This document shows, piece by piece, positions 1-64,000 of a stretch of 64,000 nucleotides of DNA. The stretch lies in assembly GCA_964490935.1 (NCBI GenBank), contig CAZBEO010000006.1, forward strand, positions 5,261 through 69,260, given 5' to 3'. Every line of letters begins with the position of its first letter. Position 1 is the stretch's first letter. A model generated the notes under the pieces. The model was not told where the DNA came from. It saw only the letters and a program-made list of their open reading frames with translations, and did not search any database. The stretch comes from an uncultured Verrucomicrobiota bacterium (GTDB taxonomy: Bacteria; Verrucomicrobiota; Kiritimatiellia; RZYC01). A program made the translations under genes and the position numbers.

Positions 1-793
1 CTGGGATGAACTCATCGACCTGCAGGATGCCCGCAAACGCTCGCCGCAACACGAAAGCCGCTGGCTCAATCTCGCCGGCTTCTGCCTGCGCCCCGGCTAT
101 GGCTTCGCCGTGGACGACTGGCGCATCGCCCGCCTCTGGCCTCTCATACAGCAAAAACACGCCTTCCCGCGCAACGAACAATGCTGCGGAGAATGGTGGA
201 TTCTCTGGCGACGCATCGCCGGCGGTCTCACCGCCAATCAACAGAAGAATCTGGCCGCGCCCCTGATCGCCGGCCTCCGCGCCGCCGCCCGTGGCAGCAA
301 GGGCAAGGCCCTCAAGGCAGGTGCCCATGAATATGCTGAAATCCAGCGCCTACTCGCCTCGCTCGAATGGCTCGACATCGACTCGAAGCGCTTTCTCGGC
401 GAACAGGCGCTCGCTGCCATGGAGCAAAAAGGCGCGGCCGTTTGGAATCGGGCCGCCCTCTGGGCCATCGCCCGCCTCGGTGCCCGTATCCCGCTCTATG
501 GCCCGCTCAACACCCTCGTCCCTCCCGAACTCGCCGAAGACTGGCTGAAACGCCTGATGCACCTAAACGATGAGGACGCGCACCTCGCCTTCGCCGTCAT
601 GCAGCTTGCCCGCCGCACCCACGACCGATTCCGCGATCTGCCCGAACCCCGGCGCGCCGAGGCCGTCGATTGGATGACCCGCCACCGCGCGTCCGCCCAT
701 TACCTGAAGCTCGTCGCCGAGGGCGGCGAAATGGAGTCCGACGAAATCACGGAAGCCTTCGGCGACACCCTTCCTGCGGGGCTCCTGCTGTAA
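1..793 (+). CDS. 3' portion of a conserved protein of unknown function; 5' end lies outside the window (possibly the C-terminal extension of a long Hsp70-family protein)
   Basis: Frame 2 is open from nt 2 (WDELIDLQDARKR...RWLNLAGFCLRPGYGFAVDDWRIARLW...) to stop TAA at 791-793. The listed ORF (110..793) is only its in-frame Met-initiated tail. The motif WLNLAGFCLRPGFG...DDWR is recalled from C-terminal regions of long Hsp70-like proteins in PVC/myxobacteria; this is memory-based and unverified. Confidence 0.4.
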   Translation, partial: WDELIDLQDARKRSPQHESRWLNLAGFCLRPGYGFAVDDWRIARLWPLIQQKHAFPRNEQCCGEWWILWRRIAGGLTANQQKNLAAPLIAGLRAAARGSKGKALKAGAHEYAEIQRLLASLEWLDIDSKRFLGEQALAAMEQKGAAVWNRAALWAIARLGARIPLYGPLNTLVPPELAEDWLKRLMHLNDEDAHLAFAVMQLARRTHDRFRDLPEPRRAEAVDWMTRHRASAHYLKLVAEGGEMESDEITEAFGDTLPAGLLL

Positions 794-2194
<1,401 letters not shown>

Positions 2195-2217
2195 AAAGCT
2201 GTTTAGACCGTTAATTC

Positions 2218-2250
2218 AAGGGGGAGGTCCTTCAGGGCCTCCCCCTCTTT
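2218..2250 (+). terminator. Rho-independent terminator-like hairpin downstream of eno
   Basis: aagGGGGAGGtccttcagggCCTCCCCCtcttt: 8-10 bp GC stem followed by a T-tract, 24 nt after the eno stop. Confidence 0.6.
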
Positions 2251-2274
2251 AGGAAATGAAGCCGGTGAATCATC

Positions 2275-3279
2275 ATGTCTGAAACGGATATACTGCTTTG
2301 TCGCCCGGGATTCGAGAGCGCCCTTTGTGCGGAGCTGCGCGAGTCGGGTGCCGTGCCGGGTACGCCGGGCTTGGGTTATGTGCCGGTGGAACATCCGGCG
2401 GGGCGCGATGGCGTATTCGAGTCGGGCCGATTGGCCAAGGCGAAGGGCATTGCGCCGGATGAGCTCAAACCCATGACGCCCGAAACCGCGCGGCAGGTCT
2501 TTGACGGTATCACGGCGACCAGCAAACCGTGGACGATTCGCGCCTGGACCCCTGAGGTCGTGAAGCACGAGGAACATGCCCGGCGACTGAAGGGCATTAC
2601 CGCCAATCTGCTGCGTCTGCTTGCCAAGGCCGATCCGCTGCGTGCGGCGCTGTACCGCGAACCGGAAAGCGGAAAGGCGGAGGTTGTGCTTCAACTGGCA
2701 CTGACCGGACAGGGGCTTTGGTACGCAGTTTGTCAGGCGGGGCAGGTCCCGCCCGCCTTTCGGATGAAAATGGACTCGCAGGCTCCTTCGCGTTCGTATT
2801 TGAAAATCGAGGAAGCCTTTGTGCGGATGGGAGATTATCCGAAAGCTGGGGATCGAGTGCTTGATTTGGGAGCCGCGCCGGGCGGCTGGACGTATGCCTT
2901 TTTGAAGCGGGGCTGCCGGGTGACGGCGGTGGATCACGGGCAACTCAAGCTGCCGCCGCAGGCGGCGTGGAAGCAAGGCCACGTGACGCATTTGCGCGAA
3001 AACGGCCTGACCTATGCCCCGGAAGGCGGGCGGCTCGACTGGATGGTTTCCGATATGCTGGTTGCGCCGGGCGAAGCGTTGGGGCTGCTACGCCGCTGGC
3101 TCGAAGGCGGGCGGGCGCATCGCGTGGTGTGCAACATGAAGATTCCGCAACGCGAACCCTATGCCGCGATTCGCCCCCTGCTGCAATACTTGAAAAAACA
3201 CACGCACCGCCGCCTGCTGGTGAAACAGCTTTATCATGACCGTCGCGAAATTACTGTGATGGTTTGGGGAAAGGATTAA
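2275..3279 (+). CDS. rlmM: 23S rRNA (cytidine2498-2'-O)-methyltransferase RlmM-like
   Basis: LLCRPGFE N-terminus (THUMP-like), RSYLKIEEAF, LDLGAAPGGWTYAFLKRG SAM motif, WMVSDMLVAPG and KQLYHDRREITVMVW all parallel E. coli RlmM/YgdE. Confidence 0.85.
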   Translation: MSETDILLCRPGFESALCAELRESGAVPGTPGLGYVPVEHPAGRDGVFESGRLAKAKGIAPDELKPMTPETARQVFDGITATSKPWTIRAWTPEVVKHEEHARRLKGITANLLRLLAKADPLRAALYREPESGKAEVVLQLALTGQGLWYAVCQAGQVPPAFRMKMDSQAPSRSYLKIEEAFVRMGDYPKAGDRVLDLGAAPGGWTYAFLKRGCRVTAVDHGQLKLPPQAAWKQGHVTHLRENGLTYAPEGGRLDWMVSDMLVAPGEALGLLRRWLEGGRAHRVVCNMKIPQREPYAAIRPLLQYLKKHTHRRLLVKQLYHDRREITVMVWGKD

Positions 3280-3281
3280 AA

Positions 3282-3653
3282 ATGACGAAACGGAATATCC
3301 CGGATTTGAAAATCGAATTGGAAGAGACGGAATCGACTGTGCTGGTCGCGGTGCGCGGTCCGCTGGAAGTTTCCAATCTACATCAGTTCAAAGAGCGGGT
3401 GGACCCCCTGTTTGAAGAGAGCGAGAGCCGTCATGTGCTGCTGGATTTCGAGCAGGTGGAACGGCTGAGCAGCAAGGCCATTGGGCTGCTTTCAGGCTAT
3501 GCCAAAACGGCGCGACGCAATGGAAAAATGCTGGTCTTCTGTCAGGTGAACGCCCGCATTTATAACGTACTGAATCTGCTCGGCACCATTTCCCTGTTCG
3601 TGATGTATGAATCACGCGAGGCAGCGCTGACGGCCATCAATCGAGGCAACTGA
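3282..3653 (+). CDS. STAS-domain protein (anti-sigma-factor antagonist, SpoIIAA-like)
   Basis: About 120 aa with STAS-like layout (VLVAVRGPLEVSNLHQFKERV...LLDFEQVERLSSKAIGLL...). The ATG at 3282 lies directly after the rlmM stop (3277-3279). The ORF-track start at 3264 would overlap rlmM. Confidence 0.7.
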   Translation: MTKRNIPDLKIELEETESTVLVAVRGPLEVSNLHQFKERVDPLFEESESRHVLLDFEQVERLSSKAIGLLSGYAKTARRNGKMLVFCQVNARIYNVLNLLGTISLFVMYESREAALTAINRGN

Positions 3654-3655
3654 GT

Positions 3656-3672
3656 AATCCGTCGGACGGATT
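3656..3672. terminator. Perfect 8-bp palindrome (aatccgtc g gacggatt) in a convergent intergenic region; likely bidirectional terminator element
   Basis: Read directly. Lies 3 nt after the STAS-gene stop. A second hairpin gcaaac-atcc-gtttgc follows at 3680-3695. Region 3654-3800 separates convergent genes (STAS + / cdsA -). Confidence 0.5.
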
Positions 3673-3725
3673 GCTGGATGCAAACATCCGTTTGCACTGA
3701 TTGGCGGGCACCACGCGACAAAACG

Positions 3726-3759
3726 CCGTGGCGCTCGGAGAGCACCACGCTACCAACAC
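3726..3759. repeat. Intergenic repeat copy A (34 nt ccgtggcgctcggagagcaccacgctaccaacac), identical to 20063-20096
   Basis: Exact 34/34 identity with 20063-20096. Flanks are also similar (caccacgcgacaaaacg vs cgacacgcgccaaataac). Both copies sit in convergent-gene intergenic spacers. Confidence 0.6.
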
Positions 3760-3774
3760 ATGCATTGGCAGTAG

Positions 3775-3797
3775 CCGTCCGCTCGCCGAGCGGACGG
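3775..3797. repeat. Palindromic repeat core ccgtccgctcg-c-cgagcggacgg (11-bp arms)
   Basis: Perfect inverted repeat. Near-identical core recurs at 42811-42831 (cgtccgctcg-g-cgagcggacg); a degenerate copy is at about 54091-54118. Confidence 0.55.
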
Positions 3798-3800
3798 GGA

Positions 3801-4658
3801 TCAGGCGGCAAAAAGGAACCGCACGCAGACGTAGAGAACGGGTGCGGCAAAAAGTAGGCTGTCCAGCACATCGAGAATACCGCCCATGCCTCGAATGACG
3901 CTGCTCGAATCCTTCACCCCCACCGACCGTTTGAAGAGCGATTCCACCAAATCGCCGCACACCCCTGCCGCTGTGATCAGCAAGCCGATGGTGATGGCGT
4001 CAAAAAGAGTGAAATCCACGGTCCCCGCCCGGATGCCTCCGATGAAATAAACCAGCAGACTCACCAGCAGGCCGGCGCCCAGCCCGCCTGCCAACCCCTC
4101 CCAGGTCTTCCCCGGAGAGATGCGCGGAATCATCTTGTGCCGTCCGCATCCACACCCAACAAAGTAGGCCCCCGCATCCGACCACTTCACCACCAGCAGG
4201 AGATAAAGCACCAGAAAGCGCCCGCTGTCGATGCCCCCCGCCATGAGTAATTTGACGATGAAATTCAGGAGAAAAGGCACATAGAAAAATCCCAGCAGCG
4301 TTCCGGCCATGGTCAGAATCAGTTTGTCGCTGTTTTTCCGGTAGAAGCAGCGAATCAGCGTCAGGAACACCAGGGCTAGGATGACCAACAGTTCCCATTC
4401 GGCGGCGGGTAGGCTCCCGGTTCCGGCGTAGGCGTACCAGGTGACAGCCTGGAGCGCGAGGCCAGCCACTACGCCGAGCCCCTTGAATGCCGGAATGCCC
4501 ACAGCAGAAAGAAAACCATAGAATTCAATGAGGGCGACGGCGCTTATGACCGCCACCGTCAAAACCATCGCCCACGAAGGAAACCAGAAGAACGCCGCAA
4601 GCACAAAAGCGACGATGAAGGTCGCGCTGATCAGTCGTTTACCTAGGGAAGGAAGCAT
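3801..4658 (-). CDS. cdsA: Phosphatidate cytidylyltransferase (CDP-diglyceride synthase)
   Basis: Polytopic membrane protein with the C-terminal CdsA signature KRSVGVKDSSSVIRGMGGILDVLDS (compare GHGGILDRLDS) and KTWEG. Confidence 0.9.
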   Translation of the reverse strand: MLPSLGKRLISATFIVAFVLAAFFWFPSWAMVLTVAVISAVALIEFYGFLSAVGIPAFKGLGVVAGLALQAVTWYAYAGTGSLPAAEWELLVILALVFLTLIRCFYRKNSDKLILTMAGTLLGFFYVPFLLNFIVKLLMAGGIDSGRFLVLYLLLVVKWSDAGAYFVGCGCGRHKMIPRISPGKTWEGLAGGLGAGLLVSLLVYFIGGIRAGTVDFTLFDAITIGLLITAAGVCGDLVESLFKRSVGVKDSSSVIRGMGGILDVLDSLLFAAPVLYVCVRFLFAA

Positions 4659-4665
4659 ACAATCC

Positions 4666-5391
4666 TCACTCTATATCACCGAAACGGCGTTTTCTTTTGC
4701 TATAGTTTTCGAGGGCCTTCTGGAAGTGGGGTTCCCGAAAATCCGGCCACAACACATCGTCAAAATACAGCTCGGCGTAGGAGAGCTGCCAGAGCAGAAA
4801 GTTGCTCAGGCGGAGTTCGCCGCTGGTACGGATCATGAGGTCCGGATCGGGGATGTCGGGGAGGTAGAGGTTTTGGGTGATGATTTCCTCGGTGATGGAT
4901 TCGGGGGATAGTTCGCCCTCCTTCACCTGATGAGCTATTTTTTGCATGGCTTCGATCAGTTCGGTGCGACCCCCATAACTCAGGGCGAGGATGAGATGGC
5001 CTGCATCGTAGTGTTTAGTGGTCTCCATGACGCGATTGATCTCGCGCTGAACATCCTCTGGCAGGTCCTGCAGCCGCCCGCTGACGCGCAGGCGCACCTG
5101 ATTCTCGTGCAGTTCGTGTTCGTTGTTCTTCAGAAAGCGCCTCAGAAGCTGCATCAGCGCGACGATTTCCGCCTTGGGGCGCACCCAATTTTCCACGCTG
5201 AAAGCATAGAGCGTGAGATATTTTACGCCGGCGTTTCGGCAGCACCGAATGGCGGTGCGGACGGACTCGGCGCCCGCCTCGTGACCTTTCACGCGGGCAA
5301 AGCCCATTTTTTTCGCCCAGCGTCCATTGCCATCCATGATGATGGCAATGTGCCGTGGCGTCCTTAGCGCTGTTTTTTGCTGCACGTTCAC
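4666..5391 (-). CDS. uppS: Di-trans,poly-cis-undecaprenyl-diphosphate synthase (isoprenyl transferase)
   Basis: PRHIAIIMDGNGRWAKK, YLTLYAFSVENWVRP, ELRLSNFLLWQLSYAELYF are canonical cis-prenyltransferase motifs. Adjacent to cdsA as in many bacteria. Confidence 0.93.
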   Translation of the reverse strand: MNVQQKTALRTPRHIAIIMDGNGRWAKKMGFARVKGHEAGAESVRTAIRCCRNAGVKYLTLYAFSVENWVRPKAEIVALMQLLRRFLKNNEHELHENQVRLRVSGRLQDLPEDVQREINRVMETTKHYDAGHLILALSYGGRTELIEAMQKIAHQVKEGELSPESITEEIITQNLYLPDIPDPDLMIRTSGELRLSNFLLWQLSYAELYFDDVLWPDFREPHFQKALENYSKRKRRFGDIE

Positions 5392-5446
5392 TTCCTCCCG
5401 TCGGCGCGTTGCGGCAGATCGGAAAACAGGTTTTATGATGCCTCAA

Positions 5447-6739
<1,293 letters not shown>

Positions 6740-7045
6740 TTAACTCACTCCGCCCTTCGGACGGAGCTCAACACTGAGCCTTTGTGTTCCCGGCCCGACT
6801 CACTGGAGCCGCGCCTGCAAAAAAATACGCGCAAAGGTAGCCGAGGGTACGGCGACGGTCAACGTCAAACCCGGGGCGACGGCTTGAAAGTGGCGAATAC
6901 ATCCCGCCCGGGATGCCCCGCAGCCCGGATGCGACACTTTCCAACCATTGGAAACTTTTAAAACTTCCAAAAAACTGGTGCTGCTGTATGCTGGCCATCG
7001 CTTGATCGCGATTTTCAACCACACAACAAGAGAGAATCAGGAGCC

Positions 7046-7468
7046 GTGACCATGGAAAAGAGAAAAATTTTTATGACCGCCAACGACCACAAGCGTCTGA
7101 CCGACTTGCTCTCAGTGGACGGTTCATTCAACCATCGCGATCGCAAGGACCTTCAATCCCTTCAAGCTGAGCTGCAAAGTGCCGAGGTCATGGAATCGAC
7201 CGCGATACCCAAAACGGTCGTCACCATGAATTCCAAGCTGCGCTTTATGGATATGGACGATCAATCCGAGACGGAAGTCCGGCTCGTATTTCCTTCGGAT
7301 GCCGATATGGCTGAGGGACTCCTCTCGGTTCTTTCCCCCATCGGCACCGCGCTGCTCGGCTACCATGAAGGCGACCTTATTGAATGGGCGGTGCCCGCAG
7401 GCACCCGTCGCATTCGAATTGAAAAAATCCTTTATCAGCCGGAAGCCGCTGGCGATTTAAACCTCTAA
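7046..7468 (+). CDS. rnk: Regulator of nucleoside diphosphate kinase Rnk (GreA/GreB-family C-terminal domain protein)
   Basis: VVTMNSKLRFMDMDDQSETEVRLVFP...LSPIGTALLGYHEGDLIEWAVPAG...YQPEAAGDLNL aligns closely with E. coli Rnk (VVTMNSRVKF...VGAALLGLRVGDSIHW...YQPEAAGDYLL). Confidence 0.85.
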   Translation: MTMEKRKIFMTANDHKRLTDLLSVDGSFNHRDRKDLQSLQAELQSAEVMESTAIPKTVVTMNSKLRFMDMDDQSETEVRLVFPSDADMAEGLLSVLSPIGTALLGYHEGDLIEWAVPAGTRRIRIEKILYQPEAAGDLNL

Positions 7469-7470
7469 TC

Positions 7471-7866
7471 ATGAAGTCCAGAAAACCGCTAGCCTCCCAA
7501 CTGCCCGGCACCACGGATTCGTGGGCGGAAATGCTGCTGGCGCACCCGATTCGTAATGTCGCGGCGAAGGTCACCGGCGGCGAGAATCCCGGCGAGCTTC
7601 GCATTGCCGTTCCGACCCGTCGGAGGCCTTGGTGGTATCACGTTCCTCCGCTGAACTGGATTATCCGCCCGCCCCCGTATCGAACCCTGATTCTGGACCC
7701 GGTCGGCGCTCCAATTTGGGAATTGTGCGACGGGAAAACGACGGTCGAGGACATCATCCGAAACTTCGCAAAAAGTCAAAGTTTGACGTTTCACGAGGCC
7801 AGGGTATCTGTTACAAGCTACCTTCGCTTGTTGATCGAGCGCGGGGCACTGGCCATCGCCCTGTAA
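7471..7866 (+). CDS. PqqD-family / RRE-like peptide-binding domain protein with a 60-aa N-terminal extension
   Basis: C-terminal 70 aa (RTLILDPVGAPIWELCDGKTTVEDIIRNFAKS...SYLRLLIERGALAI) matches the PqqD/RiPP-recognition-element pattern (IWELxDGxRTVxEI...L...GLI). The start is 2 nt after the rnk stop, suggesting translational coupling. Confidence 0.65.
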   Translation: MKSRKPLASQLPGTTDSWAEMLLAHPIRNVAAKVTGGENPGELRIAVPTRRRPWWYHVPPLNWIIRPPPYRTLILDPVGAPIWELCDGKTTVEDIIRNFAKSQSLTFHEARVSVTSYLRLLIERGALAIAL

Positions 7867-9981
7867 TTGGTGTTGTGGTATCGTTTTTTGAGTCTGGCAT
7901 TGCCGCCGGGCGGGAGGCGTTTTTTTGTGAGCTTGCGAGCAATTCTCATTGGTCTACTGGGTGTGGCATTTGTCTGTGGCTACACGCATTTCAACGATAA
8001 CGTCATGCGACAAACGATGTTTGTCGGCAACAGTATGCCTATTTCCGTGTACGGGCTGCTGGTGATCTTCCTCTTGTTTCTGTTTCCGCTGCTTCGTAAA
8101 ATCAATCGGAAACTGCTGCTCAGCCGCAAGGAAATCGTGGTGGTTCTGGCCATGGTGCTGGCGTCCTGCGCGATTCCCGGAAGCAATCTGCTACGCCTTT
8201 TCACGCCGGCGCTGATCATGCCGAACCGCTATCAGCATACCGAGCCCGGTTGGCAGAACCGCCATGTGATGGACCTCGTACCCGAGGGTATGTTGGTGGA
8301 TGTCACACCCGATGAGGAAACCATTTTGAACGGCTACTGCCGCGGACTGAGCACGGGCACCGACCGCATCGGCGTTGGAGAAGTTCCCTGGCGGGCATGG
8401 GTCAAACCGGTGTTCTATTGGATGCCCATTATCCTTTCGCTCTGGATCGCCCTGATCGGCCTTTCACTCGTGGTGCATCGACAATGGTCCAAGCATGAAC
8501 ACTTACCCTACCCGATTGTCACCTTTACCAAATCCCTGCTCCCTCAGGAAAACGGCGAGCCCAGCCCTGTCTTTAAAAACCGCCTTTTCTGGCTGGGTCT
8601 TATTTCCGTGGTCTGCCTGCATGGTTACAATTATCTGAACGTCTGGTTCCCGGAGTACATGCCGGGCAAAATTCCGCTTGGCGTAGACTACAGTTCCATC
8701 GGCGAGCTCTTCACCACCTTTGAAAAGGGCGGCGGGGCGGGGCTGCTTTCCTGGACAGGCACGATTTTCCTGACGGTGGTGGCCGTGGCCTACTTCCTGC
8801 CTTCGGATGTCTCGTTCTCCCTCGGTATCGGGCCGCTGGTGTGGGTGTATCTGGTGGGCGCCATGTCCACCTACGGGTTGGCCACCACGGGCTGGCAGTC
8901 GTCCTGGCCCTACGGCATCACACGCGACTCGATGGTGGACATCGGTGCCTACACGGGCCTGCTGCTCGTGCTGCTGTACACCGGGCGGCATTACTTTACC
9001 TCGGTTTTCAAATCGGCCGTCGGCCTGCCCTCGCGCGAAAAGCCGGAGAAAACCGCCGTGTGGGGTGCGCGGGTCTTCATGATTTCCATGGTCTTTTTCG
9101 TGGTGTATGCGGTGCTACTGGCGCGTATGGACTGGATGATCGCGCTGATGATGGGCCTGCTGATGGTGGCGTTTTATCTGGTGATGGGCCGCATGATTGC
9201 GGAAACGGGGCTCTTCTTCATAGTCATGGTGGGCACGCCGGCCACGATCGTCTGGGCGCTTTTTGGAAGCAAGGCGCTGGGCCCGCAAACCATGTTCATT
9301 ATGTTTATGCTCTGCCTCATCCTCTTCTATGATGCCCGCGAAGCACTCATGCCCTATATGGTCAATTCACTAAAACTGGTGGATGACTGCAAGGTCCACA
9401 TCGGAAAGGTCGCCGCCCTGGCGGTCGCCGCCGTGGTGCTCGGCCTGGCGGTGGGCATTCCGGCCACGCTGTATTTTCAGTATGACGAGGGCGTCGAGGT
9501 GGGCTCCTGGCGCGCAGAACAGGCCAAGACGCCCTTTAATGAGGTGATCGGCACAATGCAGCGCCTAGAGGCGCAGGGCCAACTCGAGGAAGCGGGCCTC
9601 AAGCATGGGCTGGCCCGTTTCACGGATATGTCGCCGCACAAATTGGGCCTATCCTTCTTCGGTGGGTCGCTGTTGCTGGTACTGGCACTCTCCGCACTGC
9701 GCCTTCGTTTTGTGAAGTGGCCGATTCATCCGGTCATGTTTCTGGTTTGGAACACCTATTCCGGCGAGCGGTTTTACCAATCATTTCTAGTGGGATGGTT
9801 CATCAAGGTCATGGTGACGAAATACGGCGGCGCCAGCATCTATCAGGCGGTGAAACCTCTGATGTTCGGCGTGATTGCCGGCGAGATGCTGGGTGGAGCG
9901 CTGCCCATGATTGTCAGCGTCATTTATTATGCGGCAACGGACGGTTCCATACCGAAATCCTTTGAGGTGATGCCCCGCTAA
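7867..9981 (+). CDS. Polytopic membrane protein (at least 12 predicted TM segments), paralog of 17285-19267; possibly distant OPT (oligopeptide transporter) superfamily
   Basis: Long hydrophobic segments throughout. Contains an LPYP motif (KHEHLPYPIVTF), comparable to the E-K-LPFP motif of its paralog and the [KE]L[PT][FY]P motif recalled from OPT/YSL transporters. The true start is uncertain: the TTG at 7867 abuts the pqqD-like stop, while a GTG at 7927 has a GGGAGG RBS. Confidence 0.55.
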   Translation: MVLWYRFLSLALPPGGRRFFVSLRAILIGLLGVAFVCGYTHFNDNVMRQTMFVGNSMPISVYGLLVIFLLFLFPLLRKINRKLLLSRKEIVVVLAMVLASCAIPGSNLLRLFTPALIMPNRYQHTEPGWQNRHVMDLVPEGMLVDVTPDEETILNGYCRGLSTGTDRIGVGEVPWRAWVKPVFYWMPIILSLWIALIGLSLVVHRQWSKHEHLPYPIVTFTKSLLPQENGEPSPVFKNRLFWLGLISVVCLHGYNYLNVWFPEYMPGKIPLGVDYSSIGELFTTFEKGGGAGLLSWTGTIFLTVVAVAYFLPSDVSFSLGIGPLVWVYLVGAMSTYGLATTGWQSSWPYGITRDSMVDIGAYTGLLLVLLYTGRHYFTSVFKSAVGLPSREKPEKTAVWGARVFMISMVFFVVYAVLLARMDWMIALMMGLLMVAFYLVMGRMIAETGLFFIVMVGTPATIVWALFGSKALGPQTMFIMFMLCLILFYDAREALMPYMVNSLKLVDDCKVHIGKVAALAVAAVVLGLAVGIPATLYFQYDEGVEVGSWRAEQAKTPFNEVIGTMQRLEAQGQLEEAGLKHGLARFTDMSPHKLGLSFFGGSLLLVLALSALRLRFVKWPIHPVMFLVWNTYSGERFYQSFLVGWFIKVMVTKYGGASIYQAVKPLMFGVIAGEMLGGALPMIVSVIYYAATDGSIPKSFEVMPR

Positions 9982-9994
9982 TCAAAAAAAACGG

Positions 9995-11524
9995 GTGCAC
10001 GGGGCCGAAGAACAGACAGGTGCAACAACGGGAACGGATGATGAGACGGCTATGAAAGAAATTGATGTACGCGAACAACCTCTGCTCAGCTTCGCCAAGA
10101 CGACGCGCATCGCCCTGGCCGGCGTGAAATACCGCCTCTTCCGCTCCATTGTGACGGTGGCGGTCATTGCTGTGGCCATGGCCTTTCTAATGAATATCCT
10201 CAGCGAAAGTCTGATCAAAAAGGCGGTATCCCTTTCCGCCCGCGAAGGCATCGAGGAAATCCGCCGAACCGATAAATGGGTCGCCAAACTCTCGGTGCCC
10301 CAATCCTACGCCGAACTGATTACCGTGCTTGCCGCTCCCGACGGCTTCTCCAAAGACCGCAACATGCTTGAGCTCGATGAACTTGACCCGGATCAGCAGG
10401 CACGCATCCAACGTCTCGCCGGACAGGCCGCCGTCTATCTCACCTTCTTCGACGAACTGAACTACGGGCGCCGGCGCGTACTCGTCGGCAGCGCCGCGTC
10501 CACCCGTATTCTTGATCTGTTGCAGGATGATGCCCGCCGCGAACGCCTGGCCGAAGCGTTGACCAATATGCGCTCCGTACGCTTTCCCGGCGATCCCGAA
10601 GCCTTTTCCGCCTTTCTCGGGGAGTGGCCCACCCTGCGGGACTATCTCGGCAACGTCCGTGAAAATCAGCGGGCCGCCATTCAATCCGTGCAGGACGCCC
10701 TCAATCAACGCACCATGCTCACCGCTATGCAGCAGGCTGACGGTCCCTTCGGCGAAAGGATTCGCAGCGTCGGGTTCGATCTTCCCGAGGAGGAAGCGGT
10801 CTCGCTCACGGCCCAAGCCATGGCCGTGGCCGACAACAATCTCATTGCGGAAACCATCAACCGCCCCGAACTGCGGCAGGCCGTGGCCGCCCGCTACGAC
10901 GTACTCCCCGGCGATGTCTCGCTCGACCAGATTTGGTCCATGCTCGCAAAGCCGGTCGGGGCCTCCTGGTATCTCGAGCGCATGCGCGAAGGGTCTCTTG
11001 ATCTTCCGGAGCGCCTCACCTCCGAACGCCTGACGGACCTTTCCAGCGCACGGGCCGAATCCAGACTCTACCTCAAGGCCGAACGCCTCACCACCGAAGC
11101 GGGCGGCGGCTTCATGGGTATCGGCGAGCGCATGACATGGCTGGCCTTCGTCTCCATGCTGGTCTGCGTGGTGGGCATTGCCAACGCCATGCTCATGAGC
11201 GTCACCGAACGGTTCCGTGAAATCGCCACGCTCAAATGTCTCGGCGCGCTGGATGGATTCATCATGACTGTTTTTCTGATTGAAGCGTCCGTACTCGGAC
11301 TGGTCGGCGGCGTGGTGGGTACTTTGCTGGGCCTTGCCCTGTGTTTGACCCGCATGTTTTCCATTTTCCATTCCCTAGTTTCTCGCTCGTTCCCGCTGAA
11401 CGAAATCGTTCTGGCGGCCGTGCTCTCCATTGCGGCGGGCGTGATTCTGGCCGCCGTGGCCGCCGTCTATCCCTCGTTCCGCGCGGCGCGCCTGGCACCC
11501 ATGGAGGCGATGCGCATTGAATAA
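9995..11524 (+). CDS. ABC transporter permease, MacB/FtsX family (single FtsX domain: N-terminal TM, about 280-aa periplasmic domain, 3 C-terminal TMs)
   Basis: N-terminal TM RSIVTVAVIAVAMAFLMNIL. C-terminal FtsX signature (LMSVTERFREIATLKCLGA...VLGLVGGVVGTLLGL...AAVYPSFRAARLAPMEAMR). The start may be GTG at 9995 or ATG at 10052. Confidence 0.75.
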   Translation: MHGAEEQTGATTGTDDETAMKEIDVREQPLLSFAKTTRIALAGVKYRLFRSIVTVAVIAVAMAFLMNILSESLIKKAVSLSAREGIEEIRRTDKWVAKLSVPQSYAELITVLAAPDGFSKDRNMLELDELDPDQQARIQRLAGQAAVYLTFFDELNYGRRRVLVGSAASTRILDLLQDDARRERLAEALTNMRSVRFPGDPEAFSAFLGEWPTLRDYLGNVRENQRAAIQSVQDALNQRTMLTAMQQADGPFGERIRSVGFDLPEEEAVSLTAQAMAVADNNLIAETINRPELRQAVAARYDVLPGDVSLDQIWSMLAKPVGASWYLERMREGSLDLPERLTSERLTDLSSARAESRLYLKAERLTTEAGGGFMGIGERMTWLAFVSMLVCVVGIANAMLMSVTERFREIATLKCLGALDGFIMTVFLIEASVLGLVGGVVGTLLGLALCLTRMFSIFHSLVSRSFPLNEIVLAAVLSIAAGVILAAVAAVYPSFRAARLAPMEAMRIE

Positions 11525-11565
11525 CCCCGGCGGGCAGGACCCCGCCTCAAACCGGACCACGCACT

Positions 11566-12339
11566 ATGAAGGACACAGCCACTAAACAGCCGAAAAAGCC
11601 CGAACAAGACCCCAGGAAACGGCGGGTCATCATCCGCACTATCGGCATGAAAAAGGAATACAACCGGGGCGGTGAAATCACCCAGGCCCTGCGCGGCGTG
11701 GACGTCGAACTCTATACCGGCGAATTCATCGTGGTCATGGGCCCCTCCGGCTCCGGGAAAAGCACCTTCTTCAATATGATCGGCGCGCTCGACAGCCCCT
11801 CACACGGGCGCGTATTCATCGACGAAGTGGACGTGGCCCAACTCACCGCCGAAGAACTCGCCTTTCTGCGCTGCCGAAAAATCGGCTACATCTTTCAATC
11901 CTACAATTTGATTCAATACATGACCGCCCTGGAAAATGTGACCACGCCCATGGCCTTCGGCGGTGTGGACCCCGATCAGGCGCGCAAGCGTGGCATGGAC
12001 CTCCTCGAACTGGTCGGCCTGGGAGACCGCTGGTTCCACCGCCCCATCGAAATGTCCGGCGGACAGCAACAGCGCGTCGCCATCGCCCGCTCCCTGGCCA
12101 ATCAACCTTCCGTTCTGCTGTGCGATGAACCCACTGCCAATCTCGACCATCACACCGGGGATGAAATTCTCGCCATCCTGCAGAAATTGAACACCGAGCG
12201 CGGCGTTACCATTATCTGCGCCACCCACGATCACCGGATGATGAACGTGTGCGACCGCCTGCTCTGGATACGCGACGGAGCCATCGAGCGCATTGCCCGT
12301 CGCGACGAAGTGGAAGTGGAACTTGGAAGCATTGATTAG
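11566..12339 (+). CDS. ABC transporter ATP-binding protein, MacB/LolD-type
   Basis: Walker [19 protein letters not shown], signature [15 protein letters not shown], Walker B LLCDEPTANLD, H-loop ATHD. Paralog of 19291-20016. Confidence 0.93.
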   Translation: MKDTATKQPKKPEQDPRKRRVIIRTIGMKKEYNRGGEITQALRGVDVELYTGEFIVVMGPSGSGKSTFFNMIGALDSPSHGRVFIDEVDVAQLTAEELAFLRCRKIGYIFQSYNLIQYMTALENVTTPMAFGGVDPDQARKRGMDLLELVGLGDRWFHRPIEMSGGQQQRVAIARSLANQPSVLLCDEPTANLDHHTGDEILAILQKLNTERGVTIICATHDHRMMNVCDRLLWIRDGAIERIARRDEVEVELGSID

Positions 12340-12353
12340 AAACTAAAAACAAT

Positions 12354-15300
12354 TTGAATGAAAACAGGACCCCATTGAAAAAACGGAGAGTCAACGTGTC
12401 AAAACGCTTAGGGATTACAGGATGGTTGGCGCTGAGCCTGCTTCTGCTTGCGCAGAGCGGTGCCCCGGCGGCAACGGAACAATTTCTCAACGATGTGCGG
12501 AGTCTCACCGCCGCACCGCACCGCCTCGGCGGTACCGAAGAATACGGACGCGCCGCCGACTACGTGCAGCAGCGCCTGACGGATCTCGGCTTGGATGAAG
12601 TCTTTGTCCAGGAATTTCCCTCGGCTCAGACGAAAGTGCTGCGCTGCGAGGCCGTCGCTCCCGGCGGACGCGTCATTCCGCTGGTTCCTGATCGTCCCAA
12701 CGGAATTATCCCGCCTGTCAGCGGGCCCGAAGGCATCACCGGCGAACTTGTTTACGTCGGAACCGGCACGCAGGAAGACTTCCAACGCGCCAATCCCTCC
12801 GGAAAAATAGCCGTCATGGACTATAACTCCGGCGATCAGTTTCTTCAGGTCTTCCGCCTCGGTGCCAAGGCCATTATCTTCGTACGCCAGGAGCCCGCAC
12901 TCGCCTGGAATCACCATTATGTCAACGCCAACGCCAATCTGCCCCGCTACTTCCACGATGGACGCGCCGAAGATCTGCCCCTGGGCGAAACCATCACCAT
13001 CCACAGCGAAATCGTCTGGGAGCGCGTCACCGGGCGCAACGTCATCGCCTACATCAAAGGCACCAACCCGGTCTTCAATTTTGACAAACCCGAGGTGCTC
13101 ATTCTAGCCGCCAATCTGGATACCTTCGGCGATGTGCCACGCCGCTCGCCGGGTGCACGCGGTGCCGCCAACTGCGCCGCCCTCCTCCAACTGGCCGAAC
13201 AATTCAAAAAGAACCCGCCCCGGCGCGACGTCCTCTTTCTCTTCACCGATATGAGCGCACGACTCCACGCCGGCGCCGCCGCCTTCTACTCCGCCCTCGA
13301 AGAAGACGATAAAAGATCCGACATCAACGCGCGCCTCGAATACTGGCAGCAGGAAACCGCCTTCCTGACCAACATGAACGTCCTGATTCAAAGCAGCGAC
13401 CCTCTCTCGCAATCCACCACCCCGCACGGACGCGACCTGGTCAAACGCCTACGCACCAAGGCCGCCGACTATGCCTACCTCGCCCGTGGCACCATCATGG
13501 AACTGCGCGAAGAACTCGACGCACTCAAGAATACCGAAGGAGATCACGCCGAACGCATCGCCCAACTCGAAGAGGAAATAGCCATCGGCGACGTAGATAA
13601 AGACCGCTGGAACGACCTCCGCCGCTACCTCGGAAAAGGGGAAACCGCCCCCGAGGTGAAAGACCTCTTCACCCAGGTACTTGATGCCGTCCACCGTGAC
13701 GCCGAAATACGAACGCGCGAACTCAAGGTGGATGAAAGCATGCTCAAGTCCGCCAAGCGCATCAAGAATCTCCTTGGCGATAAATGGATCAGCCTGCACA
13801 TGACCCTCCTCCTCGGCGATACCACTGACCGCTGGGGCGTCATCGTGGGGGGCAATTCTGAAATTCACTCCCCGCAGGATAACCCAGGCCTCTACGGAAA
13901 AATCAAAACCATCTTTCAGCAGGCCTGGCGCGACTTCGACGCCGCCGGGGAAACCCCGCGCCTGTTTGATACCTATTCCGTGGGTGAAACCCTCGCCGAA
14001 TCGCGACTCCTCTGGGCCGTGCCTATGCTCGTGCACAGCGGCGAAATCGCCGGACGTTTCGGCCTCTACAACATCGTCCTCGGCACCATCCAGGAACGCC
14101 TCGCTCGCGAAGGTACGCCCGATGATACCATGGAACTCATCAACATCGATGCCATCGAAAATGCCGCCGGTGAAATCGCCCTCATGCTCGGCGGAATCCG
14201 CGATGGCAAAAGAACGCCCAACGCCCTCGGCGTGGCCGATCAGGAAGCCCTCTCGATGCGGCGCTCCATCCGCACCGACAAACAGTTCATCACCTCCTAC
14301 TTCGCCAATGGACGCCCGCAGGGTGCGCTCTGCATGGGCCGTCAGCGCGGCAGCTCCATGCCCAACATGGCGGTGCCCGGCGCCACCGTGCAACTGTTCT
14401 CGCACCTGCCTTGGAACAACATCTTCTGGCCCTACAGCAAAGCCTATGGATTCGACCAGTTCTACGTGGTCATGAGCGACCAGAATGGAACCTACAGTTG
14501 CGGGCCGCTCCCCGAAGGCGACGGCAATGTCGTCGGGTTCTCCGCCGCCTTCGACGGAAAAGGCAACGTCAAGCTAGCCTCCGACAACGAATCCACCAAA
14601 CAAGCCCTCACGCGCCTGAACATGTTCAACGCCGCCGATGGTCTTTTCATGCTGCCGCCCGGCTTCTGGCAGGACCCTGCCCGGGTCATGAACGCACGCG
14701 CCAATGCCACCATCTCCGATGATACCGGCACCAAGGCCTATACCGAAACCACCGATGGCGTCATCCTCTTTTTCTGCGAAGACCGCATCCCCGGAATCAA
14801 GGCCTTCGAACTTGGAACCATCGCCGCACTCGCCTACACCCCCGACAAAAAAACAAAGGCCCGCGACGAGCAATACGGCGTCGGGTTCCCCCTCGATACC
14901 GACTGGACCACCATCCGCACCGCCAAACAATCCGTGTACGACATCTGGAACCTCAATGAATCGCGCCTCGCCATCATGCGTAGCCGCGACATCATGAACA
15001 GCTCACTTGAAGAACTTCACGGGCGTATTCAGGATACCCTCAATGAGGCCGAAAAGATCGATTCACCCGCACGGCAGGAAGCCATGTTTGCCGCCTCCTT
15101 CATGAGTGCACGCCCCGTCTACACTATGATCCGCGAAAGCATGGACGACCTCGTCACGGCCGTCCTTATTCTCCTCGCCCTTTGCGTACCTTTCGCCTTT
15201 GCCCTCGAACGCCTCCTGATCGGCGCTTCCATGATCTACAAACAGGTGATGTGGTTCACCATCTTCTTTATCCTCACCTTTGTGATTCTCTACCTCTCGC

Positions 15301-17213
15301 ACCCCGCCTTCGCCATCGCCCAAACGCCCATCATCATCTTCCTCGGCTTCGCCGTGGTGGTGCTTTCCACGCTCGTCATCGTCATCATCATGCGCAAATT
15401 CCAGCTCGAGCTGAAGGCGATTCAAGGCATGACGGCCTCCGTACACGCCTCCGACATTTCCCGCTTCAACACGGTCATGGCCGCCATGAGCATGGGCATA
15501 TCCACCATGCGCCGCCGCCCCCTGCGCACCGCTCTGACCGCCATCACCATCATCCTGCTCACCTTTACCATCCTCTGCTTCGCCTCGTTCGACACGCAGA
15601 AGGGTATTATCAAACTCTTTACCGCCCCCTCGCCCCCCTACACCGGCGTCCTGTTGCGCAACGCCACCTACGGCTCCTACAACCCCGATTACCTCGACAT
15701 CATCGACGCCCGATGGGGGGCCGACGCCATCGTCTGCCCGCGTTACTGGGTCTGCCCCGAGTTCAAAAACGACCCCGACTTTGTCGTCTCGCTTGAAGAC
15801 GGAAGCAATTCCGTTACCCTCCGGGGCATCCTCGGGCTTGATGCCAAAGAACTCGCCCAGCGCGAAGACCTGCGCGAACTGCTTCAGATTCAGAATCCGG
15901 ACGACATTGCCGACAAGGTCTTCATCACCGAAGCCGTCGCCGATTTGATCAAGGCCAAGCCCGGCGACCGCGTCATCATCCAGGGCCTGCGCCTAACCGT
16001 CGGCCCGCTCCTGCAATCCTCGAAATTTTCCATCGCCCGCGATATGGATGGTAGCAGCGTACTGCCCGTCGACTTCCTGGCCATGAAGGATGCTGGCGCG
16101 GATGTTAAACAGGCCTCGGGCGACGCCACCGACGATCAAGCCAAATGGAGCAGCTTGCCGGTGGACTCGATCGTCATCATGTCCAGCGCCAACGCCCTCC
16201 TCAACTACGGCAAATGCCATTGCATTCCAATTTATACCGAGGACTCCCAGCAGGCATCCGAAATCGCCGAGGACGCCGCACGCATGAGGGATAAAACCCC
16301 CATCATCGCCACCCGCAAGGATGGCGTCTACCGCCACATCCTCGGCACCGTCGTGGCTGCCTCTGGCGTGGGCGACCTGCTCTTCCCCGTACTGCTCGGT
16401 GGATTGGTCATCTTCGGCACCATGCTTGGTTCCGTGGCGGACCGCGAAAAAGAAATCTACACCTTCAGCGCGCTCGGTCTGGCCCCGCCGCATGTAGCGA
16501 GTCTCTTCTTTGCCGAAGCCATGGTCTATTCGGTGATCGGCGGGCTCGGCGGCTACCTCATCGCTCAGGGCTCCATGAAAATTCTCGGCTTCCTCGCCAC
16601 CTACGGCTGGGTCCAAGTGCCCGAAATGAACTACTCCTCCACCAACGCCATCGTCACCATTCTCATTGTCATGGCGACGGTCCTGGTGTCCGCCATTTAT
16701 CCTGCGGTCAAAGCCTCGAAGAGCGCCAATCCGGGCCTCCTACGCTCCTGGAAGCTGCCCCAACCCGAAGGCGATGTCATTGACCTGGTCTTCCCCTTCA
16801 CCGTCTCCGAATACGACCTAACCGGCGTGGTCAGCTTCCTGAAAGAACACTTCGAAGCCTTCAGCGATACCGGCTTGGGCTCTTTCATGGCACAAAAAAC
16901 AAAGCTCATCGTCCAGGAGAGCGGAAGCCTTGGTGTCGCGACCCGCCTGGCCATCGCGCCTTTTGACCTCGGCGTCACACAGGATATTTTCCTGAAGAGC
17001 GCCCCCAGCGAAATCCCGGGCATTGACGAGGTGAACATCCGGCTCACCCGCCGCTCCGGCCAGCCCAAGGACTGGGCCCGCCTTAATAAGGTACTCCTCA
17101 ATGACCTGCGCACCCAGTTCCTGCTCTGGCGCTCGCTCCCTGCCGAAACCATGGAAATTTACCGTCAAAGAACGTTGGCTCAAATACATGAAATGAAACA
17201 GGACCCGGCATAA
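12354..17213 (+). CDS. 1619-aa fusion: signal/TM anchor + M28-peptidase-like (apparently catalytically dead) periplasmic domain + two FtsX-type permease domains (about 8 TMs)
   Basis: M28-like block at about 13038-13300 (NVIAYIKGTNP...EVLILAANLDTFG...GARGAANCAALLQLAEQF...RRDVLFLFTDMSARLHAGAAAF) is collinear with M28 motifs, but the His/Asp-Asp/Glu-Glu ligands read N / R-G / S-A. FtsX-type TM bundles at about aa 925-1025 and 1330-1470 (PVLLGGLVIFGTMLGSVADREKEIYTFSALG...AIYPAVKASKSANPG). Confidence 0.75.
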   Translation: MNENRTPLKKRRVNVSKRLGITGWLALSLLLLAQSGAPAATEQFLNDVRSLTAAPHRLGGTEEYGRAADYVQQRLTDLGLDEVFVQEFPSAQTKVLRCEAVAPGGRVIPLVPDRPNGIIPPVSGPEGITGELVYVGTGTQEDFQRANPSGKIAVMDYNSGDQFLQVFRLGAKAIIFVRQEPALAWNHHYVNANANLPRYFHDGRAEDLPLGETITIHSEIVWERVTGRNVIAYIKGTNPVFNFDKPEVLILAANLDTFGDVPRRSPGARGAANCAALLQLAEQFKKNPPRRDVLFLFTDMSARLHAGAAAFYSALEEDDKRSDINARLEYWQQETAFLTNMNVLIQSSDPLSQSTTPHGRDLVKRLRTKAADYAYLARGTIMELREELDALKNTEGDHAERIAQLEEEIAIGDVDKDRWNDLRRYLGKGETAPEVKDLFTQVLDAVHRDAEIRTRELKVDESMLKSAKRIKNLLGDKWISLHMTLLLGDTTDRWGVIVGGNSEIHSPQDNPGLYGKIKTIFQQAWRDFDAAGETPRLFDTYSVGETLAESRLLWAVPMLVHSGEIAGRFGLYNIVLGTIQERLAREGTPDDTMELINIDAIENAAGEIALMLGGIRDGKRTPNALGVADQEALSMRRSIRTDKQFITSYFANGRPQGALCMGRQRGSSMPNMAVPGATVQLFSHLPWNNIFWPYSKAYGFDQFYVVMSDQNGTYSCGPLPEGDGNVVGFSAAFDGKGNVKLASDNESTKQALTRLNMFNAADGLFMLPPGFWQDPARVMNARANATISDDTGTKAYTETTDGVILFFCEDRIPGIKAFELGTIAALAYTPDKKTKARDEQYGVGFPLDTDWTTIRTAKQSVYDIWNLNESRLAIMRSRDIMNSSLEELHGRIQDTLNEAEKIDSPARQEAMFAASFMSARPVYTMIRESMDDLVTAVLILLALCVPFAFALERLLIGASMIYKQVMWFTIFFILTFVILYLSHPAFAIAQTPIIIFLGFAVVVLSTLVIVIIMRKFQLELKAIQGMTASVHASDISRFNTVMAAMSMGISTMRRRPLRTALTAITIILLTFTILCFASFDTQKGIIKLFTAPSPPYTGVLLRNATYGSYNPDYLDIIDARWGADAIVCPRYWVCPEFKNDPDFVVSLEDGSNSVTLRGILGLDAKELAQREDLRELLQIQNPDDIADKVFITEAVADLIKAKPGDRVIIQGLRLTVGPLLQSSKFSIARDMDGSSVLPVDFLAMKDAGADVKQASGDATDDQAKWSSLPVDSIVIMSSANALLNYGKCHCIPIYTEDSQQASEIAEDAARMRDKTPIIATRKDGVYRHILGTVVAASGVGDLLFPVLLGGLVIFGTMLGSVADREKEIYTFSALGLAPPHVASLFFAEAMVYSVIGGLGGYLIAQGSMKILGFLATYGWVQVPEMNYSSTNAIVTILIVMATVLVSAIYPAVKASKSANPGLLRSWKLPQPEGDVIDLVFPFTVSEYDLTGVVSFLKEHFEAFSDTGLGSFMAQKTKLIVQESGSLGVATRLAIAPFDLGVTQDIFLKSAPSEIPGIDEVNIRLTRRSGQPKDWARLNKVLLNDLRTQFLLWRSLPAETMEIYRQRTLAQIHEMKQDPA

Positions 17214-17284
17214 CCGGATGCACCGCCCCTGCTCTGCGGCTGCGCGCCGCCTGATCGGACGATGCAAACGAATGGATTAAGGCT

Positions 17285-19267
17285 ATGACAGAACGTATCG
17301 ACAAAGAACTGGAAGAATTCCGGCAAGTCATGGAGGTGCCCACCACCTTCGAAGATGGCTTTAACTGGACGTCCCTCATCGGCGCCATTTTTATTGCCCT
17401 GCTGATGGTGCCTGGCGCCATTTACATGGGCCTGCTCGCGGGCGTGGGAAACATCGGCTCCGCCTCGCAATGGGTCACCGTGATTCTCTTTATCGAAGTG
17501 GCCAAGCGCGCACACAAAAACCTAAAAAAAGCCGAAATCTTCGTCCTGTTCTTTATGGCGGGCGCCGCCATGGGTCTGCCCTTTTCGGGCCTGATCTGGA
17601 ATCAATTCTTCGCCCGGTCCGATGCCGCCATTGCCAACGGCATCGCTGAGAAACTCCCGGTCTGGTTCGCGCCGCTGGCCTCCTCGGACTCCTACACCCT
17701 GCGCAGCTTTATTCACCCCGACTGGCTGCCCGTGATCGGACTGATCGTCTTCGGAACCTTCTTCGGACAGCTCGCCAACATGGTCCTCGGCTACGGGCTT
17801 TTCCGCATCTCCAGCGACATTGAAAAACTCCCCTTCCCGATGGCGCCCGTCGGCGCGCAGGGTATCATGGCACTCGCGGAAGATGCCGACGAAAAGAACA
17901 TCGAACAACAGGAAAACCGATGGCGATGGCGTGTCTTTTCCATTGGCGGCGCCATAGGTCTAGCCTTCGGGGCCGTTTATCTCCTCTTGCCCACCCTGAC
18001 CGGCGCGCTCACCGGTGCGCCCATTCAGGTGCTGCCCATTCCCTTCTCCGACTTCACCGCCACCACCGGCAAATATCTGCCCGCCGTGGCCACCGGCATG
18101 TGCTGGGACCTAGGCAACCTGATCTTCGGCATGGTCCTTCCCTTCTTTGCCATGGTCGGCTCCTTTGTCGGGCTCATCGTGACCTTTGTGGCCAACCCCA
18201 TCCTCTATCACTACAACATCATTCACAACTGGACCATCGGCGACAACACCGTCACCACCCTCTACAAAAACAACATCGACTTCTACTTCAGCTTCCAGAT
18301 CGGCATTGCCGTGGCCATTGCCGTGGCCGGATTCTGGCAGGTCTTCCGCAGCTTCCAGAAGCGCAAACGGAATGCCGACAAAAAGCACAAGGAAATGGCT
18401 CACACCTACCCCGAAGGACGCGGCGACATCAGCGCATGGACCGTCATTCTCCTCTACTTCATCATCACCGTGATCTACATCCTGGTCTCCGGCTGGCTCG
18501 TGGATTGGCACCGCGGCATCATGATCGTCCTGCTGATTCTGGGGTTTGTCTATACGCCCTTCATCAGCTACGTCACCGCACGCCTCGAAGGTATGGTTGG
18601 GCAGGTCGTGGAAATCCCCTACATCCGCGAAGCGGCCCTCATCCTCAGCGGCTACTCCGGCGTGAAATGCTGGTTCCTGCCCATTCCCATCGCCAACTAC
18701 GGGTCTATGACCGTCTTCTACAAACAATGCGAACTCACCGGCACCAAATTCACCAGTATCTGGAAAACGCAGGTGGTTCTCTTTCCCATCATCCTGATCA
18801 GCTCCATCTTCTTCATGAACTTCATCTGGGGCCTCAATGAAGTCCCCTCCGCCGTCTATCCCTATGCCGACAAAATGTGGGAACTCCAGGCGGAAAATGC
18901 CTGTATCATGTTCTCGGCCACCCTCGGCGAATACTCCATCTTCGAGCAGGCCTTCAACTGGACCAACCTGACCACCGGTCTCATCTTCGGCGTCTTTCTC
19001 TTCGGGGGCATGAATGTGGTCGGTGCGCCCATCATGCTCACCTACGGCGTGGTGCGCGGCCTCGGCCAGACCGAACCCCACTGGGTACTCCCCCAGTTCA
19101 TCGGCGCACTCATCGGACGCTACTACTTTCAAAAAAGAATGGGGCTTAAATGGCGACAATACATCCCCGTCGTCAGCGCCGGATTCGCCTGCGGCATGGG
19201 ACTGATCACCACCGTCGGCGTCGGCATCACGTTCCTGAGCAAAGCGGCCATACCCCTGCCCTTTTAA
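17285..19267 (+). CDS. Polytopic membrane protein (660 aa), paralog of 7867-9981; possibly distant OPT (oligopeptide transporter) superfamily
   Basis: N-terminal GLLAGVGNIGSASQWVTVILF resembles the OPT first-TM/loop pattern (GLKAGxTVSASIPAAVI). EKLPFPMAPVGAQGIMA resembles the OPT [KE]LPFPEGTA motif. The C-terminal portions are collinear with 7867-9981. Confidence 0.55.
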   Translation: MTERIDKELEEFRQVMEVPTTFEDGFNWTSLIGAIFIALLMVPGAIYMGLLAGVGNIGSASQWVTVILFIEVAKRAHKNLKKAEIFVLFFMAGAAMGLPFSGLIWNQFFARSDAAIANGIAEKLPVWFAPLASSDSYTLRSFIHPDWLPVIGLIVFGTFFGQLANMVLGYGLFRISSDIEKLPFPMAPVGAQGIMALAEDADEKNIEQQENRWRWRVFSIGGAIGLAFGAVYLLLPTLTGALTGAPIQVLPIPFSDFTATTGKYLPAVATGMCWDLGNLIFGMVLPFFAMVGSFVGLIVTFVANPILYHYNIIHNWTIGDNTVTTLYKNNIDFYFSFQIGIAVAIAVAGFWQVFRSFQKRKRNADKKHKEMAHTYPEGRGDISAWTVILLYFIITVIYILVSGWLVDWHRGIMIVLLILGFVYTPFISYVTARLEGMVGQVVEIPYIREAALILSGYSGVKCWFLPIPIANYGSMTVFYKQCELTGTKFTSIWKTQVVLFPIILISSIFFMNFIWGLNEVPSAVYPYADKMWELQAENACIMFSATLGEYSIFEQAFNWTNLTTGLIFGVFLFGGMNVVGAPIMLTYGVVRGLGQTEPHWVLPQFIGALIGRYYFQKRMGLKWRQYIPVVSAGFACGMGLITTVGVGITFLSKAAIPLPF

Positions 19268-19290
19268 TGCCGGATTGGAAGGAAAGAAAC

Positions 19291-20016
19291 ATGACTAAAG
19301 AAGTGCTGATTGAAGTTCGCGGACTCAACAAGGTGTTTGACCTTGGCAAGATCAAGGTCCACGCCCTCAAAGAAATGGAAATGGATATTTTCCGCGGCGA
19401 ATACCTGTCCATCATGGGTCCTTCCGGCTCCGGCAAAAGCACCTTCTTCAACATGGTCGGTGCGCTCGATCGCCCTTCCTCCGGCACCGTCACCGTCGCC
19501 GGGGTCAGCCTCAACAAACTCAGCAGCCGCGAACTCGCCTACTTCCGAGGCAAACACATCGGCTACGTCTTTCAGCAGTTCAACCTGCTCCCCGCCTACA
19601 ACGCCATCGAAAACGTCTCCATGCCCCTCCTCTTCTGCGGATGGAAGGACCACGACGCCCACGAACGCGCCGTACAAGTGCTCGAACGTGTCGGCCTCGG
19701 GCACCGACTCACCCATCGGCCCGATGAACTCTCCGGCGGACAGCAGCAGCGCGTCGCCATTGCCCGCGCCCTCGCCAACGAACCCGCCATTATCCTGGCC
19801 GACGAACCCACCGGCAACCTCGACCTGCACACCGGCGAAGAAATCATCGCCCTGCTCAGCCAACTCAGCCGCGAAATGGGCGTCACCGTCATCTCCGCCA
19901 CACACGATCACAAAATGCTCGCCACCTCCGACCGTATCCTCTGGATCAAAGACGGACAAAAAGACCGCCTCGAGCGCCGCGAAGACATCAACATCAAGAT
20001 CGGCACCGTGAAATAG
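19291..20016 (+). CDS. ABC transporter ATP-binding protein, MacB/LolD-type (second copy)
   Basis: [16 protein letters not shown]...[18 protein letters not shown]...[15 protein letters not shown]...[11 protein letters not shown]. The ATG at 19291 has a GGAAGGAAAG RBS; the ORF-track start 19150 would overlap the upstream gene. Confidence 0.93.
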
Positions 20017-20062
20017 CTCGGCGTCGCCGAGCGGGCGGGGTTGTCGACACGCGCCAAATAAC

Positions 20063-20096
20063 CCGTGGCGCTCGGAGAGCACCACGCTACCAACAC
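20063..20096. repeat. Intergenic repeat copy B (34 nt, identical to 3726-3759)
   Basis: Exact match. Lies between the convergent ABC ATPase (+) and purB (-). Flanked by palindromes ctcggcg-t-cgccgag (20017-20031) and ggcgcatg-gct-catgcgcc (20111-20129). Confidence 0.6.
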
Positions 20097-20187
20097 GGCC
20101 ATTTCCACTCTTGGACGGCGCATGGCTCATGCGCCTTTCAGCGTGACACGACCCAACGCATCGTAAGCGTCCGGGCGTTATCCGGCA

Positions 20188-22831
<2,644 letters not shown>

Positions 22832-22847
22832 GGTGTACCTCTTTGGT

Positions 22848-23999
22848 TTATTTCAGGACGACGAGATTATCGCGATGGATGACTTCGTCGTACTCGCAGG
22901 TTTTCATTATTTCGCGGATTTCCCGAGTTTTGCGCCCCATGATCCGCTTGACGTCTTCGGAGGAGTAATCCGTCAGGCCCGTGGCGATGATAGCGCCCGC
23001 CGCATCCCGGATATTCACCATGTCGCCTTTGGAAAACGCCCCGGCAACCTGTTTGATGCCAATGGGCAGGAGACTTTTACCATTTTCCAGGAGGGCTTTT
23101 TTTGCGCCATCATCCACGGTGATGGAACCCGATGCGCGGTTAAAATAGGCGATCCAGCGTTTGCGGGCGCACAGGGAACGCTCGTTGAGGGCCCAGGCGG
23201 GGTCGGCAATGAGGGTTCCACAGCGTTTGCCATCGACTATATTTTGAATGACACCGGAGCGGCGTCCATCGGCAATGACGGTGGCGATCCCGACATCGAC
23301 GGCCTTTTGGGCGGCCTGGAGTTTGGTTTCCATGCCGCCGGTGGAGAGGTCGCTGCCTTTTCCGTTCACATGACGCATGGCTTCCTGATCCACGCCCGGC
23401 AGATAGGAAACTATTCGGCTCCGCCCACTTTCGAGGGTCTTGCGAAATCCGTTGGTGGTGCTGAGCAGAATCAGGAGGTCGGCATCGATCATGATGGCGG
23501 AAAGGGCGGCCAGGACATCGTTGTCGCCCACTTTGATTTCATTCACAGAGACGACATCGTTCTCATTGACGATCGGGATGATGCCGTGCTGGAAGAGGGC
23601 ATTGACCGTATTGCGGATGTTGAGATGGCGTTCGCGGTGAGTCAGGTCGGCATAGGTTAGCAGGAGTTGTCCAATCTGGCATTTGTGTTTGGCAAAGGGT
23701 TTCTGATAGCGGGCCATGAGGCGGGCCTGCCCGACGGCCGCCGCCATCTGGAGTTCTGGCAGGGTCTTGGGGCGAATCTTCATGCCGAGGGCATCCACCC
23801 CGGAGCCGACGGCACCCGAAGAGACGAGCATCACATCCACGCCTCGCTTGCGCAAGGCGGCCAAATCCGCCGCCAGCGCGTCGATCCGCCGCTGATTGGG
23901 CCGCCCGGATTTTTCCACCAGAACGCGGGTGCCCACCTTGACGACCACGCGCCGGGCCCCTTGCAGAGATCCACGGATATTCATTTCACATTCATTCAT
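22848..23999 (-). CDS. proB: Glutamate 5-kinase with C-terminal PUA domain
   Basis: RRVVVKVGTRVL...amino-acid-kinase fold. C-terminal PUA (KGDMVNIRDAAGAIIATGLTDYSSEDVKRIMG). 16 nt upstream of proA. Confidence 0.95.
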   Translation of the reverse strand: MNECEMNIRGSLQGARRVVVKVGTRVLVEKSGRPNQRRIDALAADLAALRKRGVDVMLVSSGAVGSGVDALGMKIRPKTLPELQMAAAVGQARLMARYQKPFAKHKCQIGQLLLTYADLTHRERHLNIRNTVNALFQHGIIPIVNENDVVSVNEIKVGDNDVLAALSAIMIDADLLILLSTTNGFRKTLESGRSRIVSYLPGVDQEAMRHVNGKGSDLSTGGMETKLQAAQKAVDVGIATVIADGRRSGVIQNIVDGKRCGTLIADPAWALNERSLCARKRWIAYFNRASGSITVDDGAKKALLENGKSLLPIGIKQVAGAFSKGDMVNIRDAAGAIIATGLTDYSSEDVKRIMGRKTREIREIMKTCEYDEVIHRDNLVVLK

Positions 24000-24131
24000 A
24001 GCGTGATTCTGCTATCAAATTCAGACCGGACTTGTCGAGTGTGTTATGAAAAGGCCGCGAAGATCGGCAGTAGGGTTATACCCCATAGCAGAGAGCTGAC
24101 CTATTACGTACTTTCTTTCTAAATAAATCAA

Positions 24132-24151
24132 AAAGTGATTTTTATCACTTT
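24132..24151. promoter_or_regulatory. AT-rich 8-bp inverted repeat (aaagtgat-tttt-atcacttt) in an AT-rich island upstream of the OMP gene
   Basis: Read directly. The surrounding 24100-24160 is strikingly AT-rich relative to the window. Lies about 80 nt upstream of the 24234 start, in the divergent region between proB (-) and the OMP gene (+). Confidence 0.3.
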
Positions 24152-24233
24152 CTGACGCAGTCTCTCAATAAGCGCTTGCCGCCGTATGATGAAAGAAAGG
24201 ATAATTATGATCGCTCACAAAGGAGTTCGAAAT

Positions 24234-25328
24234 ATGCACAGTAGAGTTATCGCCTGCTCGCTCGTCTGCGTTCTTGTTCCTCTCGTATATTCAACGCAGG
24301 GGGGTATCAATGCCGGACGGGCTTTTGACAACGACGAGCGGCCCATGACGATCAATCTCACGATGGGCCAATTCAATCTCAACAGCGGGAAAGTGGAGGA
24401 AACGCGCCGGGCCTATGACAATAATGACAAGCCGACCGGCTACGAAGCCTACCTGTCTTCGTACTCGTTCGACGAACTCGGGCTGGTTGGATCGTATCCA
24501 ACGTACGGGCTCAATTTCGAAAAGCAGTGGAAGTACTTCACGTTGCGCATGGAAGGCAGTTACATCAAGGCCAACGCCAGCGCCGTGGCCTCCGCGCATC
24601 CCACGGCCAGCGAGGTGCCCGAAAAGCAACAGGGCTATTACATCAGCGTGAGTGACATTTCATACGAGGGTCAGTCGTATGAGTATATGTATATTCCAGA
24701 GGGGCAGCCCTTCGATGCCACGATCGACGGGGGCAGTGCCGCCATCCGCGGCCTGATCACGCCGTTCAGCCTCAGTATCTCCGATAATTTTGTGTCCTTT
24801 TCGCCTTGGCTGCACATCGGCGTGTACGCGGTGGGCGGGCACTACAAGATCGACGCGGGACCGGCACGCGGCACCGTGCAGTATGAAGTGCCTCCGGAAA
24901 CCTACGTGGTTGGCGGCGAGGGAACAGGGGACGTCGGCGCAGCTCTCCCTGAAATCGGTTTTGGCGGCGAACTGCGTATCCGCCTGGCACGCATGCGTAA
25001 TGGCGATGCCACCCTGTCTTTGCAGGGTGACCTAGCCTATCTCACCTACAGGGGGAACACGAGCGACCTAGGCATCAGTGAAGAAAACTCGAAGGAAATC
25101 GACCTGACCTATCAGAACCTGGAACTCTCCGCGATGCTTGAACTACCCGTCAGCCCGAGATTCGACCTGGTGATAGGCGTTGCCTATCGCGTGATGACGG
25201 CCGACCTAGATTTGAACTCCCAAAATCGTGACGAGCAGGATCAGAAAAGTATCTTCCACGAGAAATACGATAAACACGCTGATATTGATTCTTCGTTCCT
25301 CTACGGCTCTGTCGGCGTGCGCTTCTGA
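24234..25328 (+). CDS. Putative outer-membrane beta-barrel protein (signal peptide; C-terminal aromatic residue)
   Basis: AGGAG RBS 8 nt before the ATG at 24234. Signal-peptide-like MHSRVIACSLVCVLVPLVYSTQG. Alternating amphipathic strands. Terminal ...LYGSVGVRF ends in Phe, typical of OMP barrels. Followed by hairpin gcgcgat-tc-atcgcgc (25344-25359). Confidence 0.5.
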   Translation: MHSRVIACSLVCVLVPLVYSTQGGINAGRAFDNDERPMTINLTMGQFNLNSGKVEETRRAYDNNDKPTGYEAYLSSYSFDELGLVGSYPTYGLNFEKQWKYFTLRMEGSYIKANASAVASAHPTASEVPEKQQGYYISVSDISYEGQSYEYMYIPEGQPFDATIDGGSAAIRGLITPFSLSISDNFVSFSPWLHIGVYAVGGHYKIDAGPARGTVQYEVPPETYVVGGEGTGDVGAALPEIGFGGELRIRLARMRNGDATLSLQGDLAYLTYRGNTSDLGISEENSKEIDLTYQNLELSAMLELPVSPRFDLVIGVAYRVMTADLDLNSQNRDEQDQKSIFHEKYDKHADIDSSFLYGSVGVRF

Positions 25329-25457
25329 TACCAACCAAGAGCGCGATTCATCGCGCGTGCGGAAGGATTACACTTTGAGGGTGCCTTGCGTCACTCGCAC
25401 ATGAAGAAACAAAAACGGCCTGAGTTAGAACCGGGACGCAAAGTGGTGTTCCTGCTT

Positions 25458-25727
25458 TCAGTTGCTGGAAAGCCGTTCGCGGCCTTTCAGAAATCGGGTG
25501 GACGCAGTGGCTCTGCCCCTCTCTTTTCTGACGATGGATACGATCTCACTTGTCGAGACTCTCGCCTTGATAGATGGGACGTCCAGCGGGGACTTCTGCG
25601 TACGCTCCGGTGCTAAAGAAAACGTTCGTCCGTCCTTTCGGCGGATCAGGACTTTTCCTGACACTTCAGCTTTGTCCAAGACGCTCGATAGTTTCTGTCG
25701 GGCTTCAGAATATGTATAGACCTGCAT
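25458..25727 (-). CDS. Phd/YefM-family antitoxin
   Basis: MQVYTYSEARQKLSSVLDKA... compares with Phd/YefM MRTISYSEARQNLS. Its start is 3 nt after the upstream PIN gene stop. Confidence 0.65.
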   Translation of the reverse strand: MQVYTYSEARQKLSSVLDKAEVSGKVLIRRKDGRTFSLAPERTQKSPLDVPSIKARVSTSEIVSIVRKERGRATASTRFLKGRERLSSN

Positions 25728-25730
25728 TGC

Positions 25731-26123
25731 TCATACCTCCAGAACGTGGACCCCAATCTTGTCGGCCGCTCTCCTGAGCGGGCGATCGAGAGTCAGTAAC
25801 GGCGCGGCATGCCGAGCCGCACAATCGAGAAAGTACGCATCGTACGCGTACAGATTTGCGGCGTGGGCGATGGAGAGCGCATTCTCCAAATCAACCGCAA
25901 GATATCGAATAGCGATGGACTGGAAGATGGTCAGGCCTAGCCTGACCTCCTCCATATCGACACGATGCTGCTTCAGCATCGCCGAAAACGCATTCCCGAT
26001 CTCCCATGGAATGGAGCCGGGGCCAACAAGATTGTGTCCCTCGGTCATCTTGACAATGCGATCCCGTTCCGGCTCATCGACAAGGACGGCGAGAATCGCT
26101 GAGGCATCAATAACAATGTCCAT
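25731..26123 (-). CDS. vapC: PIN-domain toxin (VapC-like)
   Basis: MDIVIDASAILAVLVDEPERD... has PIN acidic residues (D5, E, D). The ORF-track start (26225) adds 34 non-conserved residues. The ATG at 26123 gives a canonical 131-aa VapC. Confidence 0.75.
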   Translation of the reverse strand: MDIVIDASAILAVLVDEPERDRIVKMTEGHNLVGPGSIPWEIGNAFSAMLKQHRVDMEEVRLGLTIFQSIAIRYLAVDLENALSIAHAANLYAYDAYFLDCAARHAAPLLTLDRPLRRAADKIGVHVLEV

Positions 26124-26221
26124 CTTGGCTCCTTTCCTTCGCGTATTGACAATTGTACAACATAAGGTCCGGATGTCAATGTTGTGTCCTTTCGCGCTTT
26201 CGGGGAAGAGGTTCTCACCCC

Positions 26222-27280
26222 TCATTGATGACCGTATCTATTCGGCAGGCCTTCATCCAACGTTTGACGGATTGCCAGGCACGCACACAGGACCGGATAG
26301 CCAAATTCGGTGGTCCAGGTTTCGGCTGGCTCATCCGAGAGTACCCAGACCATGCCCGCGCCATCGCCGCGAATGGAACCCGCACCGCAAATCTTGGCCG
26401 CCCCGCCCCGTTGCTCCACGGCCTCGATAAAGTGCTGCACACGTTCCGGCACCACGCCGATTTTCACCAACAACCGGTGATTCCTGCGAATCAGCGGCGG
26501 AAGGGCCGCCGTCTCGCCATGACTCAGCGCAGCCGCCATTTTCTCGGCAATTCGCTCGAACTGCGTCCAGATTTTGGAGGTCCCGAAGCGTTTGCTCGCC
26601 TGCGCCACGCATTCGCCCGTGGAGGCTTCGGGCGTACCGGTATGCACAAGCGTGACGGCAAAATCCGTGCGCGCCAGCGGTTGGATCGCACCGTCTTTTC
26701 GATAGGTCATGCATCCGCCGTAGATCGAGGCATAGGCATCCACGCCACTCGGATGGCCGTGCTGAAGTCGTTCGCAATCCATCACGCGCTCATACAAATC
26801 CGGCGCATCAAAGGATTGGCCCGCCAACCGGCCCACCGCCTGAATCACGCAGGACGCCACAGCCGCCGAGGAGCCCATGCCGCAGCCCACCGGTAAATCC
26901 GTGGAAACCCGCAGGTTCATGCCGCCGCGCCAGTCCAGGGCCTCGAGGGCGCGCATCACGGCAAAAACCAGGAATTGCCCGGGATACTCCAGCAGCTCGC
27001 TCACCACCCGCTTGCCCTCCAGAAATTCCTGATAGCGCCCGCGCAACTGGGTGAATAGATACTGCGCTTCGGAGAATCCCACATCCACGGCATCGCAGAA
27101 CGCTGGCGCATCAATCAGCAGACGCGACTCATCCAGGGGCGTCACCCTGCATTCCGCGTACCGATTCACCGCCATGACCACGGCCGTACAGCCATGCACC
27201 ACGGCGTGTTCCCCGCACAGGATCAGCTTGCCCGGCGCACGGGCTGTGATCCCTTCGCTCACGGCTCCAACCCTCTGCAC
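26222..27280 (-). CDS. GHMP-family kinase (mevalonate/sugar kinase-like)
   Basis: N-terminal APGKLILCGEHAVVHG and ATP-binding loop LPVGCGMGSSAAVASCV (PxGSGLGSSAA). Overlaps the upstream nucleotidyltransferase gene by 22 nt. Confidence 0.7.
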   Translation of the reverse strand: MQRVGAVSEGITARAPGKLILCGEHAVVHGCTAVVMAVNRYAECRVTPLDESRLLIDAPAFCDAVDVGFSEAQYLFTQLRGRYQEFLEGKRVVSELLEYPGQFLVFAVMRALEALDWRGGMNLRVSTDLPVGCGMGSSAAVASCVIQAVGRLAGQSFDAPDLYERVMDCERLQHGHPSGVDAYASIYGGCMTYRKDGAIQPLARTDFAVTLVHTGTPEASTGECVAQASKRFGTSKIWTQFERIAEKMAAALSHGETAALPPLIRRNHRLLVKIGVVPERVQHFIEAVEQRGGAAKICGAGSIRGDGAGMVWVLSDEPAETWTTEFGYPVLCACLAIRQTLDEGLPNRYGHQ

Positions 27281-27864
27281 AGAGCCGCCCAGGCCTCCGG
27301 CGTATTGATATTATTCAGCACCGCCGCATCCTCCACGTCGAGACGGTGCTCCACCGGACGCAACAGCTCATCGAGGCGGGCGCTCTTCTCCGACGCATCG
27401 TCCAGCGCCATAATCGGGTCGTAAAGGACGCCAGAAATCCAACACAGCAGGCCGCGTTTGCCCTGATAAAACGGTCGCACGGAGAGTACGCCAGCCACGG
27501 CTGCCGCGAGCATCCACCGAATCGTATCGGCCTGCACACCCGCCGTATCCACGGGCAGGAGCACGCACCCGACAAACGGATGAGCTGCACGCAGGCCCGC
27601 TTGCACCGAGGAGATGCGCCCCCGACCCCAGCGCTCATTGAGTACGTAAGAAACGGTGTCGCCCAGCTCCCGCCTTACGTCTTCTTCGGCGCCACCCACC
27701 ACCATGTTCACCGGATCACATCCCGCGCTCCGCAGGAGTTCCGCCTGAACCCGACCCAGCGGGGTTCCATCCGACAGGTGCAGCAGCGGTTTCGGACGAC
27801 CCATGCGCGACGATGCACCACCCGCCAGCACCAGCCCCACCTGCTTGCTTTGTGTCTTCTTCAT
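27259..27864 (-). CDS. MobA-like nucleotidyltransferase (NTP_transf_3 family)
   Basis: GLVLAGGASSRMGRPKPLL parallels the MobA/MocA (G)xLAGGxxxRMG...K motif. 201 aa. Confidence 0.6.
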   Translation of the reverse strand: MKKTQSKQVGLVLAGGASSRMGRPKPLLHLSDGTPLGRVQAELLRSAGCDPVNMVVGGAEEDVRRELGDTVSYVLNERWGRGRISSVQAGLRAAHPFVGCVLLPVDTAGVQADTIRWMLAAAVAGVLSVRPFYQGKRGLLCWISGVLYDPIMALDDASEKSARLDELLRPVEHRLDVEDAAVLNNINTPEAWAALCRGLEP

Positions 27865-27876
27865 ACGTCCGCCGCA

Positions 27877-28542
27877 TCAAGGGCTGGTCACGTCGGGAGC
27901 TTTTTCGGCGCTCATGTTTTCGCGCAGGACTCCGGCCATATCCCTGGTAAGCTGCTGCAGAAGGTCGCCCAGTCCGGCGACATAGGCCGGATAGCCCGAA
28001 TCGGCCAGCGCGGATTCATACGTCGAAGTACGCCGCACCAGTGGCGGGTGTTCTTCGCCGGATGAAAGAATCGTCCATTGCGCAATCAGAATGGCTTTCT
28101 CCCCCTGCACACCATCCAAGCGCAGCACGTCCACCATGATTTTATATTCGAACGGGTCGCTGACCGTCCAAGGAAAGAGATCGATGTAGGCATCCGGCAA
28201 TTCCATTGCCAGATTGGCGGCAACGGCACCCAGCACGGCCTGATCCAGCGGGGCGGCCCAGCGGTTGAATTCATCCACCACCACTTCGCCACCACCACGC
28301 ACGCTCACGATCTGCGGACGATCCAGATAGGGACTAATCTTCACCGGATAAAATCCGACCTGAATCTCCGAGCGGGCCACATCCACCGAGGTGCCCGGCG
28401 CGGTGTTCAAAGCATTCGGAAGCGCATAAAAGCGGGAGGGGTTGCTGGTTCCGCAGGCGGTCAACAGCAGGCTGAGCGCCAATGCGGTGCCGGGGATGAG
28501 GCGGTTGAATCTAAGCAACGATAAGTCATATCGTGTGTTCAT
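27877..28542 (-). CDS. ABC-type transport auxiliary lipoprotein (PqiC/YmbA, DUF330-like)
   Basis: Lipobox LLTACG, about 220 aa, immediately downstream of the MCE gene; this is the usual position of the DUF330 lipoprotein in mce/mla operons. Confidence 0.6.
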   Translation of the reverse strand: MNTRYDLSLLRFNRLIPGTALALSLLLTACGTSNPSRFYALPNALNTAPGTSVDVARSEIQVGFYPVKISPYLDRPQIVSVRGGGEVVVDEFNRWAAPLDQAVLGAVAANLAMELPDAYIDLFPWTVSDPFEYKIMVDVLRLDGVQGEKAILIAQWTILSSGEEHPPLVRRTSTYESALADSGYPAYVAGLGDLLQQLTRDMAGVLRENMSAEKAPDVTSP

Positions 28543-28561
28543 ATGAGCATCTCCTGTCGGT

Positions 28562-29518
28562 TTATTGTTTTCCGTGAATCAAGGATTCGGGATAGCGTTC
28601 CAGGTAATCGGTCAGATAGCGCAGGGAGCGTGCGGAGCGGCTGATTTCTTCGAGCGCATGCTGCGTTTGATAATTCAACGGAGACTGGCGTTTCAGCAAG
28701 TCGCTGACCTGGTCGGCCAGCTTCGTGGCGCTCTGCACGAAGGGCTCGATTTGGGGCTGTATACTGGTCAGCAATGCCTGCAACTGGTGCATGGTTTCGT
28801 TCAGGGATTCGAGGGAGCCAGCGGCCTCCTTCATCATGGGCTCCAGATCCCGGTTGATGGTGGCAGCCATCTGGTCAATCTGTTTGAGGGCACCAGCGGC
28901 ACTGGCCACGGCCTGCTGCGTGGATTCCGAGGTCACAATGTCGGATATGCCCTTCATGGCGGAATGCACATCATACACAATTTCCTTGAGCGGGAGTTCC
29001 TGCACCTCGACCGCCATGCGGCGCAGAGGCGACAACGTGGTGGGCATCTGCCAGCAGCCAGAGACGGCTGTTTCCTGTCGTTGCATCGGCATATCCGGGA
29101 AGAGGCCCAGCTCGATTTTCAGTTTGCCGGTCAGCAGACTTTGCGAGGCGAGGCGGGCGCGCATCCCCTGGCTGACGAGATATTCCATGCCGTCTTCTAT
29201 CCGGTTAAACTCCTTGTCATCTCCAATGTAGCCGATGCGCCCACCCTCGAGGCGAAAGGTCACCGGGCGGATGATTTTTTTGCTGACGGCCCGGTCCATA
29301 ATAAGGCGCACGTCCGTCACGGTGCCGACACGTACCCCCTGAAACTCCACCGGAGCGCCAATGTCGAGTCCGGTAATGGACTCCTCAAAAAAGGCCACGC
29401 AGTTGAAATGCTCCTCGAAGAGCCCGCCTCCGCTCAGGATGAGTATCCCGGAAACGGCCAAGGCAATCGCGCCCATCACGAACGCGCCAATCAACGTGGG
29501 ATTTGCTTTCCTGCTCAT
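28562..29518 (-). CDS. mlaD: MCE-family protein (MlaD-like substrate-binding component)
   Basis: N-terminal TM (LIGAFVMGAIALAVSGILIL) then MCE domain (FNCVAFFEESITGLDIGAPVEFQGVRVGTVTDV). The ATG at 29518 has an AGGTGA RBS and overlaps the mlaF stop by 4 nt. Confidence 0.8.
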   Translation of the reverse strand: MSRKANPTLIGAFVMGAIALAVSGILILSGGGLFEEHFNCVAFFEESITGLDIGAPVEFQGVRVGTVTDVRLIMDRAVSKKIIRPVTFRLEGGRIGYIGDDKEFNRIEDGMEYLVSQGMRARLASQSLLTGKLKIELGLFPDMPMQRQETAVSGCWQMPTTLSPLRRMAVEVQELPLKEIVYDVHSAMKGISDIVTSESTQQAVASAAGALKQIDQMAATINRDLEPMMKEAAGSLESLNETMHQLQALLTSIQPQIEPFVQSATKLADQVSDLLKRQSPLNYQTQHALEEISRSARSLRYLTDYLERYPESLIHGKQ

Positions 29519-30309
29519 ACCTTCACCTCTTCCTGCTCCGTCTTCAGTGGTGTCTCGTTTCCTCGATTGAGGAAACGTCGCACCTTTTCTTCCGGGCACT
29601 GGTTTATCAATTTGCGAGGGTCTCCTTCGGCAATCATCGTGTGCGTCTCGTCATCCAGAAACAAGGCGCGCGTAGCAATGGCAAAGATACTGGCCAGTTC
29701 ATGGGTCACAATCACAATGGTGGCACCCAGGCTTTCGCGCAGTTCGATAATCAGATCATCCAGCCGCTTGGCGCTGATCGGATCGAGCCCGGCCGAGGGC
29801 TCGTCAAAATAGAGAATTTCGGGATCGAGGGCCATCGCACGCGCCAGGCCAGCGCGTTTTTTCATGCCTCCACTAATTTCCGAGGGATAAAACCCGCCGA
29901 ATCCAGCCAATCCCACCAGGGCCAGTTTCAGATTCACCACATCACGGATTTCGCGGGCGGAAAGAGCTGTATAGGCCTCAAGCGGGACGGCAATGTTTTC
30001 GGCCAGCGTCATGGAACTCCACAATGCGCCGCTCTGATAGAGAATACCGGTCCGCCGCATCAGGGCGCGGCGCGTTTCCGGCTCCGCCGCCCACAAATCC
30101 GTTTTGCCGTAGAGTACCCGGCCCTGCGCCGGGCGGTGCAGGCCAATCAGATGCCGCAGCAGCGTGCTTTTCCCACAGCCGCTACCGCCCATGATCACAA
30201 ACGTTTCCCCGCGCCGAATACTGAAGGTCAGATTCTGTTGAATCACAAAATCTCCAAAGGCCATGGTTAACTCTTCCACGCGGATATGAGTGTCGTTTGC
30301 CTGCATCTT
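29515..30309 (-). CDS. mlaF: ABC transporter ATP-binding protein MlaF-like
   Basis: GGSGCGKSTLLRHLIGL Walker A, ISGGMKKRAGLARAMA signature, LYFDEPSAGLDP Walker B. The ORF-track start 30510 overlaps mlaE; the internal start MQANDTHIRVEELTMAFGD at 30309 is consistent with MlaF. Confidence 0.88.
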   Translation of the reverse strand, partial: KMQANDTHIRVEELTMAFGDFVIQQNLTFSIRRGETFVIMGGSGCGKSTLLRHLIGLHRPAQGRVLYGKTDLWAAEPETRRALMRRTGILYQSGALWSSMTLAENIAVPLEAYTALSAREIRDVVNLKLALVGLAGFGGFYPSEISGGMKKRAGLARAMALDPEILYFDEPSAGLDPISAKRLDDLIIELRESLGATIVIVTHELASIFAIATRALFLDDETHTMIAEGDPRKLINQCPEEKVRRFLNRGNETPLKTEQEEVKV

Positions 30310-31453
30310 AAAATCCTGTGAAGGTGAAGATAATGGAGAGAATCGAATCCGCCACAATGATATACACAATGGCGTGTACCACGGCGGAGGTGGTGGCATC
30401 ACCCACCGCAGAGGCACTGCGTCCGCAGCGAATCCCCCGCATGCAACCCGAGAAAGCCACCAGCACACCAAACACCACGCTCTTGATGAGCCCCGAAGCA
30501 ACGGCGTCAAATGTAATGGCCTTAACCGTTTCCAGATAATACTGCGTCGGGGTCAGGTCCATCATTAAAACCCCCACCAAGGCACCGCCGATGATGCCCA
30601 GCACGTTCGAGAAAATGGTCAGCAGCGGCATCATGAGAATCAGGGCAATCATCCGGGGCAACACCAGAAATTCCATGGGCGAGAAACCCATCGTCTGGAG
30701 GGCATCCACCTCTTCGTTCACCTGCATGGTACCCAGGCGTGCCGCAAAGGAGGCACCGGTGCGACCCGCCATGATGATGCCCGTCATCAGCGCACCCATT
30801 TCGCGCACCATGCCGATGCCCACCAAGTCCGCCATATACACCTCCGCCCCAAACAGCTTGAGCTGAATCGAACCCAGAAAGGCCAAAATCATACCCACCA
30901 GCACGCTGATCAGCGAAACAATCGGCAGCGCCTCCGGCCCACATTCCTGAATGACCGACCAAAAATCCACCCTACGCATCCGCGCACGCCCACGAAGCAG
31001 AGCGCCGAACGCCAGCAGCGTTTCGCCCAGAAACGACATCGTTTTTTTGCAGTCGTCCAGCGTGGCCAGCGCCGACTGACCAACTCGAGCAAAAAAAGAC
31101 CCGCCGGTCTCTTTTCGGTGTTCCTCGGTACGGTCCGGCACCGCCTGAGCCAGCCGCAACATCCGCTCGATGCCGGGTGCGAATCCCTCCAGGCTCACAG
31201 GCAGTTTCGATTCGGCGGCACGCTGATAAACGTGCTGAAGAAAAATCAGGCAGGCGCTGTCCCACTCGGTAATCCCCGAGCCCTCGAGCACGATTGCGGA
31301 GGGCACTGCGCCCACGCTCAGTGCCTCGCCAACGAAATCCGGTGCTGCGCGTTCATCCTGAAAGCGCCATGCGCCGCTCATACGAATCGTCAGCGGGCCT
31401 TCGGGACTCCGGACACACTCGATTTTATCGGTCTTCGTATTTTCATTCATCAC
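30308..31453 (-). CDS. mlaE: MlaE-family ABC permease with fused N-terminal STAS (MlaB-like) domain
   Basis: N-terminal 110 aa STAS-like (LTIRMSGAWRF...IVLEGSGITEWDSACL), then MlaE permease core (EVDALQTMGFSPMEFLVLPRMIALILMMPLL). Confidence 0.85.
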   Translation of the reverse strand: MMNENTKTDKIECVRSPEGPLTIRMSGAWRFQDERAAPDFVGEALSVGAVPSAIVLEGSGITEWDSACLIFLQHVYQRAAESKLPVSLEGFAPGIERMLRLAQAVPDRTEEHRKETGGSFFARVGQSALATLDDCKKTMSFLGETLLAFGALLRGRARMRRVDFWSVIQECGPEALPIVSLISVLVGMILAFLGSIQLKLFGAEVYMADLVGIGMVREMGALMTGIIMAGRTGASFAARLGTMQVNEEVDALQTMGFSPMEFLVLPRMIALILMMPLLTIFSNVLGIIGGALVGVLMMDLTPTQYYLETVKAITFDAVASGLIKSVVFGVLVAFSGCMRGIRCGRSASAVGDATTSAVVHAIVYIIVADSILSIIFTFTGF

Positions 31454-31636
31454 AGCGGGCTCTTCCTAAAAATTAGTCCCGTGGAATTTAGCGGACCCGC
31501 GCTGGCAAGTCACGCAAAACAAGGGTGTAAAAGAGAAAGAATAGTGAGACATTGATTAGACATTTTCGAGGGCGCTTATTATGCTGGATGAACGATGGTA
31601 CCGTTCCAAAGGAGTCCGACGCTGGTTTGGTATCTT

Positions 31637-31665
31637 CTGAACGGCATATATACGTTCCGTTCAGA
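31637..31665. promoter_or_regulatory. 9-bp inverted repeat tctgaacgg-N11-ccgttcaga with AT-rich spacer (catatatacgt) upstream of the Cache/MCP genes
   Basis: Read directly. Located about 25 nt upstream of the Cache gene RBS (aaaggagag) in a 235-nt intergenic region. Confidence 0.3.
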
Positions 31666-31688
31666 TCGGGAAAAAATCATAAAGGAGA

Positions 31689-32261
31689 GTGAGTATGAGT
31701 TCAGCAGCAAGAATAAAAGCGGTGTGTTTAGCGATCGGCGTTTTGGCGTCGAGCTATGCGATGGCGGAGGTCTCTTCGGAGGAATTGAATGCGCAAAGTG
31801 AAGCGAAGGCCAAGGCGACGGAAAACGTAAAACCGACGCCGGAAATGGTCAAAGCAAAAGTGCTTGAAGCCTGCGCCCTGGTGGAGCAAGAGGGCGCGGC
31901 AGCCCTGCCGAAGATGCAGGGATCGGATACGGACTTCATCTTTGCCGGGACCTATGTGTGGATTAACGACATGGACTGCATCATGGTCATGCATCCGATG
32001 AAGTACAAATTGAATGGGAAACCATTGATGAACATTAAGGACACCAACGGCAAGGCTTTGTTTGTCGAGTTCGTCAATGTCTGTCGTGACAAGGGAGAGG
32101 GCTGGGCGGATTATATGTGGCCGAAGCCGGGCGAAACGACGCCTGTTCCAAAGGTCTCTTTTGTGAAAAAGGCCGTCACCCCGGATGGACAGGAGTGGGT
32201 TGTAGGTTCCGGTCTGTACGATGTGCCTGCAGAGGAAATAAACACCCTGGTGAATAACTAG
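31689..32261 (+). CDS. Secreted stand-alone Cache-domain protein (single Cache-like)
   Basis: Signal peptide (AVCLAIGVLASSYAMA), then YVWINDMDCIMVMHPMKYKLNGKPLMNIKDTNGKALFVEFV...GEGWADYMWPKPG, matching the conserved YxWxxD...HP...NG...Y(x)WxKPG pattern of Cache sensor domains. Confidence 0.6.
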   Translation: MSMSSAARIKAVCLAIGVLASSYAMAEVSSEELNAQSEAKAKATENVKPTPEMVKAKVLEACALVEQEGAAALPKMQGSDTDFIFAGTYVWINDMDCIMVMHPMKYKLNGKPLMNIKDTNGKALFVEFVNVCRDKGEGWADYMWPKPGETTPVPKVSFVKKAVTPDGQEWVVGSGLYDVPAEEINTLVNN

Positions 32262-32337
32262 GCGTAATCTGTCGATGAGCCATGCAGAGCCGCGCTGAAG
32301 CGCGGCTCTGCATGGAGTCCGGCACGGAGGATTTATC

Positions 32338-35300
32338 ATGAGCGTTTTGAAAGCATTGAGCAATTTGACGGTTAAGAGCAAGCTGATCGGGCTGGCCTTG
32401 TTTTCGATGTTGCTGATCGCCGGTATCGTGGCGGTCGGCATGGTCAACTATCTGAAAATTTCCTCCGCGCTCCTGGTCAAAGATCAGATTTATGTCATTT
32501 CAGAGGAGTTGCTTGATGCACGGGTTGCGGAGAAATCGTACCTGCAGTTTCACGACAAGGAGTATGCAGATAGCTTGGTGAGCATTGCGGCGCGGGCCCG
32601 GGAGAGCGCAGAAAAGCTGACACAGGAGAAACTTGGAGCGGCCCAGCAGAAGCTTGTCGGTGATATTTCCGAGCGGACACAGAATTACAGCGACAAGTTC
32701 AATGAGTTGGTCGAAGTCTATGCGGAGCGGGTTACGTGCAGAGAAACCATGAACGCGGCGTCTGTCCAGGCAGATGAAGTTCTTTCCAAGGTCTTGAGAA
32801 CCATCGGCGATCTGGAATACGAATTGATGCTGGACGGCGATTCGCTTACGGCGCAGCAGAGCGCCATATTGGGTTCGGCTGGCGATTGCAGAGTCTATCT
32901 CGCGGTGGCCAACAGCATGCAAAAAGCGTCCGTCATAAGCGGAGACTTGGCCGATTATGCCGCCTATACCAACTATATAGGGGGTTCCGCCGCTCTATCA
33001 CTGAGCGCCCTGGAGGTTGCTGCCAATAGCCTGGGTACGGTGCGCGACGTCAGCATGAAGGATATTGCAAAAGCCTTTCTGGATTCCGTGGCGGAGTATA
33101 AAACAGCATCTGGCAGGGCTCAGGATTTGTTTGTTCAAGAGCGGGCGATGACTCGGGAATTGGACGCCATCGGCACCGCCACCCAGGAGCAGGCAGGTCA
33201 ATTGATTGCCGGGGCCGCTGAATCGGTCGCGGCGACACAGCGTGCGGTCATTCGGATGATCACCTTGTTTCTTGTTGTGGGTATATTCCTCTTCGTGGTG
33301 GTGGTCGTGATCATCATCGTTTCCATTACGCGCCCGATTTCATTGATCACCAACGTGGCCACCGTTTTTCAAACAGGCGATTTTTCCGCTGAGATTTCGT
33401 ATCGTTCCAAAAATGAAATAGGTCAATTGGCGGATGCCTTCCGAAGCATGGCTCTTGCTCAGTCTAAAAAAATAGATGCGGCGGCAGCGATTTCAGACGG
33501 CGATTTGTCGGTCCAGATCGAATTGATGTCCGATCGTGACGCCTTGGGGAAATCCCTACAATCCATGGTTCGGGTGCTTCAGGATGTGATTCGGCAAAAT
33601 GAAGTGACCTGTCAGGCCCAGCAGGCGGGGGACCTTGACGCCCGTAACTGCCTGGATGGCTTGAGGGGCGACTACCAGACGCTGGCGGGTGGAGTAAACG
33701 CAGCGCTCGATAGTATCGCGCTGCCGATCGTTGAAGGGATCGGGATGCTCAATGAATATGCCCAGGGCGATGTGAGCCGCGAGATGCGCGAGCTGCCCGG
33801 AAAACAGATGATGCTTACGGACGGTTTGCGGAATATCCGCAGTAATCTTCAGAACATGATCGAAGATGCCCGGAGCCTTGCCCAGGCGGGGGCGGAAGGG
33901 CGCTTGAGTTTCCGGGCGGATACCACCAGGCTGCACGGGGATTTCCGCACCATTATCCAGGGGATCAACGATACGCTGGACCATGTGCTGGTTCCCATGC
34001 AGGAGGGGATGGAGGTCATCTCCCGCCTTTCTCAGTCCGAATTTGTGCGGATGGAAAAGGAGTATCCGGGCGATTACGCCGTGATACGCCGCAACGTGAA
34101 TCACGTATCCGATCCGTTGGCCACCATGACCGGGGAATTTGAAGGACTGGCGGCCGCAGTCAAAGAAGGCGATTTGGCGTTTCGCGCCAACGCCGAGGCC
34201 TTTGATGGTGCCTATCGTCGTATCGTGGATGTGGTCAACGCCTCTCTGGAGGCTGTGGCCACACCGATTCGGGAGGCTGGCGAAGTGCTTGGTGCCGCCG
34301 CAGAGCAGGACCTTACCGTGCGTGTCAGGGGCCGGTACAACGGGCAACTGGCGGAGTTTAAGGATAACGTCAATACGACCATCGAGAGGCTGAACGATGC
34401 GCTGGGGCAGGTGGCGCTCACCGTGAGTCAGGTGAACTCGGGCGCGGAGCAGATCAGCGACGCGAGTCAGTCGCTCTCACAGGGGGCGACGGAACAGGCG
34501 TCATCGCTGCAGGAGATTACCAGTTCCATGGCGGAAATCGCTTCCCAGGCCAAGACGAACGCCGAGAATGCGAACCAGGCCAACAGCTTGGCCGATGCGG
34601 TGCGCAAGTCGGCGGAGAAGGGGTCGGCACAGATGACGCAGATGACGGGCGCGATGGATTCCATTAATGCATCCAGCGCGCAGATCGCCAAGATCATCAA
34701 GGTGATTGATGATATTGCATTCCAGACCAACCTGCTGGCGTTAAATGCGGCGGTCGAGGCGGCGCGTGCCGGTCGTCACGGCAAGGGTTTTGCCGTGGTG
34801 GCGGATGAAGTGCGCAATCTGGCGGGTCGCAGCGCGAAGGCGGCGAAGGAAACGGCGGAGCTGATCGAATCTTCCGGCGCAAAGGCCAATGCCGGCATGC
34901 AGGTGGCGAATGCCACGGCGGAGTCCTTCAAAGATATCGTGGACGGGATCGTAAAGACGAATGATCTGGTGGGCGAGATTGCGGCAGCGTCGAGTGAGCA
35001 GGCGCAGGGCGTATCGCAAATCAACATCGGGTTGAGCCAGGTGGATCAAGTCACGCAGCAGAATACGGCCAACGCCGAGGAAACGGCATCGGCGGCGCAG
35101 GAATTGAGCAGTCAATCCGTGCGCCTGCACACACTGGTTGCGAAATTCCGGCTGAGTGGGGCAGCGGAAGAGGGTGAGGCGAAGTCCAGTGGCCGAGCGC
35201 TTCCGGCGGCATCGGAGTCTTCGTGGGGCCATGGGGACGAGGCGTCGAACGACAAGAGCATAATGAAGTGGTCGGAGGAGTTTTCCGTGGGGAACGGAAA

Positions 35301-35646
35301 GATGGATGCGCAGCATAAACGCCTGTTTGGGTTGATCAATAAGGTATACGGGGCGTTGCAAAGCGGCAAAGGCAATGAACAGGCGTTGGCGATTCTGGAG
35401 GAACTGGCGGATTACACACAGACGCACTTTTCGGAAGAAGAAGCTCTGATGCGTCTGTATAACTATCCAGGCCTCGATGAGCAGGTGGAGACGCACCGCG
35501 CTTTTGTTCAGAAGGTGGTTGATTTACAGGAGAGCGCACGGAAGGGACAGCCTTTGGGTGCCCGGGTCTTTATTTTCCTGAAAGATTGGCTGACGACGCA
35601 TATTTGCAAACTGGACAAACAATACAGCGATTATCTGCCGGAGTGA
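32338..35646 (+). CDS. Methyl-accepting chemotaxis protein with periplasmic helical sensor, poly-HAMP array and C-terminal bacteriohemerythrin domain (DcrH-like)
   Basis: Two TMs flank a 280-aa periplasmic domain. Multiple HAMP-like repeats. MA signalling domain ([50 protein letters not shown]). The last 115 aa (35290-35646) carry hemerythrin ligand spacing H-x3-E / H-x3-H / H-x4-D ([31 protein letters not shown]). Confidence 0.92.
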
Positions 35647-36122
35647 CGAAAAAAATCAGGCAAGCCTATCAGGCGGATTGGATTGGCCTGTTGCGTGATG
35701 CAGGATTAACGGTGGTTTCCTATCTTCCCGAAAACAGTCTGCTCCTGCGCGGGAGCGAAGCGGCCTTGGTGCGTGGACGCGGCTTTGCCTTTGTGGAATG
35801 GATGGGGCCTTATCTGCCGGAGTATAAGCAGGGAAAATCCTGGGCGAGGTCTGAAGATAGAGCCTCGTGGCAGGCCTTGAATCCGGTGGCGGGGAAGCGC
35901 GATGCTCCCGGGCGCATGGCCTTTGATGGGATACCGCCGGACCAGCTCAATGTGATGACGCCTCGGGCGGAGGATGCAGAGTCCGTGCGACATTTCCTTG
36001 AAACCCACGGGGCCGTGGTGACGGCGGTCAGCACCAGTGGCGTAAAAGGATTTTTGCGCACGGAGATTCCGCCGTCGTTGGTTGACGAACTCACGGCGCG
36101 GGCGGATTGGAATTGCCAGTGA
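35643..36122 (+). CDS. Hypothetical protein (GTG start overlapping the MCP stop); possibly the N-terminal part of a frame-disrupted gene
   Basis: GTG at 35643 overlaps the MCP TGA (gaGTGA). No recognisable domain. The ORF-track start 35586 lies inside the MCP gene. Confidence 0.3.
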
Positions 36123-36709
36123 ATCTGAACGAATTATTCCTGCCGTGCTATGAACTGGGCGCACGTATTCATTCCGACAGTTGGGGCGACTCGGAACGCA
36201 GCTACCGACTGGAAACCTATCAGATCGATGTCATTTCCAATTGTTTCATTGAAGCACTGACTCCATCACAGGCTGTCGCCTATTACTCCTCGACCAACGA
36301 TCCATGCCTCAATGCCGATGGACATCTGCTTCCCGCATCACCCGTGAAAGACCACGCCGAATCGACAGTGGTGAAGGACATCGACGGAGAGGGTGCTTGG
36401 GATGATCCTTCTGTAACCAATCAGCACGGCATTGCCGATCTCGGTGCGGATGAATGGGTGGATAACGATCTGGATGCGGAGTCGTTTCTTGCTCTCGCGC
36501 TGATGGATTTGGATGCCGAATCCGGTTCGCAGAAGGTGGCGTGGTCCAGCGTGGCAGGGCGACATTATGCCGTCCTGCATACGACGAATCTAGTCGAAGA
36601 TGCTTGGTTGCCTCTTGCGACCAACCTGCCGGCCCATCCGCCGCAGAACGTCTATACCGCATCACTGGAGCAGACGCTGGGCTGCTACCTCATCCGCGTC
36701 GAAAGGTAA
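36107..36709 (+). CDS. Hypothetical protein; overlaps the previous ORF by 16 nt in a different frame
   Basis: Contains RIHSDSWGDSE, faintly reminiscent of the kexin/subtilase IYSASWGPEDD block, but other subtilase motifs are absent. May be the 3' part of a frameshifted gene. Confidence 0.3.
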   Translation: MELPVNLNELFLPCYELGARIHSDSWGDSERSYRLETYQIDVISNCFIEALTPSQAVAYYSSTNDPCLNADGHLLPASPVKDHAESTVVKDIDGEGAWDDPSVTNQHGIADLGADEWVDNDLDAESFLALALMDLDAESGSQKVAWSSVAGRHYAVLHTTNLVEDAWLPLATNLPAHPPQNVYTASLEQTLGCYLIRVER

Positions 36710-36710
36710 C

Positions 36711-39170
36711 TCACTCCAGCGACATGGAAATGGCTTCGCGAATCCGGTCGGCCATCTCCTGATATTCTTCTTCGGACGGCGTCACCGGCGGCAAAATGCG
36801 CACCGTGACCGGCGCGAAAAACCGGGGCAGACGGCGACCCGGCGGAAGGGCTTCAAACGCGCCTTGAATCGCCGCTGGCAGCACCGGCACCTTCCGTTCG
36901 AGGCTCAGCATCGCGAAGGTGGGACGAAACGCCCCCAGGTGTCCATCGCGCGTTCGCGTACCTTCGGGGAAAATGATGACGCTCCCGCCGCTTTGCAGCG
37001 CCGCACTCATTTTCTGGATGGATTCGCGCAGGCGCTTGTTGATGTCCATCACAATCACGTTACAGTGCCGCGCGAGATAGCGCAAAAACACATTATTCAC
37101 ATGCCGCTCCTTGGCATAGAAAAACACCTGCTGCATGCGGCGGGCCGTAAGTGCAGCGGAAAGAAAAAGCCCATCCAGATAGCTGCCGTGATTCGCCACC
37201 AGAATAAATGGACCCTGCGCCGGAATATTTTCCACCCCCTCGACGCGTACGCGGAAACAGACGCGAATCAACCCATTCAGCAGGCGCACCAGCGAGCGGT
37301 GCAGCCAACCGCTATGCGGCAGATCGACCGCCTCGCCGGAAGTCAGAATGTCCTTCCAGTGGAACGTCTTTTCCACATCGCGATCTTTGTGGCCGTCAAT
37401 GTATTCCGCCAGTTGGCGCACCGTGGTCAAGCGCTCGAAATCCACGTCCGCCAGTTCCACCCCAAACGACTCGCGCACATACACCTGCAAGCTGATGCGC
37501 CCGAGGGAATCCAGCCCAAGGTCGGCCGTCAGCCGCGCATCCGCCGTGACAGGCAGGCTCACCAGCCGCCCCAGGCACTGCATCAGCCGTCGGCATGTGG
37601 CCGACGGAGCTTCCACCTCTCGCTCTGCCTCTAACACCGCACGCCCCGCCAACTCCGGCAGCAGAAAACGCCGCAGCTTCCCCAGCCGCGTACGCGGCAA
37701 CTCCTGCGCCACCAGCCAGGAGCGGGCGATTTTCTTGTATGAAGCGGCCTTCTCATTATACGGCGCAAGAATCTGTTCCTCCGCCCAGGTCTCGTCCGCC
37801 CCGGCGGGTGCCTGCTCACCCAGACGCAGCGCCGCCTGCAATACGTCATCACGCAGAAACACGCCCACTTCGCACAGTGCCGGCGAAACCGACAACAGCT
37901 TTTCCTCTACCTCCGCCGGGTTCACCTTCTTCCCGCTTGGCAACACGAGAATCTCCTTGATGCGTCCGGTGATGAACAAGCGACCATCCGCATCAAGCCG
38001 ACCGGTATCACCCGTATACAGCCATCCGTCGCGCAGCACCTCGGCGGTCTCCTCGGGGCGTCCGTAATACCCCTGCATCACGTTCGGTCCACGCGTAATG
38101 ATTTCCCCATCCTGAATGCGCACCTCATTGCACTCAAGGGCCTGACCACACGAGCCCGGACACACCCCGTCTGGACGCGGAAACGTGATCATAGGAGCCG
38201 CCTCCGTCATGCCATAGCCCTCCAGCACGCAGAACCCCAGCGTACGCAGGCATTCCGCCACCGCCGGGTCCAGCGGAGCGCCCCCGCTCACCATAAACTG
38301 CATGTGCCCACCGAACTTCTCATGCACCTTGCGAAAAAGCCGCCGCGAAAACGCGGGCGAGCCCACCCGCCGCGCCAGACCATACAGTGTCCGAGCCACC
38401 ACAGACTCTGCAAAGCGAGCCTGGATATTGCCCGCAATCAAAGCATAAAACCGGGGCACGCCGATAATCAGTGTCACCGCATGACGCTGCAGTGTCGCCA
38501 TCATATCCGCCGGCGAAAGCGAAGGCGTGAACACCAGCGTACCCGCCGTGGCCAGCGGTGCCAGCACCGACCCCACCAGTGGCAGCACGTGATGCAGTGG
38601 CAGCAGCACCAACGTCCGTTGATCCCGCGTGAAAATACCCGCCGCGCCTACCGCACGCACATTCTCCATCAGATTATTGAACGAAAGCATCACGCCCTTC
38701 GGCTTGCCCGTGGTGCCCGAAGTATAAATAATCACGGCCGTCTGCTCCGCATCTCCCGCCACCTCAACCGGCGCGGAGTGCGATGCGCACGCCTCTGCCA
38801 ACTCCTCCACCACCATCAACCGACACGAAACGCCCGCCTGCTCCAACGCCGCACGCGCACGCCCCTCCGACTGACGCGAACACACCAGCAGCTCTGGACG
38901 GCAGTCGCTCAGAATAAAAGCCACCTCGTCCGGCGGCAGCTCGTGATCGATCGTCACATTCACCGCCCCGCGCAACCACACCGCATAAAAAGCGAACACC
39001 CATTCCGGTCGGTTCTCCAGATACAGCGCGACCCTGGAACCGGATACAGGCTCCAGCGTGCTTGCCGTGTCGCCCACCGCCTTCAACAGCTCCGCATAGG
39101 AGACCACCCGGTCACCCGCCAGCATCGCCGTCTTCCCCTCATCCTTCAAAAAGTAAATAGTCATCCTCAA
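36711..39170 (-). CDS. Tri-domain acyl-activating enzyme: AMP-dependent synthetase/ligase + acyl-carrier (phosphopantetheine) domain + 1-acyl-sn-glycerol-3-phosphate acyltransferase (PlsC/LPLAT); Aas-like
   Basis: AMP-binding motif IIYTSGTTGKPKGVMLS. Carrier-domain motif DLGLDSLGRISL. LPLAT motifs HxxxxD (VANHGSYLDGLF) and FPEGTRTRDG. Confidence 0.85.
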   Translation of the reverse strand: MRMTIYFLKDEGKTAMLAGDRVVSYAELLKAVGDTASTLEPVSGSRVALYLENRPEWVFAFYAVWLRGAVNVTIDHELPPDEVAFILSDCRPELLVCSRQSEGRARAALEQAGVSCRLMVVEELAEACASHSAPVEVAGDAEQTAVIIYTSGTTGKPKGVMLSFNNLMENVRAVGAAGIFTRDQRTLVLLPLHHVLPLVGSVLAPLATAGTLVFTPSLSPADMMATLQRHAVTLIIGVPRFYALIAGNIQARFAESVVARTLYGLARRVGSPAFSRRLFRKVHEKFGGHMQFMVSGGAPLDPAVAECLRTLGFCVLEGYGMTEAAPMITFPRPDGVCPGSCGQALECNEVRIQDGEIITRGPNVMQGYYGRPEETAEVLRDGWLYTGDTGRLDADGRLFITGRIKEILVLPSGKKVNPAEVEEKLLSVSPALCEVGVFLRDDVLQAALRLGEQAPAGADETWAEEQILAPYNEKAASYKKIARSWLVAQELPRTRLGKLRRFLLPELAGRAVLEAEREVEAPSATCRRLMQCLGRLVSLPVTADARLTADLGLDSLGRISLQVYVRESFGVELADVDFERLTTVRQLAEYIDGHKDRDVEKTFHWKDILTSGEAVDLPHSGWLHRSLVRLLNGLIRVCFRVRVEGVENIPAQGPFILVANHGSYLDGLFLSAALTARRMQQVFFYAKERHVNNVFLRYLARHCNVIVMDINKRLRESIQKMSAALQSGGSVIIFPEGTRTRDGHLGAFRPTFAMLSLERKVPVLPAAIQGAFEALPPGRRLPRFFAPVTVRILPPVTPSEEEYQEMADRIREAISMSLE

Positions 39171-39269
39171 CCTCCAAAATCACTCATCAACTAAAGCAAA
39201 GGAGCAATACAACGACCTAGGCGCATAGTAGCAAAGAGAAGCAAGAATTCATACCAACAACGGAAGAAG

Positions 39270-41729
39270 TTATCGAAGGGGACGCTTCCCCGGCAGGCAG
39301 ATGTCGATAACCTCCTGAAAATGTTCGACGTAATGCACGGTCAGTCCCTTGCGCACATGCGCGGGCAATTCTTCAAAATCCTGTTGATTGTTTTTTGGAA
39401 GAATGAGTTTTTTAATTTTTGCGCGGCGGGCGGCGAGTGTTTTTTCCTTCACACCGCCAATCGGCATGACGAGTCCGGTGAGAGTCAACTCGCCGGTCAT
39501 GGCCAACCCCGCCTTGATGGGGCGGTTCACCGCCAGGGAATACAGCGCGAGGGCCATGGTGATGCCCGCCGATGGCCCATCCTTGGGCGTGGCACCCGCC
39601 GGAACATGCAGATGAATGGCGTTGCGGCGGAAAAAAGTTCGCGCTTCTTCGGAGGTGCTCAGCAGGGAACGGACGTAGGTGTAGGCGATTTCAGAGGACT
39701 CTACCATCACTTCGCCAAGCTGTCCGGTCTGTTTGAAGCCGGGGCGTCCGGTTTCGACACACTGGGCTTCGATGAAGAGTGTATCCCCGCCCATGCTGGT
39801 CCAGGCCAGGCCGGTCACCACGCCAGGGATCGGCTTCTTGTAGTACTGCTCGTCGGTGAAAAGGCGTTTGCCGAGCAGATCGGGCAGGTCTTTTTCGTCG
39901 ATCCGTGCGGCTTGGCACTTGCCTTCCATGATGCGTTTGACGGATTTGCGCATGAGTTTGCGGATGTGATTTTCGAGTCCGCGTACGCCGGGTTCGCGGG
40001 CGTATCCATCAATCATGCTTCGGAGTGCCTTTGGTGTGATGGAGAACTGCGCTTTGGTCAGGCCGTGTTCCTTGAGTTGTTTTGGAATCAGAAAGCGCCG
40101 GGCAATCTGGAGTTTTTCCTGGAGGATATAGCCGGCCAGCTTGATGACTTCCATGCGATCGAGCAGAGGGCGCGGAATGGTATCGAGCTGATTAGCGGTG
40201 CAGATGAAGAAGACGTTGGAAAGGTCGAAGCGGACATCCAGGTAGTGATCAAGAAATTCGCAGTTCTGCTCGGGGTCCAACACTTCAAGCAGCGCGGAAG
40301 CGGGGTCGCCCTGATAGCTCGCGCCGATTTTGTCGATTTCATCAATCATGATGACAGGATTTTGACTCTTGCAGGTCTTGATCGCCTGAACGAATTTGCC
40401 GGGCAATGCGCCGATGTAGGTGCGCCGGTGGCCTTTTATTTCGGACTCATCGCGAATTCCGCCGACGGAAAAGCGGTAGAAATTCCGTCCGATGCTGTTG
40501 GCGATCGACTTGCCGATGGAGGTTTTTCCCACACCGGGCGGGCCTACAAAGCACAGGATCGTGCCGGATATGCTTCCTTTCATCATGCCCACAGAAAGAA
40601 ATTCTAGGATGCGCTCTTTCACATCCTCAAGTCCGTAGTGATCGCGGTCCAGCGTGCGTGCGGCCTTGGTCACATCGCAGCGGTCCTCCGTGTGAATGCC
40701 CCAAGGCAGCCCGGTCAGCCATTCCAGATAATTTCGCGTCACGGTGAATTCAGGTGAATGCTGCTCAATGAGTTTGAACTTTTCCATTTCCTCGTCGATG
40801 CGCTCGCGGGCCTCCTGCGGCAACGTCAGCTCGCCAATACGTTTCTCGAACCGCTCGACCTCCGTTTCCTTGCCTTCCTTGGAAATGCCCAGCTCTTTCT
40901 TGATTTCCTCAAGCTGTTTCCGCAGGAAAAAATCGCGCTGCTGCTTGCTTAGGTTTTCCTCAATGCTTCGGTTAATCTTGGCCTGAATGCGCGAGATATC
41001 GATTTCCTTTTTCAGCAGCTCTAGCACCTTTTTGATGCGCAGGCGGATGCTGAACGTACTGAGAATTTCCTGTAGATCCGGTCCATCCGCCGTCGTCAAG
41101 GCGGCGGCAAAATCGGCGAGGCGTCCGGGGTCATTCAGCGATGAAATGGAAAGGAAGATGCTCAACTCTTCTTTATGCAGGGGATTCAACTGCACGAGGT
41201 CCTTGATGCTCCGAATGATGGCCAGCGAATAGGCCTTCAGTTCGTCGTTCACCGTCATGTTGCTCTCGAGCTCATATTCCACGGAGGTCACGATGTAGGG
41301 CTTTTCCTGTACCACGTCCGTAATACGAAAACGCTCAAGCACCGACAGCATGAGATGCATCGGCAGGGCCGCCGCCGGATGAACCACTTCCAAAATCTCT
41401 GCCAACACGCCGGTGGAATATAAATCCGCCCCGGCCACGATCCCGCCCTCGGAATCGACCTGATCCTTGACCAACACCACACCGATCAGACGGGATTCAC
41501 CCTTCAGCTGCTCCGCAATCATCTTCTTCAGATGGTCGTCGCCAATCAGCATAGGTAGCTGCATCTTCGGAAAGAGAGGGCGATGATACACTGGTACAAT
41601 CGGCAGCCAGGGCGGATAAGGCTGACGCGCCAACACCAGATTCGACTCGGACTGCTCCCCCTCCTCTTCCGACGGCTGAATCACTGTTGAGGGCTCAGGC
41701 TTCTCTTGTTCCTTTTTTCCGTTTTTCAT
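39270..41729 (-). CDS. lon: ATP-dependent protease Lon
   Basis: Lon N-domain, AAA+ module (GPPGVGKTSIGKSIANSIGRNFYRFSVGG), proteolytic domain with the PKDGPSAG catalytic Ser motif. Likely start MKNGKKEQ at 41729 (ORF track 41795). Confidence 0.97.
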   Translation of the reverse strand: MKNGKKEQEKPEPSTVIQPSEEEGEQSESNLVLARQPYPPWLPIVPVYHRPLFPKMQLPMLIGDDHLKKMIAEQLKGESRLIGVVLVKDQVDSEGGIVAGADLYSTGVLAEILEVVHPAAALPMHLMLSVLERFRITDVVQEKPYIVTSVEYELESNMTVNDELKAYSLAIIRSIKDLVQLNPLHKEELSIFLSISSLNDPGRLADFAAALTTADGPDLQEILSTFSIRLRIKKVLELLKKEIDISRIQAKINRSIEENLSKQQRDFFLRKQLEEIKKELGISKEGKETEVERFEKRIGELTLPQEARERIDEEMEKFKLIEQHSPEFTVTRNYLEWLTGLPWGIHTEDRCDVTKAARTLDRDHYGLEDVKERILEFLSVGMMKGSISGTILCFVGPPGVGKTSIGKSIANSIGRNFYRFSVGGIRDESEIKGHRRTYIGALPGKFVQAIKTCKSQNPVIMIDEIDKIGASYQGDPASALLEVLDPEQNCEFLDHYLDVRFDLSNVFFICTANQLDTIPRPLLDRMEVIKLAGYILQEKLQIARRFLIPKQLKEHGLTKAQFSITPKALRSMIDGYAREPGVRGLENHIRKLMRKSVKRIMEGKCQAARIDEKDLPDLLGKRLFTDEQYYKKPIPGVVTGLAWTSMGGDTLFIEAQCVETGRPGFKQTGQLGEVMVESSEIAYTYVRSLLSTSEEARTFFRRNAIHLHVPAGATPKDGPSAGITMALALYSLAVNRPIKAGLAMTGELTLTGLVMPIGGVKEKTLAARRAKIKKLILPKNNQQDFEELPAHVRKGLTVHYVEHFQEVIDICLPGKRPLR

Positions 41730-41876
41730 AGGGACTTCCCGATCGTGATAGAAGATGACGGAGCACATCGTAATCGCCCATAGCTCACGGGTCAAGCGGA
41801 TCGCGAGCCGTTTCTGCTTGTTTTGCCGGGGTCCTTTTGTGAAAGTCTACGTCGCAATAGGGAGATTACGCTGCCA

Positions 41877-42776
41877 ATGAATAGAAGATCATTCCGCCGG
41901 CTATGCCTGCTGCTTCTGCTGTTTTGTTTCGTCAGTTTGGGTTGTACCGTTTTGCGGGGCGGTGATCCGGCGAGGAAGCCCCGTCAGCAGGTACGTGCCA
42001 CAAAAGCCTGGCTTTGTTACTACGGCAATGACCGGGGCGTGCTGACGGCTAATCCCTTGATCGATCTGTTGATTCTGGATGCCGACGAGTTGGGCCCGCT
42101 GACCAGGGAGGAAAAGAATAACCGCCTCTGTCTGGCCTATCTCAGCGTGGGTGAGGCAGAAGAATTTCGCATGTATTGGAAGGGTATTCGCAATAAATCC
42201 TGGGTGCTGGGAAAGAATCCGGATTGGCCGGGCGATCATCTGGTGGATGTGCGCAGTGAGGAATGGTGCCGTTTGCTGACCCATGAGGTCGCCCCGCGCT
42301 TGATGGCTGCTGGCTATGATGGGTTTATGCTCGATACACTGGATACGGCGGAGACCCTGCTACAATCTGATCCCGTCACCTACGCCGGCGTGAACGAGAC
42401 CATGGCCGACCTTGTTTTAACGCTGCGCAAACGCTGGCCGGACGCCGTGATTCTGGTGAACCGCGGCTTTGACGTACTTCCCTTGATTGCCCCGCAAATT
42501 GACGGGGTTCTGGTGGAGGGGGTTCGTTCAACCATGGACTTCAAGCGCAAACGCTCGCGGATGCTCTCCACCGATGAGTGCCTTTGGATCGAAAAGAAAC
42601 TGGAAGCAGCTCAAAACGCCGGGCTGCCTATTTTTGCACTGGATTATGTGGCCCCGCCGGACCCAGATCAGGCCGCCGCCGTGTATCACCGGCTTCAACG
42701 TCTTGGATACCGCCCGCTGATCAGTACGCCGGACCTGTCGCATTACGACTTTCCGTATGTGTACACCGGGCCCTAG
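41877..42776 (+). CDS. Lipoprotein with GH114/TM1410-like TIM-barrel glycoside-hydrolase fold (putative endo-alpha-1,4-polygalactosaminidase-type)
   Basis: Lipobox FVSLGC after MNRRSFRRLCLLLLLF. Body resembles GH114-type barrels (WLCYYG...LLILDADE...AYLSVGEAEEFRMYW...GYDGFMLDTLDTAE...VNRGFDVL). Assignment is by recollection only. Confidence 0.4.
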   Translation: MNRRSFRRLCLLLLLFCFVSLGCTVLRGGDPARKPRQQVRATKAWLCYYGNDRGVLTANPLIDLLILDADELGPLTREEKNNRLCLAYLSVGEAEEFRMYWKGIRNKSWVLGKNPDWPGDHLVDVRSEEWCRLLTHEVAPRLMAAGYDGFMLDTLDTAETLLQSDPVTYAGVNETMADLVLTLRKRWPDAVILVNRGFDVLPLIAPQIDGVLVEGVRSTMDFKRKRSRMLSTDECLWIEKKLEAAQNAGLPIFALDYVAPPDPDQAAAVYHRLQRLGYRPLISTPDLSHYDFPYVYTGP

Positions 42777-42810
42777 CAGGCTACCGGGCTTTGGCCCGCC
42801 ATCTTCTCCA

Positions 42811-42831
42811 CGTCCGCTCGGCGAGCGGACG
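42811..42831. repeat. Palindromic repeat core copy (cgtccgctcg-g-cgagcggacg)
   Basis: Same core as 3775-3797. In the spacer between the GH114-like gene and cstA. Confidence 0.5.
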
Positions 42832-42929
42832 GCTACCAGCTCGGAATATCGTGCAAATCCTGCTTGACCCATTTTTCTGGCGGGAGCATCTTTGGAACGT
42901 TTCTATCCATTATCAGGAGGAGGGGTTTC

Positions 42930-44699
42930 ATGAATGTCCTGTGGGTTTTGATCGTAGCCGTGCCCATATTTCTGCTGGCCTACCGTTTTTTTGGCCGCTA
43001 TCTCGAACGCACCATGAGCGGCGGCGAGGAACAGACAGCCCCGGCGGTCAGCCTGAATGACGGCACGGATTACGTGCCCAGCAAAACGCCCATAGTGTTC
43101 AGCCACCACTTTGCCTCGATTGCCGGCGCAGGCCCGATCGTGGGTCCGACCGTGGCCATGATTTATGGCTATATTCCGGTTTGGCTCTGGGTGCTTTGCG
43201 GCGCGGTGTTCATCGGCGCGGTGCAGGATTATGCGAGCCTGTTTGTGAGCATGCGCGAGCGGGGACATTCCATGGCTCAGGTGGCCGACCGCACGCTCGG
43301 GCGCAAGGGCTTTTTTTTGGTCATGGCGTTTTCCATTATCATTTTGCTTCTGCTGACCTCGGCCTTTCTCGGCCTCTCGGCCACGGCGCTGACATCACTG
43401 GTTCCGCTGGATCAGATGCACATGAGCGCGGAGAAGACCTTCCTGGACGTGGTTCAGAACTCCGACGGCGTGGCGTGCGCAAAAATCGGCGGGATCGCCT
43501 CGATGTCGCTGATTATCATTACCGCCTGCGCCCCGGTCATCGGCTGGCTGGTTCACAAGCGCGGCGTGCGCCTTTCTCTGATGGTTCCGGCCGCAATCTT
43601 TCTGTGCTTTCTTTCCATTGTTTTCGGGGTGACCCATCCGCTGACGTTGTCGCCGCTGACCTGGATGATTGCGCTGACGGTGTATGTGGCGCTGGCCTCG
43701 GGCCTGCCGGTCTGGGCGATTCTTCAGCCGCGCGATTTCATCAATTCATTTCTGCTATATTTCGGCATGGCGCTGCTGATTGTCGGGGTTCTTGCGGCGG
43801 GGATTCGACACGATACTTTTCAGATGCCAGCGTTCAACCTCGCTGGGGGCCAAAAAGCGCTGGGTCTGGTTTGGCCGTTTCTTTTCATTACCGTGGCCTG
43901 CGGTGCTATTTCCGGATTTCATGCCATGGTCACGGGCGGCACCACCAGCAAGCAGCTCACCTCCGAACGAGCCTCGCGCGGCGTGGGTTATGGCGGAATG
44001 CTCATGGAGGGCTTTCTGGCGCTGCTGGTGGTGGTGGCCATTGGTGCTGGCTTGACGCTGGATGAATTTTCTTCGCTGGTTTTCCCGACGGCCACGGGGG
44101 TGGGCAGCAATCCGGTGCTGGCCTTTGCGCTGGGCATGGGAAATCTGGTGTATCGCGCCCTGGGCATACCGATGGAATACGGCACGGTGTTCGGCATGTT
44201 GATGGTGGAAGGCTTCATCGTAACCACCCTGGATACGGCAGCACGCCTGAACCGCTACCTGCTCGAAGAACTCTGGACGGCCCTGTTCAAAAAGACCCCA
44301 CGCCTTCTAGCCAGTCATTTCTTCAACGCCTGTATCGTGGCCAGCTTGATGTTTTTGTTTTGCTATACCAACACCTTCAAATACATCTGGCCGATTTTCG
44401 GCAGCGCCAATCAATTGATGGCAGCGATGACGCTGGTGGTGGTGGCGGTCTGGCTGGCCCTGCGGTCGCGTCCGGTCTGGTTTGCGGTGTGGCCTGCGGC
44501 ATTTATGATGGTCACCACGCTGGTTTCGCTGGTGGACCTCCTGATCCATAAATACATCCCCGCACGCAACATCCCGCTCATCCTGACGGATGTGCTCCTG
44601 ATCGTGCTGGCATTCGGGGTGATGATCCTGGCGATTGGTCAGTTTCTGCGGTTGCGCGTTGCTCGGGCAAAATCGAGTACGCCCCGAGGAGTCGCCTGA
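42930..44699 (+). CDS. cstA: Carbon starvation protein A (peptide/pyruvate transporter CstA family)
   Basis: MNVLWVLIVAVPIFLLAYRFFGRYLER... typical CstA N-terminus. 590 aa polytopic. AGGAGGAGGGG RBS before the ATG at 42930. Confidence 0.92.
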   Translation: MNVLWVLIVAVPIFLLAYRFFGRYLERTMSGGEEQTAPAVSLNDGTDYVPSKTPIVFSHHFASIAGAGPIVGPTVAMIYGYIPVWLWVLCGAVFIGAVQDYASLFVSMRERGHSMAQVADRTLGRKGFFLVMAFSIIILLLLTSAFLGLSATALTSLVPLDQMHMSAEKTFLDVVQNSDGVACAKIGGIASMSLIIITACAPVIGWLVHKRGVRLSLMVPAAIFLCFLSIVFGVTHPLTLSPLTWMIALTVYVALASGLPVWAILQPRDFINSFLLYFGMALLIVGVLAAGIRHDTFQMPAFNLAGGQKALGLVWPFLFITVACGAISGFHAMVTGGTTSKQLTSERASRGVGYGGMLMEGFLALLVVVAIGAGLTLDEFSSLVFPTATGVGSNPVLAFALGMGNLVYRALGIPMEYGTVFGMLMVEGFIVTTLDTAARLNRYLLEELWTALFKKTPRLLASHFFNACIVASLMFLFCYTNTFKYIWPIFGSANQLMAAMTLVVVAVWLALRSRPVWFAVWPAAFMMVTTLVSLVDLLIHKYIPARNIPLILTDVLLIVLAFGVMILAIGQFLRLRVARAKSSTPRGVA

Positions 44700-44708
44700 A
44701 TCCTCTGA

Positions 44709-45116
44709 TCAGGACGCCTCTGCGAATGCTCTCAGGCTAACGGACCGTGTGGGAAACGCACGCAATATCTGTTTGTCTGAAGTCACGAGTATGGTTCCTA
44801 GGTCTTCGGCCAAGGCGACGTATTCGCAGTCATACGCCGAGCAAGTGGACCCCACAACCACCTGCATGACAATCGCCGAAGGAATCAGATATTCTTGGCC
44901 GGCGAGCTGAGATTCGGCGCCGCTGAGGCAACGATCAATGCTGGAGCGATCAAGGTCACCACGGCGGAGATAGCCTGCAAGAATATTGCGGAACTCCGAA
45001 CGCCAGAGAATTGAAGAAACCCAGTGCGGATCTTTGACCAAAGCCCGCTCCGCAAATTCGGTCATATCGCCCGGTATCCACAGGTACGCGATCGTGTTGA
45101 CATCTACAACGATCAC
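44709..45116 (-). CDS. vapC: PIN-domain toxin VapC
   Basis: MIVVDVNTIAYLWIPGD... PIN fold with conserved Asp residues. Overlaps the upstream antitoxin gene by 4 nt. Confidence 0.8.
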   Translation of the reverse strand: MIVVDVNTIAYLWIPGDMTEFAERALVKDPHWVSSILWRSEFRNILAGYLRRGDLDRSSIDRCLSGAESQLAGQEYLIPSAIVMQVVVGSTCSAYDCEYVALAEDLGTILVTSDKQILRAFPTRSVSLRAFAEAS

Positions 45117-45352
45117 CGACGCCCCGCATTTTTCAGGGCGTTGAGATCCTTTTGGGTGAGATAAACGCCCAAGGTCTCCCGCACGGCGCGGGCGTGGTCC
45201 CCAATAGCACCCGCATCAATGGGAGTGCCACGCAACGTCAGCTCCAGCGTAGCGATCACTTCCTTGTTCAGGCTCCTCCCGTGAGATTTGGCCTGCATCT
45301 TAAGGGTGCGGTGTATGGCTGGCGGAATATTCTTTAACGTGATGGTAGTCAT
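45113..45352 (-). CDS. vapB: Ribbon-helix-helix antitoxin (VapB/FitA-like)
   Basis: MTTITLKNIPPAIHRTLKMQAKSHGRSLNKEVIATLE is a typical RHH antitoxin N-terminus. Start could alternatively be the upstream ATG at 45370. Confidence 0.7.
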   Translation of the reverse strand: MTTITLKNIPPAIHRTLKMQAKSHGRSLNKEVIATLELTLRGTPIDAGAIGDHARAVRETLGVYLTQKDLNALKNAGRR

Positions 45353-45390
45353 GGCGCAACCATAACGCATCCATTATGGATGTCAATGCG

Positions 45391-48300
45391 TCATTCTTCC
45401 GTATCCACTTCGACCCGGTAGGTGCGTTGGTTGAGAGCGGATGGCGCGGGGACAGTGTGCTCGCCCGTATCCTGCCACTCATAGATGGCGCCCGTACCGG
45501 AAATGGTGGTGGTGGCGCGATTCCACGCGGACGTAACCAGGCTGCTGTTATTATAACTGATGAAGTACGATTTGCCGGACTTGGTGGGAAACTGTATCAG
45601 AAAGTTTCCGCTCGCAAGGCTCGACATGCTGTCGATTTCGAGCAGGTCGTAGCGGTTTGTCGGATTGGTTCCGGCGAAGTATTCGTTGCGGTCTTTGAAT
45701 CCATCATCATCCCAATCGGAGGTGTCGCTGACAGAGGAAAGGTTGTGGAAGTATTCCAGTTCCCACCAGTCAGGAATACCGTTCTGATTGCTGTCCGCCT
45801 CGGTTTGATTTCCGGCTGAGAAGTAGAGGGAGAAGGTGAAGCTGCCGGTTCCGAAAAGCTCGACCTGCTCGATCTGGGCGAGGTTGCGCATGTTGAGGGT
45901 GTGGAATGCAACGCCACCGTCGGGATTATCGTCTACGGCGTCTTCATTGAAGGAGGCGGAATGGGTTCCATCTCCTGCGCCAATGCCGGCCATCACATCC
46001 GTCACGCCGTCGCGGTTCGAGAGGCTCAACACGCCATTGGAAATGGCGGAGCGCGTCAGGTAGGTCTGCCCCTTCATGAGCAGATTCATCAGATTCGGCG
46101 AAAGGCCATTGCGGATGTAGATGGTCTGGCCGGCCAGATCGCCGCTGAGAGCATAAGCCACTTCAAAGGCGTTGGTGGCATCGCCCAGCGTGATGGTCTT
46201 GGTGATTTTGCCATCGGCAGAGACGAGCTGCCAGCCGTTGTCGCCGGAGGTGGCGAAGGTGTAAAGCCCGTTCACGTAGTCCGAGCTGTTCGCCCACCAG
46301 TCTTTCAGGCACGAGGTGCGATAGGCCCCGAGCACGCCGTTGCTGGTGACATTGTAGGTGCCTTCGTCTTCGGTTTCCGTGCCAGCGTAGTTCACGGGAT
46401 TCCCCACCACCTGGTAGACGGCCCCATTCGTGTGACGTGCCCAGGCGGCTGTCATACGTCCTCCGCTGCGTTCGAAGAGGGCGCAAACCTGTTTGTTGTA
46501 GAGGAGATATTCGACCTCGCCGTCGAGATCGACATCCACGGCCTGGCGTTGCGTGCCGGAAAGTCCGGGTGCGTCGGCGGCCCACGCATCCACAAAGGTG
46601 TAGAGTGCGGCAAAACGACTCTGCGCCTGCGCAATTTTGGCGAAGTCAATGAGCACATTGGTTCCGGTGGCCGGATAGATGTATTCGCCGGTGCTGAATT
46701 TATCGAGGTTGTTTTGGTCCTCGGTATGGAAGGCGGTCTCGAAGACGGAGGCGTGAATCACGCTGCGCGCGAGGTCGGCCACCTGCGGGTTGACGATGGA
46801 CTCCACGGCATCCCAAGCATTGGAAATGATGCCTCCCGAGTAGAGCATCCCATACTCCTGCGGCACGGGCACGCCACTGCGGATGTTGAATATTTTTTCT
46901 TGCAGACCTTCCTCTTGGGCGCTGCCGCAGTACCAGTTGTCGTAATTCATCTGTGTGGCATGGTTGATCCAGTCGTGCCCGAGCTTGGTGCGCGCCTCGG
47001 TGCCGCGGTCAATCTGCTGCCAGGCATCGCCCGTGTCATCGCCGGAGGTGTCTTCGTTGCCTGCGAGAATATCGTCGAGGGCGACGATGCGCGTCCAGGG
47101 GCGGTTGGCGAACCAGCGGAGGACGTTGTCGTAGGCGGCGGCCTTTTCCAGATCGGTGGAGTCTTCCCACATGTAGAACATGGTGACGACCTGGTCCTGC
47201 GTGTCACTGCGTGCACGACGGTTGAAGAGGCCGCGTAGAGCCATAGCGATGCCGCCGTCGTACACCGTGTATTTATATTGGTCCACGCTATTGTTGATCA
47301 CAAAGCAGGAGACGTCATTGATCTTGTTGATGCGATAGCCGTCATCACCCAGCGCCACAGTACGGCCCAGCCAGTACCACATGTGACTGTTCTGATCAAT
47401 AATCGTGGAGCGGTAGCCCATGCTCAGGATTTTCCCAAGCACACCATCGTCCAGCACGCGCTCGGGCGTCCAGAACACGGAGTTGGTGGTGAATTCCACG
47501 CCGTATAGGCCGCCAAGGAATTCCGCCGCGAGTTCGGCGTTGTCGTTGTTGAAATCTGCCGTGAAGAACGGGAGGATATGATCCGAGAAGGTGGAGGCCA
47601 GCAGGTGTACCGTACCCGTGGCGGCCAGTTCCTTGATCCAATTGTTGAACTCCGGGCCATCGGCATAGCGGGTGCGCCGCCAGGCATCCGGATCATCCGG
47701 ATCGGTCTTTGCCCATTGCAGTGCGGAGGCGAGCGTGGGGGTGATGTGCAGATTCAGCTTGCGCTGATAAATGTCATGCACATTTAGCGAGCGGTGCAGG
47801 CCCGCGCCTTCGCCGTTGTTGATGAGGTTCTGCATGACGCTTCCGGGCTGGACGTGCTGGTTGCCGTGCATCAGCAGGGCTACCTTTGCACATTTGCCGC
47901 GATCATTTTCCGCATTGTGTCCGACCCATTGATTCAGGTAGCCGTTTGCCATGATCCAGTCCTGATCGCGCCAGTGGTCAGAGCAAATCCAGGTGTTACG
48001 TATGGCGTCGCGTATGTCAGAGCGTCCGCCGATATCGCCCTCGCCGACGGGATCATTGGAGGTGCCGTCCTTGGTGGTGTAGACTTGGAAGTTGAGCTGG
48101 CGATAATCCAGGCCGTTCCAACTCGCATCCAGCAGTGCCTGGCGGCTGATGGAGAATTCGACGGCATCAAGTTCGGCGTTGAAGTGGGCCTGCTTGAATC
48201 CATTGGCTGTATTCTGGTCGCGGGCGACGACCCCGAAGTCGGCCAGATTCTGCGCGATGGCGGTGGTGTTGTGGGCGGTGTCGGTATCCACATAGACGCG

Positions 48301-51300
48301 CCCGTCGTTGTAGCCGTAGACGGCGACCACGGCTTCCCAGCGCATGTCGGTTCCGGTGTCGATGTCGTCCGGGAGGTTGCGTTCGCCGGCGGAGGGGCTG
48401 TTCATGTCCACCACCACGTAGAGGTTCAGATAGCCGTCCTCGGCATTGGCCTGAAGATCGTGCAAGTCTACGCGGAAATAGAATTGGCCATCGCCGCCAT
48501 CGGCCACGGCGCCGCCGTCGTGAATATAAAAGGCGGTCATGTCGCGCGAGGTATCGTAGCCATCCCAGGCGCGGTAAATGTCCACGGCGGAGTTCTGGGC
48601 CTCGGTGTTGTAGTTATCGAGGGCGATGAGATCATCCTCCGTCCAGTCGGTGAATTCGACGTAATTGGTGACGCCGTTAATCACGCCGATGGGGTCGCCC
48701 CGTCCGATCACGATGCTGCCGGGCGGAGGCGGTATGCCGGTATCCGCCACCCAGGGATTTGTTCCATTGGCATATTCCTGTGCATTCGTGAACTCGTCTG
48801 CATCCGGATCGGCGGTCGGGCCGTTGACCAAATTGGGCGTTCCGCCCCGCAGACTGACGGTGCCGCTATCGAGCGGATCGAGATTATTCCAGACTTCCCA
48901 ACCATCCGGCAGGCCGTCGCCGTCGGTGTCGAAATTGAGCGGGTCGGTTTCAGTCCAAACTTCGCCGGATTGCCAGATGCGGTCTTTATTGGTATCGCCA
49001 TCAATGGTGCCGTTGAAGTTTTTATCTTCTCCGTGTCCGTCGTTGATGCCATCGCCATCGGTATCGGGATTGTTCGGATCGGTTTCGGTCCAAATTTCGT
49101 CGGGGTCCATGATGCCGTCGGGCCAACTACGCGCCAGCCAGGGGTCAAAGGTAGGATCAATCGAAGCGCCATCGCCATCCACCCAGCCGTTACGGTTGGC
49201 ATCTTCGATACCATCGGGGAGTCCGTCGTAATCCGTGTCGGAGTTGGTGGGGTCGGTGGTGGTGCCGGCGAGTTTTTTCGTGCGGTCTCCGCCCTTGGAA
49301 ATGCTGTCGGCACCGGGTACGCGTCCGTAATTCGACCAAGGTTCTTCGCCGTATTCGTTGCCCACCGTGTTGTAGAAAGGCGGGTCGAGATCGGCGAGAA
49401 AGTTTTTGTAGCCATCGCCATTGGTGTCCGTGTTGGTGTCGGTCTGGGCGCTGTCAGTGGGGAAGCGCCATCCGAGTTCGAGGGCGTCGTGCAGGCCGTC
49501 CCCATCGGTATCCGGGCCGGTTGCACTGGTTTTCCCGTAGCTGTAATACGTGAATATCTCGGATTGTTTCCACAGGTCGGAGTTGGGCGAGCTGACGGCG
49601 TTGGTCAGGGGCACCGAGGTGACTTCATCCAGGTCGAGAATGCCGTCATCATCGTCATCCAGTGAATTGGTGGAGGCCGCCACGGTCTGGCGCAGGATCA
49701 CATAACAATTGCGCCCGGCGCTGTTGCTGGTTTCGTTGGTGGTTTGTACGCGGGCGGTGAAATGGAAATAGCCGGGGACCATGTTCGACCAGGCGTAGTC
49801 GATAAACTGGACACCGGTTTCCGTCCAGTTGGAGACGAGCGTGACGCTGCCCGTGTAGGCGGAGGGCCAGCTATCCATGGTGATGGAGGAGGTCGTCACG
49901 TTGGTCACGGTGCGCAGGCGGATGCGCATGGAGCGGTCTTCCGCTGTCGGGGTGGGCACATCGGGTAGGATCAGATCAATGCGACGCCCATCGGAATCAT
50001 ATTCCTTGGGTTCCACGATTTCCAGATTCGGTGCTTCTTCGGCCTTCTGCGCCTTGACCAGGCGGGTGCCCACCAGATCGCCAAGTCCTTCGCGATCGAA
50101 GGTGACCTCGATGCCGTGCAGCCAGTCCGTCTGCCCATTATAGAGATTGGGCAGGGTGTAGGCCAGTGCGTGGTAATCGCTGGTTTCATCCCACACAATG
50201 GAATACCCGCTCTTGCTCTGGATGACGCCTCCCGAGGTGACACCGGAAACGGCGCTCTGAATCCGGACGGTCAAACGGTCAATCAGATCATTCGAGCTGA
50301 GTCCATCGGCCAGCGACTTGCTGAAATAGGCCTTCATGCCGTAGCCTGCTTCCACTTCATCGCCGTCCTTTTCCGGCCAAGCCACGAAGAGTCGTACAGT
50401 CGGCCCCCAGGTTTGAACCTGCCGCTCAAGCGTGTTGAAGTGCCCGTCTTCATCGGTCATGCCGGTGGTCCAGGTGGCTCGATCGGCGGAGGACCATTCG
50501 CAGAGGCGGGCTTTGATCACCGCATTGGATCCGCCCGAGGGAATGTTGACGTAATTGAAGCGCCATTCTTTTTCGTAGCCATCTGCGCCGGGGAGATATT
50601 GCGACTGAGCATAGGCGGTCTGCCAAGCTTCGGGGAGAAGGGCATCATAGACGCCATTGCCGTTGATATCCGTGAAAGGCTCGCCGAGATCGTAGGTTTC
50701 GTTATCATTCTGATCTTCGAAGGGCTCGAAGCCGCGTCCGTTGCCGTTGGCCACGTCGGTGATGTAGTCATCATTTTCCGGATCGCTATCGTCGATGTGA
50801 TACCACATATTCCGGGTGGAGGCATCGCCGCGCACGACCGCGCCGTACTGCTGGCCGTCGACGGCATCGCCGTTGGCCGCCGGCCAAAGGATGACGCCGC
50901 CCGGTGTTTCGGTGTCGTAATAGAAGGTTTGCTGGAAAGTGTTGTAGATGGCGGCGCCATCGGTTCGATTCAGGAAGGCGCGTGCCTGAATGAAGTGGAA
51001 ACCTTCGGTCAGACCGGTTTGATAGGTGCTAAAATCGTTGTGCGGGTAGTGACCGACCGTTTCGCCGTTGAAGTTGGTGATTTGCCAGACGCCCATACGC
51101 GTGGTTTTGAGGGCCACGGCATCGGCACCACCGGGCCATACGACATTCCATTGCGGATCATTGGTATCCACGCCTTGCTGGAAGAAGCAACCGAGTTTAT
51201 AGCGCAGGTCCGAGCCTGCGGAAAACGACGGCAGGGAGCAGTTCCACCAATCCTTACCATCCCCGCTGTCGGAGTGATTAAACGTAAGTTCTACAGTTCG

Positions 51301-53919
51301 TGTGTCGCCTTTTCCTTCGCCACCCGCGCCTTCCGGCCAAGTGCCGTTCGTGGTGTAGTAGAAGAACACCTTATTGATGTTCCCAGGGTCGCCGGTTTTC
51401 GCCCACAGCGTAGTGCCATCGTTTTGCGGAGCCCCCGTATCGTTGAGCCCGGCTGGATCGTGGTAGATAAAGAGAGCCGTTTCCGTGCCGCTCCAATCAT
51501 TGCTACCGGAGGAGGCGGTACTGGTATAGACGCCCGAACCAACCGTGGTGCGATAGGTGGAAGCGCCTGCCGAACCGATTTTGTTATAGTCGGAGTCGGT
51601 GGATGCGAATTTTTCGCGTCGAATGCGCTTCACGAAGCCAGCGCTTTCATAACCCAAATAGAGGTCGTCCACCTTGGTGGGCGGATTGTCGCGCAGGGCG
51701 ATGTCCCAGGCATATTCCACCGGTACGGTGCCGTTCAGGTCCACGCCGCCATCGAGTTTCATCAGGACGTTTCCGGCGGAGCCGTCCACGCGGGCCACGA
51801 AGCGGATGTTGGTACCCGAGGTAATGCGGGGCACCCACCAGGTGTAGGCGTAATCGGTGGCGTTGCTGTCGCTCACGCCATGCGGGTTGAACGCGGGGTC
51901 GCCATCGGGGCCGTCCCGGCGCACATAGGGCATCCAAGAGGCTTCGCGTTCATTTTCATAGACTGTGATTGGCTTGCCACCCGTTTGCGCCCATAGCGTG
52001 GAGGGGTCGGGATTCTTCCAGGAGAAGGCAAAATAACCGCCCTGAGGAACCGTGATGGAATTCAGCGCCGAGGCGTAGGTATAGAAGCCATAAGCATAGT
52101 CGGAATAATTGAACAGATAGGCATCGGCCTCTGTTCCGGCTTCATGTGGGAAGCTGACATTTCCCATGATGTCGCGGGATAGCCCAGCGTCGTAATTGTC
52201 ATTCAGCATGAGCAACAGGGTCACATGAGCGGGGGCACTTTCGCCCGCCTGCCGCCAATCCAGCCGTTCATAGGCGAGATAGTCGCTGTCGGAATAGACC
52301 CCGCGCTGATAGCCGCGGGCAAACTGATTGTGAATGTAGAGCAGGTTGGGGATTTTATTATCACCCCACTGGCCGAGAAAGGCGGTGTTGGCCCAGCGCG
52401 GGAAGGCACCGCCGCTTTCGCCGAGGGTTTCCGCGTGGTAATTCCCATCGGTATAAAGCAGGCCCAGCCCGGCACGTGTGAAATAAATGGCGTGCTGCAG
52501 CTCTTTGCAGGCGGCGTAATCATTGTCGTGGCTCTGCGCGTGCATGACGCCCAGATCGGCGGAGAATCCGCCCGCGCCCGGGTTGTCCAGTCCTTCTAGG
52601 CTGCCATATCCACTGCCGAGCACCCCGTTAAGTTTGGAACGAAGATCGTTATCTACCAGGCGCATTCCGGTGGCAAAGTAGCCATCGTATCCCGGCGGCG
52701 AGCCGAGATGCTCGCCGAACATCATGGCGTCATCGCGGGGAATCTCGGTGTTGAAGACAGAATTCCGGTGATTATCCCAGTCGCTGATTCCGCGAGAGAG
52801 ATTGTACTGGACTTGGGCCTGTCCGGTATAGCCGTCGCCACTGGTATCGCTATTGTAGGCCCCGAAAAAGTAGTCCGGCACGTGCTTGACGGCATCGAGC
52901 CGCAGGCCGTCGGCCTTGGTCCGGTCCATCAGCCAGCGAACGCATCGCATCAGGTAGCCGCCCACATCTTCGGCGGTCGGATTGCCCATGTTGTAGATGC
53001 TGTCGCCGTAGCCCGCTGCTGCCGTGCGCCACGGGGTGTAGGGGCGCGTCGGGTCCAGTCCGGTATCTTCAAAGGGTTCGCAAGCCTCGCCGGCAGTATG
53101 CTGTCCGTCGCCGTTGGTATCTTCCCAGTCAAACTTGCCGTTTCCCGCCGCTGCGGCGACGTAGACGGCGGAGCTGTTGGTGTAGCCCACGTCTTGGTAG
53201 GGCTCCTTGTTGGCGAAGGTGTGTTCGTTCCAGGAATAGGAGTCATAGCCCACTGGGATGGACAGGTCGGTATCGAGGTAATATTCGGGGTTGTTCGGAT
53301 GGCGTACCCCGCTCCACTTCGGATGGGAGTCGCCTTCGCTAAATCCAAAGTTGGCGTTCGGGGTCTCGTGCGCGATGTCGATCAGATCGGAGAGCCCCAG
53401 GTTCATCACTTGCCAGGCCGACTGCCAGTCGCGGCAGTTATCCCACTTGCGGTAAAAACCCTCTTCCGTTTTGCGCAGGTGGAAATCTTCGGGCACCATG
53501 CCGGGATAAACGTTGATCGAAGTACTTTCGTCGTAGCCGGGGATGTCAAACGCACGGTGATTCATGATGTTGTCGAAATAGATGCGTATGCCGAAGCGGT
53601 GCGCGATTTCGATCAGTCGTTGCAGTTCCGGTTCGGTGCCGTAGCGCGTGCGGGTCGTATTGCGCTGATCGCGCCCGCCGATATCGAGCGGGTCCCAGAG
53701 GTCGTATCCCACGGAGAGGCCGCCGCTGCCCTTCGTCGGCGGCGGGAGCCACAACGAGTTATACCCCGCTTCCGCCAACTCAGGAATTTTATCCGCGATC
53801 TCATTCCAGTCGGTGTTGAAATATTGCAGCATGGCCTCACCGTGTGCTCCTTGCAGCAATCCAAAGAAAAGGGAGGCGGAAAGAATCCACCAGCCCGTGA
53901 TTTTTTTCAGCGCGTTCAT
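45391..53919 (-). CDS. 2842-aa secreted multi-domain alpha-glucan-active protein: signal peptide, GH13 alpha-amylase catalytic domain, beta-sandwich/TSP3 calcium-binding repeat region, GH57/GH38-superfamily-like barrel, C-terminal beta-sandwich domains
   Basis: GH13 regions I-IV (FDNIMNHRAF; GLRLDAVKHV; MMFGEHLG; QSHDND) in aa 30-480 (nt about 52480-53830). Clustered thrombospondin-type-3-like DxDxDGxxDxxE repeats (DTDGDGLHDALE, DTDGDGINDG, DTDGDGLPDGWE) around aa 1430-1650. Downstream block LLMHGNQHVQPG...VFWTPERVLDDG...IVALDDILAGNED resembles GH57 regions (HQP; GxWxPE nucleophile). Confidence 0.8.
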   Translation of the reverse strand: MNALKKITGWWILSASLFFGLLQGAHGEAMLQYFNTDWNEIADKIPELAEAGYNSLWLPPPTKGSGGLSVGYDLWDPLDIGGRDQRNTTRTRYGTEPELQRLIEIAHRFGIRIYFDNIMNHRAFDIPGYDESTSINVYPGMVPEDFHLRKTEEGFYRKWDNCRDWQSAWQVMNLGLSDLIDIAHETPNANFGFSEGDSHPKWSGVRHPNNPEYYLDTDLSIPVGYDSYSWNEHTFANKEPYQDVGYTNSSAVYVAAAAGNGKFDWEDTNGDGQHTAGEACEPFEDTGLDPTRPYTPWRTAAAGYGDSIYNMGNPTAEDVGGYLMRCVRWLMDRTKADGLRLDAVKHVPDYFFGAYNSDTSGDGYTGQAQVQYNLSRGISDWDNHRNSVFNTEIPRDDAMMFGEHLGSPPGYDGYFATGMRLVDNDLRSKLNGVLGSGYGSLEGLDNPGAGGFSADLGVMHAQSHDNDYAACKELQHAIYFTRAGLGLLYTDGNYHAETLGESGGAFPRWANTAFLGQWGDNKIPNLLYIHNQFARGYQRGVYSDSDYLAYERLDWRQAGESAPAHVTLLLMLNDNYDAGLSRDIMGNVSFPHEAGTEADAYLFNYSDYAYGFYTYASALNSITVPQGGYFAFSWKNPDPSTLWAQTGGKPITVYENEREASWMPYVRRDGPDGDPAFNPHGVSDSNATDYAYTWWVPRITSGTNIRFVARVDGSAGNVLMKLDGGVDLNGTVPVEYAWDIALRDNPPTKVDDLYLGYESAGFVKRIRREKFASTDSDYNKIGSAGASTYRTTVGSGVYTSTASSGSNDWSGTETALFIYHDPAGLNDTGAPQNDGTTLWAKTGDPGNINKVFFYYTTNGTWPEGAGGEGKGDTRTVELTFNHSDSGDGKDWWNCSLPSFSAGSDLRYKLGCFFQQGVDTNDPQWNVVWPGGADAVALKTTRMGVWQITNFNGETVGHYPHNDFSTYQTGLTEGFHFIQARAFLNRTDGAAIYNTFQQTFYYDTETPGGVILWPAANGDAVDGQQYGAVVRGDASTRNMWYHIDDSDPENDDYITDVANGNGRGFEPFEDQNDNETYDLGEPFTDINGNGVYDALLPEAWQTAYAQSQYLPGADGYEKEWRFNYVNIPSGGSNAVIKARLCEWSSADRATWTTGMTDEDGHFNTLERQVQTWGPTVRLFVAWPEKDGDEVEAGYGMKAYFSKSLADGLSSNDLIDRLTVRIQSAVSGVTSGGVIQSKSGYSIVWDETSDYHALAYTLPNLYNGQTDWLHGIEVTFDREGLGDLVGTRLVKAQKAEEAPNLEIVEPKEYDSDGRRIDLILPDVPTPTAEDRSMRIRLRTVTNVTTSSITMDSWPSAYTGSVTLVSNWTETGVQFIDYAWSNMVPGYFHFTARVQTTNETSNSAGRNCYVILRQTVAASTNSLDDDDDGILDLDEVTSVPLTNAVSSPNSDLWKQSEIFTYYSYGKTSATGPDTDGDGLHDALELGWRFPTDSAQTDTNTDTNGDGYKNFLADLDPPFYNTVGNEYGEEPWSNYGRVPGADSISKGGDRTKKLAGTTTDPTNSDTDYDGLPDGIEDANRNGWVDGDGASIDPTFDPWLARSWPDGIMDPDEIWTETDPNNPDTDGDGINDGHGEDKNFNGTIDGDTNKDRIWQSGEVWTETDPLNFDTDGDGLPDGWEVWNNLDPLDSGTVSLRGGTPNLVNGPTADPDADEFTNAQEYANGTNPWVADTGIPPPPGSIVIGRGDPIGVINGVTNYVEFTDWTEDDLIALDNYNTEAQNSAVDIYRAWDGYDTSRDMTAFYIHDGGAVADGGDGQFYFRVDLHDLQANAEDGYLNLYVVVDMNSPSAGERNLPDDIDTGTDMRWEAVVAVYGYNDGRVYVDTDTAHNTTAIAQNLADFGVVARDQNTANGFKQAHFNAELDAVEFSISRQALLDASWNGLDYRQLNFQVYTTKDGTSNDPVGEGDIGGRSDIRDAIRNTWICSDHWRDQDWIMANGYLNQWVGHNAENDRGKCAKVALLMHGNQHVQPGSVMQNLINNGEGAGLHRSLNVHDIYQRKLNLHITPTLASALQWAKTDPDDPDAWRRTRYADGPEFNNWIKELAATGTVHLLASTFSDHILPFFTADFNNDNAELAAEFLGGLYGVEFTTNSVFWTPERVLDDGVLGKILSMGYRSTIIDQNSHMWYWLGRTVALGDDGYRINKINDVSCFVINNSVDQYKYTVYDGGIAMALRGLFNRRARSDTQDQVVTMFYMWEDSTDLEKAAAYDNVLRWFANRPWTRIVALDDILAGNEDTSGDDTGDAWQQIDRGTEARTKLGHDWINHATQMNYDNWYCGSAQEEGLQEKIFNIRSGVPVPQEYGMLYSGGIISNAWDAVESIVNPQVADLARSVIHASVFETAFHTEDQNNLDKFSTGEYIYPATGTNVLIDFAKIAQAQSRFAALYTFVDAWAADAPGLSGTQRQAVDVDLDGEVEYLLYNKQVCALFERSGGRMTAAWARHTNGAVYQVVGNPVNYAGTETEDEGTYNVTSNGVLGAYRTSCLKDWWANSSDYVNGLYTFATSGDNGWQLVSADGKITKTITLGDATNAFEVAYALSGDLAGQTIYIRNGLSPNLMNLLMKGQTYLTRSAISNGVLSLSNRDGVTDVMAGIGAGDGTHSASFNEDAVDDNPDGGVAFHTLNMRNLAQIEQVELFGTGSFTFSLYFSAGNQTEADSNQNGIPDWWELEYFHNLSSVSDTSDWDDDGFKDRNEYFAGTNPTNRYDLLEIDSMSSLASGNFLIQFPTKSGKSYFISYNNSSLVTSAWNRATTTISGTGAIYEWQDTGEHTVPAPSALNQRTYRVEVDTEE

Positions 53920-54060
53920 CGGTACCCTCCAACCCTTTTTATATAAAACGTTTTACTTAAAATAATATAGGCTCTTTTCGGCCCCTTGTTTAGACTTTTC
54001 AGCCAGCGACATGTTTATTTTTAAGCCCTGATTTTAACCATGGGTAAATGTATGCCTTTG
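53920..54060 (-). promoter_or_regulatory. AT-rich putative promoter region of the giant glycoside-hydrolase gene, containing 10-bp palindrome aaaacgtttt (53945-53954)
   Basis: Conspicuously AT-rich (tttttatataaaacgttttacttaaaataatatag) immediately upstream of the 53919 start codon in an otherwise GC-rich window. Confidence 0.3.
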
Positions 54061-54222
54061 CGTGCATCTCGTCAAGCGCACGGGCCTTCGACGTAGCCGC
54101 CCGCCCGCCGAGCGGACGAAGGAGGGGTGGGCGGAGGGATCGGACAACACACTCGACGTGGCTTTCAGCGGGCGCCACGCGACCCGTAAGCCTACGGACA
54201 TTGCGACGGATATATTCTGCAT

Positions 54223-55161
54223 TCAATTCAGCGATGCAAATAGAGCCCGTTCCACCTCATCCACTTCGATGGAGGCCATTTGCTCGTCCGCATGTCGGAG
54301 AATCGTGACGTGCGGTCCCCTCGGCCCCCAGAGTTCGGGTCGGGTGGGGCCGAACAAGGCCACCATTGGACGTTCGAGAGCGGAGGCTAGGTGGGTAATG
54401 CCGGAGTCGTTGCCCACATAGGCTTCACAAACAGACAATACCGCCGCCGCTTCAACCAGCGTGCTTCCGGAAAGAATAGCCGCATCCGGCAATTCATCAA
54501 AAATCGTCCGAGCCATCGCGCGGTCGGCCTCGCCGAGGATGAAGAAGGGATTCCAATGGCGACGACAGGCACGCTGATACAGATCGATGAAGCGCTCGCC
54601 CGGCCAGTTCTTTTTCGGGCTTCCGCTACCGGGGTGAATGGCGAGCACCGGAGCGTGCAGTTCGTTACGATTCAGCCATGTACGGCCCTTTTGCTGCTGC
54701 AGGGCATCATCAAGCCGTAAGTGCGACCGGGCCTCCGGAACCGTAATGGCCAGCTCTTTAAGCGGTTGCAGCAGATGATCCATGGCATGGACCGTCTCAA
54801 CCAGAGGGGAACCCTGAATAAATTTTCGGGCACCCAGTCGCTGCATGTTGGCGGCCAGAATCTGATCGGGGTCGTGCAGATAGGAGAGTACCACGTCGAA
54901 CGACTGCACATAGCGGCATTCATCGCCAGAGAAGTCCGGGTTGGAAGAGAACAACTGGGACATAGCGGAATCTTCGAGGGACCGAAACTCATTCACCATT
55001 TTGGCCGCCGTAACCAACTCCCTCACATGCGGATAAGCAAAGAGCGAGATATGGGCTTTCGGCCAACGTGTTCTGAGGGCCTGCAAGGCCGGAAGCGTCA
55101 TCATGAAATCGCCGATCGCACCTCCGCGCAAAACCAATAGACGAGGCTCTTCGGTTATCAT
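54223..55161 (-). CDS. Glycosyltransferase family 9 (ADP-heptose:LPS heptosyltransferase-like)
   Basis: LLVLRGGAIGDFMMTLPALQAL N-terminus and the C-terminal GNDSGITHLA motif are characteristic of RfaF/RfaC-type heptosyltransferases. Confidence 0.75.
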   Translation of the reverse strand: MITEEPRLLVLRGGAIGDFMMTLPALQALRTRWPKAHISLFAYPHVRELVTAAKMVNEFRSLEDSAMSQLFSSNPDFSGDECRYVQSFDVVLSYLHDPDQILAANMQRLGARKFIQGSPLVETVHAMDHLLQPLKELAITVPEARSHLRLDDALQQQKGRTWLNRNELHAPVLAIHPGSGSPKKNWPGERFIDLYQRACRRHWNPFFILGEADRAMARTIFDELPDAAILSGSTLVEAAAVLSVCEAYVGNDSGITHLASALERPMVALFGPTRPELWGPRGPHVTILRHADEQMASIEVDEVERALFASLN

Positions 55162-55392
55162 CCACCTTCTCCATTAATAAAGGAAACATTCATGAGAACA
55201 GGTATGGATATACGTCGTTGGGCAGCACCTGTTAAGGGCTTTCAACGGAAATGCTGTTAAGAGAGTTAGGCCGAATGTTGTATTCTTGCTGGGGGCAGGC
55301 ACAAGGGAGGAAATATAAAAAGAGGGGACCGGACCTTTTTTCAGGTTTTGGGGGTGTCTTTGGTTGTGAAAAAGCGAGGTCTACCGTCTATT

Positions 55393-57816
55393 TTACCAGA
55401 CATACTCGTCTTCCCCACCCGCCGATTTGTTCTTTCTTCGGCCTTTCAAAAACAGTCGGTTTTGCATCGCATTGACGGTCCCGTAGACGCTACGCCGAGG
55501 GCGTCCCTGTTGCTGTTTTGAGAGCCGTTTCATCCAGCGAAGGCCTTCTTTGGGGAAAACCGCCGTGATTCTTCCATATTCGCTGCCCAGCTCCGTGATA
55601 TAGGTCTCGGCATCGATCTGGCGGATGTCTTCTCGGAAGCGAAAACGCAAGCGAACCAACTGACCGTCCAACCGGATGTATCCCTCCTTGATTTCATTGA
55701 CTTCATATACATCCAGCAGAGCATCATCGGCGTCCTCCTCGTCATCCATATCGGGAAAAAGCGGAATAGGTGTCGGGAGGGCGCGCGGTGCCGTCTGGGC
55801 ACCCTTTCTGAGCGGCTCAGATTCCAGCGGCACTTCCGCCAGGCGCTCCTTGACCGCGTCCCATTCCTCTCTTTTGATGCGCGAGAAGACATCCGTATCT
55901 GCATATTGCTGTTCCACCACCTCGGCCAGTCGGTGAGCCTCTTGCCAACGTCCCTGCGCGATTTCCACTTGAATCCGCTCTAGGACTTCGAGTGCCCGAA
56001 GGGTTGAAACCATCCCGCTCCAATCATGCCACCAGCCGACCAAATCCGCCTGCTCTGGGCCGTCCGGCAGGCGTTGCAGAGCCGCCTCCGCATCGCTGAA
56101 CTGCATTCTCGAAAGAGTTCGGCACACCGTGATGCGGTCCGCCTCCTCGGGATTGGCCGCCCGTATCAATTGATCCACACTCTCATCCAGCACGCGATTC
56201 ATCGGTACCGACACAATGGCCTCTTTGCCCCCCGCCGTGGAGCAGAGTACGGAGATCGTATCCTCCCCGACGTCGGCCAGCGTACCCGAAATTTTCGGCT
56301 CCGCACGCACGGGTTGTCCTTTCAGGGCATGCCGATTACGCACCAGACTCTGCTGCTGCTCTTGCAGCAGGCGGATACGTGCGGCGTCCTGTTCGGCACG
56401 CACACGCAGGGCCCCTTCGGAGGCCGGGATGACCGCATTCAAGGCTTCGAGTGCTGGCCCATACTGCCGCTTGCGCAAGAGGGGGATGAGACGTTGAAAC
56501 ACGCGCGAATATTCGAGCAGCGATTGGGCCTGCGATGGGTCGTTCAACTCTTTCACCACCGGCTTTTTCTGCACGCCGGCCACCGGTTTCACCTCCTCGG
56601 TGAATGGGGCCGGTGCCAAGGCTGGAATGATCTGAACTGGTTCGGGTGGAAGCGGAGGCGGTGCCAGGGACGGCGGAAAAAACATCTCATTCTGCTCGGT
56701 GCTTCCTTCTTCGGCAACGTCTGCTAGGCCGAACCAGTCCGGCAGCCATCCGGCATGGTGAAGCCAAAAAAGCGACACGGCGGCCAAGGCCAGAACAAAG
56801 CAGAGCATATATGCGGCAGACCGTATGCGTACGCCGAGATCACCCCGATGCTGAATTGTATCGCAGGCCTGATGCATGGCCTGATCACTCGGGATGCTGA
56901 TCACCCCGCTGTCCCGTTTGGCGCAACGGCTGACCGTGCTGCTTCCCGGCGGCGGCAAAGGATACGCCGGCGCGTGGCCCCGTTTGACCCGCCCTATATC
57001 CGCCAGTAGTTCCTGCCAGCTCCCATAACGCTGCCGGGCACACTTCACCATCATTTTTTCAATCAGCCAGGCGCACGCCTCGGAAAGCTCCGGCGTGTGA
57101 TCCTGCGGATCGGGGATGAAATCGGTTATCTGTTTGCGCATGGTTTCGCGCGGATCAGTCTCCTGCTCGAATGGGATGCACCCGGTGACCAGATGATAGA
57201 GCAGCGCGCCGAGGGCATAAATATCCGTGTGAAAATTCAGGGTGCCGACACCGCGTGCCTGCTCGGGCGACATGTAGTTCGGCGTACCGACGACATGCTC
57301 CCGGAGCGATTCTGGGCGCTCGCCTCCGTCAGGCGGCGTGAGGGCCAGGAAATCGGCCAGCTTGATGGTGCCGTCGCCATCCACCATGATGTTGGCTGGC
57401 TTGATGTCGCCATGCACAATCCAGGATTTTTCCCAGGCGTAAGCGAGGGCGTCGGCCACGCTTTCCACCACCAGCAGGGCATCGGCTTCACTGAGTTGCC
57501 CACTGCGTTCAATCCATTCCCCCACCGTGTAGCCAGTCACCCATTCCATGACGAAAAAATAGTCCTCGCCGGACTTGCCCGCCTCATAGACCTGAATAAT
57601 GTTGTTGTGCTTCAGGGCGGCGGCGATACGTGCTTCGATGAGGAAGCGCTCCACGCTGTCGGACTCCTGTACCACATGGCGCGGAAGAATTTTGATGGCG
57701 ACCATGCGGTCAAGTGAGATCTGTCGCGCTTTGTAGACGGCCCCCATGCCGCCTTCGCCGAGCTTTTCAATCAGCTCGAAGCCTTCTATGAACACGTTGT
57801 CCATTAAACCGCCCAT
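55393..57816 (-). CDS. Ser/Thr protein kinase (Hanks-type) with one TM and a 500-aa extracytoplasmic C-terminal region of unknown fold
   Basis: GEGGMGAVYKA, VAIKIL, HGDIKPANIMV, DFLA, GTPNYMSPEQ subdomain motifs. TM at AAYMLCFVLALAAVSLFWL. No PASTA repeats recognised. Confidence 0.9.
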   Translation of the reverse strand: MGGLMDNVFIEGFELIEKLGEGGMGAVYKARQISLDRMVAIKILPRHVVQESDSVERFLIEARIAAALKHNNIIQVYEAGKSGEDYFFVMEWVTGYTVGEWIERSGQLSEADALLVVESVADALAYAWEKSWIVHGDIKPANIMVDGDGTIKLADFLALTPPDGGERPESLREHVVGTPNYMSPEQARGVGTLNFHTDIYALGALLYHLVTGCIPFEQETDPRETMRKQITDFIPDPQDHTPELSEACAWLIEKMMVKCARQRYGSWQELLADIGRVKRGHAPAYPLPPPGSSTVSRCAKRDSGVISIPSDQAMHQACDTIQHRGDLGVRIRSAAYMLCFVLALAAVSLFWLHHAGWLPDWFGLADVAEEGSTEQNEMFFPPSLAPPPLPPEPVQIIPALAPAPFTEEVKPVAGVQKKPVVKELNDPSQAQSLLEYSRVFQRLIPLLRKRQYGPALEALNAVIPASEGALRVRAEQDAARIRLLQEQQQSLVRNRHALKGQPVRAEPKISGTLADVGEDTISVLCSTAGGKEAIVSVPMNRVLDESVDQLIRAANPEEADRITVCRTLSRMQFSDAEAALQRLPDGPEQADLVGWWHDWSGMVSTLRALEVLERIQVEIAQGRWQEAHRLAEVVEQQYADTDVFSRIKREEWDAVKERLAEVPLESEPLRKGAQTAPRALPTPIPLFPDMDDEEDADDALLDVYEVNEIKEGYIRLDGQLVRLRFRFREDIRQIDAETYITELGSEYGRITAVFPKEGLRWMKRLSKQQQGRPRRSVYGTVNAMQNRLFLKGRRKNKSAGGEDEYVW

Positions 57817-57831
57817 GGTTGAGGTTGCCGG

Positions 57832-58551
57832 TTACCCACGCAACATGCGTTGCAAGGTGGCGCTCAAGGTAGCCGTTCCCGGTGCAGTTGACAAGTCCAG
57901 GGTTTGCACGGCCAGCGGGCGCCCGCACACCAAGGAGAAAAAGCGGGTCATCACCTCGCGTACGTCTCGCACCGACGGGCACTTCTCCGCGAGAAGCTGT
58001 TTCAGCGAGGTCACCGGTTCAGTCAGGCCGCAGGGCACAATGGTATCAAATCCGCTCAGCGGAAGGTTCACGTTGAAACTCATGCCGTGACTGGTCACCC
58101 AGCGCTTCAGATGAAACCCGATCGCCGCCAGCTTCCCTGCATCGGTCCAAGCCCCGCTTTTGCCCTTGCGGCGATAGGCCTCCACCCCGAATTCCGCCGC
58201 CGTGCGAATCGCGATTTCCTCGAGGTTGAACAGGTATCCGTGCGCATCCGATTCGTTCTCGCCTAGGCGAATGATCGGATACATGACCAGTTGGCCCGGC
58301 CCATGATAGGTGACATCCCCGCCGCGCGATGCCTGATGCAGCTCCATGCCGCGTGCGGCGTATTCCTCCGCATCGAGTTTAAGACAGGCATCCCGCCCGC
58401 GACGACCGAGCGTGACCACCGGGGTATGTTCCAGAAAGAGCACCGTATCGGGTATGGCATTACCGATGCGCGCTTCCAGGAGTTCATCCTGCACGCGACT
58501 CATCAATCCATAGGGTACAGGCGATTCAATCCAGACAGCACGCGCATTCAT
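57832..58551 (-). CDS. lipB: Octanoyltransferase (lipoyl(octanoyl) transferase)
   Basis: TVLFLEHTPVVTLGRRG...SRGGDVTYHGPGQLVMYPI and the AAIGFHLKRWVTSHGMSFNV motifs are canonical LipB. Confidence 0.92.
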   Translation of the reverse strand: MNARAVWIESPVPYGLMSRVQDELLEARIGNAIPDTVLFLEHTPVVTLGRRGRDACLKLDAEEYAARGMELHQASRGGDVTYHGPGQLVMYPIIRLGENESDAHGYLFNLEEIAIRTAAEFGVEAYRRKGKSGAWTDAGKLAAIGFHLKRWVTSHGMSFNVNLPLSGFDTIVPCGLTEPVTSLKQLLAEKCPSVRDVREVMTRFFSLVCGRPLAVQTLDLSTAPGTATLSATLQRMLRG

Positions 58552-58778
58552 CGGGCGACCGGCAATCCGTCAGATGTTGGGCGTAGATCGACCCAATAGA
58601 TGCTATTAAAGATGCCGGGTGTGACATACTCCTGGGCGACACGACGGATTGCCTTATGCAAACGTTCGTTTGCGGCATGCCGCACTGAAGACGGAACAGA
58701 GTAAAACAAACCTTGATGCGGTCTGGTCAGGTTCATTTTTGCGTATTCCAGCCATTGGGTTACTATCAGGCCAAGACA

Positions 58779-58824
58779 CCACAGCGTACCCGCTGTGGTT
58801 AACTAGCAGGCGATAGCCTGCTAG
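58779..58824 (-). terminator. Two tandem perfect hairpins directly downstream of gcvH
   Basis: ctagcaggc-gata-gcctgctag (58803-58824, overlapping the gcvH stop) and ccacagcg-tacc-cgctgtgg (58779-58798). No T-tract, so Rho-independent function is uncertain. Confidence 0.4.
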
Positions 58825-59207
58825 TCGGCTTCCGGCGCCACCTTTTCATACTGCGCGGCGGTCATCAGAGCCTGCATATCTTCAAGATTTTCCGGCTCCA
58901 GTTTGAACATCCAGCCGGAGCCGTAGGGATCCTGGTTGATCAGTTCCGGCTGATCATTCAGCGACTCGTTGATTTCGATCACGGCACCGCCGACCGGCGC
59001 ATAGATGTCCGAGGCCGCCTTCACCGATTCCACCACGGCGCACTCTTCGCCCGCGGCAAGCTGGTCGCCCACGGAAGGCAGCTCCACATAGGTCACATCC
59101 GAAAGTTGATCCTGTGCAAAATCCGTAATGCCCACAATCGCCACCCCATCCTCAATGCGCACCCATTCATGCGTACGCGCATACCGCAATTCAGCCGGAA
59201 GATTCAT
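58821..59207 (-). CDS. gcvH: Glycine cleavage system H protein (lipoyl carrier)
   Basis: [36 protein letters not shown]...[13 protein letters not shown], with the lipoyl-Lys in ESVKAAS. 128 aa. Confidence 0.95.
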
Positions 59208-59329
59208 TGGTTCTCTCCATCGTTTGGTTTCAGTTCACTGCTCAACACAACGCTCCCTGTATACCAGCCGCCTCGAACAGGACAAGGATGTTTTTGATAA
59301 AACAAAGGAATGCGGAGAAGACCGGAAAA

Positions 59330-61246
59330 TCATACCGCCGTAACCGGGATATACGCGGGCACTTTTTTGCGCCACGCCTCCGCGAAGTCGCGGTTGGTGA
59401 TGATTTCATACCCCGGGAGCCACTGTTCCATCAAGGCGACTGAATCTGCCGGGCGTGTCACCAAATCCAGACAAGGAAGCCCCGTGAAGGCCCAGACAAA
59501 AGGCAGTATGCCGCCATCCAGCATCACAAACCCCGCCGCCGCGTGAGCGGCCGTCCACAGCGTGCGCGCATCCAGCGGCTCGATATCCGGGAACCGCAGG
59601 GTTAACCCGCGTCTCTGCTGCAGCATCTCCAGGAGCGGCCCCGCCCCCACCCGCCCGCCTGGCGGAATAATGGCCAACCATTCTTCGGTGTGCGGCACCG
59701 CCGTCGGACGAAGCTCCAGCAGCGACGGAATCAGCGCGGCCGTGGAAGCCTGCGCCGCCAGCCAACGCTCCCGCGCATCCAGCGCACGAGCCTGCAAGTC
59801 TTTCAAGTCCGGGTCCCGCCGCCACAAATCCAGCATACAGCGCACCTCCGCAGCGAGCGCCGGGTTTTCCGCTGTGTGCAGCAGTTCGCTCACCCGACGG
59901 TGATGCGCCATCAGCGCGTTCGGATCGCACCGCTCCGGGTCCGGCGGCGGTGGATTGCGCGCCTCCCGAAGAAAGGCCGTCACGGCCTTCGTCATCTCCC
60001 GTGCGAATTCGACATAGCCGGGATGGTTGTAATTGAATGACGACGTTTGGATGGGTGGTATTTTCTGCGAGGTGGGCGGAGGACACTTTTCCACCGCCTG
60101 ATGTAATGCGGCACGCCGCGCCCCGTGAATGCGCGCCCCCCCGTTGGTCACATTCCACACCGGCGTGGTGGTGGCGGCAATCTGCTCTTCAAAATTGCGC
60201 AGATAATAATACATGGAAAGGTCCGTCTTCATCGGATTCCCGTCGTTCCCGGTAATCGTGCGCAGATTGCTTTCCTGATGCGGATGCTCGTGAAACTCTG
60301 CGCTCGATCGATCGGCGGGATGATAGCGGTCGCCCTCGAATCCAAGATTGAAGCCGGCCAGAATGATGCGCTCGGCACCCATATGGAGTGCCAGCTCGAA
60401 GGCGGCGTTGCCCACGCATTTGCCCGCATTCAATTCCGGAATGGGCGTGCCACAGACTTGCTCGATCAGTCGGTCCAGCGGCCAGTCCTGACGGAAAAAA
60501 CAGATTGGCCCCGGATAATGCCGCACCACCGACCAACTGCCGCACACCGGCATGACCAGCAGTACGCCCGGCTGCTCGCGGCTGCCGCGTTCGATGTGCT
60601 GCCACGTACAGTCGCGTGTGTCCGTACACATCACCACATCCGGGCGCACACCATGACGAATCAGCGTGTTCCAGGCCGCATCGCAGGCAATCACGATGCC
60701 TCGACGGCGTTCCGCCGCCAGCAGTGGCGCATCGGTATCCAGCGCCGGACCTGCGCCCACCACCACCACCGGTAAATCGTGAGCGCATCCAAGCAGCGGT
60801 TCGATGGTGGGCGACTCCACCACGCGCGGCAGATTCAGCAGCGAGCCATAGAGCATGTGCCAGCCCTTGGTGGCGCGAAACGCTGCCTGCGTCACCGCCA
60901 AGCGCACCGCCTCAAGCAGACTTTCCATCAGGATGCCCGCCTGCTCCGGGAAGCGGTGCTGGATGCCTTCCTCAATATGGCAACCCACACGGCCTTCATA
61001 CTGCAGCATGCGGTGTTGTGCGAAAAGGGAAGCCAGAAACGCGAGTGTCACCTGATCCGGATGAATCGTGATACAGGGAATCCCCGCGGCGGAGAGTTCC
61101 TCCCCGGCGTCCGACACCACAAAAAACGTATGCAGATCAGGACAAAGCCGGGCGATGCCCGGCAGGCAGGCCTTCGCATCCTCCGCCCAAACCACCGCCA
61201 TACGCGCATGGGATGGGATCATCGGCGCATTCATTTGATCGGTCAT
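59330..61246 (-). CDS. DUF115 / Maf-family (motility-accessory-factor-like, MptE-like fold) putative glycosyltransferase
   Basis: 638 aa. Central VVVVGAGPALD...GIVIACDAAWNTLIRHGVRPDVVMCTD matches the DUF115 core pattern (GxGPSL...DxA...L...GIxPD...DxR). Confidence 0.5.
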   Translation of the reverse strand: MTDQMNAPMIPSHARMAVVWAEDAKACLPGIARLCPDLHTFFVVSDAGEELSAAGIPCITIHPDQVTLAFLASLFAQHRMLQYEGRVGCHIEEGIQHRFPEQAGILMESLLEAVRLAVTQAAFRATKGWHMLYGSLLNLPRVVESPTIEPLLGCAHDLPVVVVGAGPALDTDAPLLAAERRRGIVIACDAAWNTLIRHGVRPDVVMCTDTRDCTWQHIERGSREQPGVLLVMPVCGSWSVVRHYPGPICFFRQDWPLDRLIEQVCGTPIPELNAGKCVGNAAFELALHMGAERIILAGFNLGFEGDRYHPADRSSAEFHEHPHQESNLRTITGNDGNPMKTDLSMYYYLRNFEEQIAATTTPVWNVTNGGARIHGARRAALHQAVEKCPPPTSQKIPPIQTSSFNYNHPGYVEFAREMTKAVTAFLREARNPPPPDPERCDPNALMAHHRRVSELLHTAENPALAAEVRCMLDLWRRDPDLKDLQARALDARERWLAAQASTAALIPSLLELRPTAVPHTEEWLAIIPPGGRVGAGPLLEMLQQRRGLTLRFPDIEPLDARTLWTAAHAAAGFVMLDGGILPFVWAFTGLPCLDLVTRPADSVALMEQWLPGYEIITNRDFAEAWRKKVPAYIPVTAV

Positions 61247-61297
61247 GGCAAACCCCTTCCGGCAAAGCCTACCTGCGGCGCGCCGGAACGTCTTGAC

Positions 61298-61999
61298 TTA
61301 ATAGGGGCTCTCCCCCGTCCAAATTGGTTTATTCGTGCTGTAGTTCGAATATTCCAGAAACTCGGAATGTCCATCCAGATAGACGAAATTTGCGCCTTCC
61401 TCATGGACGAACGTCTTGCGGCCTGCCACCGGCTCATCCGGAAAGTCGTCGGGATATTCGCTGCGACTGAACGTCATCCCGGCCCACCAGTTGTTATCCT
61501 CAGGCCCCCAGTGTCCATCGCTCATCATGATGGTGGCGGAGGTCCGGTTGAAACTGCTGATGCGCTTGGGAGGCCCGGCAGGGTCCTCGTCTACCATGAG
61601 ATCGGAATTCATTCCGTAGGAGCCGTGCGCATCCTCATCCACTCCCGGATGATGTTTCATGGCGTTTGGACAGAAGAAAACCGGACGGTCCTTGGGCGGG
61701 GAGTCCGGCGTCCAGTCTTCGAATTTCTTTCCCAGATAAGGAACAACGAGCGTAGCCCATTGGGTGTCTGCTCCTCCTCCAGCGCCGAATCTAAACTGTA
61801 TCGGAAACTGCCCCTTGTTGTCTTTGCAGTAGAGGAGCACGGCCATAGAAAGTTGCTTGAGATTGCTGGCGCACTGGAGTCGTTTGGCGCGGTTGAGCGC
61901 CTTGTTGGTGGCGGGGAGAGTGATGGCAATCAGGATGCCGATGATGGCAACCACCACCATGAGTTCTACCAACGTGAAGGCGCGACGTGTCTTATCCAT
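61298..61999 (-). CDS. Prepilin-type N-terminal cleavage/methylation domain protein with C-terminal H-X9-DG motif (PVC-type pseudopilin-like)
   Basis: [29 protein letters not shown] (class III signal + N-methylation site) and C-terminal [11 protein letters not shown] (H-X9-DG family). Confidence 0.8.
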
Positions 62000-62014
62000 G
62001 ACGGCGATTCTCCT

Positions 62015-63448
62015 TTATTCATTCTGCGTGTAGGCTTCCCACGCTCGGATGCGGCTTTCCTTCACCTTATCCCACCGCTTGTTCACTCTGTCAAACTTCG
62101 ATTGAGAGCGCCGCTGCACCACGTCCAGCGCCTCGGCGGGGGTTGCGCCCATCGTTTCCACGCGGTTGGCCGCCACCGTCAGTTCATCACGGTATTCCAG
62201 CCAGATGCTCAGGCGCGGGCAGTAGCGCGCATTCGAGCTTCGGGCCAACTCGATAAAGGTCGCGATGTACGGGTTTGGATGCCGTGCGATGTACTCATCG
62301 CTAAGCGTGGCCAACGGGCTGAATTTTTTCTGTCCGAGGGTAAGTTTTTCCATCGGCCCCGGCGAGTTGACATAGCGGATGAATTCAAAGGCCTCGGATG
62401 GATGCCGCGCGCCCTTGGGAATCACCAGCGTATCGCATTCCACAATCGTCACATCCGGGAGCTGCTCCGGATCGAACGAGGGGAACGGCGCGGCGGCCCA
62501 TTCCAATCCAGGCGCATATTTGTTGATAAAATTCTGCATCCAGACGCCCTGCAGGCACATCGCCACCTGGCCGGACAGAAACGGATTCTGCGGCGAGGCC
62601 ACATTGCCAAAGGACGCCCCGAAGGACATGATATTGTCCACGCCGAATCGCTCGGGATAGCTCTGCACCCATTCGTAGGCCGCGATATTTTCAGGACAGT
62701 CCGCCGTGATGGTTTGTTCTCCGTCCCAGAGACGCCCCCCGAACCAGAACCCCCACATTTGACTGTACCAACCCGGCACGCTGGGCAAATGCCCGGCCTG
62801 AATCAGGTCGAAGTCCTTCGCTTCCTTTTCCTCCGGCGTCAAATCGCGGTAACGCACCTTTTCGCGTTGCCCGTTGCGCTCGATGCTCACCACCGTGAGC
62901 ATTTCGTTCATCTCTTCCATTTCCGCAATCGAACGCGGCGGCTTGTTCGGGTTGAGACCAGCCTCGCGGAACATTTTTTTATTCCAATGCAGCGCCAAGG
63001 TGGCTGGCGTGGAGGGAAGCCCCCACAGAAAACCGCGATAGGAACACAGGTCCCAGAAGGCGGGAATATAGTCCTCCCGGGTGATGCCCGCCTCGCGCGC
63101 AAATCCATTCAGCGGAAGCAGCGCGTTCTTATCCGAAAAACCCACCAGCGAGTGCGACCACAGGCCCGCCACATCCGGCGGGTTGCCCCCGGCCGTAGAA
63201 AGCATCAGTTTGTTCTCGATGCCGCTCACCGCCAGCATGCGCACCACCATATTCGTCTGCGAGGCATTGAAATCATCCACCACCGCCTGCATGGCATCCT
63301 GCTCGAACCCCGTCCATTTCTCCCAGTAATCCACGATGATGCGCCCGTCCGGCGTGTGGTCGTTCGGCTTGCGCACGCAACCGGAAAGCAGGGGCAGAAA
63401 TAAAGCGGCAAGGAGCAGCAACGGGATGGTAGCGTTTTTCATTTTCAT
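62015..63448 (-). CDS. ABC transporter extracellular solute-binding lipoprotein (family 1, carbohydrate-type)
   Basis: Lipobox LLSGC after MKMKNATIPLLLLAALFLP. About 470 aa SBP with sugar-SBP-like composition. An internal ATG at 63448/63442 avoids overlap with the secA 3' end, unlike the ORF-track start 63517. Confidence 0.75.
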   Translation of the reverse strand: MKMKNATIPLLLLAALFLPLLSGCVRKPNDHTPDGRIIVDYWEKWTGFEQDAMQAVVDDFNASQTNMVVRMLAVSGIENKLMLSTAGGNPPDVAGLWSHSLVGFSDKNALLPLNGFAREAGITREDYIPAFWDLCSYRGFLWGLPSTPATLALHWNKKMFREAGLNPNKPPRSIAEMEEMNEMLTVVSIERNGQREKVRYRDLTPEEKEAKDFDLIQAGHLPSVPGWYSQMWGFWFGGRLWDGEQTITADCPENIAAYEWVQSYPERFGVDNIMSFGASFGNVASPQNPFLSGQVAMCLQGVWMQNFINKYAPGLEWAAAPFPSFDPEQLPDVTIVECDTLVIPKGARHPSEAFEFIRYVNSPGPMEKLTLGQKKFSPLATLSDEYIARHPNPYIATFIELARSSNARYCPRLSIWLEYRDELTVAANRVETMGATPAEALDVVQRRSQSKFDRVNKRWDKVKESRIRAWEAYTQNE

Positions 63449-63495
63449 GCCCGCAATATACCGTGCAGGCAAAAATCCCGCAATGAATAATGTGT

Positions 63496-64000
63496 TTACA
63501 GAATCGCGCCGCAACACTTCTTATATTTTTTCCCGCTGCCGCAGGGACAGGGGTCGTTGCGTCCGACCTTGGGTTCATCGCGCTGGACGGGGGCAGTGGG
63601 TTGATTCAGCGCGGCCTTCATGGCGGCTTCGGCACCCGGAGGCGCGGCACGTCCTCCAGGCCGTGCGGCCCCGGCCTGACTCATGGCTCCCGCGTTTTGC
63701 GCGTTCTGATGAATGTACATGGCGGGCAGCGATCGAATGAACGATTCCATGGCGGCGGACGAGGTCGAGGCTCGGAACATCTTGTGCACCACATCGCCCT
63801 TGATCTTGTCGATCAGGTCCGAAAACATTTCGTAGGCTTCTTTTTTGTATTCCACGAGCGGATCACGCTGGCCGTAGGCTCGCAGGCCGACGCCCTGGCG
63901 CAGGGCATCCATCCCCCGCAGATATTCCTGCCAATGCGTGTCGCAGGCTTGCAGCACAATGAAGCGCTCAATGGATTCGAGCGCGCGCGGCTCCTCGTGT
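63496..64000 (-). CDS. secA: Preprotein translocase SecA, C-terminal portion (gene continues beyond the window end)
   Basis: Terminal zinc-binding tail ...[22 protein letters not shown] plus upstream helical-scaffold region. Reading frame is open to nt 64000. Confidence 0.9.

Follow-up and report, generated by a model that had tools for sequence, protein, structure and literature searches.

The window analysed here, a 64,000-nt stretch of DNA from an uncultured Verrucomicrobiota bacterium of the Kiritimatiellia, contains eight co-directional genes at positions 7046-20016 in the ORF listing. All are on the + strand, in the order rnk, the PqqD-like gene G2, G3, G4, G5, G6, G7 and G8, and the gaps between their maximal ORFs are 2, 0, 13, 41, 14, 71 and 23 nt. 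Terminator-like sites were at chance level (16 found vs 14.0 ± 3.4 expected), and none was located in any + strand gap, in agreement with an earlier note on this DNA, which had reported no intervening terminator hairpins. The packed co-directional operon described in that note is real, as its ORFs were found in place and their order recurs elsewhere; the note counted nine genes, where there are eight. The domain composition it gave was also borne out: two OPT-type polytopic proteins stand beside two ABC modules of the MacB/LolD type, the PqqD-like protein is present, and the pseudo-peptidase ectodomain is M28-like. The operon is flanked by two housekeeping genes that read in the opposite direction, purA (5447-6730) and purB (20188-21546). 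Note that uppS also lies nearby within the window.

The first gene, rnk (7046-7468), encodes a GreA/GreB-C plus Rnk_N protein (GreA_GreB 74 bits, Rnk_N 30 bits), which scored 124 bits against NCBIfam PRK05753 (cut-off 109); its likely start is the ATG at 7052, after AGGAG at 7037-7041. Co-transcription of rnk with the PqqD-like gene is probable, because only 2 nt separate the rnk stop from the ATG of the latter. Although Rnk had been included in the system, we regard it as a lineage-specific neighbour and not as a part, since the window and its nearest relative (L005) are the only places where it is found with the cluster. The Rnk slot in 18 other loci is taken by a different, unannotated gene, G0, of ~300 aa.

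G2 (7471-7866) encodes a 131-aa cytoplasmic PqqD/RRE-like protein, and the PqqD-like assignment withstood the profile search (PF05402, 34.3 bits vs cut-off 23.4). Like PqqD and RiPP recognition elements, G2 has the PqqD fold (residues 74-126), whereas its N-terminal half, an extra ~70 residues, is unassigned, and G2 is far below the cut-offs of all specific NCBIfam PqqD-family models. The only PDB matches were PqqD and lasso-B1 proteins (E 0.1-0.9). Furthermore, unlike those elements, G2 has no precursor peptide, radical-SAM enzyme, protease or cyclase as a partner. The gene is present in 37 related loci, usually preceding G3-G8, is missing from at least five loci with enough upstream sequence (L008, L021, L031, L050 and L054), and is absent from all distant versions of the system. 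G2 is an accessory member, frequent but absent from some loci.

G3 (7927-9981) encodes a 684-aa polytopic membrane protein with the OPT/YSL transporter fold, filed as DUF6785 (288 bits) and DUF6784 (75 bits). The maximal ORF spans 7867-9981, and the start is probably GTG 7927, because homologs are 684 aa long; with this start, 60 nt separate G3 from the PqqD-like stop, which had been said to abut the next ORF. Its sole structural relative is an iron-phytosiderophore transporter, barley YS1 (PDB 7wsr), whose fold it shares without a sequence-detectable OPT signature. No papers mentioning DUF6785 or DUF6784 were found in the literature. Solo G3 (DUF6785) genes are common in Lentisphaerae, and solo G3 paralogs occur in non-peptide contexts, next to glycan-related genes. 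G7 (17285-19267), a 660-aa polytopic protein, is a Pfam OPT member (PF03169, 37.1 bits vs cut-off 25.8, residues 146-642) and the most conserved non-ATPase member, with 65-81% identity across phyla; in relatives of G7, binding domains of the PDZ or beta-propeller (Reg_prop) kind are inserted. G3 and G7 had been called paralogs; the common OPT fold stands, but the term is overstated, with no paralogy detectable between the two sequences (BLASTP E 1.5; hhalign probability 3.6%).

The two proteins thus resemble OPT/YSL transporters (TC 2.A.67) in their polytopic build of ~660-690 aa, but the two members are highly diverged and encoded together, whereas known OPT members act alone, without an ABC module. 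The characterised OPT members are all cation-coupled importers; peptide uptake has been suggested by genome context for many prokaryotic members, one prokaryotic subcluster is predicted to take oligosaccharides, and there has been no biochemical study of prokaryotic members so far (PMC3061005). YS1 is a proton-driven, elevator-type homodimer (PMC9691689).

G4 (9995-11524) encodes a MacB/LolC-type FtsX permease (FtsX 61 bits), and the consensus N-terminus of its homologs, MKxIDV, suggests a start at 10052. TM1 (51-69) is followed by a domain of ~310 aa, which separates it from TM2, and the C-terminal part holds three TMs. The TM part matches MacB, LolF and LolC (E 1e-18 to 1e-9); the middle domain had no PDB or Pfam match and is lacking in the homolog of L090. 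G5 (11566-12339), whose Walker A, signature and Walker B motifs are all intact, and G8 (19291-20016) encode LolD/MacB-type ABC ATPases that are 50% identical and share the motif [13 protein letters not shown][IV]GALD, as had been noted. LolD and MacB were the best-scoring models for both, the LolD model giving 215 bits on G5, below its cut-off of 307.75; scores against the darobactin export ATPase DarD were 190-204 bits, below the cut-off of 375.

The largest gene, G6 (12354-17213), encodes a 1619-aa fused FtsX-type permease (FtsX 37.7 bits at residues 1346-1456), in which an N-terminal signal or anchor is followed by ectodomain 1, membrane bundle 1, a cytoplasmic loop, a TM, ectodomain 2, an FtsX 3-TM bundle and a C-terminal cytoplasmic domain. 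Ectodomain 1a (12474-14192, residues 41-613) adopts the fold of M28 aminopeptidases, with two insertions, a PA domain and a long helical hairpin (324-474). The structure model shows a complete M28 fold, and the profile reaches nicastrin, transferrin receptor and nicalin. In a comparison of 72 G6 homologs, three canonical metal-ligand/catalytic positions could be aligned, and these were non-canonical in most or all homologs: the His is replaced by N, P or another residue (kept in 8/72), the bridging Asp by G/S/A/P/N/R, and the Glu-Glu pair by G/N/A then Q. The replacement motifs, PGARGAANCA and FxDxQARGHAG, are themselves conserved. Because these three positions are non-canonical, the ectodomain is a predicted catalytically dead pseudo-peptidase, as the earlier note had it. 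Ectodomain 1b (14271-15143) is mainly beta-strand (~640-830) in a confident model, with a helical stalk (856-929) leading into the membrane.

The G6 membrane core (15150-16721), delimited by hydropathy, conservation of 0.8-0.95 and profile matches, starts with three TMs (933-1011); a cytoplasmic loop of high conservation (1012-1057) and a further TM (1061-1079) lead to the MacB/LolC-like ectodomain 2 (1080-1335), after which comes the FtsX bundle (1340-1456). Ectodomain 2 and this bundle match MacB, LolC/E/F and YtrF. Of the two FtsX domains previously claimed for G6, Pfam supports one only, and the first bundle (933-1011) is drawn from hydropathy and the PADLOC 'LolE_TM' model. Residues 875-1501 align to PADLOC models of the 'CARF_m8--CARF_LolE_TM' / 'CARF_Beta-galactosidase_LolE_TM' kind (PDLC01991, 'CARF_LolE_TM', E 9e-60; PDLC01990, E 2e-26), so the double FtsX core belongs to the same broad family, in which ectodomains are swappable; in one related family this core bears an ectodomain of the beta-galactosidase type. 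On the other hand, the G6 ectodomain and C-terminal domain are each unmatched alone, no CARF domain is supported, and no CRISPR or defence context was found in the window. The C-terminal cytoplasmic domain (16731-17210, ~160 aa, conservation 0.75-0.85) had no PADLOC or Pfam match and is also present in the Bathyarchaeia homolog; the matches of L089 and L093 to the HMM extend up to position 1609.

The earlier note's proposal was to be judged by whether homologs co-occur in other genomes, and it was not refuted on this point: the same genes were found in the same order in 47 distinct loci across phyla. These loci, from Kiritimatiellia, Victivallales, Planctomycetota and Sumerlaeia, carry G3-G8, usually after the PqqD-like gene, and the series is interrupted only where retrieved DNA or a contig ends. 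The cluster was found in all 38 retrieved Kiritimatiellia-type loci. G3 is permuted yet retained in L043, L058, L063, L040, L057 and L064, and the distant marine lineage L090 has the full set minus PqqD, in the order G3-G6-G7-G4-G5-G8. G6-G7 or G3-G6(-G7) alone occur in L086, L087, L088, L091 and L092, and a G6-like gene followed by a G7-like gene occurs also in Bathyarchaeia. These results show that G3-G8, with the frequent accessory G2, form one conserved cytoplasmic-membrane system, whose invariant core is G6 beside G7, usually accompanied by G3 and the two LolD/MacB-type ATPases. Across the 47 loci, we found no conserved adaptor, outer-membrane factor, binding protein or two-component system, no RiPP or tailoring enzyme, no metallophore biosynthesis, glycoside hydrolase, peptidoglycan hydrolase or division gene, and no conserved extra ORF of at least 50 aa except G0 and inserted 23S_rRNA_IVP genes; the lack of a RiPP enzyme and binding protein at the locus, already pointed out, holds across loci. 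The gene set recurs in several bacterial phyla and its core pair also in archaea, yet we found no paper describing the system.

Comparison with known systems places these proteins near type VII ABC transporters such as MacAB-TolC, LolCDE/LolDF and YtrEF, with which they share LolD/MacB-type ATPases and FtsX units built of TM1, an ectodomain and three TMs; the second ectodomain and bundles of G6, together with G4, match MacB, LolC/E/F and YtrF chains, and mechanotransmission would be the expected mode of action. However, there is no MacA-type adaptor, TolC or LolA/B partner here, and all specific NCBIfam models are below their cut-offs. G6 also differs as a fused double unit: its first ectodomain, of ~890 aa, combines the dead M28/PA fold with a helical hairpin and a beta domain, and its cytoplasmic C-terminal domain is conserved. 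The system differs by its consistent OPT-fold neighbours and its core in archaea. In its ectodomain, G6 resembles nicastrin (gamma-secretase), GPAA1 (GPI transamidase), nicalin and transferrin receptor, whose M28 (+PA) fold has a disabled metal site and, tied to a multi-pass membrane complex, is used for substrate recognition or gating; both profile and model of G6 match these proteins. Those, however, are eukaryotic single-pass proteins, whereas in G6 the fold is joined in one chain with an ABC permease and interrupted by a long helical hairpin. We infer a binding function for the G6 ectodomain.

Our tentative proposal is a receptor module, driven by ATP, that captures peptides and passes them to OPT-fold importers. 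In type VII ABC systems, cytoplasmic ATP hydrolysis moves extracytoplasmic domains and does not pass substrate through the permease, and G6, powered by G5 and/or G8 and aided by G4, may be such a mechanotransducer, as suggested by the match of its FtsX bundles and ectodomain 2 to MacB, LolC/E/F and YtrF and by the best scores of the ATPases against LolD and MacB. The dead M28/PA ectodomain, a fold used in the same catalytically dead form by nicastrin and transferrin receptor, would be a receptor for free peptide termini, capturing extracytoplasmic oligopeptides or exposed protein ends and handing them to G3 and G7. A receptor role is consistent with the complete fold, the disabled positions, the conserved replacement motifs and the profile matches to nicastrin, transferrin receptor and nicalin, as well as with the PDZ or beta-propeller binding domains inserted in G7 relatives. 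G3 and G7 would then bring them in as cation symporters, perhaps paired in a heterodimer as YS1 is in a homodimer; the Pfam score of G7, the YS1 fold of G3 and the exclusively importing characterised OPT members point to this direction. In PVC/Sumerlaeia versions, G2 (with G0 if present) may bind the incoming peptide or the cytoplasmic tail of a membrane subunit, a role as chaperone or regulator being pure conjecture; Rnk is a neighbour, not a component. The substrate, direction and physical association are what we infer for this system. The receptor-to-importer coupling is without precedent, because we know of no type VII ABC system that feeds a secondary transporter, and ATP dependence of the core is unsupported, because three distant loci (L087, L088 and L091) have G6 without a nearby ATPase gene. 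It is fold ancestry alone that suggests a peptide substrate, and for nutritional uptake an active peptidase would be more natural than a dead one.

The earlier note suggested a possible periplasm-facing machine that senses, processes or extrudes peptides or lipopeptides. In line with that leaning, the same permeases and ATPases could instead form an extrusion or resistance machine, BceAB-, MacAB- or YknWXYZ-like, that clears the periplasm or outer leaflet of (lipo)peptides or of antimicrobial peptides, with the dead M28 domain as a sensor and the OPT-fold proteins as accessory or salvage factors. Known type VII systems (MacB, LolCDE, BceAB and HrtBA) act on extracytoplasmic or membrane-embedded substrates, and a large ectodomain is typical of sensing permeases, which speaks for such a machine. 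We nevertheless consider it unlikely. Extrusion towards an outer membrane is disfavoured because the 47 loci have no conserved adaptor or outer-membrane factor and because Bathyarchaeia, which lack an outer membrane, carry the core pair too. Nor is a two-component system conserved in these loci. In addition, the housekeeping flanks and the presence in 38/38 Kiritimatiellia-type loci fit core physiology better, and the invariant, most conserved partner is of the OPT family, whose characterised members are all importers (PMC3061005). Somewhat less probable still is the same architecture with a non-peptide ligand, namely an oligosaccharide, a nicotianamine/opine-type metal-chelate (as for YSL), folate or glutathione, the M28-like domain being a mere scaffold. 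OPT members do transport metal chelates, glutathione and folate, and the phytosiderophore transporter likeness of G3 fits such a ligand; the beta-galactosidase-type ectodomain on the PADLOC sister core, the Reg_prop propellers in G7 relatives and the glycan-related contexts of solo G3 paralogs likewise favour a non-peptide ligand, and the carrier lineages are mostly polysaccharide degraders (PMC10880615). However, the M28/PA fold, the PDZ inserts and the PqqD-like partner all come from peptide-handling families, and neither metallophore biosynthesis nor glycoside hydrolase genes are conserved with the cluster.

An FtsEX-like regulator, in which G4/G6 movements steer cell-wall or surface-layer turnover via the dead ectodomain while G3/G7 recycle (muro)peptides, is improbable. 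As in FtsEX with EnvC or PcsB, an ATP-driven FtsX-type module is combined with coiled-coil and an inactive enzyme-fold domain outside the membrane, and uppS is nearby; but the dead fold here belongs to M28 instead of LytM or CHAP and forms one chain with the permease, OPT-fold partners are present, the FtsE and FtsX NCBIfam models are far below their cut-offs, and no division or peptidoglycan hydrolase gene is conserved in the loci. The core also occurs in Bathyarchaeia, which lack peptidoglycan. There is precedent for FtsEX output via a dead hydrolase fold, e.g., the dead LytM protein EnvC (PMC11491553). Even less credible is a RiPP-like export or maturation apparatus with precursor and tailoring genes elsewhere, in which the leader would be bound by PqqD and the product exported through the membrane proteins, as in darobactin DarBCD. 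It would account for the PqqD/RRE fold and the resemblance of the ATPases to DarD, but PqqD is missing from several loci and all distant versions, no tailoring enzyme or conserved extra ORF of at least 50 aa, other than G0 and the 23S_rRNA_IVP genes, accompanies the 47 loci, the gaps in the window are too short for a precursor ORF, and the flanks are housekeeping genes. Finally, chance adjacency of unrelated transport genes, each family of which also occurs alone (solo DUF6785 being common in Lentisphaerae), is effectively ruled out by synteny: at least four bacterial phyla are represented among the 47 loci that keep the order, rearranged loci still contain G3, and the G6-G7 adjacency reaches archaea.

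The cluster encodes a conserved membrane system whose core consists of a fused FtsX-type permease with a dead M28/PA ectodomain, OPT-fold proteins and LolD/MacB-type ATPases. In the window, it comprises eight co-directional ORFs on the + strand, flanked by the housekeeping genes purA (5447-6730) and purB (20188-21546), both of which lie on the opposite strand. G1 (7046-7468) encodes Rnk, with GreA_GreB and Rnk_N domains (PRK05753, 124.3 bits against a cut-off of 109), and is followed by G2 (7471-7866), whose product matches PqqD (PF05402) over residues 74-126 with 34.3 bits against 23.4. G3 (7867-9981 as maximal ORF) carries DUF6785 (288 bits) and DUF6784 (75 bits), G4 (9995-11524) encodes an FtsX permease, and G5 (11566-12339) and G8 (19291-20016) encode ABC ATPases. 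Between the two ATPase genes lie G6 (12354-17213), which encodes a 1619-aa permease, and G7 (17285-19267), whose product matches OPT (PF03169) with 37.1 bits against 25.8. As judged from homolog lengths, G3 probably starts at 7927 and G4 near 10052; taking the maximal ORFs, the intergenic gaps are 0-71 nt. The earlier note counted nine genes, and the ORF check gives eight; apart from this and the corrections described below, ORFs and profile searches bear out its account of the cluster in essence. It was also right that no terminator hairpins separate the genes: the + strand gaps hold none, and terminator-like hairpins are no more frequent in the window than in shuffled sequence. The window likewise holds no tRNA, no Rfam match and no excess of promoter-like sites. 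The operon promoter presumably lies in the 315-nt purA-rnk spacer, where no sigma-70-like match was found. The same spacer contains an 84-aa ORF on the - strand (6768-7022) that has no Pfam match and may be spurious. GC skew changes sign at window position ~20000 (about -0.2 to +0.2), coinciding with the flip of gene orientation from + to -; this switch is a coding-strand C>G bias, not a replication landmark.

The window comes from a bacterium of the Kiritimatiellia. The G3-homolog alignment was scanned against one genome per GTDB species, which gave 419 relatives, and the best 80 of them were taken with 10-kb flanks, onto which the window proteins were mapped. Among these best 80, the cluster was present in 47 distinct loci, so that the gene-neighbourhood conservation proposed for checking in the earlier note is indeed seen. 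The most frequent order was G2-G3-G4-G5-G6-G7-G8, and the series breaks off only at the end of the fetched DNA or of the contig. Carriers are labeled as Kiritimatiellia or Verrucomicrobiota, Lentisphaerae, Victivallales, Planctomycetota/Brocadiia and Sumerlaeia. Linkage is kept where G3 moves to the far end of the cluster (L043, L058 and L063) or upstream of G2 (L040, L057 and L064), and Brocadiia have G3 as two tandem copies; each of the 38 G3 genes of the Kiritimatiellia type is linked to the cluster. Rnk had been taken as a member of the system; only the window and its nearest relative, L005, have it beside the cluster. In the related loci, the position occupied by rnk in the window is that of G0, a conserved soluble protein of ~290-310 aa encoded directly upstream of G2 in 18 loci (L015:8663-9553, L040:4626-5555, L067:1070-1975 and 15 others). 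G0 has invariant W, C, D and R positions and an N-terminal motif, W..LP.DWE.L.(F/Y)...GRC.FADR; searches of Pfam, PADLOC and the PDB gave no match to it, and the window encodes no homolog. Other conserved components were sought by all-vs-all clustering of the flanking ORFs, which yielded only G0 and inserted 23S_rRNA_IVP genes, with no further conserved ORF of at least 50 aa across the 47 loci. Specifically, this clustering gave no adaptor, outer-membrane factor, kinase, peptidase, precursor or tailoring enzyme, and neither an active peptidase nor a two-component system occurs among the cluster genes or their conserved neighbours.

The first 930 residues of G6 gave a confident model (pLDDT 92.3), in which the predicted order from the N-terminus is an M28 fold with a PA insert, a helical hairpin insert of ~150 residues, a domain built mainly of beta strands and a helical stalk. 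The ectodomain has the M28 alpha/beta fold, and the G6 family profile matches 2ek8 (6e-18), nicastrin (6.5e-8), transferrin receptor (1e-5) and nicalin in the PDB. Its catalytic residues were compared in 72 homologs at three alignable positions, namely the His of HxD, the bridging Asp and the Glu-Glu pair. The first His position is occupied by N in 42 homologs, P in 9 and H in 8; the bridging Asp position (GAxDxxSG) holds G, S, A, P, N or R, and D in none; and the Glu-Glu pair reads G/N/A followed by Q in 54, with E in only 9. At these three aligned positions, the co-catalytic metal ligands and the catalytic Glu of an active M28 enzyme are lost in most or all of the homologs, and the motifs replacing them are themselves conserved. 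Because of both features, the ectodomain is a predicted pseudo-peptidase under selection, and would most simply be a binding module. The ectodomain family is small: grouping at 90% identity leaves 79 clusters. Beyond these first 930 residues, G6 continues with a three-TM bundle, a cytoplasmic loop of very high conservation, a TM, a MacB/LolC-like ectodomain, an FtsX bundle and a conserved cytoplasmic tail domain of 160 residues, for which the databases gave no match. Of the two FtsX domains claimed for G6, Pfam recovers one (residues 1346-1456); the second has no Pfam match. Residues 875-1501 match the PADLOC model PDLC01991 (CARF_m8--CARF_LolE_TM; E 9e-60, 200.7 bits, profile positions 14-596 of 810) as well as a sister model with a beta-galactosidase-type ectodomain, indicating that the double-FtsX core is a reusable scaffold with differing ectodomains. 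With regard to a CARF domain, a Rossmann-like nucleotide sensor, positions 597-810 of PDLC01991 are unmatched by G6, and the C-terminal domain of G6 alone has no PADLOC match. As for membership in a defence system, PADLOC returned only generic ATPase matches and this LolE_TM core match.

The two large membrane proteins beside this permease are related to OPT transporters in different ways. The OPT match of G7 lies above the curated threshold (PF03169 / TC 2.A.67) and spans profile positions 104-616 of 623. G3 gives nothing against the OPT profile at E <= 0.1, and belongs to OPT by fold alone: AlphaFold2 modelling with 81 sequences yielded a confident model (pLDDT 91.9, pTM 0.92) with the predicted three-dimensional fold of OPT/YSL proteins. 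On the strength of this model, DUF6785/6784 is a predicted OPT-fold family that escapes sequence methods. Neither the G3 profile nor G7 found a match when searched by sequence against the PDB. G3 and G7 had been described as paralogs, but no likeness is detectable between their sequences (BLASTP E 1.5; hhalign probability 3.6%), the sole common motif being E(H/K)LP(Y/F)P, and paralogy by sequence was rejected. G7 is strikingly conserved, with 65-81% identity across phyla, and a search of 1.84 billion representatives clustered at 50% identity gave 944 relatives. Six G7-type relatives with 35-45% identity (P0324, P0327, P0329, P0335, P0346 and P0348) carry insertions of 150-420 residues near G7 residue ~550, which contain PDZ, WD40 or Reg_prop beta-propeller domains, so that the transporter itself includes a binding domain. 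G3 relatives also occur outside the cluster. Solo DUF6785/6784 paralogs, several per genome, are found in Lentisphaerae and Victivallales (L045-L084; single MAGs, e.g., L001, L053, L056, L059 and L075), and their neighbours are heterogeneous, including GT2, AcrB, HZS_alpha/F5_F8 proteins, a ceramidase-like protein, sugar-metabolism genes and unknowns. The survey of these neighbours in Lentisphaerae revealed no functional theme; the unrelated neighbours suggest that the OPT-fold protein is able to work alone too.

The remaining membrane and ATPase components are those of a type VII ABC system, that is, FtsX-type permease units with LolD/MacB-like ATPases. FtsX Pfam matches occur in both G4 and G6, the predicted topology agrees with TM1, a large ectodomain and three TMs, and the PDB matches are MacB, LolC/E/F and YtrF. 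G4 consists of a MacB/LolF-like membrane part and a middle domain of ~310 residues that has no PDB or Pfam match. G5 and G8 share 50% identity, have intact nucleotide-binding motifs and score best with LolD and MacB models. To our knowledge, type VII ABC systems serve only efflux, lipoprotein release, heme extraction and hydrolase activation, and the cluster departs from each known system with which it was compared. NCBIfam models of LolCDE, MacB, FtsEX, DevCA and DarD all scored well under their cut-offs. Unlike MacAB-TolC, the eight window genes include no HlyD-like or TolC-like gene, and the MacB model gave 49-225 bits against a cut-off of 966. For LolCDE, the lolCE model reached 51.8 against 362 and LolD 215 and 245 against 307.75. 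For FtsEX, the FtsX models gave 26-30 bits against cut-offs of 225-255 and FtsE 200-209 against 264.85, and no hydrolase partner recurs across the cluster loci. In BceAB, the permease has 10 TMs, the ectodomain lies between TM7 and TM8, and a BceRS-type two-component system is encoded next to it, whereas 7-8 TMs are predicted for G6, which has two ectodomains, and no kinase or regulator is found in the cluster or its conserved neighbours. Matches to SBP_bac_5 and BPD_transp_1, expected of an Opp/Dpp importer, are absent from every cluster gene.

More distant loci reveal which parts stay together. A marine locus, L090, has the order G3-G6-G7-G4-G5-G8, with a G4 that lacks the middle domain. Smaller sets are G3-G6-G7 in L088 (G7 with a PDZ insert), a HEAT-repeat protein followed by G6-G7 in L091 (G7 with a Reg_prop insert), a TPR protein followed by G6-G7 in L086 of Ratteibacteria, G6-G7 in L092 and G3-G6 in L087. 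Two Bathyarchaeia contigs (L089:2-3232 and L093:1-2310) carry the C-terminal half of a G6-like gene, followed directly by a G7-like OPT gene; the G6-like part corresponds to HMM positions 1191-1609, cytoplasmic tail domain included, and both contigs stop inside this gene so that only its C-terminal half is covered. Because of these arrangements, the invariant core is G6 adjoining an OPT-fold protein. Both ATPases and G4 round out the set in most lineages, and G2 and G0 are accessory genes, seen in the examined loci of PVC and Sumerlaeia. In several distant loci no ATPase gene lies nearby, which leaves ATP coupling of the core putative.

FtsX/MacB-type ABC proteins such as MacB, LolCDE and FtsEX pass ATP-driven motion to extracytoplasmic domains and do not conduct substrates through the permease, and the dead M28 ectodomains of nicastrin, GPAA1 and transferrin receptor are receptors in membrane complexes. 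Prokaryotic OPT proteins are widespread. All characterized OPT members are cation-coupled importers; of the prokaryotic members none has been characterized biochemically, and their role in peptide uptake is predicted from context (PMC3061005). YS1 is an elevator-type homodimer driven by protons (PMC9691689). By combining these properties, we tentatively propose, as the most economical possibility, a four-step model of peptide capture and import. The G6 ectodomain would capture peptides, or polypeptide ends that are exposed, on the outer side of the cytoplasmic membrane, and ATP hydrolysis by G5 and/or G8 would cycle this ectodomain. The ligand would then be imported by G3 and G7, possibly as a heterodimer, and G2 (and G0) might act as a cytoplasmic peptide-binding chaperone or regulator. 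Binding of G2 to the invariant N-terminal tail of G7 was also considered; the tail is equally conserved in loci without G2, which lends the idea no support, and such binding stays conjectural.

Several other roles can be weighed against peptide import. Extrusion towards the outer membrane and a peptidoglycan-specific role are both argued against by the occurrence of the core in archaea and by the lack of an adaptor and an outer-membrane factor. The PqqD/RRE domain of G2 would fit a RiPP pathway; the PDB matches of G2 are PqqD and lasso-peptide B1 proteins only, at weak E values of 0.1-0.9. Two findings weigh against it: the adjacent precursor and tailoring enzyme of a RiPP cluster are missing, as ORFs of at least 50 aa in the 47 loci include no precursor and no radical SAM enzyme, cyclodehydratase, lasso protease or cyclase, and G2 is dispensable, being absent from at least five loci despite ample upstream sequence. 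The absence of a RiPP tailoring enzyme and of an Opp/Dpp substrate-binding protein, which the first reading had remarked on, thus holds for the cluster and its conserved neighbours. A serious alternative to the peptide model is a non-peptide ligand, since the PADLOC sister family bears a beta-galactosidase ectodomain, relatives of G7 have Reg_prop inserts and the sole structural relative of G3 carries a metal chelate.

We consider it rather unlikely that the cluster proteins form a hitherto unrecognised class of hybrid transporter. In such a class, a mechanotransducer of the type VII ABC kind, bearing a dead-peptidase receptor, would be tied physically and obligately to two elevator-type OPT-fold permeases joined as a heterodimer, and ATP hydrolysis would thereby gate or feed secondary transport. 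If this were true, the class would be ancient, with a core common to Bathyarchaeia and to PVC, Sumerlaeota and Ratteibacteria bacteria, and a role would be assigned to DUF6785/6784 and to uncharacterised prokaryotic OPT proteins. Pairing OPT with type VII components and fusing a nicastrin-like dead M28 domain to a permease would amount to a novel means of linking ATP to secondary transport or surface recognition. The system is probably a nutrient- or ligand-handling machine in abundant, little-studied anaerobic heterotrophs (Kiritimatiellia, Lentisphaerae, Planctomycetota and Bathyarchaeia). DUF6785/6784 gains a predicted fold and a context, and G2 is a clear example, open to testing, of a protein with the PqqD/RRE fold that is used outside a RiPP pathway. 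The components all come from known superfamilies, and the system can be classed as a type VII ABC system whose partners and ectodomain are without precedent. Its conservation and architecture are robust and surprising; its function we infer. No paper found mentions DUF6785 or DUF6784, and FtsX or MacB combined in this sense with OPT, PqqD, M28 or nicastrin was not found, in agreement with the earlier view that the composition is undescribed as a system in the literature searched. Public annotations are limited to 'peptide transporter', 'OPT/YSL family transporter', 'DUF6785 family protein' and 'FtsX-like permease family protein'.

Some loci show local changes. Small 23S_rRNA_IVP genes (four-helix-bundle) occur in five loci (L024:13552-14046, L011:16617-17006, L016:11932-12576, L009 and L029), at insertion points that vary within or beside the cluster (G4/G5, G7/G8 or after G7). 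The operon order is undisturbed by them, and they have the look of mobile or selfish elements. On a contig of 5.97 Mb, a lone G6-like gene encoding 1386 aa (L085:9621-14161) lies among glycan-related genes, with only a fragment of a G5-like ATPase gene upstream, and is probably a decayed copy of the cluster.

Follow-up and report, generated by a model that had tools for sequence, protein, structure and literature searches.

A predicted M28 pseudo-peptidase tethered to a single FtsX permease unit in an uncultured Verrucomicrobiota bacterium

One of the genes in the 64,000-nt stretch of DNA analysed here (the window, whose positions are used throughout) encodes a 1,619-aa protein in which an M28-type ectodomain is tethered, by a beta-sandwich domain and a stalk, to a separate three-TM-helix bundle, upstream of a single FtsX unit. 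That the ectodomain is a pseudo-peptidase, as the original prediction proposed, is well supported, with six catalytic positions lost in this protein and the canonical ligand set found in 0 of 121 family members.

Layout of the fused protein

The reading frame is uninterrupted over its whole length and carries the following features.

12354..17213 (+): whole ORF, 1,619 aa, TTG start; the database twin P0001 begins 7 codons downstream
12354..12473 (+): Sec-type signal peptide, aa 1-40, with a basic n-region, an h-region of ~12 residues and an APAA c-region
12474..12656 (+): N-terminal segment of the M28 fold, aa 41-101, placed by the 2ek8 alignment, the family profile and the AF2 model
12666..12983 (+): PA domain set into the M28 fold, aa ~105-210, aligning with the PA insert of 2ek8 and BSAP
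12990..13319 (+): first half of the M28 core, aa 213-322, whose degenerate motifs are AANLD (holding N254 and D256), PGARGAAN (R269 and G270) and FTDMSARLHAG (S301 and A302)
13323..13775 (+): four-helix insertion, aa 324-474, separating the 'EE' strand of the M28 fold from its 'D179' strand
13779..14228 (+): second half of the M28 core, aa 476-625, with SLHMT (H482), VHSGE (H561) and EGTPDDT (G587)
14271..14843 (+): beta-sandwich domain, aa ~640-830, from the AF2 model, without a family match
14859..15149 (+): helical stalk, aa 836-932, from the AF2 model
15150..15410 (+): three-TM-helix bundle, aa 933-1019, very conserved, with very short loops and without a coupling helix
15411..15533 (+): cytoplasmic linker, aa 1020-1060, conserved and containing an amphipathic helix
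15534..16733 (+): single canonical type VII ABC (MacB/LolE-type) permease unit, from Pfam, Foldseek and profile matches, comprising TM1 (aa 1061-1079), the periplasmic domain ECD2 (aa 1080-1328) and FtsX TM2-4 (aa 1329-1460)
16734..17210 (+): conserved cytoplasmic C-terminal alpha/beta domain, aa 1461-1619, without a family

Judged from the sequences, the hydrophobic segment at the N-terminus is no conserved TM1 but a signal peptide of the Sec type, itself unconserved: in the family alignment its columns reach a conservation of 0.10-0.23, versus 0.75-0.91 for the other TM helices, and the corresponding h-regions of the homologues are 9-17 aa long and end in AxA-like motifs. At the other end of the ectodomain, the last helix of the stalk (aa 905-955) continues unbroken into the first TM helix in the AF2 model. 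A scan against NCBIfam yielded no match for the beta-sandwich plus stalk, nor for the C-terminal domain.

The original prediction described a double-FtsX permease, which we revise to one FtsX unit. Pfam FtsX (PF02687) detects a single domain at aa 1346-1456 (37.7 bits versus a threshold of 25.5), the N-terminal segment being the signal peptide and the three-TM bundle being unlike FtsX; hhalign of aa 900-1025 against aa 1300-1465 gave E=0.17 over 11 columns and no FtsX similarity in the bundle. The coupling-helix motif DREKEIYTFSALG lies within FtsX TM2-4. In Foldseek, the model of aa 1020-1619 matched LolE at 7e-14 and MacB at 1.3e-13 over 470-490 aligned columns, and the four-TM unit together with its periplasmic domain aligned with LolE, MacB, 5xu1 and HrtB (E 7e-14 to 1e-10), an alignment in which the Porter subdomain of ECD2 is not resolved separately. 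The family profile likewise matches 5xu1, LolF, MacB and YtrF. The FtsX unit thus keeps its own LolE/MacB-like periplasmic domain, and the idea that the M28 module stands in place of the Porter/Sabre domain, between TM1 and TM2 of an FtsX unit, has to be given up. The link to MacB-type (type VII ABC) permeases stands, based on this unit and the adjoining genes of LolD-like ATPases.

The M28 fold and its remodelled site

Four blocks had been read as M28-like; they lie at aa 229-239, 247-259, 267-284 and 290-311 (nt 13038-13286), and the region does score as such. When aa 41-400 were searched alone, Pfam Peptidase_M28 (PF04389) matched with E=4.6e-8 and 33.4 bits, versus a gathering threshold of 21.3, over profile positions 1-122 of 193 only. 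The Pfam scan of the full-length protein missed this family, and the second half of the core was left unscored by Pfam, whether presented alone or spliced. A phmmer comparison with PDB entry 2ek8, a PA-domain M28 aminopeptidase, gave E=6e-9 for aa 42-322 (2e-12 with the family profile), and a precomputed PA match (PF02225) is present in the homologues P0003 and P0032. The AF2 model of aa 1-1020 (pLDDT 90.3, pTM 0.87) retrieved in Foldseek first 2ek8 (1.7e-17) and BSAP (3.7e-16), then PaAP, GCPII and TfR1, over 600-690 aligned columns. The check by predicted structure thus recovers the M28 alpha/beta fold, and according to the model the ectodomain is a real PA-domain M28 aminopeptidase fold. 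Mean conservation across the M28 domain is 0.60-0.66; the PA domain is well conserved (0.63), and the four-helix insertion is the least conserved region (0.43), being 130-260 aa longer in some homologues. The extra segments of these longer homologues appeared helical or of low complexity by eye and were uninformative.

For the mapping of the ligands we used the sequence-verified 1AMP aminopeptidase, with its five zinc ligands His97, Asp117, Glu152, Asp179 and His256. The substitutions predicted at the His, Asp-Asp and Glu-Glu positions were borne out by this alignment, in which His97 corresponds to N254, Asp117 to G270, Glu151 to S301 and Glu152 to A302. Two further ligands, located outside the blocks considered before, are also lost: Asp179 is replaced by H482, as placed by hmmsearch and hmmalign, and His256 by a glycine, favoured as G587 from the IHTTQDT/EGTPDDT motif and appearing as G577 in an alternative alignment. 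The His256 assignment rests on motif, spacing and the order of secondary structure elements, the pairwise alignment there not being significant (the Smith-Waterman score of the second M28 half against 1AMP was reached by 24 of 500 shuffles, and global hhalign against an AAP-subfamily profile gave a low-confidence alignment). All six positions, the five zinc ligands and the general base Glu151, are therefore non-canonical in this protein. Because the five ligands and the catalytic glutamate are lost, the domain, as read from its sequence, cannot work as a co-catalytic zinc peptidase.

The same losses run through the family, whose commonest signature across the six positions is N-G-Q-A-H-G. The positions of Asp117, Glu152 and His256 are Gly, Ala and Gly almost throughout, the His97 position varies among N, P, H and R, and the general-base position holds Q in 94, E in 16 and S in 3 of the 121 members. 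About a dozen residues around the old active site are 88-99% conserved across phyla, well above the average of the fold; among them are D256 (120 of 121), R269 (120), A271 (118), N273 (119), D299 (118), H482 (120), E586 (117) and G587 (120). The invariant R269 adjoins G270, where the bridging Asp has been lost, and conserved acidic residues accompany it there. As the remodelled site is almost invariant, we regard the domain as a maintained module and no decaying relic.

A conserved cassette and the proposed function

The gene lies within a cassette that was followed through 46 loci, with hosts in Kiritimatiellia, Lentisphaeria, Planctomycetota and Opitutales. In the window, its other members are:

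7471..7866 (+): PqqD-like protein (RRE-type peptide chaperone), 131 aa, present in 39 of 46 loci
7867..9981 (+): polytopic membrane protein DUF6785+DUF6784, 704 aa, present in 32 of 46 loci
9995..11524 (+): single-unit FtsX-family permease, 509 aa, with a periplasmic domain of ~300 aa, present in 46 of 46 loci
11566..12339 (+): LolD/MacB-type ABC ATPase 1, 257 aa
17285..19267 (+): OPT-superfamily permease-like protein, 660 aa, present in 46 of 46 loci
19291..20016 (+): LolD/MacB-type ABC ATPase 2, ~241 aa, 50% identical to ATPase 1

The order 509-aa FtsX protein, ABC ATPase, M28/FtsX protein, OPT-like permease and ABC ATPase is strictly kept in all 46 loci. In both ATPases the Walker A, Walker B, signature and H-loop motifs are intact; with 215 and 245 bits the two proteins score below the equivalog cut-off of the LolD model (307.75) and hence are not LolD itself. 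The OPT-like protein matches Pfam OPT with 37.1 bits versus 25.8 over profile positions 104-616 of 623. Between it and the DUF6785 protein, hhalign found a weak collinear similarity (E=0.019), BLASTP found no match, and sequence searches of the PDB with either protein returned none. The periplasmic domain of the 509-aa FtsX protein showed no homology to ECD2 and no NCBIfam match; an accessory protein of ~290 aa had no NCBIfam match either. Among the conserved genes of the cassette there is none for a precursor peptide or a modifying enzyme. Outside it, the genes in other genomes are unrelated housekeeping genes, and the 131 flanking ORFs contained no recurrent neighbour, so that the context beyond the cassette offers no functional clue. 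A mobile or defence island is ruled out by the flanking purA, purB, proA and proB genes, and a tripartite efflux pump by the lack of a membrane-fusion protein (MFP) or TolC gene in the cassette.

On balance, with somewhat better than even confidence, we favour the view that a type VII ABC machine of several components (MacB/LolCDE/FtsEX-class) has this protein as its receptor subunit, facing the periplasm. The FtsX unit of the protein would pair either with the 509-aa FtsX protein, like LolC with LolE, or with a second copy of itself, and would associate with the ATPases. By mechanotransmission, ATP binding and hydrolysis would then set the periplasmic domains in motion. The dead M28 head would bind or gate a substrate without cleaving it, in the manner of nicastrin in gamma-secretase or of the transferrin receptor, and this substrate, most likely a peptide or protein terminus, might be passed to or from the OPT-like permease. 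The ligand- or peptide-binding role suggested in the original prediction is plausible by analogy, given the near-invariant remodelled site, the OPT-like and PqqD-like neighbours and the nicastrin and transferrin receptor precedents; that the substrate handled is a peptide is probable, to judge from the OPT-like and PqqD-like genes next door.

The reading that competes best, possible but not probable in our estimate, reduces the dead M28 head to a steric gate or scaffold: a bulky lid or spacer covering the membrane domain, comparable to nicastrin in its gatekeeper role, or an assembly platform. Its pocket would have no specific ligand, and the invariant Arg, Asp, Glu and His residues would simply occupy the space of the missing zinc ions. 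The rigid stalk helix running into the TM bundle and the sequence similarity to nicastrin fit such a role, as does R269 next to the lost bridging Asp and the conserved acidic residues; R269, D256, D299, E586 and H482 could form a metal-replacing salt-bridge network with no part in binding. However, the conservation of the dozen or so site residues exceeds what packing alone usually needs, and the well-conserved PA domain is frequently a substrate-recognition module.

Alternatively, much as in FtsEX-EnvC or YbbAP-TesA, the dead domain might regulate or dock another protein of the periplasm, be it an enzyme or some other partner. The helical insertion would be held by the periplasmic domain of the 509-aa FtsX protein, and ATP-driven movement would switch the M28 head between partner-binding or activating states. 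Type VII ABC systems with dead or live hydrolase partners provide the precedent (PMC7668044, PMC12646458); the ectodomain does contain a long four-helix insertion, the two FtsX proteins are strictly co-conserved and the periplasmic domain in question is unrelated to ECD2 or any known family. We nevertheless find this unlikely, as no candidate periplasmic enzyme is conserved within or beside the cassette, and the low conservation and variable length of the insertion would be unexpected for a key interface.

A hydrolase that survives on a migrated or mononuclear metal site, or on a metal-free site built from H482, H305, H561, D256, D299 and E586, could draw on potential ligands that are 88-99% conserved at or beside the old ligand positions, and on the Glu retained at the general-base position in 16 members. 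We consider it very unlikely, because the positions of the bridging Asp117, of Glu152 and of His256, which are kept in the mononuclear M28-fold glutaminyl cyclases, are here Gly, Ala and Gly, the general base is mostly Gln (Ser in this protein) and the His97 position drifts. M28-fold proteins with such ligand losses, namely nicastrin and TfR1, are inactive. Finally, the possibility that separate genes for a peptidase and a permease were joined by mis-assembly or mis-calling is refuted by the uninterrupted ORF, by 120 full-length homologues (1,386-1,986 aa) from independent assemblies among the matches listed, and by 213 loci of the family in species-representative genomes, including that of the isolate Oligosphaera ethanolica DSM 24202.

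Extending the receptor reading to the whole cassette, we tentatively, and with more doubt than conviction, picture an undescribed envelope machine, mainly of PVC bacteria, in which two FtsX permeases and two ATPases would operate a nicastrin-like dead-peptidase receptor by mechanotransmission; the receptor would capture periplasmic peptides or protein termini for coupling to OPT-superfamily permeases, and on the cytoplasmic side a PqqD-type peptide chaperone would form the opposite end. If true, such a hybrid would join a primary ABC motor to channels of the secondary-transporter type and would be a bacterial functional analogue of nicastrin gating. The type VII ABC systems Lol, FtsEX, MacB, Bce and YbbAP each proved to have a distinct job in the envelope, and the cassette would add a class of unprecedented architecture, in which a dead M28 ectodomain is fused to three additional TM helices, a single FtsX unit and a novel cytoplasmic domain, and in which OPT-type partners are obligate. 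It would also be a bacterial case, by model and analogy, of the M28 fold being recruited as a non-catalytic receptor on a membrane machine, apparently the same evolutionary move that gave nicastrin and the transferrin receptor in eukaryotes. In our literature search we found no paper on DUF6785 or on FtsX combined with M28 or Peptidase_M28, and nothing relevant for pseudopeptidase together with M28. Members of the family are present in at least 213 species-level genomes, most of them from PVC lineages that have received little study, and through one cultured strain, O. ethanolica DSM 24202, the family is open to experiment.

Comparison with known systems

The best matches in sequence and fold are the PA-domain M28 aminopeptidases (Aneurinibacillus AM-1, 2ek8; B. 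subtilis BSAP/YwaD, 6hc6; P. aeruginosa PaAP, 8acr), with which the protein shares the alpha/beta core, a PA domain at the identical insertion point, the helices at the N-terminus and, following the first ligand, a conserved Asp (D99, corresponding to D256). It differs from them in the replacement of the five zinc ligands and the catalytic Glu and in the 150-aa four-helix insertion that splits the core; whereas these enzymes are secreted, it is membrane-integrated, with a beta-sandwich, a stalk and seven TM helices after the core.

Human nicastrin (5a63, 8kco) resembles the protein as a metal-ligand-less M28-fold ectodomain on a polytopic membrane complex, where it acts as substrate receptor or gate. 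The family profile matched it partially, across the degenerate motifs including the DYIGS region, with E=1.6e-6; the alignment pairs PGARGAAN..FFDxQARGHAG with PGAESAVAS..FFQGETFDYIGS, so that Q301 corresponds to E333 and H305 to Y337 of the DYIGS motif. When the helical insertion was spliced out, nicastrin became the best PDB match, and on the family consensus Pfam Nicastrin (PF05450) scored 19.1 bits, below its threshold of 25. Nicastrin differs in being eukaryotic, with a single TM helix, an intramembrane protease as partner and no ABC system, and a Pfam scan of the cassette genes detected no presenilin, APH-1 or PEN-2 family; the resemblance is a parallel, not orthology. TfR1 and GCPII (M28B) likewise combine PA, M28 and helical domains in an ectodomain on a membrane anchor (Foldseek E~1e-14 for TfR1, 600-690 aligned columns). 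Their helical domain is C-terminal and dimerising, whereas that of the present protein is inserted internally. GCPII is an active enzyme and TfR1 functions as a ligand-less binding receptor; no transporter is linked to either.

Large single polypeptides with FtsX domains are also known in YbbP, BceB and ADOP (TIGR03434), which gave weak Foldseek and NCBIfam matches (ADOP with 32 bits versus a cut-off of 622); each has two recognisable FtsX units, in contrast to the one found here. In FtsEX-EnvC (PMC7668044) and YbbAP-TesA (PMC12646458), type VII ABC systems drive periplasmic hydrolases or dead hydrolase domains. The concept of ATP-driven mechanotransmission through a periplasmic (pseudo)hydrolase domain may, by analogy, be the same, but the partner there is a separate protein (M23 LytM or an SGNH esterase), whereas the M28-fold domain is covalently fused to its permease. 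With LolCDE, MacB, FtsEX, HrtBA and YtrEF the protein shares the C-terminal four-TM FtsX unit, the LolE/MacB-like periplasmic domain and the coupling helix. The neighbouring LolD-like ATPases are likewise as in type VII ABC systems, and the cassette has in common with the Lol, FtsEX and Hrt classes that a membrane-fusion or TolC gene is lacking. Beyond these permeases, the protein adds an N-terminal ectodomain of ~900 aa, three TM helices and a C-terminal cytoplasmic domain, and its cassette adds to the known systems two FtsX proteins and two ATPases, different from each other in both cases, as well as OPT-type permeases.

The gene and its family

The open reading frame at 12354..17213 (+) is uninterrupted in the window and encodes a product of 1619 aa, hereafter the big protein, in which the blocks quoted in the original prediction sit at aa 229-239, 247-259, 267-284 and 290-311 (nt 13038-13286). 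Where translation begins is uncertain: the ORF at its longest opens with TTG at 12354, but P0001, a database protein with 100% identity, lacks 7 residues by comparison (window 12354-12374). A database search yielded 132 relatives, and those listed (n = 120) are 1,386-1,986 aa long, mostly full-length and 42-82% identical. HMMER, run exhaustively with aa 41-329 as the query, gave 147 cluster representatives at E<=1e-30, the complete members of which are nearly all 1,500-1,900 aa long. The number and full length of these relatives rule out an assembly artefact and place the big protein in a real, sizeable family. The source databases name the relatives 'FtsX-like permease family protein', 'M28 family peptidase' or 'hypothetical'; Pfam and NCBIfam hold no model for the whole protein, and our literature search found no paper that mentions DUF6785 and none combining FtsX with M28.

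A dead peptidase head on a single FtsX unit

Segments of the big protein (the first seven from the AF2 model)
aa 41-101, M28 N-terminal segment
aa ~105-210, PA domain
aa 213-322, M28 core, first half
aa 324-474, four-helix insertion
aa 476-625, M28 core, second half
aa ~640-830, beta-sandwich
aa 836-932, helical stalk, the last helix of which (905-955) runs on into the membrane
aa 933-1019, three TM helices with very short loops
window 16734-17210 (+), cytoplasmic alpha/beta domain at the C-terminal end, ~160 aa, highly conserved, beta-alpha-beta4-alpha2

The predicted M28-like region was borne out by profile, sequence and fold comparisons. When aa 41-400 were scanned alone against Pfam, Peptidase_M28 scored above threshold (E=4.6e-8, 33.4 bits against 21.3; profile positions 1-122 of 193), and phmmer against PDB sequences matched aa 42-322 to the PA-domain aminopeptidase 2ek8 (E=6e-9). 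The family profile retrieved 2ek8 (2e-12), BSAP (9e-8), human nicastrin (1.6e-6) and PaAP (1.4e-5). Aa 1-1020 were modelled with confidence by AF2 from 72 homologues (pLDDT 90.3, pTM 0.87). In Foldseek this model matched 2ek8 (1.7e-17), BSAP, PaAP, GCPII and the transferrin receptor; the alignments reached ~690 columns, those to the bacterial aminopeptidases and TfR1 spanning 600-690 and that to GCPII ~385. The fold is that of a PA-domain M28 peptidase interrupted by a large insertion. The 33-bit Peptidase_M28 match appears with the N-terminal fragment alone and is missing from the Pfam scan of the full-length protein, which reported only FtsX (aa 1346-1456, 37.7 bits); a precomputed PF04389 match exists in only about half of the homologues, and this patchy detection may be why the family is usually annotated as an FtsX permease only.

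The metal ligands (H97, D117, E152, D179, H256) and the general base (E151) were mapped from the Vibrio aminopeptidase sequence, verified as identical to 1AMP chain A, by hhalign and by hmmsearch and hmmalign with the family profile, the insertion being spliced out.

Positions of 1AMP and their counterparts in the big protein
H97: N254 (D99 retained as D256)
D117: G270
E151 (general base): S301
E152: A302
D179: H482 (SLHMT vs QLDMT)
H256: G587, by motif and spacing

The first five positions agree across all three methods. At H256 there was no significant alignment of the big protein to 1AMP, and G587 was assigned from the motif EGTPDDT(L/M) vs IHTTQDTL of 1AMP. In both proteins this position lies 26 residues, without a gap, from the histidine matched as H561 and H230 (SDH motif), and the model, in which a short helix is followed by a strand, a loop and the C-terminal helix, is consistent with this mapping. 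Another alignment leads to G577, also a glycine, and aa 562-640 contain no histidine. Among 121 members the commonest six-position signature is N-G-Q-A-H-G, and the canonical set occurs in none. The proposal that all metal ligands are substituted was therefore correct, including the D179 and H256 positions that it had left aside, H256 subject to its mapping by motif and spacing.

Judged by sequence conservation, this former site is not decayed. D256, R269, A271, N273, D299, H482, E586 and G587 are each kept in 117-120 of the 121 sequences, and R303 (101/121) and H305 (106/121) are also strongly kept; mean conservation of the domain is 0.60-0.66. Where the family profile aligns with nicastrin, Q301 of the family corresponds to nicastrin E333 and H305 to Y337 of the DYIGS motif. 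Once the insertion is taken out, the best PDB sequence match is nicastrin, ahead of active peptidases.

The membrane part differs from the double-FtsX permease originally predicted, as there is one FtsX unit (FtsX domain at aa 1346-1456). The three TM helices at aa 933-1019 showed no similarity to the FtsX domain in hhalign, and the N-terminal hydrophobic stretch is probably a Sec signal peptide: in the homologues a basic n-region is followed by an uncharged core, 9-17 residues long, and by an AxA-like end, with column conservation of 0.10-0.23 vs 0.75-0.91 in every other TM helix. The model of aa 1020-1619 (pLDDT 82) matched LolE (7e-14), MacB (1.3e-13), 5xu1, HrtB, YtrF, YbbP, BceB and FtsX over 470-490 columns. 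The region contains a single canonical type VII unit of 4 TM helices, complete with a periplasmic domain of its own and the coupling-helix motif DREKEIYTFSALG. It follows that the M28 module is not a substitute for the Porter/Sabre domain. The beta-sandwich and stalk have no Pfam or NCBIfam model; the C-terminal domain had no match in Pfam, NCBIfam or PDB sequences, and its fold matches (SRPBCC-like, KA1) are weak.

The cassette and its genomic context

Genes accompanying the big protein (window coordinates)
7471-7866 (+), PqqD-like protein, 131 aa, RRE-type peptide chaperone type, directly upstream of the cassette
7867-9981 (+), DUF6785+DUF6784 membrane protein
9995-11524, FtsX509, single-unit FtsX permease, 509 aa
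10205-11120 (+), periplasmic domain of FtsX509, ~300 aa
11566-12339, LolD-like ATPase 1
17285-19267 (+), OPT-superfamily permease-like protein (37.1 bits vs 25.8)
19291-20016, LolD-like ATPase 2

A scan of species-representative genomes located 213 loci in Kiritimatiellia and other Verrucomicrobiota, Lentisphaeria/Victivallales, Opitutales, Phycisphaerae, Brocadiia, Sumerlaeia and one Fibrobacterota, including the isolate Oligosphaera ethanolica DSM 24202. Over the 46 loci with sufficient flanking DNA, FtsX509, ATPase 1, the big protein, the OPT-like gene and ATPase 2 occur together on the same strand in all 46, accompanied by the PqqD-like gene in 39 and DUF6785 in 32; separate look-ups were consistent with this layout. 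The genes beyond it are unrelated housekeeping neighbours. As a unit the cassette is self-contained and has been maintained vertically, with no sign of a mobile island.

The two ATPases are 50% identical, with Walker A and B, signature and H-loop motifs intact in both. FtsX509 and the big protein have only TM2-4 in common; the FtsX509 periplasmic domain matches no family and is no homologue of ECD2, the LolE/MacB-like periplasmic domain of the big protein. The PqqD-like protein carries an N-terminal extension of ~60 aa and weakly matches ScmD, lasso-peptide PqqD and PqqD; neither a precursor peptide nor a modifying enzyme is conserved near its gene.

The DUF6785/DUF6784 and OPT-like proteins show weak collinear profile similarity (hhalign E=0.019, 190 columns) and both contain the motif E(H/K)LP(Y/F)P. 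DUF6785 may be a distant OPT-superfamily member, in which case the cassette would resemble two copies of one module made up of OPT-like, FtsX and ABC genes.

Many related loci encode, between DUF6785 and the PqqD-like gene, a ~290-310-aa protein that lacks TM segments and family matches and is absent from the window (L038:6253-7122, L003:4250-5143, L004:4626-5555). One genome has tandem cassettes, with the end of a big gene plus OPT-like and ABC genes (L060:1-6100) followed by a complete second cassette (L060:7159-17757). A GreA/Rnk-like gene (7046-7468 (+)) ends 3 bases ahead of the PqqD-like gene; it was found in 0/85 related loci and is therefore probably not part of the cassette. Elsewhere the window encodes a giant ORF (45391-53919 (-), 2,842 aa), most of it without domain match, which has an N-terminal alpha-amylase catalytic-domain match and a faint GH57 match only, and a methyl-accepting chemotaxis protein (32338-35646 (+), 1,102 aa) that contains several HAMP domains and ends in a hemerythrin domain.

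Proposed working and known systems

The FtsX unit of the big protein would join the ATPases and form either homodimers or, together with FtsX509, a heterodimer like LolC/LolE, and the periplasmic domains would be moved by ATP-driven mechanotransmission. The M28 head, which its stalk helix ties rigidly to the three conserved TM helices, would act as a non-catalytic receptor or gate. Purely by association, the OPT-like and PqqD-like partners suggest a peptide or protein terminus as the cargo. Alternatively, the head might be a residual non-canonical hydrolase, its helical insertion might dock a separate enzyme, or it might be a steric scaffold only.

For the receptor reading, the transferrin receptor is a precedent, in which the M28 fold is reused as a non-catalytic receptor. 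Nicastrin, described as the substrate receptor of gamma-secretase (PMC8515736), is another. Type VII systems that work via a hydrolase or dead-hydrolase partner are likewise exemplified by FtsEX-EnvC (PMC7668044) and YbbAP-TesA (PMC12646458). The big protein is a variant within type VII ABC systems and M28 non-peptidase homologues rather than a new category.

Follow-up and report, generated by a model that had tools for sequence, protein, structure and literature searches.

The giant protein encoded in a DNA stretch of 64,000 nucleotides (hereafter the window) is, on balance, best understood as a secreted, calcium-stabilised, multi-module GH13 alpha-glucan enzyme with a degenerate, probably alpha-glucan-binding GH57-type unit. 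Its location is best read as the cell surface or the extracellular space, and a starch- or glycogen-type substrate is suggested by its family membership and by domain co-occurrence in its relatives. The original prediction had described a giant, secreted-looking protein of 2842 aa with an intact GH13 catalytic set, a run of TSP3 DxDxDG calcium-type repeats and, downstream of these, HxxQP- and GxWxPE-like motifs and a GH57/GH38-type barrel; all of these features were recovered (Table 1). Its proposal that two alpha-glucan-active folds are combined on one polypeptide held for the GH13 catalytic set and for the GH57 fold, but the second module is without the proton-donor Asp, a Met (Met2250) being found in its place. 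The two modules had also been called mechanistically distinct. They differ in fold, but GH13 and GH57 are both families of retaining enzymes (PMC6037648).

Table 1. Position in the window of the gene, of the domains of its product and of the flanking features.
Feature	Residues (aa)	Position	Strand	Remarks
Whole gene	1-2842	45391..53919	(-)	2842 codons + stop
AT-rich region 5' of gene		53920..54080	(-)	sigma-70-like hexamers, palindrome, RBS
Palindrome AAAACGTTTT		53945-53954		1 copy in window vs 0.06 expected by chance
RBS GGAGGG		53925-53930		5 nt 5' of ATG
Signal-peptide-like N-terminus	1-27	53839..53919	(-)	KK, hydrophobic core, putative cleavage between AHG and EA
GH13 alpha-amylase-type catalytic module	28-560	52240..53838	(-)	
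Middle region	561-1415	49675..52239	(-)	35-60% conserved
TSP3 array	1416-1727	48739..49674	(-)	about 8 DxDxDGxxDxxE calcium-type repeats
A2, conserved beta-rich domain	1728-2004	47908..48738	(-)	
GH57-type unit	2005-2705	45805..47907	(-)	
Glu2153 codon	2153	47461..47463	(-)	position of GH57 nucleophile Glu123; WTPERV aligned to WLTERV
Met2250 codon	2250	47170..47172	(-)	position of GH57 proton donor Asp214
Two more TSP3-type repeats, DSNQNGIPDWWE and DWDDDGFKDRNE	2706-2750	45670..45804	(-)	
C-terminal domain	2751-2842	45394..45669	(-)	about 90 aa
vapBC-like toxin-antitoxin pair, 3' of gene		44709..45370	(-)	same strand as the enzyme gene
FitA-like RHH antitoxin		45113-45370	(-)	44.7 bits vs cut-off 27
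PIN toxin		44709-45116	(-)	22.9 bits vs cut-off 23.6 (marginal)

The gene, its N-terminus and its surroundings

The length of the reading frame is far beyond what chance would yield in DNA of about 58% GC, and the product is strongly acidic, with a net charge of about -218. At its N-terminus the protein has what resembles a Sec signal peptide, and a conserved mature end, E[AV]M[LV]QYFNT, follows directly after the putative cleavage site. A hydrophobic N-terminal window was present in 101 of 119 full-length homologues, as judged by a hydrophobicity heuristic and not by a dedicated predictor. Beyond the N-terminus, no transmembrane-like segments were seen in the 2842-aa protein. An artefact of assembly (a chimera) or of gene calling (a fusion), instead of one real protein, has virtually no probability and was rejected: nothing but the unusual length speaks for it, while the domain order is identical in over 100 independent homologues, full-length at 2700-3100 aa and drawn from different assemblies and sources.

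The AT-rich upstream region and its palindrome had been anticipated correctly, and TAAAACGTTTTATAT of this region was kept at the locus of the closest relative (L001). The expected vapBC-like pair was likewise observed on the 3' side of the gene, with a clear antitoxin and a marginal PIN match; the two genes overlap by 4 nt. A functional operon of the enzyme gene with vapBC was rejected; the pair is not a conserved neighbour, and among the 55 loci compared no neighbour family recurred at more than five. The vapBC pair and the remaining neighbours are incidental and no part of the enzyme. Gene context was also uninformative at the loci of two stand-alone relatives, P0288 and P0280.

The GH13 module

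All four catalytic regions of GH13 were found in the N-terminal module, as FDNIMNH (region I, with D116 and H121), GLRLDAVKH (region II, with R340 and D342), GEHLG (region III, with E403) and SHDND (region IV, with H464 and D465). These seven canonical residues were invariant in 120 homologues, and the GH13 part as a whole is highly conserved in the family (about 75% identity per column). The match to PF00128 reached 51.7 bits (cut-off 22), but it covers only aa 37-153 and a short stretch with region II. When the full-length family profile was compared with the PDB, all matches at E values up to 1 were GH13 enzymes; the top 38 were amylases, headed by that of Pyrococcus woesei (1mwo, 7e-32). 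Catalytic regions, accessory residues and profile match thus agree in assigning the domain, by sequence, to GH13, and the strict conservation of the complete catalytic set argues for real glycosidase chemistry.

The closest known enzymes are the archaeal and bacterial liquefying-type GH13 alpha-amylases, such as those of P. woesei (1MWO), Halothermothrix orenii (AmyB, 3BC9) and Bacillus (1BLI/1HVX). The giant protein resembles them closely in its first ~90 residues (beta1-beta3, with region I), to which the 1mwo match belongs, and in its complete regions I-IV and Asp/Glu/Asp triad. It differs from them in that the alignable sequence is confined to the N-terminal segment and region II, that regions I and II lie about 215 aa apart, and that more than 2200 residues follow the module. 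A gappy, poorly conserved part at about aa 201-300 lies between regions I and II and includes an isolated TSP3-like motif at aa 267.

The middle region, the TSP3 repeats and the C-terminus

The middle region (aa 561-1415) gave no matches in Pfam, NCBIfam and PDB-profile searches; within it lie a YYTTNGTWPEG motif and a lone DINGNG. In the array that follows, TSP3 repeats are located at aa 1421, 1470, 1498, 1561, 1573, 1619, 1632 and 1664. Outside it, a pair was seen at aa 2709 and 2735, and isolated motifs at aa 267 and 1084. The profile PF18884 (TSP3_bac) scored 23.1 bits in the query, against a cut-off of 25, and matched 13 of 16 homologues with a best E value of 4e-14. Tandem arrangement, some ten copies and the PF18884 matches in homologues mark these motifs as TSP3 repeats, and calcium binding is predicted for them. 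Repeats of the same DxDxDG calcium type are found in the Myxococcus TSP3 surface proteins CglD and MtsD. The likeness ends with the repeats, the remainder of the giant protein having no counterpart there; the CglD profile NF033765 reached 69 bits over aa 1418-1642, far under its family cut-off of 400. Residues 2706-2750, with the second group of repeats, gave a weak match to the Amuc_1099 family. The last ~90 residues form a domain common to the family, which also occurs in a small number of further proteins at related loci.

The A2 domain and the fold of the GH57-type unit

In every relative, a beta-rich domain, A2, stands directly N-terminal to the GH57-like module. No sequence-level match to A2 was obtained in Pfam or among PDB sequence profiles. 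Its structure model had a pLDDT of 81, and the sole significant Foldseek match was Arthrobacter globiformis glucodextranase (1UG9; E 2e-4 over 220 columns), at a low TM-score (TMq 0.37). The matched part of 1UG9 may be its C-terminal binding-type domain.

Three parts make up the GH57-type unit proper: a (beta/alpha)7 barrel at about aa 2010-2290, then a helical region at about 2290-2455 and lastly a beta-sandwich at about 2456-2705. An AF2 model of aa 1990-2705 (pLDDT 80, pTM 0.85) found its best Foldseek match in the GH57 4-alpha-glucanotransferase of Thermococcus litoralis (1k1x/1k1w, E 2e-19), with GH38 and further GH57 structures next in rank. Profile-profile alignment with hhalign against 16 GH57 4-alpha-glucanotransferases, the register of which was confirmed by DDWE in relatives without GH13, agreed with this result (probability 92.5%, E 5e-7, 507 columns). 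GH57 enzymes proper were retrieved with a 416-aa query rebuilt from a frameshifted Thermococcus-like locus. PF03065 scored 19.8 bits in the whole protein (cut-off 21.2) and 24.8 bits in the isolated segment, it matched 12 of 16 family members (best E 4e-8), and the module profile gave only a weak match among PDB sequences (E 0.44). Structure prediction and profile alignment together show that a GH57/GH38-superfamily (beta/alpha)7 barrel lies downstream of the TSP3 array.

To the T. litoralis enzyme and its Thermococcales kin the unit is collinear across barrel, helical region and beta-sandwich, and it shares with them the WxxERV nucleophile motif and a DVD(L/F)DG where the beta-sandwich starts. 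Identity is about 10-16%, and the extra beta-domain N-terminal to the barrel sets the giant protein apart, as do the substitutions of Asp214 by Met, of His13 by Asn and of Asp354 by Thr and the variability at the position of Glu79.

Catalytic residues of the GH57-type unit

The CSRs of GH57 were used as defined in PMC6037648 and its Table S1. They read HNHQP, GQLEIV, WLTERV, HDDGEKFGVW and AQCNDAYWH in the 4-alpha-glucanotransferases, and HGNQH, GTVHLL, WTPERV, FYMWEDSTDL and SVFETAFHT in the giant protein, where CSR-3 alone is intact and CSR-1 is partial. The two recognisable motifs are H2018-G-N-Q-H-V-Q-P and V-F-W2150-T-P-E2153-R-V. The Glu at the nucleophile position, E2153, was kept in 119 of 120 homologues, and a pocket of H2018, Q2021, D2113, W2150, E2153, R2154, D2175, H2179, W2251 and E2252 is strongly conserved.

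The proton donor, the Asp of CSR-4, was not found; Met2250 stands there. In the family this position has N (36), M (35), D (13), A (11) and P (9); about 89% of members have N, M, A or P, and Asp is absent from the 56-member subclade of the query. In the profile-profile alignment, Glu79 falls on the variable position H2105 and Asp354 on T2395. E2252, the equivalent of Glu216, was conserved in 117 of 120, and position 2253, three residues past the lost Asp, was acidic (D/E) in 111 of 120 members of the GH13-fused family. With Met at the position of Asp214, no second catalytic centre active on alpha-glucan is established. The loss of the usual acid catalyst suggests that the unit probably plays a helper or binding role rather than that of a second enzyme, while a possible relocated acid/base at 2253 leaves catalysis by the module some probability.

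GH57 proteins with incomplete catalytic machinery have been described as '4-alpha-glucanotransferase-like' and other 'like' proteins (Martinovicova & Janecek 2018, PMC6037648). The giant protein shares with these the GH57 fold, CSR-3, one missing catalytic residue and a purely bacterial occurrence. The 'like' proteins average about 620 aa and no GH13 fusion is described for them there; in the giant-protein clade, unlike in these, the loss of the donor tracks GH13 fusion, and its CSR-1 string HGNQ does not occur in the table of 1602 sequences of that paper. An odd GH57 protein of Opitutaceae from the same paper was rejected as a family member (479 aa, different CSRs).

Distribution of the family and of the unit

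Homologues of the giant protein fell into 830 clusters, and full-length relatives were 46-73% identical. Across species-representative genomes the same architecture of about 2800 aa was kept at 306 loci, nearly all of them in Kiritimatiellia; cultured strains of Pontiellaceae and Tichowtungia are among the carriers. The architecture, which had been regarded as uncommon, is not rare within this lineage and is that of a conserved family. An exact-sequence query with the giant protein itself matched no record, and a literature search on GH13+GH57 fusions and on the giant Kiritimatiellia protein yielded nothing relevant.

The A2+GH57-like unit has a wider distribution, with about 590 representatives at 50% identity in Kiritimatiellia, Sumerlaeia, Planctomycetota, Caldiserica-labelled and other MAGs; in one member a CHU_C type IX secretion signal is present. 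Relatives without GH13 carry DDWE[A/K], the equivalent of GH57 DDGE, so that the proton donor is present there; position 2253 is A or K in these. Among non-GH13 relatives, the donor position was Asp in 45 and another residue in 17; among GH13-fused representatives, the counts were 1 and 13. On the N-terminal side, non-GH13 relatives have a canonical GH57 domain, starch CBMs or no partner at all. P0309 has GH57, two CBM53, one CBM25 and then the A2/GH57-like unit; P0318 has GH57, the unit and a T9SS signal; P0280 joins the N-terminal Ig-like domain of alpha-glucan water dikinase to the unit; and P0288, from Sumerlaeia, is a protein of 929 aa. Like the giant protein, these four are secreted-looking and have A2 and the GH57-like unit at the C-terminal end; unlike it, they keep DDWE and are without GH13.

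Discussion

After export, the GH13 module would be the working catalyst, cleaving alpha-1,4 linkages in glucans of the starch or glycogen type through a retaining double displacement with D342 as nucleophile, E403 as acid/base and D465 as transition-state stabiliser. The TSP3 arrays would form rigid, Ca2+-loaded spacers, and the C-terminal domain may hold the protein at the cell surface. The C-terminal unit, about 980 aa in all with A2, barrel, helical region and beta-sandwich, may be an ancient mobile accessory unit, which in other phyla is a stand-alone secreted protein or lies behind a canonical GH57 with CBM25/CBM53, and which would have degenerated once fused behind GH13. Its present role would most likely be non-hydrolytic alpha-glucan binding or chain positioning; inactive GH domains can serve as lectins.

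It is a tentative possibility, though an unlikely one, that the protein is a dual-catalytic machine, in which the GH57-like module is still a retaining enzyme, e.g. a 4-alpha-glucanotransferase or one of some other specificity for alpha-glucan, that employs E2153 as nucleophile and E2252 or D/E2253 as a relocated acid/base and works in series with GH13. The conservation of E2153 and E2252 would fit such an enzyme, as would the near-invariance of R2154, W2150, H2018 and Q2021 and the conservation of the module, which is of the same degree as in the rest of the protein. The acidic residue at 2253, as opposed to the A/K of the DDWE relatives, is compatible with migration of the acid, and the proposed CSR-4 donor of the P. 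furiosus GH57 alpha-galactosidase, Asp248, does not coincide with the template Asp and was not found experimentally (PMC6037648). Against this, the canonical donor position drifts between M, N, A, P, Q, S and D within and between subclades, which is typical of relaxed constraint, the equivalents of Glu79 and Asp354 are replaced too, and GH57 homologues missing a catalytic residue are regarded in PMC6037648 as very probably incapable of working like typical GH57 enzymes. A barrel of GH57 fold that is non-catalytic, i.e. no second working GH domain, is the more likely state. We consider it clearly unlikely that the A2+GH57-like unit constitutes an unrecognised GH57-related hydrolase/transferase family that is catalytic in the giant proteins through a relocated acid/base, E2252 or D/E2253; if it did, the protein would be a two-enzyme surface machine, in which a GH13 endo-amylase supplies a GH57-type transferase or debrancher.

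The constancy of the architecture over so many loci, the high conservation of the GH13 part, a gene that stands alone without linkage to transporter or alpha-glucan genes, and the resemblance of the TSP3 arrays to the Myxococcus adhesion/cohesion proteins CglD and MtsD could also indicate, in place of a foraging amylase, a housekeeping cell-envelope protein, which might remodel extracellular alpha-glucan or capsule of the cell itself, or chiefly a Ca-dependent adhesin that uses GH domains for attachment. This is quite improbable, as the complete GH13 catalytic set is strictly conserved, relatives of the C-terminal unit co-occur with the starch-binding modules CBM25 and CBM53, and nothing in the analysis points to an alpha-glucan capsule in these organisms.

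The analysis defines a GH57-related unit that moves across phyla in company with amylolytic domains and starch-binding modules, and thereby a concrete candidate clade for CAZy-type classification. It would offer a clean natural case in which one catalytic domain, once fused to another, lost its acid/base, and it puts to enzymologists the question whether the unit serves for binding or still acts as an enzyme whose catalytic acid has moved. Kiritimatiellia are known chiefly for degrading polysaccharides that are complex and often sulfated. That a stand-alone giant alpha-amylase of about 2800 aa is strictly conserved there suggests that alpha-glucan, i.e. algal or bacterial glycogen or starch, may be a central substrate or surface ligand throughout the class.

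A giant gene conserved in Kiritimatiellia

The ORF 45391..53919 on the reverse strand is a real gene encoding 2842 aa (residue numbers refer to this product), with an RBS, GGAGGG, 5′ of its ATG. Its 830 relatives, retrieved from about 5.8 billion proteins, show that it is neither a frame open by chance nor a chimeric assembly: the best 120 were almost all full-length (2670-3124 aa), 46-73% identical to the query and collinear with it. Scanning one genome per species gave 306 loci, of which 78 were listed. Nearly all of these 78 belonged to Kiritimatiellia or to PVC MAGs carrying the label Verrucomicrobia or Lentisphaerae; a cultured Pontiellaceae strain was among them, as was a Tichowtungia MAG, and the closest was a Kiritimatiellae MAG with 90% identity in the GH57-like module. 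Some genomes carried two copies, some in tandem, and in several MAGs the copies were on different contigs. Source names, where given, were generic ('hypothetical protein', 'glycosidase', 'alpha-amylase family glycosyl hydrolase'), and one JGI entry was named by a list of the three Pfam domains. Neither a GH13-GH57 fusion nor this giant-protein family of Kiritimatiellia came up in the literature searches.

N-terminal GH13 module, putative export signal and calcium-type repeats

All sequence features named in the original prediction, i.e. GH13 motifs, TSP3 repeats, GH57-like motifs, an upstream palindrome and a downstream RHH/PIN pair, were present. GH13 regions I-IV were intact, as had been claimed: the seven canonical residues (D116, H121, R340, D342, E403, H464 and D465) were invariant in 120 of 120 aligned homologues. 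PF00128 matched with 51.7 bits (cut-off 22) and NCBIfam alpha-amylase models matched the first ~90 residues. With the full-length family profile only GH13 enzymes were retrieved among solved structures at E ≤1; the top 38 were amylases, and the best matches were Pyrococcus woesei alpha-amylase (7e-32), Halothermothrix AmyB and Bacillus liquefying amylases. By these sequence-level tests the N-terminus is a member of GH13. This part was also the most conserved of the protein (~75% per-column identity). Regions I and II were separated by ~215 residues, including a gappy, poorly conserved stretch (about aa 201-300) in which a lone TSP3-like motif sits at 267. Of the other DxDxDG-type TSP3 repeats, eight lay within aa 1421-1675, two near the C-terminus and one at 1084. 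The stretch aa 561-1415 gave no Pfam, NCBIfam or PDB-profile match.

By a hydrophobicity heuristic the N-terminus, MNALKKITGWWILSASLFFGLLQGAHG followed by EA, resembled a Sec signal peptide. Of 119 full-length homologues, 101 had an N-terminal hydrophobic segment of this kind; the conserved sequence E[AV]M[LV]QYFNT, the putative mature start, comes directly after it, and no further hydrophobic segments were found in the protein. From these observations we infer secretion. The protein is very acidic (net charge ~-218). Its C-terminal domain of ~90 aa (aa 2751-2842; window 45394-45669), with the TSP3 repeats before it, also ends shorter proteins in related genomes, a sign that it may have a common role in sorting or anchoring.

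A GH57-like module with an altered catalytic site

The GH57/GH38-superfamily-like barrel of the original prediction was recovered in the predicted structure. Modelling of aa 1990-2705, aligned with 18 diverse homologues, gave a pLDDT of 80 and a pTM of 0.85, and Foldseek against the PDB ranked the GH57 4-alpha-glucanotransferase of Thermococcus litoralis (1k1x/1k1w) first, with E 2e-19 over a whole-chain alignment, followed by GH38 alpha-mannosidases and other GH57 structures. In the model, the likeness to the 4-alpha-glucanotransferase type goes beyond the barrel, taking in the helical region as well as the C-terminal beta-sandwich. The sequence-level link was weak: against a cut-off of 21.2, PF03065 gave 19.8 bits for the complete protein and 24.8 bits for the segment taken alone; of 16 family members it matched 12, the best at E 4e-8. 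Profile-profile comparison with 16 retrieved and aligned genuine GH57 4-alpha-glucanotransferases gave a probability of 92.5% and E 5e-7 over 507 aligned columns.

As defined in PMC6037648, GH57 has a (beta/alpha)7 barrel with the nucleophile, a Glu, on beta4 and the proton donor, an Asp, on beta7, together with five conserved sequence regions (CSRs); in 4-alpha-glucanotransferases these read HNHQP, GQLEIV, WLTERV, HDDGEKFGVW and AQCNDAYWH. The motifs H2018-G-N-Q-H-V-Q-P and F-W2150-T-P-E2153-R-V were present and conserved in the module. The nucleophile is retained and the proton donor lost, since Glu123 aligns with E2153 and Asp214 with M2250. Glu was kept at the former position in 119 of 120 homologues; at the latter the family had N (36), M (35), D (13), A (11) and P (9), and the query's 56-member subclade never had Asp. 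The alignment register is independently confirmed by more distant relatives of the module, in which positions 2249-2252 are D-D-W-E, the counterpart of D-D-G-E in GH57. The suggestion of two active glucan folds on one polypeptide is partly supported: it held for the GH13 residues, the GH57 fold and the nucleophile, but not for the proton donor. The C-terminal module would work in the manner of GH57, from which it descends; it was not filed as a functional member, because the defining proton donor and CSR set fail.

The closest published concept comes from PMC6037648, where a '4-alpha-glucanotransferase-like' group is described whose catalytic machinery is incomplete. These proteins average ~620 aa, and no GH13 fusion is described for them in that paper, whose table of 1602 sequences lacks the CSR-1 string HGNQ of the giant-protein clade.

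Relatives of the module outside the giant family

A module profile search of 1.84 billion representatives yielded only 593 proteins at E ≤1e-3 and 182 at 1e-30. Besides the giant proteins, they included secreted-looking proteins of ~930-1260 aa ending in the module, e.g. P0288 (Sumerlaeia MAG) and P0299 (Planctomycetota), and larger composites. Two of the latter, P0309 and P0318, both annotated as hypothetical, had an intact DDWE motif. A homologue of the beta-rich domain A2 (aa 1728-2004) lay directly upstream of the module in every such relative; the evolutionary unit is therefore A2 plus barrel, helical region and sandwich, ~950 aa. The predicted structure of A2 (pLDDT 81) had a sole significant fold match, Arthrobacter glucodextranase (E 2e-4). 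The unit co-occurred with amylolytic domains and starch-binding modules, and it is this domain company that speaks most strongly here for a role of the unit in handling alpha-glucan. Counted over those representatives whose relevant columns were aligned, the proton-donor Asp was found in 45 of 62 proteins without GH13 versus 1 of 14 with GH13, so that loss of the catalytic acid tracks fusion behind GH13. Most of the Asp-less exceptions without GH13 resembled truncated giant-family fragments.

Gene surroundings and other genes

The palindrome AAAACGTTTT (53945-53954), in an AT-rich upstream stretch, occurred once in the window versus 0.06 times expected. The 15-mer TAAAACGTTTTATAT (window 53941-53955), just upstream of the RBS, was identical in the locus of the closest relative (L001 3945-3960), and the intergenic bases flanking it differed between the two; the 15-mer is thus a possible operator or part of a promoter. 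The vapBC-like pair begins 20 nt past the giant-gene stop, and its PIN toxin match was slightly below the Pfam cut-off. Across 55 loci in which the giant gene is complete, no neighbouring gene family, vapBC included, was shared by more than five, and the gene is therefore regarded as a self-contained unit; the nearby vapBC pair, CstA, GT9 glycosyltransferase and Ser/Thr kinase are incidental.

The GH114 gene, ~2.6 kb from the giant-gene end, with CstA and the vapBC pair in between, probably encodes another exported glycosidase. The 1619-aa protein, in which a C-terminal FtsX permease domain was the sole recognisable domain, is an unusual large ABC/MacB-like component. The chemotaxis protein may sense O2/NO or iron. 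In a Thermococcus-like draft (GCA_001316165.1; L079 3001-4978) homopolymer-type frameshifts divide the GH57 4-alpha-glucanotransferase gene into three ORFs, which most probably reflects sequencing errors, not a pseudogene.

Features of the window, the giant protein and related loci and proteins (L, loci from other genomes; P, relatives of the A2-module unit; His11 to Asp354, GH57 residues set against their counterparts in the giant protein)
Feature	Position	Strand	Remarks
Cluster	7867-17213	+	DUF6785/DUF6784 protein, 509-aa FtsX-type permease, 257-aa ORF (11566-12339), 1619-aa protein
Methyl-accepting chemotaxis protein, 1102 aa	32338-35646	+	Three HAMP kinds, C-terminal hemerythrin domain
819-aa fusion	36711-39170	-	AMP-binding enzyme, phosphopantetheine-binding domain, acyltransferase; Aas-like lysophospholipid reacylation type
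GH114 protein, 317 aa	41823-42776	+	PF03537 E 7e-17; hydrophobic N-terminus
vapBC-like pair	44709-45370	-	FitA-like RHH antitoxin, PIN toxin; 4-nt overlap
GH13 motif FDNIMNH	aa 115		
GH13 motif GLRLDAVKH	aa 338		
GH13 motif GEHLG	aa 402		
GH13 motif SHDND	aa 463		
His11, CSR-1	H2018		Profile-profile alignment
His13, CSR-1	N2020		Profile-profile alignment
Gln14, CSR-1	Q2021		Profile-profile alignment
Glu79, CSR-2	H2105		Profile-profile alignment; variable position
Trp120/Glu123/Arg124, CSR-3	W2150/E2153/R2154		Profile-profile alignment; Glu123 nucleophile
Asp145, between CSR-3 and CSR-4	D2175		Profile-profile alignment
Asp213, CSR-4	Y2249		Profile-profile alignment
Asp214, CSR-4	M2250		Profile-profile alignment; proton donor
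Glu216, CSR-4	E2252		Profile-profile alignment
Asp354, CSR-5	T2395		Profile-profile alignment
Shorter proteins with ~90-aa C-terminal domain	L062 1003-3762; L016 8304-12428		
Tandem giant-gene duplicates	L010 4091-12541 and 12713-21031; L034 3-3110 and 4019-12520		Kiritimatiellia MAGs
P0309, 2400 aa			Non-Kiritimatiellia; N-terminal canonical GH57, two CBM53, one CBM25 (starch-binding), unit
P0318, 3459 aa			Non-Kiritimatiellia; N-terminal canonical GH57, Ig, fn3, unit, CHU_C type IX secretion signal at end
P0280			Starts with alpha-glucan water dikinase Ig-like N-terminal domain; carries module

Function of the giant protein

Functional statements on the giant protein rest on sequence, predicted fold and domain co-occurrence. 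The main alternative to a non-cleaving unit is that the GH57-type unit has stayed an enzyme, its catalytic acid having moved. Consistent with this, E2252 is conserved, position 2253 is D or E in 111 of 120 GH13-fused proteins versus A or K in the DDWE relatives, and the pocket residues of the module are still near-invariant; we regard relocation as rather unlikely. A housekeeping envelope protein or adhesin, with which conservation throughout the class and the lack of linked uptake genes would agree, seems a good deal less probable still.

We lean, with some reserve, towards a composite in which the protein would be exported by the Sec pathway and its GH13 module would hydrolyse alpha-1,4-glucan. 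The TSP3 arrays would serve as Ca2+-loaded spacers, the degenerate GH57-type unit would bind or position alpha-glucan chains without cleaving them, and the ~90-aa C-terminal domain may keep the protein at the surface.
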